Shown here one piece after another: positions 1-64,000 of a DNA stretch of 64,000 nt. The translations under genes were made by a program, and so were the position numbers. Position 1 is the first letter of the stretch; each line of letters begins with the position of its first letter. The notes under the pieces were generated by a model that was given only the letters and a program-made list of their open reading frames with translations, was not told where the DNA came from and did not search any database. The stretch spans positions 7,688,001 through 7,752,000 of the forward strand of contig OZ059896.1 of the NCBI GenBank assembly GCA_964057225.1, read 5' to 3'. The DNA is from Auanema rhodensis. Taxonomy: Eukaryota; Animalia; Nematoda.

Positions 1-1468
1 GTTTTCAGTCATGATATTAACGTTGAAGCAATTAATCATATGGTTCATAATATTTCTTTTGCTAGAGTAAGTTTATTTCTTATTTCTTTGTCTACTTATT
101 TCTCTTCTAGGTATATCAAATATTTTATCCTTTAAATATGCAATTGTTTCCAAGTGTGTTTCCTGGTCAGGAACCTCTTGATTGTCCTGAAAAAATTGGC
201 AAAGCTAGGTTAGTATATTTTATAATTATTGCTTCTCTTCGCATTCGCATTCACATTGCAATTTAATTTTATTTTTTGTTAATCATTTAATTTGTTATAT
301 CTGTCGCAACTATTTGCTGATTTTCATTGTACTTCAATTTAAATTGGATGCATCACTAGACATTTTGTGTTTGATTACACAATTTCTTCAAAGTTTACTT
401 AAGGGATTATATTTGTTCATTGCAGAGCGCAAATTGTAGGATGTCAAAATAAGGACTTTCCAGATAAGTATGGCAATTATAGAGTTGCTCAGTTAACACA
501 GATTAAGCACCATTGGTGGTGGAAGGTATGAAAATAGTATTTGGGGCTTCAATCCTATATTTTTTTATTCTAAAGATGAACTTCGTTTTCGATGGGATAA
601 TTGATAGGTTCGGGTTGCATAATTCATGGGTTCTTCTTCTTGAAGAAGACCACCTTGTAGTTCCCGATGCTTTGTATGTGCTTAATTATATAACTGACAA
701 CAAAGATGAGTAAGTAGCTTTCTAAAATTATTATTGCTCATTTCAAACATTTAGACTTTGCCCTAATTGTGATTTGATTTCTTTGGGTGCTTACTTAAAA
801 TCTACTAGAAAATATGGAGAGACGATCTCTTTGCTCGGCTCACATCCTTGGTTTAGCAGCAAGCATAATATGGGGATGGCGCTTCAGCGTACTGAATGGC
901 TTAAAATTAAAGGATGTGCTGAGGTAAAAATTAAATTTTTTCTTATTTGTATTTATATATCTGTTTAGATGTTTTGTACTTGGGATGATTATAACTGGGA
1001 TTGGTCGGTAATGCAAGTAACAGCGAAATGCTTACCTCAACGATTTCGGGTTATCTTTGCTAAAAGCCCTAGAGTTCTTCACATTGGCGACTGCGGAGTT
1101 CATACTCATAGGTTTTATTGAAGCATAGCCAATGGTTTATTTTTATTTTCTTAGATGCACAGCTTCTAATGCATATACTCAAGCTACACAATTAGTGGAA
1201 GAGCATCATGGGGCTTTGTTCCCTAGCCAACTAAAAGTGACCGATGTAAGATATTTCAAAAAAATTAAATTAAATTTTAAAATTTATTTAGATTTCACGT
1301 CGATCGTTAAAGCCCTCAAAGGAAAATGGTGGTTGGGGTGATAAAAGAGATCATGAATTATGTCGACTTAATACTCATCCTCTGACTTGGAATACAAAAG
1401 AAGCCAATATGAGCATTATTGAAAAGCTTCTGAACCATCGTATACATGTTCCTAGTCAATCAAAATAG
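1..1468 (+). CDS. gly-20: Alpha-1,6-mannosyl-glycoprotein beta-1,2-GlcNAc transferase (GnT-II/MGAT2), 5'-truncated, multi-exon
   Basis: Spliced exons read VFSHD..., QIFYP, KHHWWWK, LLLEEDH, SSKHNMGMAL, FCTWDDYNWDWS, PRVLHIGDCGVH, NGGWGDKRDHELC, which are MGAT2 family motifs. Stop TAG at 1466-1468. Confidence 0.92.
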
Positions 1469-1869
1469 ATTTTTTTGTTTTGTTTTTAGAAAATAGTTTG
1501 TTTTATGAAAATTTCTAACGGGTATTTCATGGACTTCGTACTGATAAGAACTAAGCTATCTCTGTAATAATTCCTTGAACCTCGTACTAGCAGATCTGCG
1601 GGTTGCTCCCTCTAACTACTTGCTTTTTAATCTACTTTATTTCATCCACCAAGCGGTGTGATGTGCATATTACAACTTATTTACGGGTTTTTCTTAGATT
1701 GTCTAATAAATTTTTTTAAAATATTTGTGTTTAAAATACATATCTTGTTCTGAACAACTATTACATAATAATTGCTTCATTTAATTTTAAAATGCTGTAA
1801 GTATCATCTCGGATTAGAAAATGCCTAAAGGATATAAGAATAGTATTGCTGCTGGGTAAAAGGATTCGT

Positions 1870-1967
1870 GATCAAAGTACTGTGATCTGATTAGGTCATT
1901 TGTTGGTGCTATAGGCATTTTTTGGTGGGCGGGATGAAGTAAACAATGTAGTTTGTGACTATATATA
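1870..1967 (+). promoter_or_regulatory. Promoter of miRNA cluster copy 1
   Basis: GATCAAAGTACTGTGATC, AGGTCA, ATAGGC, GTGGGCGGG and TATATATA blocks are conserved in order in copy 2 while the spacers diverge. Lies ~85 nt upstream of the first hairpin. Confidence 0.6.
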
Positions 1968-2050
1968 CACCACCAAAAAGAGTCAAACTCATTCCTTCAC
2001 ATTATCAGGCAGTACACCTATTCTTGATGATAATCTGTTTTATTCTATAG

Positions 2051-2136
2051 GAGCGTTGACAGTCCCCTGGTGGAGTTCTTGTCGCGGTCCCAGAGATATC
2101 TCGTGACTAGAGCTACCACAGGGAGAATGTCCGTTC
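2051..2136 (+). ncRNA. pre-miRNA, miR-279/miR-44/miR-61 seed family (3p UGACUAGAGCUACCACAGGGAG, ~2104-2125), copy 1
   Basis: Long hairpin (CCCUG-GUGG/CCAC-AGGG, AGUUCU/AGAGCU, GUCGCGG/UCGUGAC). The 3' arm begins UGACUAGA. Mature arm is identical in copy 2 while the loop differs. Confidence 0.82.
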
Positions 2137-2167
2137 TAGTTATGTAGACCTAATTGCCCTTTTCCAT

Positions 2168-2250
2168 GATAAGTCCATAGCAGGCTTCATGACTGTGCAA
2201 TGCTTAAATGAGTCATTGCACAAGGTCTAGTTGCTTGGCATGTGCTTATC
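2168..2250 (+). ncRNA. pre-miRNA, miR-92/25/miR-235 seed family (3p CAUUGCACAAGGUCUAGUUGCU, ~2214-2235), copy 1
   Basis: Hairpin closed by GAUAAG/CUUAUC with UGUGCAAUG/CAUUGCACA upper stem. Seed AUUGCAC. Confidence 0.72.
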
Positions 2251-2306
2251 GCCATTACTGTGCATGAATGCCTGGTTTTGTCCATTGTCCCTAACAAGCC
2301 GAATAA

Positions 2307-2378
2307 GCTTGGATACCCGTATATTTCGGTGGTTCTTTTTATGAACAGAACCATGAAATAGTCGGGTTTCCAACATGC
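2307..2378 (+). ncRNA. pre-miRNA, miR-51/miR-100 seed family (5p UACCCGUAUAUUUCGGUGGUUCU, ~2314-2336), copy 1
   Basis: Hairpin UUGGA.ACCCG..UAUUUCG.UGGUUCU / AGAACCAUGAAAUA..CGGGU.UCCAA. The 5' arm starts UACCCGUA like miR-51/54/55/56. Confidence 0.87.
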
Positions 2379-3087
2379 GTGCAAGTTATACTTCATTAAA
2401 TTGTTATTTTTTTAGTTAGGTTTAATATTTTAGATGATATATTGGCAGTTCAATTACGTCTAGATGATCTATTGGCAGTTAAATTGTGCATTCTTTTCAT
2501 TCTACATGATTTATATATGGTTATTGTTATGTTCTTTTATTTTTCATTTGTGTTCAGAATATATAATAAATATTTCATTCCATATCTGTTTAAGATCTTA
2601 GAAAATCTAAATCAACATTTAAAATAATTGGTCTCGTAGCGGAGAATGCTCCACTCGCTGTCTAAAAATCTATGGTACATCAATCAATAAAACAAAAACA
2701 TTCTTAAAGCGATAGTTGTTGATTTAATAGAATCAGGCGGGATTCTTGTGTTATTCATTTGTTTTTAAAATTGAGTATCAGTAAATAAGTGCTGTTAATA
2801 CGGTTATTATCTTAATTGTTTTCTCGCTTAATTGGTGAAGTTTTTCATTATATCTGATTTTCATCATTCAATTTTCAATTCAATTGTATAGAATATATAA
2901 TGTTGTATATACATATTTTCTTTATTGTTCTTGAAATAGTAATACGCTATAAAGGTATATGCTATTAAGTACTAGGACACTTAGCATAGAGTTCGCTAAT
3001 GTAATGGCTCATTTTTTGATATTTTGTGCCAGAGGCGTTTTGCCAATGGCGCGTATGGATAATTGCTCATGGGCTCAGCGAAACCCG

Positions 3088-3188
3088 GATCAAAGTACTA
3101 TGATCTTTTATGAGGTCATATGTTCATGCCATAGGCGTGAAAAGTGGGCGGGTTTCAGGATGAGTAGCGAGTGTTAGGCATATAAATA
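3088..3188 (+). promoter_or_regulatory. Promoter of miRNA cluster copy 2
   Basis: GATCAAAGTACTATGATC, AGGTCA, ATAGGC, GTGGGCGGG, TATAAATA (3181-3188), in the same order as copy 1. Confidence 0.6.
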
Positions 3189-3294
3189 GCCTATACTATT
3201 CTGCGAAATATCAGTCTGCTTAGTATGAATTTCTTGATATACTTATTAGCTGTAGTTTCCTGAGCCTATTCTGTTCCTATTCTATTGTACCAAT

Positions 3295-3384
3295 AAGAGC
3301 GGTGACAGTCCCCTGGTGGAGCCCTCGTCGCGTTTGCATTGATTTCACGTGACTAGAGCTACCACAGGGAGAATGTCTGTCTTG
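3295..3384 (+). ncRNA. pre-miRNA, miR-279/44/61 seed family, copy 2 (mature ~3350-3371)
   Basis: Same mature arm as copy 1, different loop, and a compensatory G-U to U-A change at the top of the stem. Confidence 0.82.
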
Positions 3385-3426
3385 CTTATGTGTATCTGTT
3401 TCTTTGATATGTCCATCTATTTTTTT

Positions 3427-3509
3427 GATAAGTCCATAGCAGGCTTCATGACTGTGCAGTGCTTAAAGGAGTCATTGCACAAGGTCTAGTTGCTTGGCAT
3501 GTGCTTATC
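3427..3509 (+). ncRNA. pre-miRNA, miR-92/235 seed family, copy 2 (mature ~3473-3494)
   Basis: Near-identical to copy 1. The changes are one A-U to G-U in the stem and one in the loop. Confidence 0.72.
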
Positions 3510-3567
3510 GCTAGTATTGTGCATGAAAACCTGATTTTCCCCTATTTGTATATAACAAGCCGAATAA

Positions 3568-3639
3568 GCTTGGATACCCGTATATTTCGGTGGTTCTTTT
3601 TATGAACAGAACCATGAAATAGTCGGGTTTCCAACATGC
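3568..3639 (+). ncRNA. pre-miRNA, miR-51/100 seed family, copy 2 (mature ~3575-3597)
   Basis: Identical to the copy 1 hairpin. Confidence 0.87.
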
Positions 3640-3947
3640 GTGCAAGTTATTACCTTTTGTTTTTATTGTACTTTGATAAGTAGTTGTATATTCGACTAAG
3701 ATCAATTTCATTCTTCCTAAAACTGCGATACCAAGCCAAATGTAAAGTAAAATACGTGGAATGTGCGTACGCATGCAAGGTTCAAGGACGAAAGGTTTTA
3801 TCTCGACCACCGCATTACATGTTATAACATTATTGTGTCATACCCATGCTCAAAATAAAGTTTTTGATTAGTGTTTTGATTGCCTGTTACGTTTATTATG
3901 AATTAGTTAGTGTAACTTGCTTCCTTTTTTTGCAGTAAGTTTTATAG

Positions 3948-5165
3948 ATGGCGGACAAATTTGAAAATATCGCAGGAGGTTCATTTAAGTTGAACACAGG
4001 TTATTATATTCCACTCGTTGGATTGGGAACTTACAAGATTGTTGGGAGCGATGTAGTTTTTTTTTTAATTTTCGACTTCTTACAAGATTTTTAGGTGAAA
4101 CCCTGTGTCGATGCAGCTCTTAAGGCAGGATATCGCATGTTTGACACTGCTAAATATTACGTTAACGAACCGGAACTTGGGGAAGCTTTTAAGGTTTAAT
4201 TATTTACATTTCTGTATCCAAAACTGTTGATCTTTAAGGAACTTCTTCCTAAATATAACTTGACTCGTTCTGATATTTTCATAACAACTAAATTTTTCCC
4301 TGCTCCTGAAGACACAGTAGCGACTACTCGCCAACTTGTGGAAGAGTCACTCACTAATCTTCATACTGAGTGAGAGTTAATATTTTTAATTAGAGTACTT
4401 TATTTTCAATATTTAGTTACATTGATATGTATTTGATTCACTACCCAAAGTCTGACAAGCGTGAGGTTGATGACCCAAACAATGCTTTGCATAGAAAAGA
4501 CACATACCTTACTCTCGAATTACTGAAAGGTAACTTGCTTGTTTTATTTTTATTCATATTACTCTTCAGAGGAAGGGAAAATAAGATCTGTTGGGGTATC
4601 CAACTATGAAATTCGTCACATTGAAGAAATTAAAGCTTATGGGAAAGTAGGCTATTTTTTCATTAAAATGTTAAAGCTAATTCATATTAGGCTATGCCAT
4701 GTGGTAATCAAGTTGAATATCATCCCCACTTCACGCGTAATGAACTTCAACAATATTGCCAAAAGCAAGGAATTTTCTTCCAAGCTTTCTCTTCATTAGC
4801 ACGCCATGAGCCAAAACTTATTGAAGATCCTGCTGTTGTAGCTCTGGCCAGTAAACACAATACGACAGTTCCAGTATGTCAATACTTTTTGCTTTTTCTT
4901 TATTGTTTTTATAGCTTATTCTTCTTGCGTGGGCTCGCAGTCAGAGCGTTGGAATTGTTCCCAAATCTTCGACTCCATCTCGCATCATCAGCAATTTTAA
5001 GGTTTTTAATGATCATAAATTGGCTAATGAAATTCTTATCGGTTATCTATATACGGCGCTTTTCAGGTTACTGATATCAATTTATCTGTTGATGAAGTCG
5101 AAGAATTACGTAAATTGGACCGTGGGCAGCATTATATTAGATGTACCGGTTGGCTTGTTCTTTAA
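3948..5165 (+). CDS. Aldo-keto reductase (paralog 1), multi-exon
   Basis: IPLVGLGTY, GYRMFDTAKYY, FITTK, YLIHYP, IRSVGVSNY, NQVEYHPHF, IVPKS. D-Y-K-H catalytic tetrad present. Confidence 0.92.
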
Positions 5166-5291
5166 TGTCACGTTGTATCTGTTTATGTTGTGAATAAATA
5201 ATTTTCATTATCACCGTTTTTTTATTCATTGTTATTTCACTTTTATATCCTATTTAATTATTTTTTATTGGTGTATCTGTTTAAGTTGAGA

Positions 5292-6534
5292 ATGGCTGTT
5301 GAACACTTGTTCCTAAATACTGGAGAAAAAATTCCACTTGTGGGATTGGGTACTTACAATACATCCGATGAAGTAGGAATATTCTGGTTGATTGCTTACA
5401 CTAAGATGTTAAGATGAAAACTGTTGTGGATGCAGCTTTGGGATGTGGATATCGTCTTTTTGACACTGCTAAGGTCTACAACAATGAATCACACTTAGGA
5501 GAAGCAATTGAGGTTTTTCAATTGTGTGTTCTTTTCATTTTATTAATATCCGTTAAGGCTCTTTTGCCTAAGCATTCGTTATCTCGCAGTGACGTGATGA
5601 TCGAAACGAAAGTTTTGCCTTATAATGATAGTGCACGCATCAGATCTGATATTTTGGATTCTTTAGTTAAATTAAGAACAGAGTAGGATTATAATATACT
5701 AAATTGGGGAAAAAACATACTTTAAGCTATATTGATATTGTTCTGATCCATTATCCAAAAAATAATGATTGTGAAAATGAGGATAAAACGAACAAAGATT
5801 GTAGAAGAATCACTTATCTTACATTGGAAGAGCTTAAAAGTATCCTTAACATGCTTATATATTTTATTATAACCTAAAACTATTAAGGAGAAGGGAAAAT
5901 TCGATCGGTCGGCGTTTCCAATTTCGAACGCAAGCATTTAGAAGAATTAGCTAAATATGCTGAAGTAAAATAGCTGTGAACTTCTTATTGTACATATATT
6001 TGTTTCTCAGAGCCTTCCAGCTATCAATCAAGTGGAATTGCATCCACATTTCACCAGGAAAGACTTACAGACTTTTTGCCGTACCAATAACATTTTGATC
6101 CAGGTTTCGTTCTTTCGTTTTGGAAAGTATTATATATTCATAGTACAGGCTTTTTCTTCCCTTGCCAAACATAATGAAACCTTGATGAACGACCCGTGTT
6201 TGCTAAAAATAGCAGCTGCACACAACGCTAATCCACTTGTAAGATTAATTGAATTTAAACATTATTAATTATAAAAATATATAATTTACTTCAGCATATA
6301 CTTCTTTCTTGGGCATATTCTCAGCAAATTGCCATCATTCCAAAGTCTGCTACTCCCAGCAGAATTATTGATAACATGAATCAGGTAGATATTTCTTTCT
6401 CATTCAAATTAAAGAAACATATTCTCTTATAGGTGTGCTCCATTAAGTTATCTGATGAGGAAATCAAAGAGTTATATGGATTAAACTTGGATAAAAATTA
6501 TGTTGGTCGTTGTACCGGATGGCTTGTTGCTTAG
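5292..6534 (+). CDS. Aldo-keto reductase (paralog 2), multi-exon
   Basis: IPLVGLGTY, GYRLFDTAKVY, IETK, LIHYP, RSVGVSNF, NQVELHPHF, IIPKS. Shares the C-terminal RCTGWLV and intron positions with paralog 1. Confidence 0.92.
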
Positions 6535-6701
6535 ATAATATTGTTGTTTCTACTATATTGTAATGTTTTCATGAAATAATCGTGTTAATGTTACCTGTTC
6601 GATATCATAAAAATTGAATTTTAATAGTTTTCACACGTAATCTCTGTGAATATTCTGCCAAATCCGAGAGCTAGCTATCATATTCGCAATAGTACAAAGA
6701 T

Positions 6702-8291
6702 ATGCTTTTTCAATATTTACATTTCTTAAATCTTTTTCTTTTTCTTTATGCCAATGAGGTAATATTCAATGTTCAGGTAATGATATATAATGCGAATATA
6801 ATATAAATTTATTTTTATAGAAAGATACAATAAGAAAAGTAGCATTACCATATGAGAAAGGTATTTCATATATTTTGGAAGTAAATATTGCATGTAATGT
6901 ATCTGTCACATCATGTTCTTCTAACTTAAATTCTTCATTGTTTCTATTTGAAGCAATAGATCCAACATATATTTTCTTATCATCATCAAGAATTGACCAA
7001 ATTGAGCAAATACTTCAATGTGCAACAGAAAAGTTATTATATTCCTCTCTTAATTCTCACTTTTAAGTTGTTTTTAAAGGTTCCTCGATTTGGAAATTGT
7101 ATCACATTCCAATTTAACTGGCAAGCTTATTCTGTCTCCTGTAAATATTTCTGATTATGGTAATGATACTGCAATCAGTCTAGAAGTTCCTTCTGAAAGA
7201 ATATTTCAAGCCAAAAGTACAATTTATAATTATTTGTTTCAAATATATGTTCTATGTTTTTCAGACTTGGAGTATATCACTCTTTTCTATAATTTTCCCT
7301 CTGTTGATAATGGACTCTCAGTTGAACTTTACCCTTCAGGTGACCAAGAAACACAGGTATTTGACTTATACAAGATGCTATACCTACATACCTACTTAGA
7401 TATACATCTCTTTCTGTCTCGGAAAAGAGGGAAAATTTCTTGCAAATGTCAAATTTCCTCAAAGATTTGTCTTGGAATTATCCAACTTGGAACTGGTTGA
7501 TTTGATTGATGAATATTCTTGTGATGGAGCTTTGTATCATGATCTTCAGCATTCACCACCAACGCTAATGCTGAAGTTAGTAACACAACACATATATATT
7601 TGTAAAATTATAATTCTAGAGTTAGATCTGTGGCATCTGAAGGCCTAGTTAAAGTTTATCAAGATGCAAAATATGGACCATTTTTGAATAGTCAGCTTTT
7701 CATAAATTCAACTCATCCCTTCAGTATACAACTTGATTCATATGATGTTGACTTGAACTTTGAAGTTATGTAAGAAATATTGTATCAAAATATTATTTTA
7801 AATTGAAAAAGAAATATTTTAGAAATGGTACAGTATCGGTTGATGTTTTGTCCTGTGAAGAGATAGTTTCGTTAGGAGATTACACGGCTGGAATTCATTT
7901 TATTAAAAAAAATCAAGATTATAGATCATATGTAAGTTTAAACAAAAATTAATATATGTCTTTAGAAGACAAATTACACAAAAAAAATATTTTTTAGGAT
8001 AATTGCACTGAAAATTTCGATTTGCTTCCCACAATTCGATTTTCATCTAATGTGACAAGTAGTTTAACATTTAACATCAAAACAAAGGACAAAACAGATA
8101 CAACTTTTTCATTATTATCAATATTAATAATAATATTAGAAATTATAATTACATTTACATTATCAGCTTGTATTATAATTTATATAATCAGCAAATGTTC
8201 TGAAAGAAGGCTTGAAGTCAATAATCAAGACCAACATCATGAGATTCCTGTTAATATTTCTTGGATTAATTCAGCACACACTTTACATTGA
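6702..8291 (+). CDS. Unknown type-I membrane glycoprotein, multi-exon
   Basis: Signal-like first exon MLFQYLHFLNLFLFLYA, open exons separated by short GT-AG introns, N-x-S/T sites, hydrophobic LLSILIIILEIIITFTLSACIIIYII near the C-terminus. No family recognised. Confidence 0.6.
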
Positions 8292-8777
8292 CATTGATGA
8301 ACTTTGATCATATTTAATTTTCTTATTAATTTATGTTATTACTTATTCTTTTTTTATTTGTATTGTCAATTTAAATTTCGAAAAAATTCTAATGATTATT
8401 GTATAAATGTTTCTTGCTCCTTAGTATTCATTCTATTTTATTATCAATCAATTGAAAATTTATTAAGTAATTCAAGTTGTATAGCCTCCATTTTCAAAAT
8501 TATTTCCGAAATATTTAAGTGTTTTCTTTTTTTTTTCTTATAGGTTCCTTGGATATTTTTTATGAAGTATCTACCTCTCATTGTCCACTAATGCCAATTA
8601 TTATCTAACTAGTTTTCATTTATTGAACATTTTAATATAAAAATCAAGAAAAAATGTATTTCCTCTTTGCCAGCATAGAAGAATTCATCAATAAGTCAGT
8701 TTTCAATGTACTCATTGATTTTCCTGATCAGTTGTTTAACTGTCGTCACTAATTGCTATTTGTATCAAACGAATTTA

Positions 8778-9349
8778 ATGGCGAAAGCTGTTAAGAAGTT
8801 TGAACCCGAAGTTTATACAAAGGGATCTCGAACGTAAGTTCTCTTTCTATTTAAATATTTTTTTAAAAAAAGCTGTATTTCTTTTAGAATTCATAAGTAT
8901 CCCAAACATAAAATTGAAGTTACATTGTCTTTCGGTATAACTGAAGAACGAGTACGGTTCTTGGAAGCACTTATTGAAACATATTATGGAGAAGATTCTA
9001 AACGAACCATAAATGATATAACCAAAATGGCTGAGGTAAGATCTATTTATAAATATTTATAAAAATATTTATAATATTTTAGATAATTGAATCAACATTT
9101 GGTGGATATTGGTCTATATTATTTTTGGATGATCCATTTGGATATGCATCTACTATTTATAAAAGGTAGTTAGTTTGTAATGCTTCTTTCATTTAAAAAC
9201 ATTAAAGTTTTTTCTTTATTAAACTGAACAAACATATGTTTGACATGAAAATTAATAAGTTCAAATGTTATAGGTCACCAACTTATGTAGTTTTTGATGT
9301 GGACGGTGAAGGAATAGCTATTGCAAAAGAACCTGTTGGTACAAGCTAA
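8778..9349 (+). CDS. Small 4-exon protein (~120 aa), weak resemblance to dynein light chain LC8-like fold
   Basis: Clean spliced ORF MAKAVKKFEPEVYTRDLER...IIESTFGGYWSILFLDDPFGYAST...EPVGTS*, with AATAAA downstream. The fold call is tentative. Confidence 0.6.
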
Positions 9350-9435
9350 AAATGTTTATTTGGATATCAAAAATAGCATGATATATATATAAATTTATAT
9401 TTAAACGGATAGAGATGGCAATAAAGTTTAATTAT

Positions 9436-9775
9436 TCAACTTTTTGTTGGGCTTTCTCTTTTTCTATTTGACGTCTTAAATATTCTCTAGCTATTTTCAT
9501 AGATGGTAGTTGAAATAGTGGACCTAAAATAATTATTTTAATGATAAATTGTATTCAAAAATAAAATACTTTCAACTACATTTCCAGCATTATCAGTAAT
9601 TTCTTCATTTTCTCCATAAATATTCAATTTTCCACTAATATTCACAACACCATCTGATTGATCTTTCTCTTCGCACCTTACTGTAAAATTCAAACAATTA
9701 TAAGAAACGAAAGAAAAAACGCTTACCAGTAGCTATGATGATAGCCAAAAGAATACAGATAATCAGACGAGACAT
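9436..9775 (-). CDS. Small secreted protein (~80 aa), 3 exons
   Basis: Signal peptide MSRLIICILLAIIIATVRC. Two ~45-nt GT-AG introns keep the frame to ...RQIEKEKAQQKS*. Confidence 0.6.
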
Positions 9776-10787
9776 TAAGTAGATATATAGAAAGAACTAA
9801 TGAGCTTCTATGAATAAACAGCTTCTTCTTCTTCTTCTCCTTCTATTCCGCTTTACAACAATATGATTACAACTATGTTATCTACTATTAATCCCTAGTA
9901 AATATATCAAATAATAATAATAATAATCAATAACAAATAGATAAAAGAATAATTTTAAAAAATTTCCTCAAAATAAATAAAAGAAAACCAAATAGAAATA
10001 AAGAATGAATGTCACTTCTCTCACATAAATCTTCACGCATAGGCTAGTACAGCACATCAGCCTTCATATGCCAAAGATATCTTCGTTGTCGTCCAATACT
10101 ATTTTCTAGAAACTGGATTACCAATCTCTTTGGGCGGATCTCAGGACCGGCTGAGTCTCAGATTCTAGTTAGGTTAACGCTCAGGCTTATGCAAATTACA
10201 TCCTAACATGCGTTACGTTTTATATGCTAATTGTTGACGTGAGACGAATCCTACAATCTGCGCAACTGGTTCATCGTCCCAGTATACGCCTATAGTTCTT
10301 CACATCTGAATTCAGACAGGGAATCAGACAGCTGACTGACTGACTGACTGACTAACTGGACGACGTGGCGGATCGAAAGGATGCAAAGCGTCTAGTTCAG
10401 CTGGATGGCTCGAGAATTACATTGACGAGTGGCATTGCAGCTGCCGTTACCTGCTATTTCGATAATTGGCCTTACATTATATGCAAATAGATTGAATGAA
10501 ACCGGATTTTCTAACTAAAATAGTGTTTTCTGGATTATGTCGCCTTATACGAGCTTAATATAATATTATGAGATTAATTTGTTATAATTAAATTCACGTT
10601 GTATTCTATCTGAGGAAATACAATACAATCTACATAAGTATGTACATATACACACATATACTACATACATATATGAATATTATGAATTGTTTAAGAAGCT
10701 TTTCAAAAAGATTTTATTTATTTTATATAAAAATATATTATTATAATAGAAGACAATGTAATAAACATTCAAATAAATAGTTTGAAT

Positions 10788-13607
10788 CTACATTAACGAA
10801 CAACAGACCCGTTCTGGAGGCTTCAATTTCACATCGTAAGTACGTAACGAATTTCGCTTTAAAGCTTTTTGTATTTGATCGAATCGACTGTGTCTTGAAT
10901 TCATTTCTACATCTGACAGAGTCAAATCCTATAATCGTTACAATATTAGTATTAAATATAAATTATTCAATTATACTTCACATGCATCAAATGCATTGAT
11001 TGTGATATTCATTCCTTCAAAACAGTCTTCCTCAAATCTCTCATCATCAGAACTTTGCTAAAATTGTAAATTTTATCATAAAGATGTTATATATTAACAT
11101 ACATTTTTCATATTAACTATCTGTGTTCTAACTCCATCAGGATGAAAAGTTGCTATTTGAGCAGTTGAATTATCAGTTTGAGGATAACCATACTTCTGAA
11201 AAAAAAGAGAAAAAACGTTTTTTTAATTTGAATTTAATTAGGCTATCATACAGTTAATTGAGGACGAAAATGTAATTGATCTCCATAATCTATGGCATTT
11301 AGCTCAGAAGCTAAGCTTTGCTCTGTTTGTGCATCACTTGTTGTTCGCTGTTCATTCAATTTCCTTATCACAGTTGAAGTAGTCATAGGATTGCCTGTAT
11401 TAGAGAAATAACATTTAAACACTTTTGCCAGAAAATCAATAATACCATTCAATTCTTTGTCAAGTGTACGAATTTCTGGATTGGTGATTCCCTGGACATG
11501 TTGCTCAGCTATGTCAAGTAAACATTTGGGGACAATTTCATAGCCCAAAATAGAAAGACAAATTGACAAGCAAAGCATAGGTTAAATATTATATATATTA
11601 TTTTTAGAAAAAAATATTAAAATAAATAAGTTATACGTATAAGATTATCTTAATTTCAAATTAGGGTAAATGAAGCAAAAGCATAAAAAAAACATTTTTT
11701 TACCTGATGAGATCATGATATCATTATTGTTTTTCTTATCACTATTTAAATCATCTTGATACTCAACTGATCCAATAGCAGTATTATACTTTAAATTATA
11801 ATATTAAATAAAAATTATTTTTAAATTAATAAATCAATATAGAAAACCAACCAAATAATCATCCCACATCTGCAATTGATCTTCGGACAAGTCAGGACAT
11901 GAACCTCCAATTATTTTTTCTTGTAGCTGATGCTGAAAGTACGTTATTTTCAGAACTAAAGCTTTTTTTTCTTATATAATATCATATATATATAGTTTTA
12001 CTTTTTATTTTGTATTTTAAAAAATAATAATTAGCTTACAGGCTGCTCCTCTATAATCTTTGTTTCATTATTTTCAGTTCGAGATTCAGATTCATTTTCA
12101 GTTTCAATCATATCAGATTCAGGAGAATTCTAAACTATTTCCTATACAAAATAAGTTTAATTAATTAATAAATCTACCGATAAAACGATAACTGAGTTTG
12201 TATGCCGGTTACGTTTCCTCCGTTTTTTTCTAAGCACGATAGCTGGAATTGGAGTTCCGTATCCAGCTATAAATATATAAAAAAATAAATATTATATATT
12301 AATAAAAAATTATTAAGAATAAGAAAGAGATGAAAGCTTTAAAACTGTTGATTTTCATATGTTATTAGTGAATGGGAATTTTTAACGATAGCTGAGAATG
12401 ACAGGACCTTGGAAACTGAGTATTACAACAGACACAGAGAAGATAAGCTTGAAGTAATGTCGGGAAAATGTCAATTATCTTCAATATAAACAAAACTCAG
12501 AAGAAAAAACCAGATAATTCAGTGGATAAGAAAAAAATTCGCTTGTTCATATTGTATAATTTGAATCGAAATCGAGACATTGGAGCCTTTAGTGACCGGA
12601 AATCATTGATGAGTTTGTGGCAAGTGTAAAGACTTAATGGTTACAGAGATGTAGCAGGTGCTACACACAAGACAAGATATAGTGGAGATCAAGAGTTAAT
12701 GACTGTTTTCCTATATGTATATAACTAATTTTTACCTTTTGTAAGAGTAAATACTTTGAACAATTTGTAAATATTGAAATGAAAATGATATATTGGTTTT
12801 GAATATGGGGGGCTATTAAGTAAGGTTTAGTTGTTTTTATATTGATTTTGTATAACAATTGAAAAAAAAATAACCATAAAAAGAAAAAGAAAAAGAGAAA
12901 TATTATATATTATATATTATTATTATTATTAAAATAAATTAAACAAACCTTGAATTTGAGTCAAATTAGCGGAATATCCCTGTGGAATACCAGTTAGTGT
13001 AGCATGCTGATGTGTTGTTAACCCAGGTAATACTGTATTAGCTCCCATAAGGTTTGGTGCTTGAGGTAATTGAGATTGTAAGATATTAGATGGTAACATA
13101 ATTGAAGAAGGAGGTATTGGTTGAAGAGGTGGTTGATATGCCAATTGATTGGCTGAAAATTGAGCCAACACTAAAATATGGAGTTAAATAAATCTTTGAC
13201 AAGAGCTCTGATGTTTAATATTTTAATGATCAAATTGAAAAAATAAGAAATTTTGTTCTATCGGTAAGCATATAATAAACGAAAATTTTGATATTAACCA
13301 TTGGAATATACATTACAATCATCTCCCATCATGATATTAGGTGAAGAAAATTGAGGTGGAAGATCAAATGCTTCGTTTAAACGAGAACGTGGAATGAATT
13401 CTGGAGCCTTTAACCATTCTAAATAAATAAAAGATGAATAAATAATATGTGAACAATTTCGATTATAAGAAAATGAATTCAAATGCTGTAAATACCTTCA
13501 GGGTCAATAGTCTTGAAAGGAACTTTTTTAAGAGGAATTTCGTCATTGTCATAGTAAGATGCAGGAGGACGGTCAGCTTCTTCAAAAAATACTTTCTTGT
13601 TCTCCAT
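10788..13607 (-). CDS. Unknown multi-exon protein with N-terminal PAM2-like motif, P/Q-rich region, basic NLS-like stretch and C-terminal CaaX-like CCSLM
   Basis: Exons give EEWLKAPEFIPRSR, YQPPLQPIPP, LRKKRRKRNR, GSCPDLSEDQLQMWDDY, KPPERVCCSLM*. Internal exon boundaries and the true start are approximate. Confidence 0.7.
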
Positions 13608-14972
13608 AATCAATGAATCATAAGTGTATTTGAACTAGAAACGTTAAGTGTAAATGAGTGAAACATTGTTTTCAAGTGTTAATACAAGAGTAAAAGAAAT
13701 ATAAATTAAAAAGAAAGCATATAGTTTATAAAATAAATTATTATTATAAATCAATAATTATAATTAATTGTTTTAAGAGATAAAGAAGATATAAAGATAA
13801 ATAATATATATATTGATAATTATATAATAAATAGTGTGTTAGTAGTAGGAGAGAGAAGAGAAAGACAATGAGTACAAGGTAATGGAGGGAGATGCGAACA
13901 ATCTCGAGTTGAGAAGATGACTACTACTACACCTACTACTATACGGTCAAAACAAATAAACCTTTACTTCAAATGAGATCTAATATTGTTAAAACAACTT
14001 GTTGAAAGTAAACTTATTGAGATATAACTATATATATAGTTAAATCTTCATATATTTTGAATTTTAAATAAATAAATATATGAAAAATAAAATAGAAAGT
14101 TATTAAGTTGGTAGGATTAATAGGAAGTAATTAGATTTGCTCTTTCTCTCTGACACTATGATATCTCGTTACACAGTCCGAAGTCGAGCCCATTGAATAG
14201 TAGAATACTCTTTCATCTATGTCATTGATAGCTGGATAGAGCACAAGTTGTCATTTAACATAAAAGATTTGAGTAAATATAAGCAGATTTCCTAATAAAA
14301 TATGGAAAATTAATTAATTTTAATAAAAATAAAATAATTTTTTTCAAGTTTTCTTTCAATTTTTAGAATTCGAATTTGAAAGAAATAAGAGTTATGGATA
14401 AGATAGAGATTTTGTATAAAAAAACGTGGTGTATTCGTGAAGAAGAAGAAGAAGAAGAAGACACAAACGAGTGAGTCAATTCGCTAAATAACTATTAAAC
14501 TATTTTTAAAATCTACATGACGATGAGATAAGAAACAGATGTGTCAAATAGCCGCATTAAAACTATTACTAAAACAAAATACTTTAACTTAAATCTTTAA
14601 CTACTTGTATAGTTTAATTAATTACTTATATAGTATTATATAGTTATAATAATATAAGTTATTTATTTAAGAAAAGATGTTGTACTAGCTTTGTAAGTTA
14701 ATATGAATAGTGACGAAACTAAGATGAGTTGAGATGGCTTGAGAGGAAACGCTTCGGTGTCACCTGCTCATTCCTAGTCTTTCGTAGCTTATCTAATAGT
14801 CATAAGTTGTGAATCTCATTCAATTGTTAAGATAAAGTTCAATCAATAAATAAATTTATAAAAATTAATAACTTTAATTAAACAAAAGTAAACAAATCTT
14901 TAAAAAAAACTTAATAAGACTTTAATTAATATTTCCTTATTTGTTTCTACTGTGAAGAATTGAAAAACATCC

Positions 14973-17900
14973 TCACAAACAACACCAACTACGACGTTTA
15001 GGAGATGGTTGTTGGTCTAATCTTAAAGCTTCTTCTAAATGATCATCTTCACGCTTTTGTAATGATCTAAAATTATTATAATATTATTATTTTTACTTTT
15101 AAACTATTTATTACATAGCCATTGCTTTCATACAGTTATCAATTCCAAATCCAGTAAAAGCACTCGTTTCAAAGAAGGGCATATGAAATTCCTTAACAGA
15201 AAGTATCAAATACTATTAATATATAACTTACATCGGCCAACTTTTTTCCAGCTTGGTATATAGTTTTTCTTGATCCATCATTTCCAAACAAATCAACCTT
15301 CAATATTGTTACTGTATGTTTGAAGTTTGTAGTTTAGATTACTTTATTCCCAACCAAACACATAACTGTGTTTTCTTCAACTCCAATTTTTACAGAATCA
15401 ATCCAATTGCGAACATGCAAGAATGATTGTTCAGATGTTACATCAAACATAAGTACAACTCCATCAGCTTTACGAAAGTATTGTTTCGTTATAGAACGAA
15501 ATCTGAAAATAAAATAAAACTACAGATCAGATTATATTTTTAATTTTCTGTCAGTATTGTTATTGCTTCTAATGATAGTTCACTGGAACCAAAAAAAAGT
15601 TTTTTGGCTGTCAGACTGTCACACATCGATATATTGTGTATCCGAAATGAAAAAGTATGTTTTTGCTCTTAATTTTTCAAATAAATTTTAAATAGAATTT
15701 AGAAATTTGAAAAAAAAAACTCTTTACCTTTCCTGGCCCGCTGTATCCCATAGCTGTAAGGTTATGAAACGATCTTGAACCCCAATTGTTTTAACAGTGA
15801 AATCAACGCCAATTGTAGCATTGAATAAAGGCTTGAATCGATTATGACAAAATCTGGAAAACATTATGAAAAACAAATTCAAATATTTTTTTGTCAAATT
15901 TTAATTCAATGAAGATTAAAGACAACAGTATCATAAAGATTAGGCGATATACATATGTAGTTCTATGGTTCATGAACATTTTTTATACATATTAAGTTCG
16001 TCACAGCAAAGCAGAACAAGGCATCACCATTAAACACTATATGAAACAAAAAAAAATTAAGTGGAACCTCTATCTTTTACATTTAGTATAAATAGAATAG
16101 CAAATCTACACAAGAACATACCAACCATTAGCTTTCTATTTCAACAATCATACAACCAATTTCATTCTTTTATATTTTATAATTTAATAATTTTATAGAG
16201 ATGGAAGAGAAGTACCGTGCTGCTGAGGCTGAGTCCGTCAAGAAGTTCGCCTTCTTCGGTGTTGCCGTCTCCACTGTCGCCACTCTTACCGCTATTGTGG
16301 CCGTCCCAATGCTTTGCATGTACCTCCAAGGAGTTCAATCCACCTTGAACGACGAGGTTGCTTTCTGCCGCACTCGTGCTTCTTCCCTTCAAGGAGAGTT
16401 CACCAAGCTTGAGGCTATCCGTGCTCCACGTAAGGCCCGTTCTGCCGGAACTTGCTGCTCTTGTGGAGTTGGAGCTACTGGACCACAAGGAGCTCCAGGA
16501 AGAGACGGACAACCAGGAAACGATGGACGCCCAGGAGCTCCAGGAAACCCAGGAGCCGACGCCGAGCAAGGAGACAACAACCAAGGAGAAGAGCAATTCT
16601 GCTTCGAATGCGAAGCTGCCGCTCCAGGAGCCCCAGGACCACAAGGACCACCAGGACCAGACGGACAACCAGGAGCCCCAGGACAAGACGGACCATCTGG
16701 ACGCCCAGGAAACCGTGGAGCTCCAGGAGCCCCAGGAAACGCCGGAAAGCCAGGAAACGATGGACAATCTGGACGCCCAGGAGCCCCAGGACAAACCCGC
16801 ACCGTCCCATCCCCACCAGGACAACCAGGAGCTCCAGGAGCCCCAGGACCACAAGGACCATCTGGACCAGACGGACGCCCAGGACACGATGGACGCCCAG
16901 GAGCCCCAGGACCACAAGGAGACAATGGAGCCGTAAGCCTATTGCAAAGCATAACCAACTTTAATATATATTTTATAGGATGGACAACCAGGAGCCCCAG
17001 GAAACGACGGACAACCAGGAGCCCCAGGACAAGACGGATCCAAGGGATCTTGCGACCACTGCCCACCACCACGTACTGCTCCAGGATATTAAGTCCTCCA
17101 TCTTCCATACACTTCTCAATTTTTTTTGTTCAGTGTATGATAAACTCAATAAACAGGGATATTCATCAACTTTTCATGCTATTTAATATACACAAAAGAA
17201 AGACAAGCTTAAAAAGATAGACATTTCAACACCTTGGAAAACGTCTTTTGTTAATTCGTTTAAAAGAAAAAACCCATTTTCGTCATCTTATACTGTTTTC
17301 ACGATGACATATAGTATATACTTGATAGAAAGTTAGCACACATTTACGCTAGCTTGAAGATTAGGAATTGAAACATTGAAATTAAATATAAATATTAGAA
17401 GATAGGTGAATTAAGCGACCAAAGTTGTTGTTAAAATAATTTGAATTTAAATGAGGAACAACAATGAACTTATGAAATAATTTGTAATATGTGGTAATAG
17501 TAAAAAGACAACATTTTGATCTTATCTTTTCGCATAATAATCTTTGTATTATTATAAAAAATATAATTTAATCGAACCTGTATGACTATTCTTATTGAAA
17601 TAATAAAAAATTTTTCTTAAATAAAGAAATATTGAACTTCATTATGCAACCGCCAAATAGTAAAATAATGTAAATGTAGAAACATTTTATGGAATTAGTA
17701 ATTAGAATAATTACGTGAAACCTAATGAAACGACTTCACGTCACAGTGAAATTCTTAAAATTTGAGTAAAGTTTATCCACAAGATTAGATTTTTGAAGTT
17801 GCGAAATTCAAGAAAATAAAATTTTAATTGTATGAACTTATCAAGTAAAAAAACTGAAAAAATGTTTTCAGCTTTTTCTTTAAAAAAAACTTTGATATTG

Positions 17901-20900
17901 TTATTATAGGTTCAAGTGGAATATTTTGGACACACCAGAATATCAACACTCAATTTGTAAAAAAAAGTTGCCAATCGTACAAATTATTAAAATGTTCGAT
18001 CTATGAACCTCTTGTTAGCATGACCGTTTGATTGTTAACAATCATAAGAAAAGATAAATGAACTTTTTTTTGATTGCTAGTGGAACCAACGCTGTAGGCT
18101 TAGCGTATAAATAGGAGCGAAAGCCATTTCGAGAACATACCAACCATTAGCTTTCTATTTCAACAATCATACAACCAATTTCATTCTTTTATATTTTATA
18201 ATTTAATAATTTTATAGAGATGGAAGAGAAGTACCGTGCTGCTGAGGCTGAGTCCGTCAAGAAGTTCGCCTTCTTCGGTGTTGCCGTCTCCACTGTCGCC
18301 ACTCTTACCGCTATTGTGGCCGTCCCAATGCTTTGCATGTACCTCCAAGGAGTTCAATCCACCTTGAACGACGAGGTCGCTTTCTGCCGCACTCGTGCTT
18401 CTTCCCTTCAAGGAGAGTTCACCAAGCTTGAGGCTATCCGTGCTCCACGTAAGGCCCGTTCTGCCGGAACTTGCTGCTCTTGTGGAGTTGGAGCTACTGG
18501 ACCACAAGGAGCTCCAGGAAGAGACGGACAACCAGGAAACGATGGACGCCCAGGAGCTCCAGGAAACCCAGGAGCCGACGCTGAGCAAGGAGACAACAAC
18601 CAAGGAGAAGAGCAATTCTGCTTCGAATGCGAAGCTGCCGCTCCAGGAGCCCCAGGACCACAAGGACCACCAGGACCAGACGGACAACCAGGAGCCCCAG
18701 GACAAGACGGACCATCTGGACGCCCAGGAAACCGTGGAGCTCCAGGAGCCCCAGGAAACGCCGGAAAGCCAGGAAACGATGGACAATCTGGACGCCCAGG
18801 AGCCCCAGGACAAACCCGCACCGTCCCATCCCCACCAGGACAACCAGGAGCTCCAGGAGCCCCAGGACCACAAGGACCATCTGGACCAGACGGACGCCCA
18901 GGACACGATGGACGCCCAGGAGCCCCAGGACCACAAGGAGACAATGGAGCCGTAAGCATATTTCAAAGCATAACCAACTTTAATATATATTTTATAGGAT
19001 GGACAACCAGGAGCCCCAGGAAACGACGGACAACCAGGAGCCCCAGGACAAGACGGATCCAAGGGATCTTGCGACCACTGCCCACCACCACGTACCGCTC
19101 CAGGATATTAAGTCCTCCATCTTCAATACACTTCTCAATTTTTTTTGTTCAGTGTATGATAAACTCAATAAACAGGGATATTCAACATATGTTCTATATT
19201 TTGTGCAAAAACAATAACATTAAGAAACACTAGTATAAAATTTGAGACACTTTTTGAAAGATTGAAAACAAAACGCATTTCATACTACTTAAATCAAATG
19301 GAGATAAATCGCCAAGTATAATTAAACTAACGAGTTGAGGGTGACAATTAACTATCTGAGCAAGTTATAATAAACGTTTTAACAGTACAGATTATATTTT
19401 TAAAGGTCGTCTAATCTCTAGATTAACATTAGAGCATAAGTATAACTCAAGAGGGATATCGGTACTGTATATTAGAATTTCTGGCAAGTGTAGAATGAAA
19501 AAGAAAATGTGTTACTATGATAATTAAAATTGTTCAATGTTTCATAATTATTATGATTTTCTGAACATTTATAAAAGTACTTTGATTCAGACATTAAAAC
19601 TTGTGAAACAAGGTCTGTTTCTTAATGTGCAACATAGGCAAAAACTTATAACTTGATTACATCATTAAAGATCATGGAGATATGAAATAGATAATTAATT
19701 ATATTTGTTCAGAAAAACAAAGTTTTAAACATTTCATTGGATTATGTGTTGAGATACTGCTACACTCTGTTACAACATATAATATGCTGAATTATAAAGC
19801 ATTGAATGAATACAAGCAATGAAAGTCTTAATATTTGAAGTCCTAATTTATGGTCAAGATGGTACTTTTTTATCAATATCTTGTACACGAGGGAAGCTCG
19901 TCGGATCCGTAAAGCATAATCTTGCAAAAAACAGTGGTTTTCCGTATCCGACCGTTTAAAAATCACTAATTTTTGTAAAAATGTATGCAATTTATTAAAA
20001 TATTATTTCTTTTGAAACCCTTCTATCTAAAAAAAAGTTCCGTTTTTTGATCCGGATAATTCCGCAAATTGAAGGAATATTTCCTGACCTGACGTCTCCT
20101 CATTCAACTACTTGGAACCAAAACTAACAAGAGTACCAGCTCCGTATGACCAATACACTGTCTGCTTTGTTTCCAAATATAATATTTGTTCAAAATGATA
20201 ATTTAAAATCACATAAGGTGATTGAGATTTCTGATCATGTAAAAGAAGAACTGTTGTTTAACTGCTGTAATCAATTTTATAAGCAAACGAACTGAAAAAG
20301 AGGTGGTCACAGCGAAAGTTTAAAAAAAAGGCTGAGGTCGCAGAACTTTTTTGATTGCTAGTGGAACCAACGCTGTAGGCTTAGCGTATAAATAGGAGCG
20401 AAAGCCATTTCGAGAACATACCAACCATTAGCTTTCTATTTCAACAATCATACAACCAATTTCATTCTTTTATATTTTATAATTTAATAATTTTATAGAG
20501 ATGGAAGAGAAGTACCGTGCTGCTGAGGCTGAGTCCGTCAAGAAGTTCGCCTTCTTCGGTGTTGCCGTCTCCACTGTCGCCACTCTTACCGCTATTGTGG
20601 CCGTCCCAATGCTTTGCATGTACCTCCAAGGAGTTCAATCCACCTTGAACGACGAGGTCGCTTTCTGCCGCACTCGTGCTTCTTCCCTTCAAGGAGAGTT
20701 CACCAAGCTTGAGGCTATCCGTGCTCCACGTAAGGCCCGTTCTGCCGGAACTTGCTGCTCTTGTGGAGTTGGAGCTACTGGACCACAAGGAGCTCCAGGA
20801 AGAGACGGACAACCAGGAAGCGATGGACGCCCAGGAGCTCCAGGAAACCCAGGAGCCGACGCCGAGCAAGGAGACAACAACCAAGGAGAAGAGCAATTCT

Positions 20901-23612
20901 GCTTCGAATGCGAAGCTGCCGCTCCAGGAGCCCCAGGACCACAAGGACCACCAGGACCAGACGGACAACCAGGAGCCCCAGGACAAGACGGACCATCTGG
21001 ACGCCCAGGAAACCGTGGAGCTCCAGGAGCCCCAGGAAACGCCGGAAAGCCAGGAAACGATGGACAATCTGGACGCCCAGGAGCCCCAGGACAAACCCGC
21101 ACCGTCCCATCCCCACCAGGACAACCAGGAGCTCCAGGAGCCCCAGGACCACAAGGACCATCTGGACCAGACGGACGCCCAGGACACGATGGACGCCCAG
21201 GAGCCCCAGGACCACAAGGAGACAATGGAGCCGTAAGCATATTTCAAAGCATAACCAACTTTAATATATATTTTATAGGATGGACAACCAGGAGCCCCAG
21301 GAAACGACGGACAACCAGGAGCCCCAGGACAAGACGGATCCAAGGGATCTTGCGACCACTGCCCACCACCACGTACCGCTCCAGGATATTAAGTCCTCCA
21401 TCTTCCATACACTTGATTCAAAAATTAGCAAAAATAAATACTTTTCTGCTATATAGCTTTATGTAACAAGAAAACTATGGTTGGGGCGATACAGAAGATG
21501 AGACGAACTTTAATGAACAACCTGTTTTGATTTATAAAAAAATCCGTCACAGGTATCATTGAAGTGATGCTAACAGTCCAGCGCGATTTTAATTTTCGAT
21601 TGTTAACACAAAGAGCCAAAGAAATTTCAACAGATGGTTTTTATTCTTTTGGGTGTTTTTTATTTTATTTCATAAAGCAGAACGAAAAGATTCAGTACCT
21701 GTGAAGAAAGCAGGTTTTCCCTACTGCTGAATCACCAACAAACACTACTTTGAAGATTCTATCAGGGTTACAACTGTTCTTAAATAACTATATTTTGAAA
21801 ACAAAAACTAGAATTAATGATACTTTGTCAAATTTTACTTCATTTTGGATGTTATTGTGAACTTCTTCAGCTTGATTCAATTCCTATAAGTTCAATATAT
21901 TTAAACTAGGTATTCATATTTCAACAAACATCAGCTAACGATGGTGCACCTAATATAGATGATCCAACATGCATATCTCCAGGCTCTATTGGTCTATATT
22001 GTGGCTTCTTAAAAATGAATAAAACAAATTAGTATATGAACTTTTAAATTAACCTTAATTGAAACTGTATAACCAGGTTTTTCCATGATTGTTGAATTAT
22101 TTTGTCGAGTAGCTACATTCTCCACTATAAATGGATAATCTGGTGATTCCAACTGACTTCTAAAACCAAATTATGTTTCATTAATTTAAAAAATAAAAAT
22201 ATTGGGTAAAAGTAATTAAATTTAAGAAAAGCATGTTTAGATATGTATATAAGCAAACCGAGATAAAGCATTTTCGCAAGGTGTTATCATAACGGTAGGT
22301 ATCGGCATTGGAGAATACGTTGATGGATTTTCCTTCTGAAGTTCTTCTTCCGGATCCGGAGAAATAGCCATCGATAGTTCCATGGTATCTCTACATACAT
22401 CAGACAAAGACAATACAAAGAAACGGAACAGAGAAAAAATTAAAAAGCACAAACACAAAAACTATTTTACTTGCTTTGGCGATTAATAATTTTGTAAAAA
22501 GAAAAGTTAAAACTCAATACCTAAGCATATCCACCAAAGGATCTTCGTATTTGCTATCAACAGTAGCAGAAGATAATTCGGCAGCTAAATTATAAGGATC
22601 AAATTGAAGATTTGATTCAGTAACTATGGGTTTCTGTAAATTTAATAAAATCTTCGAGCATTCTTGATTGAAAACTTACATCAGATTCTTGTGCACGTTC
22701 TATCTCTTCATTTTTCGAAGGAGATTCAGCTAACTCATCTGTAAAGAATAATATTAATAAACAAAACAAAATAATTTCTTTTTAAAGATACGTATCAAAT
22801 AGAAAATACAAAAAATGGATTTGAAAATTAAAACTGGATTTGTACTCTTCTATATATTGCTCATAGTACAAGCATTTAAACATCCTCTCATACTAGAAGA
22901 AGCCTCTTAAACATCTATTATTCGTTTTACTGAAGCATAGGAATGCAAATATTATTTCCGTAAAAATATACAAAAATCTAAGAATAAATGCTTGTTTTAC
23001 ATTTCTTTTTACATTTTATTATAAAAATATCTGAAAAACAACTAAAATTTCAGTAAAATAGCTCAAAAAGTGACGTTTTCATTAAATCGATATAATGTAA
23101 TATAGGAAGAGTATATTTAACATTGGAAACTAGTGACTATGTGTTTGCAAACCCTGTTAATGAGACCTAAGAGAGTGGTGGCAATCCCTTAATGGAATTT
23201 CTATTACCCATTTTCATTTTTTTTTTTCACTGGATATTTTTCATTTTTCAATCCCAAATAAATTGTTTTACTCACTAATCATCTGTATAAATTCTTTTTC
23301 TGAGATATAGCACTCGTTCGATTTATTCATCATGTCTTCCAATTCATTAAAATGCTTTAATCCAACGTAGTCCTTAATAGATCCCAGATCTTCCTGAAAA
23401 TTGGCTTTTCCATCGAAAAAAAAGTTGTTTTTTCTGCCATTAAAATGCTTACTTTTACTATGTACCCCTTGTGATCAGCATCAGCATATTTGAACAGTTT
23501 GCTTGCCTAAACTGTTAAAAATAACAAATAGTTAAATAATATTGAACTGGACCTGTGAACGGACAATCGATTCATCAGATGATGAACAACTGATACTATC
23601 GAAGTCTGACAT
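14973..23612 (-). CDS. EF-hand-containing Rab GTPase (RASEF/CRACR2A/RAB44-like), multi-exon
   Basis: N-terminal [15 protein letters not shown]-hand. Rab motifs [59 protein letters not shown]. Ends RRSWCCL*. Confidence 0.85.
16201..17092 (+). CDS. Nematode cuticle collagen, copy 1 (one short intron), nested antisense in Rab intron
   Basis: Col_cuticle_N region, RxxR site RKAR, CCSC, Gly-X-Y blocks, spliced C-terminus [13 protein letters not shown]. Confidence 0.96.
18220..19111 (+). CDS. Nematode cuticle collagen, copy 2
   Basis: Near-identical to copy 1. Confidence 0.96.
20501..21392 (+). CDS. Nematode cuticle collagen, copy 3
   Basis: Near-identical to copies 1 and 2, with one N to S change. 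Confidence 0.96.
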
Positions 23613-25111
23613 CCGTTTCTTTTTCTCCTTTTTTTCCGTATGAAAGAAATGGAAATAAAAAATAAAGTTTCAACCAGATTAGGTCAGTCAATCAATTTAG
23701 CTAGACTGTGAATGAGAATAGCTAGTTAATTCCAGTAATGACGAGACTGATGGTGATGAGGAACAAACTAGTTCGTTAACTAAACTCACTCCTATATAGA
23801 CTCACCTATAAAACATATTTATTTAGAATAAGAAATAACATTAAAATATATATTATATAAACTATATATTATAATATATTTTAAATATCATCGTTATAAG
23901 GATCGATGTTTGATATGTTAAGTATGATGATAAATAAATAAGCTTGATAGATAGATAGATATATAAATGGATATTGAAATCAAATCAATACAGCTGCTGT
24001 GCATACAACTAAAATAAAATTTGTGAAAAGATATATCTATTGTTGGTAATGCTGTTCCTATAAATCATGGATCATTGAATCACATTTTTAAATTTTTACA
24101 TTGCTTCTCCTGTTATGATCTTGCTCCAGAGAACATTTATATACTTTGAGTTAAGCAGTTTAAAATATTCAAACAGAGAAAGAACGAGGTTCAAAGGAAG
24201 ATGGGAAACAAATTTCTTTTTTGAACTGAAAACATTTTTATAATTTGAACACCTAAATATTTTAAAAGATAATAAGAAAACATTTTCTATGATTAATTAA
24301 GTAAACAGTATTCTATGAATATGTATAATTTTTTTTTTTAAAAACAATGTATACAGCTAGAAACATTATCGCAAAATGAGGTTGAGTAAAAATTTTATTC
24401 TTAATAGAAAATGCAAGTTTCTACAACACAGAAGACAAATGACCCGCTTATAATCAATGTTCTCAGTGTATACCTCACGACAGGAATGGAAAAGAAAAAA
24501 ATAGCAGAAATTAAATATACTTCGATCATATTTTATGAAAAATTAGCCAACAATTCATTTTTTCTCTATTTTTCTTTTTTTTCGTTCATTTTTAACATTT
24601 TCATACAAAATGTTTCATAGTGAATTCAATAAGGTCTCATAATTGTTTGAAAACTTTGAAGATTATGAGAAAAATATGAAAAATTGGATGAAATAGAAAC
24701 TGAATTTCGTATTTTTTTAACGAAATAGTACTCTATTATTAGAACAAATGAGGCACATGCCTATGACTAAATTAGCATATTCGAATATTACTGGATAAAT
24801 TTTGAAGAAACCGATAAAACCAAATGATGCGAGAAAAAGGCTGAAAGCCTAAAAAAAAGGAGACTGGTAACAAATACGATTAGCTTTAGCTTGAATAGAA
24901 TGAGAAACAGACTGTTTAGAGATATATCGCTATCTATATATAACATACATATGAATATAATATGTTTTTTGCCGTTCTAGGGCACCTTTTCGCTCATCCT
25001 CAATTTTTGCAATTTTAAGCCATTTTAAGGCATTTTTTTCATTAAATGTGTATCTTAACTCTTTGAAAATGTGTCATTTTCAACAATTTTCAAAAATGGA
25101 AAAAACTGCTT

Positions 25112-25739
25112 TCATATTTTTAACAAATTTATAATTATTATCGTTTGAATTGTCGTAATAAAAACTATGTTTTGTTATTTTCATATAATTACTCTGTAAC
25201 TACTATATCATATAGTTTAATGTATTTAGAGGTTAAAATGATGGGAGCAGACAAAACTATCAAATGTGGTATGCAGCTACTAATAGGAAGGGGACCTGCT
25301 GTATAGTTTATCCTATCAATATCCATGATATAAGCTTTTGTTGAATATTATTTGGAACACTGAATGAAAACTATCTGAATTTTAAAATAGTTCAAAAGAA
25401 AAGTACTTTATATCTATTTGGAAATTTGTAGTATATATGTATATATGATCAATAAATAAAATATATACATACATATTGTCTCTCTTTATTCTAATAATAA
25501 AGGGAAAAAAAGGAATTATAATGGAAATTTAACTATAAATATATCTTTTCGATGAAAACTGTTATGTATATTCTTAAAGTTTTTTGTTAGCATAACAGCA
25601 ACATATTCAATCAAAACCAAAATTTATGTGTATAATATAACATTGAAATGAACACAAATAAAATAAAATTCTTTGAATGTCTGTTTTTAAGAATAAACAT
25701 TAATATTCATTAGATTCTTTAATGTTGCTTTTTCTATTT
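25112..25739. repeat. Left arm of 628-bp inverted repeat
   Basis: Reverse complement of 26833-27460. Same length, and no mismatch in the stretches compared by eye. Confidence 0.95.
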
Positions 25740-25790
25740 TTTTTATTCAAATTTTGCAAAGATTTACAGAATTATTTCAGTTTTAAACTA

Positions 25791-26213
25791 TTATTCTCCA
25801 ACTTGCATGAACTTTAAGCTATTCATTGTTGAAGAGTAAATCAAAAGTCCTTTTAATAGTGAAGGTCTTCCAGGATCTATAATATTTTCAACTTAATTAC
25901 CATCCATTGAGTAAGTTGCTCTATCAAATAAGAACATTGGAGCATTATTAGTCAATGTAACTTCATCAGGGTCACTTAATGCACTAGAGTTTAATTTAGT
26001 CAATGATGCTTCTAAATAAATATAAGATTTATGAAGGAGATGGTATGAAATTTATCTCACCATGTTGATTCAAGTTAGAACCACTTGATGGAAAAATATT
26101 CACTAGATTTTCGTTGTTTTGCTTTGATCTAAAATAATAGGAGCATCAATGTTGAGGATTCTATCGAAAGCTTTCACCAATCCTGCGGATTTAGGAATCT
26201 TTGATTCTGTCAT
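25791..26213 (-). pseudogene. Maverick/Polinton (adintovirus hexon-like) major capsid protein, 5' fragment with frameshifts and stops
   Basis: Joined frames read ILNIDAPIILDQS../NIFPSSGSNLNQHGEINF../SYIYLEASLTK..VTLTNNAPMFLFDRATYSMDGN*VENIIDPGRPSLLKGLLIYS. This matches the Polinton capsid pattern SY(L/I)Y(I/L)E..L..NN...LF....Y...G..(I/V)E....G..S..KG.L.YS as I recall it. Intronless. Confidence 0.75.
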
Positions 26214-26258
26214 TTTGTAATTTATTTAGAAATTTTTTATTTATTATAAATATAATTA

Positions 26259-26754
26259 ATGAGAATGTTAACATTTTTAGTAATTCTGGTTATCCTACAA
26301 TTAGAAGAAGCGAAACCAATTTTGTATACTCCTAGTTCTCCAATTCATTATTTCAGAATTCCAAAATTACCAAAGTGCAATTATCTGTTTAAAAACTATA
26401 CTTCTGCTGTGAAGTATGAAGTATTCAAACCCAATATCACAGAATATGTTTCAGAATCAAAGTTGTGTAAGAAAATGACTTCAGAGGTGTCAATGTACAC
26501 AGATTTTTCTGGGTATGAGCATCTCATTGAAAAAGAAATAAACAATAGACCAATAAAAATATCAGAGTGTAGAGAAATGATCTCTTCGAAGAAGTGTAAT
26601 TACGGAAAACTACAAAAAAGTCTTAATGGAGTGTGGTCAACTAATAATATAAATTGATGAAAATTATCGTAATAGATTCACTAGCATGTTTTCTCCAAAG
26701 AGATATTATAAAGAAAATTGTGTGATTATTGAGACTAAGGTATTCGGACATTAA
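26259..26754 (+). pseudogene. Viral-type envelope/fusogen glycoprotein fragment (class III, gB-like, as in nematode Mavericks), frameshifted
   Basis: Intronless ORF with signal peptide and FRIPKLPKC, FKPNITEY..KLC, ECREMISSKKCNYGKL, WSTNN. Continues after a frameshift into ..YKENCVIIETKVFGH*. Confidence 0.65.
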
Positions 26755-26832
26755 AGAAATACATGTTAACCAATAGTGATTATTTTAGTTTTATCTTTTT
26801 TTTTACTAAAATACATTGTTTTCCATGTTTCC

Positions 26833-27460
26833 AAATAGAAAAAGCAACATTAAAGAATCTAATGAATATTAATGTTTATTCTTAAAAACAGACATTCAAA
26901 GAATTTTATTTTATTTGTGTTCATTTCAATGTTATATTATACACATAAATTTTGGTTTTGATTGAATATGTTGCTGTTATGCTAACAAAAAACTTTAAGA
27001 ATATACATAACAGTTTTCATCGAAAAGATATATTTATAGTTAAATTTCCATTATAATTCCTTTTTTTCCCTTTATTATTAGAATAAAGAGAGACAATATG
27101 TATGTATATATTTTATTTATTGATCATATATACATATATACTACAAATTTCCAAATAGATATAAAGTACTTTTCTTTTGAACTATTTTAAAATTCAGATA
27201 GTTTTCATTCAGTGTTCCAAATAATATTCAACAAAAGCTTATATCATGGATATTGATAGGATAAACTATACAGCAGGTCCCCTTCCTATTAGTAGCTGCA
27301 TACCACATTTGATAGTTTTGTCTGCTCCCATCATTTTAACCTCTAAATACATTAAACTATATGATATAGTAGTTACAGAGTAATTATATGAAAATAACAA
27401 AACATAGTTTTTATTACGACAATTCAAACGATAATAATTATAAATTTGTTAAAAATATGA
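26833..27460. repeat. Right arm of 628-bp inverted repeat
   Basis: Reverse complement of 25112-25739. Confidence 0.95.
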
Positions 27461-28009
27461 GTTCAAATAATGGCAATAGAAGTATAATTTCAAGAGATTT
27501 ATTTGTAAATTGTAAAGAACTGAAAACAACAGTGTTGTGCTATTACTAATTGTTTCGTTATTATGTATTTTGTGTTTGAAAAGCATATCAATACTACAGA
27601 ATTGTAAAAGGAGAGTCTTACAAGAAACAAGCTTTATATTACATATTTTATTATTATATAATGCACATACACTTCTTCGTCATAGTTCAGATTTGAAAAT
27701 ATATTGTGTTTTTTCTTGAAAAATAGTGTGATAAAGTAAGTTTTATTGGATTACTCATTCTATTGAGTCTTAGAAATTATTGAAATAAAATTTAATATTC
27801 ATATTCAAGAAATGCGTGCATACAGTAATCTGACATTTAAACGTAGAACGTGATGAATAATTTTTTTATTTTTAGATATACATATATATTATGTATTTTC
27901 ATAAAATGAGGAAGAGAAATAACATGTGATTTCAGCTGCTTCTTCCTATGTTCACGAATGTTTTACAGTAATCTATTGAGAGAATAAAGAACTATTATAA
28001 CATTCATAT

Positions 28010-28074
28010 ATGACGTCATGTCTCAATCTTCAAGAGAATTGTATGACGTCATGATGAGTAGAAGGATATAAAAA
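28010..28074 (+). promoter_or_regulatory. Two full CRE/ATF palindromes followed by a TATA box
   Basis: TGACGTCA at 28011-28018 and 28044-28051, both in TATGACGTCATG context. TATAAAA at 28067. Confidence 0.5.
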
Positions 28075-29310
28075 AGCTATAAGAAGCTGAAAAGATACTA
28101 TTATCACTTAGTTTCAATATAGCTTAGTATCAATCTACATGGTATTTTAGAATAGTTCTAAAAACGAACAATGGTTTATGATGATGGACAAGAATCAAAA
28201 GCAAATACTGAGAGCATTCAGTTATTTTCATGTAAGGACATAGTCAAAGCCACTGAATATAAATAGGAGATCGTTACACAGTGCTCTTCACAATCTTCTC
28301 TTCGTTTCGTTTCTGTTGAAACTATTTTTTTTTGAATTCTCTAGTACACTTAAAGTTTCGATTTTGAGAGTTCAATTGAGCTTTCAACGTGTCTCTTTAA
28401 AACATTTTCAAAAATACCTTTCTGTATATGCAACAGCAGATCATTTTTAAGATAAGTATTCTATCGTACCTGTACTAGTTTTTGCCAATCTATGACTCAG
28501 AAAAAAAAAAGATTTTTTCGAGCATAATATAAAGCTTAATCATTATCGTTTTATCGGAGGCTTATATGTAGTATAACAAGTTGTAATTGTATGACGACAT
28601 GTTTCAAATATCTCTTTTGTCCCAACCATATGATTACATCTCAAAAACTCTGCCAATGAGCGTGAACCAAGATTCGAAATTAATCAGCTTATCCAGTTTC
28701 AATGCGATGCAAGCGGGTCATGTTGAACCGAGAACTGTCATTTGGCAGCGGGATAAACTAGTTGGCAGAGACAAATTTTTTATCAACTTTGACAGAAAGA
28801 TTATCGGGCGATTAGTGTTATTTTCATAAATGTACCCCTGACTCTATATAAATAGGGAAAATGAGGAAATAACAGTTATGTTATATCATCGTTTTGAACT
28901 TATTTCCAAAATACAACTACTATACCTCAATACTTCCAGACAATCATCTTTTCAACTTAGGTTCTATTATTCTCCTATTATTTGAGATATCTAGTTCCTA
29001 ATGTAATGTATATTGACTTCTACCGTATCTTCTTTCTATTTAATAGTTCATGAAATTTAAGTTCTTATAAAGAAAAAATTGTTTACTTTTCTCTGAATAA
29101 GCAAAACATTGAATGCAATCTGTGCTTATTATGTTACAGAACATTAGCCCATTACTCTTCGCTCATATCTGCAAAATGTGAAGTCAGATTTGTACTCTTC
29201 CTACTTTTTCTCATTTTTGTATTTTAAAAACACATAGCTCACTCTGTTCTTATTGTTTAAATTTTATAATTTAACTGTTCTATTAAGCTTTAACTTCAAG
29301 AACTACCATT

Positions 29311-29950
29311 ATGAATACCTTCGTGAGCATTATTGGAAGCCTTCTTCTTATTTCTTCATTGGCAAGTGCGTGTCATTGTAAGTTGTTCGTTGTCATCATC
29401 CCCTTCTCCGTTCAACGTTTTGCCTTTTTTCGTTCACAGCTAATACTTAACCCTTGACATGAACAGTAGAGGATTGATAATGAACACACTGGAAACCCAA
29501 GCACTGGTTTACCCCTAACATCATCAGTTATTTCTCACATTTTCAGCTCTTCCTGCTGCTCAATATCTAGGAGAGAGAGCATACATGCTCCAACAACGTA
29601 TGGAGTGTAAGGGAGGAAAAGTATATGACATTGAAAACGTTCGGGTATATACAGTATGCATTGAAGTTTCAAGAAACAGATGTATTGTAGGATATTGAAC
29701 AATGTAAAGAAGCTTGTCGTCAATATGATTGCGATGCTGTCAATCTTTTCCAGTTAGGAGAATTTTCTTTCAAATGTGAAATTTTGAGTTACATTGATAC
29801 CATGGTTCCAGCCACCGTATGTTTTCAAAACCTTTAAATCTAAACCGCTTAACTACAAATTAGGGAGCCGCTTGTTATTATGCATCAGATGCTGGATCCA
29901 ATGGTGGATTTGGAGGTTATGGAGGATGGGGGCGATTCGGAAGAAAGTAA
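29311..29950 (+). CDS. Small secreted Cys-rich (PAN/apple-like) protein with Gly/aromatic-rich tail, 4 exons
   Basis: Signal peptide MNTFVSIIGSLLLISSLASA; ECKGG..DIEQCKEACRQYDCDAVNLF..KCEIL..ACYY; tail GGFGGYGGWGRFGRK*. Confidence 0.75.
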
Positions 29951-30331
29951 ATACTTTAATTTACTGTCGTCGCTTTGTATCTCATGTACAAATCTTATTT
30001 AATACACTATATTCATAACATAGATAATTATTGCAATAAATCTGTATATTAACATAACAACGCCCATTTCTTCAAATATAAAGGAATCGAATGAACACTT
30101 ATTATTTTTAAATGATATAAAACATAGAGAATAAATAATATTTATACAGGTATACACAAATGGAACAAACTTCAGAGATTAAGGCTTGGGTAATAGAATC
30201 TAACAATCACTACAGACAAGAACATGAAATTGATTTTGATAACCAGTATGCAAAAGTTAGTTTATTAACGTGTATTATTACATTTCATGTTTGTTCAGAG
30301 TAATACACGAGGGGATTCATATAATAATAAA

Positions 30332-33300
30332 TTACCGTCTGGACGATGACCTAGCTCGAGGGCGAGGTGGCTTCTGATGCGTAATGCGCTCGACGTCATT
30401 GAATAGAACTGCGGTTCCTCCTCCAGCAGTTGGAATACAATCACCCTGAATTTGAATTGTAACGGCTTCTAATTTATACTTTCAGGCAAACACCATGCTA
30501 CAATATGTGATTTTGAATTTCTTCAAACAAGCCGTTCCTCAATATCAGAGAAAGTGTTGGTAGCGTGTGCAGTAGATTCATGCAAATATCTACTATCAGA
30601 TAAGGCAACCTAAAGCTATAAAAGTGCAAGAAGTCTGCATCACATGCTTGATGACTACAATTAGTTAAAACGTGCTACAAGCAAAAAAAGTACGTCGATC
30701 TAACCTTAACTATACTAGTACTAATATTTCCTTCATCATCTACTTCCTGGTGAGTCAATACATATTCCGATGACTTTTGTAAATCAGACATCTTAAAAAT
30801 GCATAATTTTAAAATTAATTATTAACAAAAAAACCTCAGGCTTTGTGACATGTCTAGCGTTTGATGGATAATAAGGACGAAGTATTCCACCAGTTGGAAC
30901 TCTATTCAGTGGTTGATGATCGAGAATGCGAGAAGCAGATTTTGATCTTCTACGATATTTTGGATTCATATATCCCGGCCCCACAGGAGTAAGCCCATGT
31001 TTTCTATCGGAATTACGATCAGCTAAGTGAGAACTAGAAGAACTGATGTGTTTCTTCTGAAATTTGCATAATTACCAAAATTACAAATAAATTTGAATAC
31101 ATTGGCAGCTGAAGACGAGAGGGTAGTTGTGGGGGTGTTGTAATAGCCTATAGATAGTAAAGTTATATTTATTATAATATAAAGAAAATATACAACAATA
31201 TAATTACATAATTAATTCTATTTCCGAATTAATTAAATACTTCATAGTATTTCTTATAATATAAATAAAAATTACTAAAACTGTTAATCCATGTTATAAA
31301 ATTAATATAATTTATCGTTTACTTCTTTTAGCAAACTTACTCCTTAGCTGAGCTACACTGGGAGAAACACCATTTTCACATATATCGTGTACCTGAACAT
31401 ATATTTCATAAAACTATATATTTTCAAAAACGCTTACCGCCATCAATGTTTTTTCCTTTCTTCTCAAGTTTTCCTTAGTTTCTATTTTATCTCTATAATA
31501 TTCATCAATAGCTGCCAGGTTTTCATCTTGAGCTTCGACGCGCTGAACGCGTTCGCTTAATGAAGCATTTGCTCTCTATAATAAAAAGTTGATGCATAAA
31601 AACTATTTTTTTTACATACTTTCAATTGCTTATTTTTTGAGCTCATCTGTAAAATAGTACTGTTCAATTGATCTCTATCTGTTTTCAAGTTCTCAATTTC
31701 TTGTTTTAAATAATCATTTGAACACAGCACATTCCGTAAAGCTGGTTCAAGTTGGGACACTAAAATTAAACTGAAGCGAAAAAATGGAAGAGAAAATTTA
31801 CTTAAACTAGTCTGCTTCTGGTGTATTATTCTTGTATCCTCGTCCATTTTTCTATAATAGTCAAGGAGGTCTTTTATAACATTAACATCCTTGCATGTCT
31901 ATAAAAATTACGCAAATTAATAATTGGCGGAAATTATTTAATTACCTTCAGTGTAAATGTAGGTGGAGCGCTGATATCATAATCCTCCATATTCCAAGAA
32001 GCACACTCTTGCTCCATTTCAGAGTTCCATTTGAAATAAAAACGTCTTGGAACACGAGCTTCATTGTTTGTGCAGTCTAATCTATCTTCTCCTTTACTGA
32101 TTTTAACAGCTTGTGATTCTTCCGCGAAAGCCAAAACATTCTACAAATACAAACCCCTCCGTGTTTATAATTAAGAACTAAATATTACCAAATTTTCTTC
32201 AAAGTCTGACGGTTTAGGGTTTGCACATATGATCATTCTAACTTTTCCAGAGCCTTCGAAATAATTTTTGAATAAAAAGGTTAGTTTTGAATCTCGGTAT
32301 GGCACAGTTTCGATAAAAGAGTTTCGTTGGTTCTTTCTATCAATAATGTAAGATTAGGCTAATGTCTTATACAAATATCAAACCTGAGCTTATCTATGCA
32401 TTGTCTTAACACCATCAAACTTTTATTAATATTTGCAGCTTCGACCAATCGGTCACCAACATTATTAGTTCTCTTGGTTCTTAATAAACAAAACTTGAAA
32501 AATAATAAATATTAGTCTACCTTTCGCTTCCTGCTAAATCCACAAGACTTAATTGGCTTACAATAATTTGATTTGGATCGTTCACGGGGAAGAGATTGTC
32601 ATCTCGCACGGGAGCCATGACTAAGCGAACAGTGAATATAGAATGAGATCTTGAGGAATCTCGGTTAAGAGAAGTCTCAGCAGTTCTCCGTTTTTCTTCA
32701 CCTATAAAATTCTCTTAAGGAAAAGATTATTTATTACTTGAATACCTCTACAGAAAATTTCAAGAGCTTCGTCACTATTCTCAACTTCAACTTCTGTCAC
32801 ACCTTCGACGTATACCATATTTTTAGAATCAATACGGGCTTCCTTCTTGGTTAGAGTAATATTTTTTTCCAAAAGATCATAACAATAATTATTGAAAATT
32901 TCAATATAAGAAACAAAGACAGCACAGACATAATCATCAACATATCCAGGTACCTATTATTTCTCCGTTAAAATAAGTGTAAAAGTAATAACTCACAATA
33001 GATTGCTCCATATACCGATTTTCTACTTCTTGGCTGATGTCGAGTTTCTCCATTTCAAGTTGTTTCCTAGCTAAATGTGCCTCCACTTTACTTCGTATTC
33101 CAAATCCATTTTTTCCATTGGAATAGAAAACACATTTTGGTAACCTCCAAAAGTAAAATTAGCACGATATTAGCAAACTTTTTTACTTATTATCAATACT
33201 ATTGAAAATTACATCCAAAGTACGAGGAAGTATTCCAGAGCCTTCCGCTGTGGGTCTACCGGTCATTGTATACGTTTTACCACTACCAGTAACCTATGCA

Positions 33301-33803
33301 CAACAATAATAAATAACAAAATGTATCAAATAAACTCATACTCCATAAGTGAATAGTAAACCATTATATCCAGTTAACAATCCTTTGATCAAATCTTTTC
33401 CGCATCTTTCAAACACAGCCTTTTGATTATCGTTTTCATCAAAAACGTGAGAAAACTCATAAGCTTTCTCAGGCTATAAAGAATAATACTTTGAGAATTC
33501 AAAATTAACATCCTTACAAAAAGGCTGCCATCACGTTTTGTATATCCTTCTGGTGCGACACATTTAAGAATGTTATCATTCACTACACGAAGACAGGGAT
33601 TACGATCATTATAATTAGTGAGACGACAAACAACCTAAAAAAAATATAATAAAAATCAAAATATGATGCGAAATGATACTTCAACTGATTCTGTTGCATC
33701 TGATCCTTTCTTTTTTCCCCTGGCATCTCTACTATGCGCTCTAAAACACATAAGAAAAAATCAAAATATTGTCATTAAACTACCTTCTTTGAGCGCTTTC
33801 CAT
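30332..33803 (-). CDS. zen-4: Kinesin-6 MKLP1/KIF23 (centralspindlin), multi-exon
   Basis: [64 protein letters not shown] and tail [18 protein letters not shown]. Confidence 0.93.
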
Positions 33804-34256
33804 TTTCAGATGGATTTTCTAACAAAAGTGAAGAACCAGATGTATTTTATTATTTCTATAAATTGATATGTAAGGAGATTGAATATATAAACCATAGACA
33901 AACATTATCATTCAACAAATTTTCAATTTAGCAAGATTTTATTAAGGATAATACTTGTTTCATGTGAAATATCGAAGAAATTTGAATATAAACTTGAAAA
34001 AGTCAAAAGTTAAATTCTAGTTAAAGCCGTTTTGAATATTTTAAAGTCGCGGCGGACGCTTCTTAATATCGCGTTAGGACCATTTTGTACGTCCTTCAAT
34101 GACCAAGGTTAGCTATCATCTGCCGTCAAGGAATACCGTACGCAACAGACCGATTCCATTTATAAATATTTTCATTGTCGATCGAATTGAAATATATTTG
34201 AATATTTGCTTCTAATTCTGTATATTTTCAAGTTTCGTGCCGTAATTTCTTCTTAA

Positions 34257-34997
34257 ATGGGAAAAGGACGCGGTGCTCGTAATAATCAAGGTGGAAGATC
34301 TCGTCGATATCGTGATGTAGAAGAAGAGAGCGAACAGCCCAACTCTAATGCAGAAGAATCTGAAGAATGCTCCGACGAATCAGTTTCTGACGAAGAAAAT
34401 AATTTTGAATGGCCTTGCAAATTGGCTATGTATGACTTTAACCAGTGTGATCCCAAAAGATGTTCAGGACGTAAGCTGATGCGCGCTGGCATGATAGAGG
34501 AAGTCAGGTTAGGAGCTCGGTTTCCTGGATTAATCTTGAGTCCTACTGGAACTGCAACGTTATCTCCAAGAGATCGTGAATTTATTGCATCGAATGGACT
34601 TGGAGTAGTGGATTGTTCATGGAATGAAGTAGAGCGAACTCCTCTTCACAAAGTTAAAGCTCCGGAGCATCGCCTCTTACCATATTTGGTAGCTGCTAAT
34701 TCAGTAAATTACGGTCGTCCCTGTAAGCTCACTTGTGCTGAAGCCTTAGCTGCTGGATTATATATTGTTGGTTATCCCGATGCTGCTGAAAAGTTGATGA
34801 CTGCTTTCACTTGGGGCCCTCATTTTATCACATTAAATAAAGAGCTTTTGGATATGTACGCGGGGTGTGGATCAAGTGAAGAAATTATTGAAAAGCAGAA
34901 TTTATACCTGGAAAGGATAGAAAAAGAAGCAATAGAAGAAAAAAATCGTCCTATTGATTTGCCTCCTTCGGATAGTAGTGATTCAGAATATGAATAA
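34257..34997 (+). CDS. TSR3: 18S rRNA aminocarboxypropyltransferase, intronless
   Basis: LAMYDFNQCDPKRCSGRKL, VVDCSW, RLLPYLVAANSVNYGRPCKLTCAEALAA, FTWGPHF. Confidence 0.96.
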   Translation: MGKGRGARNNQGGRSRRYRDVEEESEQPNSNAEESEECSDESVSDEENNFEWPCKLAMYDFNQCDPKRCSGRKLMRAGMIEEVRLGARFPGLILSPTGTATLSPRDREFIASNGLGVVDCSWNEVERTPLHKVKAPEHRLLPYLVAANSVNYGRPCKLTCAEALAAGLYIVGYPDAAEKLMTAFTWGPHFITLNKELLDMYAGCGSSEEIIEKQNLYLERIEKEAIEEKNRPIDLPPSDSSDSEYE

Positions 34998-35076
34998 TTT
35001 TTTTTTGTTATAACTTGTTCTTCATTCATTTGTTTTGTTTGTTTTGTTATAGCATTGTAATAAATTAATTTTAGGT

Positions 35077-35967
35077 ATGGATGAAGAAATAGAACAATAT
35101 GAAGAAAACTTTGAATATTTAATCGATAAGGTGGATATAAGACAAGGAGCAGAAGCACGTATATACAATTGTACATTCTTAGGCAAACCAGCAGTTCTAA
35201 AAGAAAGGCATTTTGCAAAATCTGCACCGTCTTTTATTTCTTTCTTCTAATAGGTTCTCAAAGAAATATAGACATGAAACTCTTGATATTCATTTAAACC
35301 ATTCCCGCTTGAAACAAGAATTGAAATGCATGAACAAGGCTCAACAGGTAATCTGTTATTTAATAGCTTTATCCATGTTTTGTAGTTGGGTGTGGAAACA
35401 CCCGCCATATACTTTGTAGATAGTATCAAGAACCATATAATTATGAATCGAATAGAAGGTATTACTGCTAAAGAATCCATTGAGAACAAGAGATTATCGT
35501 CCTCGAAGCAGGAGTTTGAAGTTTGTAGTTTTGCTTAATGTTTTAAGTTTATGCACGAATTTTAGAACTATTTGATTCAATTAGGAGAGCAAATGGGTCT
35601 TTCTATAGGAAAGTTGCATGCTGGGTCACTGATTCACGGTGATTTAACGACGTCGAATATCCTTTTGAAAAATGAATCTATAGATCATTTAGTTTTTATT
35701 GATTTTGGGTTATCTCAACAGGGACAGGTGAAAATCTTTGAAAATGCAATATTTGAATACAAAAATATTCAGATAACATCCGAGGAAAAAGGCGTTGATT
35801 TATATGTATTGGAACGTGCTATCAACAGTACTCACAGGGATTCTGAAAAGCTATTTGAAGGCATTTGGGAGGGCTATAAAAAATCCAATCCCAAGAAATG
35901 GGAATCTCAACTTGCTAAATTAGAGGAAATTCGACAACGGGGAAGAAAGAGAGATATGGTTGGCTAA
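35077..35967 (+). CDS. TP53RK: KEOPS complex kinase Bud32/PRPK
   Basis: QGAEA, VLKERFSKKYRH, IHGDLTTSN, FIDFGL, EEKGVDLYVLERA, RGRKRDMVG*. Confidence 0.95.
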
Positions 35968-36097
35968 TTGTTAAATTTGTTGTTATTTTTGTTGGCTAGT
36001 ATAAAATATTCTGCGATTTATTCAATTATATCGAGATGTTAATTATCAATTGTACTTGTAACAAATTAAAAACAACTAGTTTAAATGTAATTGCTAG

Positions 36098-38037
36098 ATG
36101 AAAAGAACATTTTCATCAAACGATAATGATTTTGGCAAACCTTTTCGTAAGCGAAGCTATATTGAACCAACAGCTAAGGAATTAAGAAGTGGAAATATGT
36201 ATTTTACAAAGGTTTGCTCGTTCCGCTTTTGGAAGTATCAGTCTTTTCAGATTGATGGTTTGCCTGAGCCTTCTAATCAATATGCTTTCTCTTTAAATGA
36301 ACTTCTAGAATTAATTCGTCCTATTAATTCTCTACATTTTAATTTCATGATAGAAGTTGATTGGTTAAAAAGGTAAATGTCAAAAAAATTAAAGGAAAGT
36401 TTGTTTCCTTTTTCGGAATTATTAGAAATTGTTTTCAATATATTCTTATTTTTCTATCTGATACTGAAGCTTAAATTCATAATTGTCATAACCATTTGGT
36501 TAATTTTTTTGTCATATACTAAAAACCGAGTGGTACTACTACTCACTACTTAAATTTTAAATCATTTCTAATCATTTATGAAACTTTTTGTAGTCAGTAT
36601 CCTATGCCATGTAGAGATACTCCGATAATGCTTGTTGTAGGGGAGAAAATGGGAACTGACGCTCCCAGTATTCAAAAGTTAAGATATGCTATTCATATAT
36701 TTAAATATCATTTCTTTTAGGATTTGAAAAATAATCCTAACTTTTCTGTGCATGCTGCTAAATTACCAATTCCGTTTGGTACCCATCATACTAAACTTTC
36801 TATATTTGAATGCGATTCTAAACTTCATGTTGTTGTTTCCACTGCAAATTTAATTGAAAGTTAGTTAGATAATACATCTACGTATAGTCATGTTTTCATA
36901 GGAGATTGGGACCTGAAGACTCAGTGTTTCTATTATGCTTGTGGACTGATTTCTAACGAGTTAGTTTAGCGTGATAGCAGATGCTCAAATTAGTTTTTAG
37001 TACTGTGCCTCGAAGCACATTCACTGAAGAACTAACAAACTATCTAAAGATTTATAACCTGCCTTCTCTTGATTACTGGATTGAGCGTTTACAACAAGCT
37101 GACTTTTCTGAAATTTCTGATCATATTATATTTTCTTCTCCCGGATATCATAAAGGGGATGTGAAAAATAACGTGGGCAACATATGATTCAATATTGCAC
37201 ATATCATCTTTTAGGTTGGACTTCTTTCATTACGACGACGTCTAGCTCCAATAAGGGAAGAGAGTAAAAAACGGAAGGGATCTCGCTTATTTCTTGCCCA
37301 GTGTAGTTCTATTGGCTCTATCGGCTCTTCTTTTGAAACTTGGTTGAAACCTCAACTATTGAAAACTTTGAAAGGTGGTCATGAAACAGGTGAATTAGTC
37401 ATATTATATTTTTACTTATTTTTTTCATTTTAGAAAACGGAGAGTCGGACAGATTCTTTTTAATATATCCATGTGTACAAGATGTAATGAATTCGGCCGA
37501 AGGATATTCTTCCGGTGCTTCCTTACCCTATCAAAAGCAGACTTCTGATCGTCAGCCATGGCTGAAAAATTTGTTTTGTAAATGGAGAAGCGAAACCAAT
37601 AGTCGAAGTAGAGCTATGCCACATTGCAAAGTACGTTGAGATCTTGATGATTAAAATAAATGCCATCGTCTTTAAGACATATTGTGAACTTGTTGATGGC
37701 GTTCCTCAGTGGCTCCTTGTTACGAGCGCAAATTTATCAAAAGCCGCTTGGGGAGAAATTCAAGTATGAAAAAAATGTTTAAACATTTGATGTAAAATAT
37801 CTATATTAGAAAGGTGGAAGTCAAATGCAAATTCGTTCTTATGAAATGGGTGTTCTGATCACTGATAAAGAACGGATAAGGTTACCCTATGATTATCCAA
37901 TTGCTAAGTTGTTTTGCCTGACATTTTTTGAATTTCATGTTCTTTTTATCAGGTATTCAAAAACTGATGAACCCTGGATATGCAATATTAACTACACTGA
38001 AGTGGATAGTTGTGGCGAAACCTGGATTGTTTCATAA
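36098..38037 (+). CDS. TDP1: Tyrosyl-DNA phosphodiesterase 1, multi-exon
   Basis: FNFMIE, PFGTHHTK, VSTANL, QCSSIGS, RAMPHCKTY, TSANLSKAAWG, IRSYEMGVL (two HxK motifs). Confidence 0.94.
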
Positions 38038-38208
38038 CATCCTCATATATGAGATTCTAATATTCTTCATTAAGGTTGCATGTTTTTGTGCTTTATAAAT
38101 GTGAAATGCTTAATATATGTTTTTCTATGACACAAAGCCATTGCATTGGTTCTTATTTTCACCGATTGAATTTATTCTTTGTTTAAACACAGTGTTTCAG
38201 CCCTGTAA

Positions 38209-39308
38209 ATGTCTACTGATGATTTCTTATTTACAATTGAAGATATTAATGTATATAAAGAAGATTTAGAAACTTTTCAATATGGCAATTGGCTCACCGA
38301 TAACGCTATTTCATTTGCACTAGAATATATAAATACAGGATTGTCCCCAATAGTCAGAGAAGGAGTAAGTCTTTGTTCATCTATTTCTTTATATACTCTT
38401 TTTTTTGTAGTATCGTATAGTTCATCCTTGCTTTACGGAAGCTATAAAACATTGTGAAGATTCTGAAATTCCTATCTTTCTCGGTGATGCTGCTGAATTA
38501 AAAGAGAAAATTGTAATTATCACTATTGATACATAATATCAGATGCATTCTGTTTTTCAAGGCTTTGATAGTTGTAAGTGACAATTCCAATGCGGACCAA
38601 CCTTTGGGTGGGCAACATTGGACTCTGTTAGTATGGGATGGACATACAAAAGGATTTTATTTTTTCAATAGTCTTGATTGTGTATATGATCATTGGGTAG
38701 AAAAGGTTTCAATTTGACCATTGAATATACTTTTACACGTGTTTGTATTAGATAGCAGGAAGGTTAGCGAAGTTTGTTATGGGTTCCGATTTTTTATGGG
38801 AAATACAATCAGTTGATGGACCAAAACAACAAAGTGGAAGTGATTGTGGGATGTTTGTTATTGAAGTCTGTCGGACATTAATGCAGGTAATTTTAACAAA
38901 GAAAATGTTACTTATAATATATTTTTGCGTTTTCTGAAGTTCTCTCTTGATGAGTTGAAAAATATAAACATGGATCCCGAAGCTATAAGAAAAAAAAGAA
39001 AAGAATGGATTGAAAGAGCTAATGAAGTACGGAATGCTATTCAAAAAGGTGGATCCAGTCCAATATCAACACAACGCCTTGATGATGATCGGCCACAGAA
39101 ACAAACATCAGTTAAGGAGGAAGCATTAGATATTACTGATGTTTATGATAAAGTTACGGTTGATTCAATAGAGAAAAGTTGTGACAATGCTGGGCACAGG
39201 TATAGTAGATTAGAAGAGATCCATACAATAGTTGAACATAACAGCAGCGATGACATAAAAAAAGAAAGGCATGAAGAACACGAGTTTAGAGGAGTTCTGG
39301 AGCAATAA
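38209..39308 (+). CDS. SENP8: NEDD8-specific protease (SENP8/NEDP1, ulp-3-like) with C-terminal extension
   Basis: WLTDNAISFALEY, GGQHWTLLV, FFNSL, PKQQSGSDCGMFV. Confidence 0.8.
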
Positions 39309-39434
39309 ATATAATTTCTATGTATAATTGTACTCTATAAATAATTTTTTTGTATTTTAACAGCATTCAAAATGATTTCATTCATTCTATATTTGTTAAC
39401 ATTTGTAATTTGAATCGAACTTTAATTTTTAGAT

Positions 39435-41049
39435 ATGATTACTCCAACATTTTCAATTCAACAGAATGAGGAATTTATAATCATAACAATACGTGCACCT
39501 TTTGCTAAAATATCAGAAACTGAAATAGAATATTCTGAAGACTTGTTTGTATTTTCCTCGCCTCCGTATTTTTTGAGGTATATTTCAAAGATTTAATAAA
39601 CAAATCTTTTTCTTTTATAGAATTCATCTACCAAAACATGTTATATACGATGATAGAGGTACTGCAAATTATGATGCAGACTCTGGGTCATTTACTGTGA
39701 ATTGCCCTAAATTAAACAAGGGAGAACATTTTCCTGATTTGGATATGATAACTGAACTTCTTCGACCTCAAATGTCGCAACCTTCTGCAAAAAGACTTGT
39801 TGAAGAAATTGATGATAGCGACGATGAAGAAGGTTTCAAGCGCTCATTTATTGAAATCATATTTGCTTTCGAATAGATGATAGTGAAGAATATTATTTGG
39901 AACAAAATCCTGAGGAAATATCAATGAATGTTCGTGATGCTGATTCGTGTATTTATGGTTATGGTTTTGGATGGAGACGTGTCGAAGTTATAGGTGTGTT
40001 GTTCATCATTTTCGTTTATATGTTGTATTTCTTATAGAGAAACTTAGAGGGGAAATTGGAAAAATATTAGATGGAGAACCTGAAATCGTAAAAATAGCTG
40101 ATAGAGCCGAAAGCTTGTACGAATACGATAGCAAGCATTTTGAAATTGGTCATTACTTGTGAGAAGGTGTTTTTCAAATGTTTCACAATCATTTTTAATT
40201 CAGAGCTGATACTCTTGAACCCACAAGTGAATTAGAAGATATACTGTCTGCGAAGTATGCCTCTGAATTGAGCATAAATGAAGATGACAGGAATCGCCTA
40301 AAGGAGTTACCTGCGAGAAAGCTTCCAAAGTAAAATTTAATAATATAATTTTATTAATCTATATAATTTAAAGACTCAGTCCTAAAGAAAAAGAAGCTAC
40401 TTTATGGTCCCTTGTGGACATCATTTTTGCATGGGCTTATGACCAAAGAATTAACGATTGGGAAGAATCTTGTGAATCGGGATGGACAATAACCAAACTC
40501 TCCGCCTCTTTATCATACCTTATGCGTTGGAATTCTCTTGAAGAGGTTTGATTGATTCATAAACCTATTCATGTCTGTGTTCAGGCTATTATTGGTTCCG
40601 TGCGGCGTTCGATATGCTATCCTTTGTATAGGAATTTTAATCTTTCAAAACTTGTTTTTCAAGATGTAAAAACCATTTTTTCGAAAGGTTTTTAATTTTT
40701 GTTATTTTGTTTCTGATTATGTTATTTTTCAGGGAAAGCAGCTGTACTGCATATACTTTGCTCAATTATGAAGTTGATGATTAGCTCTAGCGATTTCAGA
40801 TACATATTCAACGATTTACTTCTTACAGATCTTTGCATGTGGTTGCAAACATTAGCAGAGAGTGATTTGATTGAATTATCAGAACAATTGAATAAGCTCA
40901 CGGTAGGGATTATAATTCTACTTTGAAACATAAATTTGAATCAGATCTCGAAGGAATTAATAGGATTTGACTTGGATGTTTTGGAGACACAAGCGAAGTT
41001 AGGTGAAATAACTGTGAATGAGTTAGATAGTGATGACGAAATTCTTTAA
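39435..41049 (+). CDS. SHQ1: H/ACA snoRNP assembly chaperone SHQ1
   Basis: MITPTFSIQQ, PYFLRIHLP, GEHFPDLDMITELL, YGYGF, HYLAD, LVDIIFAWAYD, ESGWTITKLS, RRSICYPLYRNF, LDSDDE. Confidence 0.93.
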
Positions 41050-41265
41050 AGTTTTGTTAACCTTATTGTTACCTTTGACGGTAATCAATGAAATTATTTT
41101 CTTGTTACCTTGTTATTTCCGAATTGTTACTGTTATTGTTGTTGTTTCCATGAAAACATGATTGAATTATTCAATTCTATTATAATGGTATAGCCAAAGT
41201 CTATTATTGCGACCACCTTGATTGATTTTGTGACGTTTTTTTTAGAATTCCACGAAGGATAATAT

Positions 41266-41850
41266 ATGTCACGACACCTTTATAAGCAATACTTGAGATT
41301 AGTCGCGAAATGGCCTAAAGATCCTTTTAAAAATCCTGAAAGGTATATTACTGATTTAACTTACAAAAACGATAAAAAAAATCAATTTTTGATACCTTGG
41401 TCTTCAAATGGTTATGTATAAGATAGTATTAATGAAAGAAATGATGATTTTTCTATTGATTTATTTAACTGATTAAGAGATCTTGCTGTATTTTTATCAA
41501 AAGAAGTGGAAAGTATATTCAAATCTCCACTTTCTGAAGCTGGTTTATGCGAACGACGATATCACGGTGAGTATAAGAATATATGTTCGTTTTCAAAATT
41601 CAAGTTTTTTAGCTCTGGAAAAAATATGTAACAATGAAGTGATCAATTTGTATCCTCACAAATATAGTTCTGGAGTGTTTGGTTTGAAGTTAAATCAGTT
41701 GCAGGTGATTAAAAATAGAATTAGTAATATATGATTTATTCTTTTAAGGAAGCCAGTAGTGAGGCCAATCGAAAACATTTTGGCCTTACTAAAAAGGAAA
41801 ACGTTTTAAAAAAAATGTGGAACTTTGTTGGTCCTTCGAAACAGTCATGA
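41266..41850 (+). CDS. UQCC2: Ubiquinol-cytochrome c reductase assembly factor 2-like
   Basis: MSRHLYKQYLRLVAKWPKD..RDLAVFL..LYP pattern of the UQCC2/Cbp6 family. 4 exons. Confidence 0.75.
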
Positions 41851-42247
41851 CATTGATTTTCGGTTACGAGTCTTTAAATAGGCATGTGCGACTATAATAT
41901 TTTAAGTTATGCAAATAAGAAAACGCACAAAATGAATATTTTTTCCGTTTTAGAAATTTATCCTTATTGTATATTAAACTTTTTCTCGCTGTTGTTTTGT
42001 TAATAAGATAATAGATTACTATGGCGTTTAAATTTTATATACGGTGATTCTGTCCTCACTAATATTTTCAAAATATTTTATGTTGACTTGTCATTTTAGT
42101 ATAGTATTTCATTTGTTCTTTCTATATTTTCTCATAGTCGTTCATGTTAGACGAGGTTTTTTCTCTCATTCTCATTTGAAACTCCGCCTTTCTATGCTTT
42201 TCCATTTCGTAGTCAGTTCGTGAGGATTAAGCTTGGCTCTACCTGTT

Positions 42248-45856
<3,609 letters not shown>

Positions 45857-45971
45857 GGTACGTTTACTATAAGCTTCTTCATAAATGAAGGGATTGTGTT
45901 CAAATTCATTGTTGGTTTGTAATACAATATCCAGATATGAAAGAAGTAGTAGTAAACGGTACTGGGAAGTA

Positions 45972-46042
45972 TTTCTATTCTGCTTTGTGATGGACTTTAG
46001 CTAAACTCTAAAGAGCGCTATCGACTTGATTTTGAATAGAAG
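45972..46042 (+). promoter_or_regulatory. SECIS element (GUGA-type, type II) in trxr-1 3'UTR
   Basis: Helix I UUCUAUUC/GAAUAGAA; GUGA at 45987; AAA 12 nt later; mini-stem CUC/GAG; closing UGAU. Resembles the C. elegans trxr-1 SECIS. Confidence 0.85.
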
Positions 46043-47698
46043 GCTTTCCAAATTTCTTTTGCTCAAAAGAAGAATCTCTATGTAACTATCGTATTTCTAT
46101 CTTATATCTTATTATATCCATTGATGGAAATAGAGGTCTTAATGTATTGATTGTTCTTAGCTGATCCTACATAGTTAGGTTTGCAAGCCTTTGATATAGT
46201 GTCTTGAACTTATTTTGCTCTTGTCATGCATCTGCCTTAGATTTATGATTGTGGTTGTTAGAAATACAATTTTCTTCTAGAGATTTTTGCACGTATGCCT
46301 TTTAATTTCCACTGTAAGCTTTGTCGTACGTTTTTGGGTAAATAAACCGGTGAGTGTTTTCTCTATTGTTTCTCAGCTATTGTTCCGCTGGAAGTGATGT
46401 GATGATGAAAGAGGCTGTTGCTCTGTGGCTGTTGTGGGTCGCTTGATTGGGATTAGACCGGGCGTGAGCCATCTGCTACTTTCGCATGTGGTCTAGGACG
46501 CCAGTCAGTTACACCATGTTCTCTGGCGCTTGTGTCTAACACTCGGGGTTTTTTAGTGATTTGATAAGTTGGCGCATTCTTTTTTTTTCAAGTTCTTGTA
46601 CAAGTTCATTGTTTTTCTATGACATTCTCGCTGCTTTCTATATTAATAATATTAATAATCGTCATTATAACAAAAATAATCATAATAACAATGCTTAATA
46701 CTGAAAATAATTTATGCCATAACCATTAAAAAGGTATAATTTCCTAATATGTAAACCAAATGTGAATTAATATAGCATATTTTCATATATTCTCAACTTG
46801 CTCATAAAACTGTAAGCATACTTGGTTGAATTGCTTTATCTTTTATCTTTAATTTATCATTTTTGGCGCCTTGGCTATATTTAAACCCAAAAAAAATTAT
46901 TTTTAGTCTTAACCTAATGTTTTTTTCCCCTTTATATAGAAACCAGATTAATCTTCTTATTTGAGCTTCGAACATCATCTGGTCATCCTCCTACTAAGCG
47001 CTAAATTCTGTTGTCTTGTTTGCGAGGGGGGCGTATTTCCTCCTTTCACCTTTTATTTGATACGAATAGCATCTTATGAAAACGTCACTTTTCTTAGCAT
47101 GTATATAATGTTCTCCTATTTGAGCTCAACCTATTAATGAAAATTTTGGCCTTCGGAGATTGTTATCAAAACTTTTCTTCAACTTCCTATCTGTTCGTTA
47201 CATACCCTGACAATAGCCAGCCTGGTCACGAGTAGCTGCAGACCAATCTGGATTGTAGTTTTCCTTGTTGTATCAAATATACTAGCGTGTTCTTATAACA
47301 TATTTGAATCAATAAAATTTTCAATTTCGAATCATTTATGAAATCAACATGTTGGATTTTGAAACTCAAAAATGAATTATCTTATTTGTTTATTGGAAAT
47401 GCCTTATACAATTTAAGTCTGTTTTTGTATCTTGTTGAATATGAAGAAAATGTGTTTATTCAGTTCTGTTCAGGAATACCTCTTATTTTTGTATCAATTT
47501 TTCTTGGAAGGTCAAAGGAAATCAGCTGACTAGAATGACTGAAGATATGCCTCGGAGCTCAAATGTTGCCTAACACATTATAAACAATCGCTCAATCGTT
47601 TACATACGTTCTTATAATTGTTATGTCACTTCATATTCTCGTCCATTATATTACTTAGTTCCTTTTTTCAATTTAATGTATATTTTTTTCAGTGAATT

Positions 47699-50600
47699 AT
47701 GGGAGCTTACTTTAGTACACCGGAAGAATCTGCACTACATGCTGATCCACAGACTGTGGAAAATATGCAAAAGAATATGCTACATGAAAGGTTCGTTAAA
47801 AGTTTTCTGTTTTCCAAATCAGAATCGTTGTCTCCTGCAACTGATATATGCAACCGCCTTTCACAATTTGATAAAATGAAATAGCGGATGTACAATTCCA
47901 CGTTATATCATATACGTATTCTATGCATCGATCGATTAGCATTTTCGTGATACAACATATTAGCAAACCAACTCCTTAATCGGGCATGAGGCTTCAAGGT
48001 TTTTTCAGCTCACAAGTAAATTTTGCAATATTAGCACAATGATATCAGTTCTTTATTTGTTTTATGCATCTATCTTCCCTTCATCCCACGCGCGTTTGCA
48101 GACTTCCATTTTTTATATTCCTGCATACGTTACAGTTACGCTATAATATAAACTCATGCTGGGAGAATGTTTTAAACAATCAAAAATAGTAAAAATGCGA
48201 TCAGTTTTTCTTCTGTTCAATTAATATAATGACAACTTATCACCTACTAGCGTAGTTTTTCGTTGAACCGCAATCAAACACCTAAACAGAGATACGAGCG
48301 GATTACGAAACGAAATGGACAAGTAGATTTCTATTGTTTAAGAACAATCTGAGTCATTGATCTCTTAATGACTTCATTTCATAGTTGTTTGTATTAATAT
48401 TGCTACAAGTGAGATGATTAGGGAAATGCCGTCATGTATACGACATTAGTATTTATTGTATGCTATAACTTTTATCATCATTCGATAAAAAGAGAAATAT
48501 AGCTTTGCCGAATTATAAAATTAAGCTGCAGCTCACCTGATATCTATATTTTTAGTTTTTTGGTAGAATGTAGGAAGAATTGTTCTTTCGTTTGTCTTTT
48601 TTCAGCTGCTTTTCGAAAATTTTTGTGATGTCAATCCATCCTCTTTTGTAGGTAATAGGAAAGGAATCTTGATAACATTTCACTGTTCTTCAAAAATTTA
48701 CCTTTAATAGCTTTATTGGTTCTTGACCATGTCATCATAAATGTCACATCTAGGATAATCAGGAACAAACTGGAGAATATAAATTTGGGATGTTATTTCA
48801 AAACAGTGGATACTGATCAATCTTTTGTTTTACAATAAAAAATGATTCATTTTATTTGAGCGTATGTGGAGTAATTGAGAAAATGTACATGGATGAATGA
48901 ATTATGACATTAATCAAACTAATTTCCACATAGTTTTGGACTGTTGCGTATGAAATGAAGCCAGTTGTCTCAATTGTTCCTTCAAATCAAATATTTCAGT
49001 AAATGAATTTGATAGGATAGTAGTTGTTTTATAATTCCTTTTGTTCGACACAGATTCTAATAAGGTGTCAATGTGTGATTTCGCTTCTGGTTCTTTCGCA
49101 ATGGTTTAAAATGATTAAAAGGGGGTAGGGGGTGCCACAGATCAGATAAGGTGCCAGCTTAAATCGACGAATCAAAATCTGCTTATCAGTGGTTTTAAAC
49201 TTCAATTGTTTCTTTTTCCAATCAATTGCTAACTGGCATTTCCTCATAGAATTAGTTTCTGAATCTAAAGCATTCAGCTTTTCTAGCTATTCATTAAATA
49301 GAAAAATATTTAATAACTCAAGATTGCTTCGATAGTTTCAAAAATAGATGTAGCCTGTTGCATTAAAGCCTTAGTTTATATATCAGCAAAATCATAATAT
49401 TCACATGCTTATTACATTTTTTACACTCCAAAGCCAGCTTATTGCACTATTTAGTGTCTAGACTTTATTAATTTTGATGTGCTATCCTTACAATAATACT
49501 TGATATCTTATGATCAGTTATCATGACGCCTAATTCCCACATTATGTTGTAAAATGGCGTAGTAAGCGTTTAAGCGGATTTTATTTTTTGATTTTCTATT
49601 TCAATCGCAAAGTTAATATTACACTTCTGATGTGGTCCGACTATGTGAGCTTACCTCTTTTGCATTCTTGGGCTGCAGCCTTTTTCCATTTATTTATTAT
49701 TGTTCTCACTGGATTTAATAGAGTTTGTTAGAACTTGAATCATAAAGACACTGTTCATGAAAACAGTTATAGTAGTGCTATGATACATTTGCACTCAGAT
49801 TATGTTGTTTCATAACATTTAGTTTTAACAAATAACATGAAATGTTTTCAAAAATTTTATATTTGCCTTACCTAGTTTAACATGGATATCCTCATTATAT
49901 TACTTGCAGTAGTGAAACAATGGTCTCTGTTCCATCCATCAATGACAATGATCTAGCTGAATTCAGCTTTCCTAAGGTTTTATTTTGCAACTTCTCCATC
50001 AATCGTTTACCGTGAATTACTAATTTAGATTGAACTTCATTTGCATTTAGATGGTGCAATTCGTTTCCAGACTCTGCTTGATGCCTCGAAGTATGTCTTA
50101 AAATTGTTTAAAAGAGGAATGTGTACTAGCTTTGAATTGCAGAACTCGTGGTATTCCAATTAAGAACAACAAAACTGGAGAAGTAGCCACTACACTTGAA
50201 GAAGTTAAAAAAATGCTTATTACGCATACTCCAGCTAACCTTTCTTTGGTTTTGGCACCATTTGAAATCTTCATACCTGTTGTTAGGTAATTATTCTACT
50301 ATTTACTGATTTTTAACCGTCTTGAAAGTTGTTAAATACGGGTTTATTATAGAGGATCTGCCGAATTCGTTGAACGTGTAGCTTATGAGCTGTGTGAAGA
50401 TCAACATAATAATGGAGTTGTTTATTTCGAAGGTCGCTATGCTCCTCATTTGCTAGCTGGTGATGACGTAAGATTTTATAGAGATTTCTGATAAAATTTA
50501 AAAAAATTAAAGCTTGATGCTACTGGTGTTATTCGTGCCATCAAGCGTGGATTTGACCGCGGTGAAAAGGATTTCGGAATTAAAGCTCGCTCCATTTTGT

Positions 50601-51604
50601 GCGCTATTCGAGGACTAGATGCATTTACTGACGAAATTTTAGCTTTAGGTAAATCAATTAATGATTTGATTAAATTTAATTAATTTGTTTAGCTATTGCA
50701 CTTAAGGATGAAGGAGTAGTCGGAATTGATGTTGCTGGATCTGCACATGGAGCAGACGAACAGTACGAGCCAAATGTCGTTCATATCTTCCAGGTTTTAA
50801 TAATATTTAATTATTACTAAATGTAGAGATATGTTAAAGGAAGCCTACAAACTCGGAATTCACCGTACTGTTCATGCTGGTGAAAGTGGAGGACCAAAAG
50901 AGATGAAAAGAGTACATAGCTCATTTATTTTAATCTCACCTATTTTCAAATTATAGGCATTAGCTGAAATGCATGCTGAAAGAATCGGACATGGTTACCG
51001 TGTAATGCGTGATCCTGAATTCTACCAAGAGAAATTTGTTAATGATAAATCAATTCATCTTGAAGCCTGTCCATACTCATCTGTCATGACTGGTGCTGTT
51101 GAATTAGACTGGAAGCATCATCCTTTGGCAACGTATATATTTGTTTTTCAATAATAAGCTATTAAAAAATATTTTGAAGATGGGCTTCTGATGATGTAAA
51201 TTTCTCAGTTTCTCGCGATGACCCCACTTGCTTCGACAATACAATGCTCAGTGAATTAAAATTAGCTAAAGAAAGTATTGGGCTCACAACTCATCAATTA
51301 TGGAAAGCAGTACGTTCATTTGTCAAATTTCGAAAAAAAAGTTTCAGCTGCTGACAGTGAAAGATCAGACTGATCATTTTTATATATGATCAACATATAT
51401 CATATATTCCATATATTTCTTTTATTATCAGTATCTGTTACTTTCCATTTTTTTAATGAACAGATGATAAGGTCATATGTAACTTCATTGTTTGATTTCT
51501 TATCTTTTCAGCAACTGAATGCAGCACATGCCTGTTTCTTGCCAGAAGATGAGAAGCAACATCTTATCCAACTAGTTCAACAAGCTGAGCCATCTAAGGC
51601 TTAA
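47699..51604 (+). CDS. ADA: Adenosine deaminase, multi-exon (core from 49920; optional upstream exon 47699-47790)
   Basis: ELHLHLDGA, YFEGRYAPH, GVVGIDVAG, HRTVHAGE, ERIGHGY, HLEACPYSS, SRDDP. Confidence 0.93.
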
Positions 51605-54600
51605 GGCTCTATCACTATCAAAACTGAACTAACTCTTAGTTCAGTATGTTCTTATCATTTCCGATCGCGGTTTTCCTCGAATATGTTTTATCAACACAAA
51701 TTCCCACTTTATTCAACTTCCTCAAAATAATCTGGTATGTAATAAACTCCTCTTAATGTTACCAGCTAAATATATTATTCATGTTCGTGTTCAATATGGT
51801 AACAGTCGATTATTTAATTTCTAATGTTTAAATTTCCGATTTTACAACAAAATTACACAGCCACGAACGGAATAATGACTGTTACTGTTTTCGCTTTTTT
51901 TAAGAATACAGTCGTAAGCCCCTTTTGGCTTTTCCGACCCAAGTATCCTTAAACATACCTCGGATATAAGCTTCATTCTTATCTTTGCTAATATCCTCAT
52001 CAAAGTTTCTTGCCGTTATGTATCATTGCCATCTTGTCACGTAACTCCATGTCACTTTGCTATTAATAAAGCGGCTTCTTCAATGTACGAAAAGCTTATA
52101 TATTGAATATAATGGTTAGTAACTCATATAATGTGTATAATTCCGATTTTTATATAAAAAAACACTTTACAACATCAACTAAAGACTGATATTTGAATAT
52201 GGAGGAGTTATTTCGATTCTTCTATCACCATAAACGTTGACAATCGATACACTCAGAACAGCTGAAGAAAAATATATCAATAGACACTAATAGGTGATAT
52301 TATTAAAGTTTTAGAATGATTATTACATTACTATATGTATAAAATTAAATATTTAACTTTAAATATTACGCACTTGTTAATATTTGGTCAGAAATCTACA
52401 ATTAAAATTAAAACTTACGAACAAATGTTAGGACCAGTTGCATTAGAAATAGAAAGGAAGTAAAAATTATTGGAATCATGACGTTTATATTCGAACTGAT
52501 ATATGTAAGATGGAATGAGAGAAGATAGAAGAGGTACACGAATTGATATGAAATGACTGACTAACTAAAAGGCTGATTTGAAAACGAGAGAACTTGAAGA
52601 AGACGAAGAAGAAGTTGAAAACGACAAGTTCCTGTTTGAAGGCCAGAACTATGACATGATGGGGGCAATGCTATTTTTCAGAAGATAGGTCTGTTATCAT
52701 TTCACAAAAAATAATTTCAGCTAGAAGATTGAAATGTTATTGTTGAGTTCTCATTAACTGTCAACCTGCTGCTTGACTTTTTTTTATTCTGTAGCATAAG
52801 GTATAGACCAGTGTCGAAAAGTTGTTCTTAAACCTAACAGCGGGAACTATTTTCATTATCAGTTTTTTTTTACAAAAGAATCATCATATGATAACCTTAA
52901 TGCAGAATTCGTACCAGATGTTGATTGGAATTCGGACAAAATAATTTATCTTCTTCACCTAAATAAATAAATATCTTTTTTTTTGTTTTATATCAAATGA
53001 TTTAACTATATAAAATGATAAATCAATAATATTATTAAATCTTTTGATTCATATATACTATATTATTGATCTGTTTAGCAAATTTAGAAAGGTCATGTTT
53101 TTGATAATATTAATATAAGATTTCTATATTATAATATTATTTTGTTTGTAATTAAGAAGTTTAATCTAAGATATCCAAAATATCATTTGATTGTATAATA
53201 ATTAAAGTAATATTACAATATAATTAAAAACTAAGTAATTCTTTAATATTATATAATAACCTTTGTGTGTATATTTTAATTATTTGAAAGATGAAATGTT
53301 GCTATTTATGTTTTCCATAAATCAACAATTAAAAAGTAAAGTAATGGATGTCTACTACATAGTATATATTCATATATTATATTTGTATTAAAACAAATAG
53401 TTAAGCTTTATCTTCTACATATAGTTAAAATCTAGACGGAATCATATATAAGTATTATAATTTATTTTGTATAATATATATATATTTAAATCAATTATAT
53501 AGCATATCTTATAATAGTATAGAAAATTGTCATGAAAATGTCTTGAGCTTTGTCCTCGGAGTGTACTTGATTCAAATGAGATCTCAAGAAATCATATGAG
53601 TATGCGAATATGATCGGAGAAATATCTATGCAAACTCTGAATTTTGACGCTTCACCTCTTTGTATTGTTACCATAATAAGGATAAATCAATTGAACTAAT
53701 TGTTCTCGTAATAAGTGAAATATGGAAAACTAGTCAGATTGTTAGACAAGCCAATATTGATATTAATAGAATATGTAATATTTGACTATGTGCAAAATCA
53801 GAAGAGCATTTTCAATCTTTCTCTCTTTTGTCCTATTGTGTATAACTAATTATTTTTAAAAGTTTTATAAGTATATGTTATAGTTCTATAGATTACTATG
53901 CTCTATAATTTATTCTCCACTTTAAATCTTCTAAAATATACTTATCACATAACTCCGATCCCTTCCTCCATCAACCTTTCTCCGTAAAAACCTGTATGTA
54001 GAGTTCGTATCTGCGTTCCGTTTTGTTAGGTTCAGCTTGCCCTACGTCAGCTGGATTCGTGCGTCTAAGTGAAGAAGAGTGAGAATAACATAGTTCCATA
54101 CTATCTCGATCATATTTTGCAAAAACTATGTACTTATCAAGTACTTGAATGCCATTGACTCATTGTGCTATCACAAAATGTGTGTCACAACTTTGTATGG
54201 TCATATGAGAACAGCATGCAGCAATATATAGTCTTTTATATTTCTTTCGTCTTTTCAAATGAATTTTAAGCAATGCTGCTCAACACCGAAACAAATTCAA
54301 TATTTAACCTTGTCTTTATTTCATTTCAAAAATCAATGTGTCTCTCTGTCTATCTATTTCCAATGTGTGTGCGTATGTATGTGGGCCCTTCAACGCAACT
54401 GTGTGCCATGACAGTAGACGACGAGGCAACATCAGAAAGTACAAGTAGTATTTGGCCCCCCGACGAAAACAGGTCTGGAATAGCTCAATCTCTACAACTC
54501 TAATTTCTCCAAATACTTTTATTATCTCTTTTTTTCCTTTCTGTTTTATACACACACTTCTATATCATGTCTACAGCTTTTCATACCTTTCTCTTCATTC

Positions 54601-57214
54601 ATACCTCTTTCTATCCCACCTCTCTCTCTGTATCTTTGTTTCTCTGTAACTCTCTGTCCCTCTCTCTCTCTCTCTCTCTCTTACTACCCCAATATATATG
54701 TATATGTATGTATCAGTTTTACTACTCTTATATTCTTGTTTCTCTTTTTTTCTTTTCCCCCCTTTTCTCTCTTGATGATGTCTATTACATTTTTTTGATG
54801 TGGATTCTGTTTCAAAGATTTTTCATGTAGATTATTTCAATCACCTACTTGTACTTAACTTTTTCTTTTCTTTGTTAGAACAAAAAAAAATGAGATCCGT
54901 TCGAATTGTTGAAAAAAAAATGCAAACTAGATGAAGAGCTAATCAACATATCCGCTGTTCCCTCATGAGTTTCTATTGAATTGTTTTAATAGTATGATCC
55001 ATCTATTTACTACGTCAATATATATTTTCAAATACATAAAACATTTTGTTTGTATCACTTCACGTTTTCATTCATACTGGGATTGAAGAGAATTGAATTT
55101 TCCCTGAATTTTAGGTCACTTCAAGACAAGAAGCCATTTTAACCAGTTCTTATGTTGCCTGAATTCGGATAGTTATCTGCGGTGTACCATCCTAAAGTTT
55201 CTTTAAAAGGTCATCATAATAGAAAAAGTACATATCCACACGGGTGGTCATAATCATTATGAAAATTAAAATGTGTAATCGTTTCAGTTTAATAAATTTC
55301 GTTATGAAACTACTCTTTACTATACTATATACTTCTTATATTTAAGTAATGACTATTAAATAAAATCCACTAAATCCATATAATTGAATTACAATATTAA
55401 ATTGAAAATAAAATGAAATGATTAAATATTTTAAAAATCTATTTTTAATTTATCACTTAATATAAAAAATGTAATATAGTTTTCAAAGTTGAAAGTCTTC
55501 GATTGGCGGTGATCATTCATCATCCATCCTGCCTTCAATCCATGGTTTCATTATTATATAGACGTATATATATATATATATTCTCATTAATTTTCTCACA
55601 AATATATATATATATATAAAATAAAGTTTAACTATATTGTTATATTATATCTTGAAGACCAAAAACAGTTTGACTAGATCATTTGCAAAAGCTCAAAATA
55701 GAAATGCGATACTGAGGATAATACTGTTTGAATCCTGTGAAGGTAACAATCTTTTGCAATACATTGGTGATAATGATGTTGATGATGGTCGGTTTAAACT
55801 CTGTAATCTCATATATTAAAAGAAAATTATCCGAAATTATATATAAAAACTGAAATATAAACCTATATCTAAGTTTTTCATAAAATTATATTTAGAAAAG
55901 GAAAAAAAGGATAAAAAAGTAAATTTCGAGTGATTGAGACGAAAAATTCTATGAAAACCTCATCGATATAAAACATTTATAGATATAGGTGGACGGAAAA
56001 TATGTATTTCAAACATAAAATGTTGAGACAGCTAGAGTTTATGTAGTATAGGTATTAAGGTAGATTGGGAAAGAAATTAAGATAGGGAGAGATACTAGAT
56101 GAGATAGAAAAAGAAGGTAATACTCAGAAGGAGTGCGATTGAATGAGGAAAAGAGTCGAGAAATAAAAAAAAAGAAGAAGTTGAGGAAGAAATAGAGAAA
56201 CAGACAGAGGGCCACATGCATTCAGGCTTCAGTAGCATGTGTTCTAATCGTGCACGCTGTAAGTACAACTATGTCTCTCGCTTCTCCTCTATGTCTGACC
56301 AGCCCTAACGATGTAGTAGTTCGGCTGGCAACAAAAGAAGTAGTCAGCTCCCTCTCTCGCTTTCGTTCGCTTTTTTCTGATCATCGCTGTCGTAGTGTTC
56401 GTCGTCGTCGATGACAATTCTTTCTCCCCTTATACGTTGTATGCTGAAGACGATTACGTTGATAACATTGATAATAGTCCACCACTTTGCGAAGATGATG
56501 ACAGCACTAGGATAACGATGAAGTTCAGAACAACGAACATCAGTAGATGTCTAGATCGGCAACATTTGATTTCAAAAAGAAGTCTACCTCGCATTTCCAT
56601 TTATAATTTGTCTCGCCCATTTTCATTATCTCAATTGTATTATTATCGTTTAGTTTTTTTGCTTTAATGGGAATTTGTGACACATTTTAACGCTATTAAC
56701 TTGCTGTATCTTAATGACTCTTGATTACAACCAGAGTAAAAAAAAGGCGAAACGTTTTCAATTCTGGAATATTCTATTTTCCTTAACATTCTTTAGTTCA
56801 CTCTTTCTATTATCTATCTGTTTTTTTGTTATTTTGAAGTTTTTATATATTTTATTAGGTCTATGGATGTTCTAACTATCTCTCATTTATTTGCAACTTT
56901 TTCTGCTCGCAAAAGATAGAGTATGTGTATCTAGATAGAAATGAGAGGATATGAAATGATTTGTGAAGCAACTCATAAAGAGAGTTGACGAGAAAAGGTT
57001 AGATGGCTATAGGAGGGAGAGGAAAGGTAGTGTTTGGAAGAAACTCTATGTTTCTCCTCATTCTTTACCAGAAGAAAGAAAAATAGTTCTACTGAGTTGC
57101 GAGTAATAGGAAAAGAACGCTTGAAAATCAGTCTACGTGTTCGACATGCTCTTGGCCACTCTTTTTTTGCGGTCCCTCCAACTAGCAGAATTTCTCGCTT
57201 TCCCTCCATTGTCA

Positions 57215-57220
<6 letters not shown>

Positions 57221-57288
<68 letters not shown>

Positions 57289-57295
57289 CCTCCCT

Positions 57296-57339
<44 letters not shown>
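57221..57339. repeat. (CT)n microsatellite, interrupted
   Basis: Directly visible. Confidence 0.97.
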
Positions 57340-57340
<1 letters not shown>

Positions 57341-59316
57341 AACAACTCTTTCTCTCTCAAACGCTTCCTTTACTTCTTCGTTCTCTGTTTTCATTCTATA
57401 TCATAGGTCAGACATAGAGAAGAAAAGGAAATATACATAGGAAATCAGATGGTGAGACACACAACGAGAGTGCACAAAAGCGAGGGACAGACTGAGAATG
57501 AAAGAGAGTTGTCTCGAATTTGGAGGTTGTGGAGGGGTAAGAAGTAGCATTAAGTTGATCAGAACAGACTTTTTGTATTGCGTTCCCTCTCTTTCTAACC
57601 TTTTTCTTTTTAGTTACCAATTTCTCTTTATCGGTCTACCTTTACTCTCGTATTTCTCTCTCTTCCTCTTTCGTGATCTTTTCTTTGCTACTCTTCTTCT
57701 CTTGTAACTATTCCCTCTTTTTCGATCTCCCTCTCTCAGTCTCTCACTACTGGCTCTCTGGTTCTCCTCTCTCTATCTTCCAATTCTCCTTCTTCATTCT
57801 ATCATGTACTTTCCTATTGGCTTGTACTTTTTGTCTTCTGTCTCCATATCTTCCGTCGCCGCTCTCCATCCAGCTGTGTACTCTGTCGTCATCTCTCTGT
57901 CTCGTCTCGACTCTCCCCCTAACAGCCCTGGGCCCCAGGCCCAGCCCCAGGCCCACACGGTGGATACCCTCTGCCCCATACCCTTGTTCTGCTCAACTGC
58001 TTAGTGTTCCTCCTCATGATATTTTTCTGGTTTCATCCAGCGAACGCTGTCGGTGCAAGAGTTTAAAACTATAGTAGTTTTTGATAATAGAATAGTTAAC
58101 CTCAATTCTCTCCCGAAAAACGAATCTATCTGTCCTCGTAATTGAAAGCACAAAACAATTATTTAGCAAAATAAAGACTAATTTCTTTTAACTTTATTTA
58201 GTACATGTCTGCTTCTCATCCATGTTCATTAGTGTTCGTCACATGGAATGCCCGACCTGAATATCACTTCGTTTGATATCCAAAACAACGTACCTTCTCA
58301 GTTCGAATGTTTCCATTCTCACATTTTAATTTTCTATCAAGCCTATCTCCTATTTCGACATAGCCAATCTTCGATTCGTTTTCAATCTTTTTCTCAATTG
58401 AGAACTGCCCCCTACACCCCCCTCCATCCATTCGCAGCATCCTTTCGAGCCCGTGTGATGTGCACTTTCTCGTTCCGACCCTCGCCCTTTTCCTCTCTCA
58501 TCTTTCTCTCTCTCCGGTTTTCTCATAATGTTTTTTCATTTTCCTTACTCCTCTTACTCTCGTGTTCGTCTATTGCATTTCTATTTTCTTTCTTTTGAAC
58601 CCCCTCCTCGCTATTCTACTCATCTTTCTCCGATGCTTTGACCCGTTCCTTTTTCTGCCTGCTTTCTCTTCAGAATTAACGTAGCTATATGTTAGCATCA
58701 GCAGACGTAAAATGTTGAACAATTCGATAGCTGTTTCCTTTTTGGACCATTAGCCTCATGCTTATCTTTTTCTTTCTCGTTGCTTAATTTGATTAAATTC
58801 CTCCGAACTTGGTGCATTACAACCTGACTACTCTCAGTTGGTGTTCACACGCGCACTGTTAATATGTTGCAATAAGACAGCTCATATCATTTCAAAATTC
58901 TTCAGTTTCTGGTGTGTGAATGTCTGAAGAAATCCGAATGATTATACGCTGGTTTCTGGTCTTGGAAACAGCAATCACAGCCTGTCGAGATCCAGCTGTC
59001 TAATCGTCTTCTTTTTCATCTCCGTTTCTTCGTCTACTTGCTGATGATTCTGCTGCTGCGGTTCGGTCTGCTCTCGGTCCCATGCACTTCCCTCCTTGAC
59101 TTTTCCCCCTTATCCCTACGATCTACGCGCTAAAGATATTACCATTACGGACCTAACCGTGCAGATTCTCGTCTATCACACATGTTCACCTATCTTTCCT
59201 TCAGAGTTTTTTCTTTTTTTTTCTAATTCATTTGTGTTCTGATGATTTGCGCCGCCTGTTCGTCTATCCGTTCACTCTTCCTACATCGTAGGTAATAGTC
59301 GTAGTTGCCCGTAGTT

Positions 59317-59346
<30 letters not shown>
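59317..59346. repeat. (GTC)10 microsatellite
   Basis: Directly visible. Confidence 0.95.
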
Positions 59347-59347
<1 letters not shown>

Positions 59348-60276
59348 TCATAACCGTCGTCTGCCCTTCGCCAATCCACCATGGTCAAATCATCGATTCG
59401 CATCATTCGTCCTAAACTAGGCATACAAATGATGTGATGACAGCCATGTCACCAGCATTGGCTTTAGACAATTAATGTTTTGAAACTTTTCGACCCTTAA
59501 GACATTATAATCATTTAGCAACATTAGAGGTGTTTTCTTTAGGAAGCTTTAAATTCAAAAAAAAACAGAAGAATTTTTATCAGAACAACATCGACAGTCA
59601 ACAGCCTTCAATATCGGTAATTTCCTGATCTATCTACTGATATCTTATTAAAAACTGATAACTTTGCAAGGTTGTAGTGGATAATTCCTTCTAAATTTCA
59701 TTATTATGCACTTTTTCATAAATTGTATGACGTGAGGTTATTTTTTAATATTTTTTAAAGGGAAAATGTATAATTTTTAAAATTTCCTCTTTCATTTCAT
59801 TCATCTTCAAATATTACATGCGAACTAGCTTCTACAGAGCTAGGCTCGTATTCCTTCTGGATTCTGATACCTCCTTGAGCTCAATTTTCAATAATTTGAA
59901 ATTTTTCAAAAGTAACATGTTTCCGGCAAACATGGAAGTTTATCAAATCAAGAAATACTTTGTTGTTCAAATTATTTTCCTTATCTTTCCTTTCATACTG
60001 TCCTATTGAAGCTTCCAGAGTCCGTACGACACGTTTAATATTTGTCAGACACACTTTCTTGTTATAATGAAAACTATAAACTATTCACGTGAATTTTCCA
60101 CGAATATCAGACCATTATTTTACCTTCCTTTTTTCCATTGTTAGATAAATGTATTAATTTTTCTAGTTTTCATATCAGATTTGTGATGAATTAGAAATAT
60201 TATGAACATAGACAATAATTTGATGTTTTACTATATGTTATATAATATATAATATATCTACCTATCTTCGTTTTCT

Positions 60277-60284
60277 TTCTCTCT

Positions 60285-60334
<50 letters not shown>

Positions 60335-60340
60335 CTCTCT
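60277..60340. repeat. (CT)n microsatellite
   Basis: Directly visible. Shorter CT tracts also occur near 54660, 60865, 61845 and 62350. Confidence 0.95.
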
Positions 60341-63300
60341 ATATTATTACCTTCTTTTCTTTACTATAATATTATACACAACATATTCTTTATTCAATTT
60401 TATGTCTTTTGTTGTTTATTTTTACTTTTTTTTTGCTTTAGATACTTTTAAAAAATCTATTTTTATTACATTATCATGCAAAAATGTACTTACTATAAAC
60501 GGTTGATGTCATAATAGAATATTTTTACCTTCTTCCTTAAACTTTTTAATCAGCTATCTATGGAAATTCAACCATATTTATTCATTTTATTGATTTAGTA
60601 TTCTTTTTATCTTTTCTTTTGTAACTAACTTGTTCATTTTTAAAGTGAACCGACCTTTTTAAATGTTCTTCTTTGATACTCATGCTAATAACTCTCCATT
60701 TTTTAGTTTTTCTTTTAAGTAAAAATACATCAATACTTTTTAAAAATTAATAATTAGAATGCATATAAGATAAATAAATTACGTGATTTCACGTACTTTA
60801 ATAAAAAAATCATTTTACACATAGAACAATGATGAGCGGTTGTTATTCTCTCTCAACTTTACTCTCTCTCTCTTTCTCTCTCTCTTTCTCTTTCTTTCTT
60901 CCTACTTTTTTGCCTTTCTCTCTGTATCCTTTTCACTCACTTCTACTTTCTATCTTATGAATTCACAAATCATCCGTTCCCTTATATATTTTCTGTTCAT
61001 TTCAATTTTTTAAAGAACGTTCCATTCTATCTTATTTCAAATTATGCCTATAAATGCTAAAGTTGGTCAATTTGAACCCAAAATGCCTCATCAATGACAA
61101 TTGAAAGGTTTTGATATCTATTATATGAAACAATCAATGAATATTTTATTATATTTCATCAAAAAATATATATTGATTATCTAACTATTTCGTCTATTAA
61201 AATAGTTTAATATTCCAGAACTCATTTTGCCATTTTCACTGGATCATCTGCATAGCTTGATTTTTGATAAATCCCTTATTCATAATTCAAATGCAGAATT
61301 TATCCTGTTGATTATCTAAGATAAATTTTTTTTTGATTTCTTAGTTCACTTTCTCTAGAGATGAGAATATCCTCTATCCTTATATGAGCCAGATGAACGT
61401 TTATGTTCTAATAGTGTTTGAAAAATACTGAACTGACAATCTATCTTCCACCTACGCCAAATATGCCAAATTAGTTTCAATATCCTATAATATTGTCTGA
61501 TAATCTTTTGTCATTATTTTTTTCTATTTATTTAAGATTCACGTTGACTTATACGATGAGACTCTGTAATAGATGAGATGGTGCTTATGTACATGTCTCT
61601 ACAATGCTTTCATCTACATACAACGGTTGAGTTCAATCGTTCGTTTTCATCACGTTTTCAGTCCTTCTATCTATCTATATATATCGCTTAGCACAATGAG
61701 AATGAGAAGAACAGACGTCCATACATACACGCATACACACAACTAATTAGCTCGTTTTCAGCTTCTCTCGTTCTTTATCATTATTTGATGATTGCCCTTT
61801 CTTTCTAACTCTTCAATCCTACTTACTTTCCACCCCCCTTTCTCTCTCTCTCTCACTCACTCTTTTCCTCATAATCATATTTTAATATTATTTTCATATA
61901 TGAAAAAGATTATATTTTTAATATTTTGCAAAATATAGTTCAATAAACCATGACAAAACAATGACAAAACAATGAACGGGTTTAATGACATTTCTTAAAG
62001 AAATTGAAAACTTTTTCAAATTCCGGAGATTAACCTCATCCACGCAAAGTCTTTTCTTATTTAAAGCTAAATGTGTACTCTCATTTGCCATCTTTTCTCT
62101 TTCTTTTATACTTCTATGCTCATTTCTCTCTTTACTTGTTCATTCCATTATTTTTTCTCCTTTAACATTTACTTTCATCTACTTGACGTCCTTTTGTCTG
62201 TGCTTATTGTATGTGTCATCATACTTCTATCTTAAGAGATAGCTCGGCGTTCTTATAGATTTTCTTACGTTTAACACGTATTTTCTTTCTAACTTCGTCT
62301 AAGAATCTTACCTTGTAGCCACACAGCTATACTCCACGTTTATTCACATCTCTCTCTCTCTTTCTGCCTTCTCTTTATAAGTTTCATATAATTAAAATAT
62401 TCGCTATTATCGCTGTTCCTTATTCATATTACCTACTTTTCTTCCAATGAGTCTGTTATTCTTATTCTTATTCATACATATGCTCTAATTAGTTCTTTAC
62501 AAGTTTATTTCAATACGCGTTATTCTATATTCAAAAAATATGATTTGGACATTTTTTTTCTTGAACCTCCTCAAATGATTATTATAATATGGCGCATCAA
62601 GGATTTTCATAATAAACTATTCATTGAAGCTCCATATGATTTCTTGCCAATTTTAATCCTATAATAGTATTTATAACTTATGTTCTGTTATCAGATTTTT
62701 TTTTTGCTTCATTGGAGGAAAATAATGAGAGATAAGATGTTATGACTAGCAGAACATGTAACAGCCACTAATTTAAACTGGAACTAGAAACGTTTTGTTT
62801 CTTTTTAGTGATTAGATTAACAGAAAGAAAATAAAAAAAGATAAATGAATGGATAGATGAGACGGGTGCAGAACGGAAAATGATGAGGAAAAAGAGGAAA
62901 ATGAATGCAACCGTTCAATCATTTTGATTAGATTAAAATGATTTTGATAAATACGTTGTGAATTATTATATTTTATAAAATTAATATTTTGAAACAATTC
63001 AAACTTACTATATATATTTTTTTTTTTTAATTTATATAATATTTATAGTTATTGAATGAGAGTTGTTTTTAAAATTTAGACTTGCATCCTTTTAAGAATT
63101 CGTTTACCGTAATAGAAAGAAAATCATTATCTTTTCAAACATTTTTTTTGTCATCTTCAATCCTACAAAAGAGGTATACTGTATAATGAAAAAAAAACTA
63201 AGAAATGGCACCATTGAAGGATTTTGAATGAATTACCTTACGGGGATGTATTTATGTGACTGTATGTGTGACTTATTAATCAAATGGATTTTTTTTTAAA

Positions 63301-64000
63301 ATTTTAAATTATATCTAGATATATATTTTATTTTAATTCTAATAATCCTCAATTTCCTGTAATAACGGAATACTATGTATCAAAAGTTCAAAGAAATAAC
63401 ATAAGACTTGAGCTGACTTATTAAAGATTAAAAGGTTTGACGTGAAATTAAGAGGACGACACATGGATTTTGCGATTAATAACGACAATCAAAATCGTTC
63501 AATGATTATATTCGTCTTGTTAAACTTTATAATGAATTCTTGTATAAAACGATCTTCTCAAACGTTTTTTTTCTCTTCATCTATCATTAGTCTTCTATGT
63601 TTCTATTGTTTTCATGTTTTTGCTCGCAACAACCTTTCTTTAGAATGCTCTTTGTTAGATAAAAAAGTTCAGAAGACATTCGTCAATGTCTTCTGAAGCT
63701 GTTAGATTCATATTCATTGCTTGACCGCTATTCGTATTACGGTAGCACATTAAGGTGATTGAACTTCCAAACTTGGTCTTCCTTATACTATCGTTTATAT
63801 TTCTATAATATAAGTAAATCAATCAATATATCTATATATTAACATATTTAATTAAAATATAACAACATATTCTTTTGAAAAAGTTGCTCTATTCATCTTT
63901 ATTTTTTCTTAACCTGTTTTTAATATTAAAAATATTAAAGTTTATGCAAAACAATATCATGTTGTTCTGAGTTTTCAATGTATTTTCAATGATTTTTTTT

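Follow-up and report, generated by a model that had tools for sequence, protein, structure and literature searches.

Two tandem units of a conserved three-hairpin microRNA-type cluster in Auanema rhodensis, probably related to the mir-5352 cluster of parasitic nematodes

In Auanema rhodensis, a free-living clade V rhabditid, the region between the gene for GnT-II (MGAT2) and an aldo-keto reductase (AKR) gene harbours two tandem intergenic units, 1246–1261 nt apart, each with three stable hairpins. The hairpins and a block upstream of them are conserved at the syntenic site in Auanema sp. JU1783, with compensatory base changes in the stems. Considering the guides that are invariant between the two species, the diverged loops and spacers, the compensatory pairing and the conserved upstream block, the sequence argues strongly that these units are genuine microRNA-type genes under selection. 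In addition, the cluster is probably homologous, though divergent, to the mir-61/5352/43/5895 cluster of strongylids and ascarids, and lacks mir-43.

Two tandem units of three hairpins

In the window, i.e. the whole 64-kb stretch of A. rhodensis DNA that was analysed, the MGAT2 exons are located at 513–1341, followed by the two units and then by the AKR exons, which are collinear with those of JU1783 by tblastx. The original prediction of two copies around 1.25 kb apart, each with three hairpins in the same order, was borne out by a direct-repeat search, which returned the pairs 2047–2145/3293–3391, 2167–2279/3426–3538 and 2285–2389/3546–3650, with spacings of 1246, 1259 and 1261 nt, respectively. 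Each of the three predicted guides occurs exactly twice in the window (2104/3350, 2214/3473 and 2314/3575), against a chance expectation of 0.

All hairpins are encoded on the forward strand. Folding, which had been proposed as a check, gave −33 to −42 kcal/mol for the six window hairpins, with z-scores between −3.5 and −5.0 relative to dinucleotide-shuffled sequences. Their stems comprise 31–35 bp in total, with 16–19 of the 22–23 guide nucleotides paired and lower stems of around 11–12 nt, i.e. within the MirGeneDB-type structural criterion of at least 16 paired positions in a duplex of about 22 nt, below which the stem continues for about 11 bp. In unit A, hairpin 1 (2050–2137; −42 kcal/mol, z −4.6) is a candidate member of the miR-279/44/61 seed family and has its predicted guide on the 3p arm (2104–2126, beginning UGACUAGAG), with 19 of 22 guide nucleotides paired and a lower stem of around 11 nt after the guide. 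Hairpin 2 (2167–2252; z −4.8) is mir-5352-like and related to miR-92/235, with a predicted 3p guide that starts at 2214 (CAUUGCAC) or 2216 (UUGCACA) and ends at around 2238, while hairpin 3 (2297–2389; z −5.0) is mir-5895-like, a candidate member of the miR-10/100/51 seed family, and has its predicted guide on the 5p arm (2314–2335, beginning UACCCGUAUA). The counterparts in unit B are hairpin 1 at 3297–3387 (predicted guide 3350–3372), hairpin 2 at 3426–3511 (3473 or 3475 to around 3497) and hairpin 3 at 3558–3650 (3575–3596). A fourth candidate hairpin in the promoter region of unit A (1910–1988; Rfam mir-279, E 2.1) was rejected, having a z-score of only −1.7 and being conserved neither in unit B nor in JU1783.

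The letters of all three seeds named in the original prediction are present on the predicted arms, i.e. GACUAGA (miR-279/44/61) at 2105–2111 and 3351–3357 in the invariant 3p arm of hairpin 1, AUUGCAC (miR-92/25/235) at 2215–2221 in the 3p arm of hairpin 2, and ACCCGUA (miR-10/100/51) at 2315–2321 and 3576–3582 in the 5p arm of hairpin 3, all with 5′ ends predicted from the structure. The register proposed for hairpin 2 is less secure. Its microRNA may begin at 2216/3475 instead of 2214/3473, since hco-miR-5352 begins 2 nt downstream and a lower stem of 11 bp would place the Drosha cut near 2238–2240. With this start, the seed would be UGCACAA, out of the miR-92 register (AUUGCAC).

When comparing the two units, the predicted mature arms proved to be identical, as had been claimed, over 23/23, 25/25 and 22/22 nucleotides. 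The claim that loops and spacers diverge holds for the spacers (about 38–74 % identity, with 38 % for spacer 1 and 71 % for spacer 2) and for the hairpin 1 loop (15/22), but not for the hairpin 2 loop, which shows a single change, nor for the hairpin 3 block, which is fully identical over 2292–2389. Conservation drops sharply at the hairpin bases, and 3′ of hairpin 3 only 18 % identity is left. Both structure-preserving changes named in the original prediction were recovered, i.e. the pair A2200-U2216, which is G-U in copy B, and the loop-proximal pair of hairpin 1, where copy A has G-U and copy B has U-A; another substitution, U2077C, costs copy B one base pair. The hairpin 1 5p arm of copy B equals that of JU1783, indicating that the three changes in copy A are derived.

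Conservation in Auanema sp. JU1783

The cross-species comparison comprised two species, i.e. that of the window and Auanema sp. JU1783. In the latter, MGAT2 is likewise followed by an intergenic region, here of 1.4 kb, and by an AKR gene, and this region contains one full cluster of three hairpins in the same order as in the window, with z-scores of −5.0 to −7.3. The guides are identical between the species (23/23 for hairpin 1, 21/21 from 2214 for hairpin 2 and 22/22 for hairpin 3), and the whole arm blocks, i.e. guide plus adjoining stem, are identical at 25–26/27, 23/25 and 27/27 positions, respectively. Across the syntenic site, arms show 81–100 % identity, loops about 40–65 % and spacers about 23–35 %, i.e. 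the arms are more conserved than loop and flanks, as the corresponding MirGeneDB-type criterion describes. In hairpin 3, for example, the 5p arm is identical at 27/27 positions, the loop at 7/12 and the 3p arm at 23/27. In hairpin 1 it is the 3p arm that stays invariant between the species, and in hairpin 3 the 5p arm, while both arms of hairpin 2 are nearly equal in conservation. Six compensatory pairs distinguish the two species, two of them in hairpin 1 and four in hairpin 2 (three within its 11-bp lower stem), and the star arm of hairpin 3 shows one-sided, pair-preserving changes. Neutral DNA should be saturated between the two species, whose TSR3 proteins share only 75 % identity. With its synteny, invariant guides, diverged loops and spacers and compensatory changes, the comparison with JU1783 shows, without recourse to the two copies of the window, that the hairpins are under selection, in support of the earlier suggestion.

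Each unit is preceded by a promoter-like block, located on the forward strand at 1868–1931 for unit A (motifs GATCAAAGTACT..TGATCT, AGGTCAT, ATAGGC and GTGGGCGGG) and at 3086–3152 for unit B. Its motifs are found at 1870/3088, 1893/3113, 1911/3131 and 1925/3144 and nowhere else in the window, and the block shows 58 % identity between units A and B and 65 % between unit B and JU1783, compared with 23–35 % for the spacers. A TATA-like box follows at 1960–1966 in unit A, 33 nt past GGGCGGG and around 90 nt ahead of the base of hairpin 1, and in equal geometry at 3181–3187 in unit B, 35 nt past GGGCGGG, both on the forward strand; the JU1783 counterpart is TATAAATA following GGCGGG. The arrangement suggests that the block acts as a promoter with the box in a TATA-like role. 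Downstream on the same strand, the earliest AATAAA motifs, at 2565–2570 past unit A and at 3854–3859 past unit B, might serve as poly(A) signals of the respective primary transcripts.

In about 42 kb of JU1783 DNA from two loci, the only copies of the unit are the syntenic ones. Two further copies of hairpin 3 (blastn E 3e-22 and 1e-19) precede a second AKR gene in JU1783. Of the three JU1783 copies of this hairpin, two have the same 5p arm as the window, while the third differs by one change.

Two other explanations for these conserved hairpins have to be weighed. The stray copies of hairpin 3, which would have been moved or copied along with AKR, and the Rfam models, which all score below threshold, would be in line with hairpins that represent another kind of conserved structure, such as a UTR or regulatory RNA of MGAT2 or AKR, or else a mobile or fold-back element of small size, and that are not processed into microRNAs. 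We nevertheless consider this improbable, given the conservation profile of a microRNA, in which one arm never varies, the other hardly varies and the loops change freely, and given the known microRNA seeds of all three hairpins, each on the arm and at the end where it would be expected. Stems of 31–35 bp with lower stems of around 11 bp and the units' own conserved TATA-type upstream block argue in the same direction, as do the low copy number, with only two units in the 64-kb window and only the syntenic copies in the JU1783 loci, and the lack of inverted termini. That copies A and B share identical arms could also be due to recent gene conversion or to an assembly duplication rather than selection, and the (near-)identical blocks of hairpins 2 and 3, including their loops, would fit conversion tracts. 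However, the arms are identical in JU1783 despite a protein identity of around 75 %, which largely refutes this explanation, and substitutions and indels have accumulated in the spacers that separate the hairpins, indicating that the units are old. Furthermore, nine DNA runs from three studies contain 0.78–0.91 of the sampled words of the stretch. We consider either cause of the identity very improbable and retain the reading of the units as selected microRNA-type genes.

Relationship to known microRNA clusters

At gathering thresholds, no Rfam family matched anywhere in the window, and searches with E up to 10 returned only weak sub-threshold matches. The best model for hairpin 3 was mir-2237 (RF03332; 23.8 bits versus a gathering threshold of 70) and that for hairpin 1 was mir-279 (RF00754; 17–19 bits versus 56), both below family membership, although the arm that bears the seed and the overall form of the hairpin align in each case; for hairpin 2, no mir-92 match was obtained at E up to 10. 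No publication was recovered by a full-text literature search with the three guides, a literature search for a published microRNA set of the genus Auanema found none, and a metagenome scan for the three-seed pattern with gaps returned 0 matches. An exact look-up of the TSR3 protein of the window gave no record, pointing to a genome without gene calls in the protein collection used.

The same seed families (GACUAGA, AUUGCAC and ACCCGUA) are represented in C. elegans by the mir-42/43/44 and mir-61/250 clusters, by mir-235 and by the mir-51 family. The three families are not known to share one cluster in C. elegans, nor are its members known to match the Auanema guides in their 3′ halves. In Brugia, mir-279 is linked to mir-250 and mir-2c; linkage of the miR-279 family with other microRNAs is old in nematodes. 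The original prediction named no C. elegans cluster with this three-family combination; a close counterpart exists outside C. elegans, i.e. the strongylid mir-61/5352/43/5895 cluster (PMC5709059, PMC3282659).

This cluster, i.e. hco-mir-61, -5352, -43 and -5895, has been described in strongylids and ascarids (Winter et al. 2012, PMC3282659; Gu et al. 2017, PMC5709059; Perez et al., 10.1101/2024.12.20.629722). In H. contortus, it lies within 422 bp and comprises mir-61 (3p UGACUAGA...), mir-5352 (3p caUUGCACA...), mir-43 and mir-5895 (5p UACCCGUA...). Like the Auanema units, it is intergenic, on one strand and with hairpins around 100 nt apart. The order 61-like, 5352-like and 5895-like is common to both, so that three of the four strongylid members are present in the right order in Auanema, which has no mir-43 between the second and the last hairpin. 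The arms predicted to be used in Auanema (3p, 3p and 5p) equal the dominant strongylid arms, and the 5′ octamers match, i.e. UGACUAGA on 3p, CAUUGCACA on 3p and UACCCGUA on 5p. Moreover, the whole mir-5352 cluster is also duplicated in tandem in T. circumcincta and H. polygyrus (PMC5709059).

Sequence similarity beyond the 5′ ends is low. Overall, around 12–15 of the 22–23 nt of the Auanema guides are identical to their strongylid counterparts, whereas strongylid members share >95 % mature identity among themselves (Gu et al. 2017, PMC5709059). Exact identity to the H. contortus matures extends over the initial 7–9 nt only, far from this >95 % level, and beyond the 5′ octamers the guides resemble those of H. 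contortus no more than shuffled sequences do (p about 0.1, 0.6 and 0.9). The 5p arm of hairpin 2 is an exception, matching the 5p arm of hco-5352 at 14/22 positions, a value reached in 5 of 5000 shuffles.

The mir-43 motif (TATCACAG) was absent in and near the units, its only matches in the window being at 11366 and 26435. A mir-43 remnant in the 47-nt spacer between hairpins 2 and 3 was considered and rejected, the spacer being unfolded (z +0.4 to +0.7) and without alignment to JU1783. Flanking genes shared with the strongylid cluster were not found in Haemonchus or Ancylostoma when searching with TSR3 and AKR: in H. contortus, the 10 kb around TSR3 and around the AKR array contained no mir-61, mir-5352 or mir-5895, nor did those around AKR in H. 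placei, and in A. ceylanicum the cluster lies on Acey_s0007, while other scaffolds carry TSR3 (Y032_0243g...) and the AKR genes (Y032_0059g...). Look-ups of AKR proteins of N. americanus and N. brasiliensis returned no record. With 3′ halves that lack significant similarity and no strongylid synteny recovered around TSR3 and AKR, orthology to the strongylid cluster is probable rather than firm.

These same observations, i.e. 3′ halves no closer than shuffles, the missing mir-43, the lack of AKR/TSR3 synteny in Haemonchus and A. ceylanicum and an identity far below that among strongylid members, would be expected if the cluster were genuine but not orthologous to mir-5352, with the three ancient seed families miR-44/61, miR-235/92 and miR-51/100 having come together separately on the way to Auanema and in a like order only by chance. 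A hand comparison also placed hairpin 3, beyond its seed, equally close to hco-mir-55 and hco-mir-5895. On the other hand, the order, the predicted arm usage and the initial nucleotides are shared by all three members, and tandem duplication of the whole cluster is found in T. circumcincta and H. polygyrus as well. The 9-mer CAUUGCACA, with C in first position, matches hco-5352, while the miR-92/235 family presumably starts with U. The significant similarity of the hairpin 2 5p arm to that of hco-5352 also speaks against independent linkage, although it is partly owed to pairing with the shared seed. Therefore, we regard independent linkage as possible rather than probable, and favour divergent homology to the mir-5352 cluster.

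Proposed expression and implications

Each unit of around 0.6 kb would represent an independent intergenic polycistronic microRNA gene, most likely expressed as a single polycistronic transcript. In this model, the conserved upstream block, GGGCGGG and the TATA box around 34 nt later would form the promoter and drive a primary transcript bearing three pre-miRNA hairpins at a spacing of around 100–110 nt. Transcription would begin some 30 nt past the TATA boxes, near 1990 in unit A and 3212 in unit B. Drosha/Pasha would cleave around 11 bp above every basal junction, and Dicer would then free duplexes of around 22 nt to act on putative targets. With the arm left unchanged between the two species taken as the guide, the predicted products are UGACUAGAGCUACCACAGGGAG from the 3p arm of hairpin 1 (miR-279/44/61 seed), the mir-5352-like (CA)UUGCACAAGGUCUAGUUGC from the 3p arm of hairpin 2 and UACCCGUAUAUUUCGGUGGUUC from the 5p arm of hairpin 3 (miR-100/51 seed). 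The tandem duplication in A. rhodensis would postdate the split from JU1783 and double the gene dose.

For the genus, these loci would add three microRNA genes that are strongly conserved and so far unannotated, and that A. rhodensis has in two units. They also provide an example of cluster evolution, with one unit and two stray copies of hairpin 3 in JU1783 and two full units in A. rhodensis.

Strongylids secrete the microRNAs of this cluster, and mir-5352 has been reported to mimic miR-92a to reprogram the host gut epithelium. The cluster has been stated to occur only in clade V gut parasites and in ascarids (PMC5709059), and mir-5352 is said to have arisen via convergence on host miR-92a (10.1101/2024.12.20.629722). 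Auanema, in contrast to these gut parasites, is free-living. Our data tip slightly towards a mir-5352 cluster that is older than parasitism, kept by free-living Auanema in a duplicated three-member form under strong purifying selection, in which case its function in the host of strongylids would be a reuse of an endogenous regulator. If the link to mir-5352 is true, both the restriction to gut parasites and the convergence on miR-92a would need revision, and a culturable, genetically tractable free-living worm would be available for studying the endogenous role and targets of these microRNAs.

A tandemly duplicated cluster and its counterpart in JU1783

The three repeated blocks of the duplicated cluster lie exactly where the original prediction had placed them, with offsets of 1246, 1259 and 1261 nt between the tandem copies (units A and B). 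Each of the proposed guide sequences, i.e. the 3p arm of the first hairpin (hp1; 2104/3350), the 3p arm of hp2 (2214 or 2216, and 3473 or 3475) and the 5p arm of hp3 (2314/3575), has just two occurrences in the whole 64 kb, even when up to three mismatches are allowed, and all six hairpins fold at −33 to −42 kcal/mol (z −3.5 to −5.0). The predicted guide arms are indeed the same in both copies. As for the claimed divergence of spacers and loops between copies, it holds for the spacers and the hp1 loop (identity of 38 % in spacer 1, 71 % in spacer 2 and 18 % in the stretch just beyond hp3), but not for the hp2 and hp3 loops, which are nearly or fully identical, so that comparing A with B alone shows differential conservation within the hairpin only for hp1. 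The window is AT-rich (G+C about 32 %), and the non-conserved sequence separating the units holds two copies, at a spacing of 30 nt, of a 25-nt direct repeat (TAGATGAT.TATTGGCAGTT.AATT; 2431-2485).

The corresponding locus of Auanema sp. JU1783 was reached via the neighbouring proteins: the downstream aldo-keto reductase (AKR) exon was searched against a representative protein library, a strongylid match was used as query for named homologues, and the JU1783 AKR among them was located on its contig. The gene order at this locus (L005), MGAT2 followed by a 1.4-kb intergenic region and AKR, matches that of the window, where GnT-II/MGAT2 exons (513-1341) precede the two units and an AKR gene. The intergenic region contains one full cluster with its hairpins in the same order (z −7.3, −6.8 and −5.0). 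Between the window and JU1783, 23 nt of the hp1 3p arm, 21 nt of the hp2 3p arm (counted from CAUUGCAC) and 22 nt of the hp3 5p arm are identical; identity is 81-100 % over whole arm blocks, 40-65 % in loops and 23-35 % in spacers. With proteins of the two species sharing only about 75 % identity, intergenic DNA free of constraint should no longer align, and the spacers indeed do not. In hp1 two pairs are altered on both sides with pairing kept, in hp2 four pairs, three of them within the 11-bp lower stem, and the hp3 star arm carries one-sided changes that preserve the pairs. Arms kept, spacers lost and pairing preserved through change are the conservation signature of microRNA genes. Judged by this signature at a syntenic locus, the three-microRNA cluster is real, under selection and tandemly duplicated, as had been proposed; it is ordinary in kind and unannotated.

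Putative transcription units, neighbouring genes and history

Unit A, unit B and JU1783 share a promoter-like block, located some 90-190 nt before hp1, that comprises GATCAAA...ATGATCT, AGGTCAT, A(T/A)AGGC and GGCGGG, followed 33-35 nt on by a TATA-type box. Unit B and JU1783 are 65 % identical in this block, compared with the 23-35 % of the spacers. Downstream of hp3, the first AATAAA appears after 176 nt (unit A) or 204 nt (unit B). We infer that each unit forms its own transcription unit of about 0.6 kb. Around the TATA-type box of unit A there is a weak Rfam mir-279 match (GUGACUAUAUAUACACC; 1910-1988, 18.8 bits, E 2.1), but its fold scores only z −1.7 and neither unit B nor JU1783 conserves it, so that it is probably due to chance.

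Downstream, two tandem AKR genes occupy 3900-6550 on the plus strand, the second being the closer match (nine collinear tblastx segments) to the JU1783 AKR beside TSR3; tandem or fused AKR arrays occur in strongylids too. A single-exon TSR3 gene and, after it, a Bud32-type kinase gene, also adjacent in JU1783, lie at 34257-35967, the TSR3 protein having its best match in JU1783 (75 % identity; strongylids 66-69 %). In JU1783 the AKR gene with an hp3 pair abuts TSR3, whereas in the window the two are about 28 kb apart and inverted in orientation. Three nearly identical tandem nematode cuticle collagen genes (16201-21466, plus strand, spacing about 2.1-2.3 kb) fall within this gap. Further along, a long CT/GA-type simple repeat (57034-57417) can be read as an SLSLSL... 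open frame.

JU1783 carries a single full unit and, on the same contig, two extra hp3-only copies 179 nt apart (L001:9297-9553, minus strand), which lie beside TSR3, upstream of a second AKR gene and in the same orientation as that gene. One of these copies carries a G-to-U change in its guide arm, and the pair is preceded by a GGCGGG element and then a TATA-like element. In the window species the full unit is present twice, with two AKR genes side by side. Considering that the spacers of A and B are still partly alignable while those of JU1783 are not, the tandem duplication would most simply be dated after the split from JU1783. In its hp1 5p arm unit B does not differ from JU1783, so the three changes in this arm of unit A are derived.

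Relation to the strongylid mir-61/5352/43/5895 cluster

Judged by their seeds, the three genes would be new members of known families, and none of the three hairpins passes the Rfam covariance models. The closest parallel in layout is the strongylid cluster, in which four hairpins lie on one strand within 422 bp with dominant arms 3p, 3p, 3p and 5p (PMC3282659; PMC5709059). In Haemonchus contortus, mir-61 3p begins UGACUAGA, mir-5352 3p begins UUGCACA with CA just before, and mir-5895 5p begins UACCCGUA (Winter et al. 2012 supplement, PMC3282659). The Auanema cluster has the same predicted 5′ ends and guide arms and the same order, but lacks mir-43.

The H. contortus mir-5352 start, two bases further on, also bears on the 5′ end of the second microRNA, which the original prediction had placed at 2214 (CAUUGCAC) in the miR-92 register. 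Moreover, the conserved 11-bp lower stem of hp2 would put the Drosha cut near 2238-2240, and a 22-23-nt product would then start at 2216/3475. A start at 2216/3475, giving the seed UGCACAA, is therefore favoured over 2214, even though the cross-species invariance of hp2 begins at 2214.

Beyond the 5′ octamers, guide similarity between Auanema and H. contortus is not significant in a shuffle comparison. The hp2 5p arm matches mir-5352 5p at 14 of 22 positions, a level reached by 5 of 5000 shuffles, though base pairing with the shared seed partly dictates the sequence of this arm. No strongylid-type cluster was found near TSR3 or AKR genes in the Haemonchus loci examined, and in A. ceylanicum these genes are on scaffolds other than the cluster-bearing one, giving no synteny support. 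UACCCGUAUUUCGG (L006:8940-8975, minus strand), which lies between two genes of an AKR array in H. contortus but on the strand opposite to them, resembles the hp3 guide (UACCCGUAUAUUUCGG); its hairpin is weak (z −1.4), and the resemblance may be due to chance or reflect a decayed or divergent member of the miR-51 family. With the order and the predicted 5′ ends and guide arms matched but tails not significantly alike and no synteny found, we consider orthology moderately probable and do not assign the Auanema genes to the strongylid cluster. Reports of that cluster are confined to clade V gut parasites and certain ascarids and do not extend to free-living clade V species (PMC5709059). The Auanema cluster is of moderate interest, as it is probably related to one thought to be parasite-specific.
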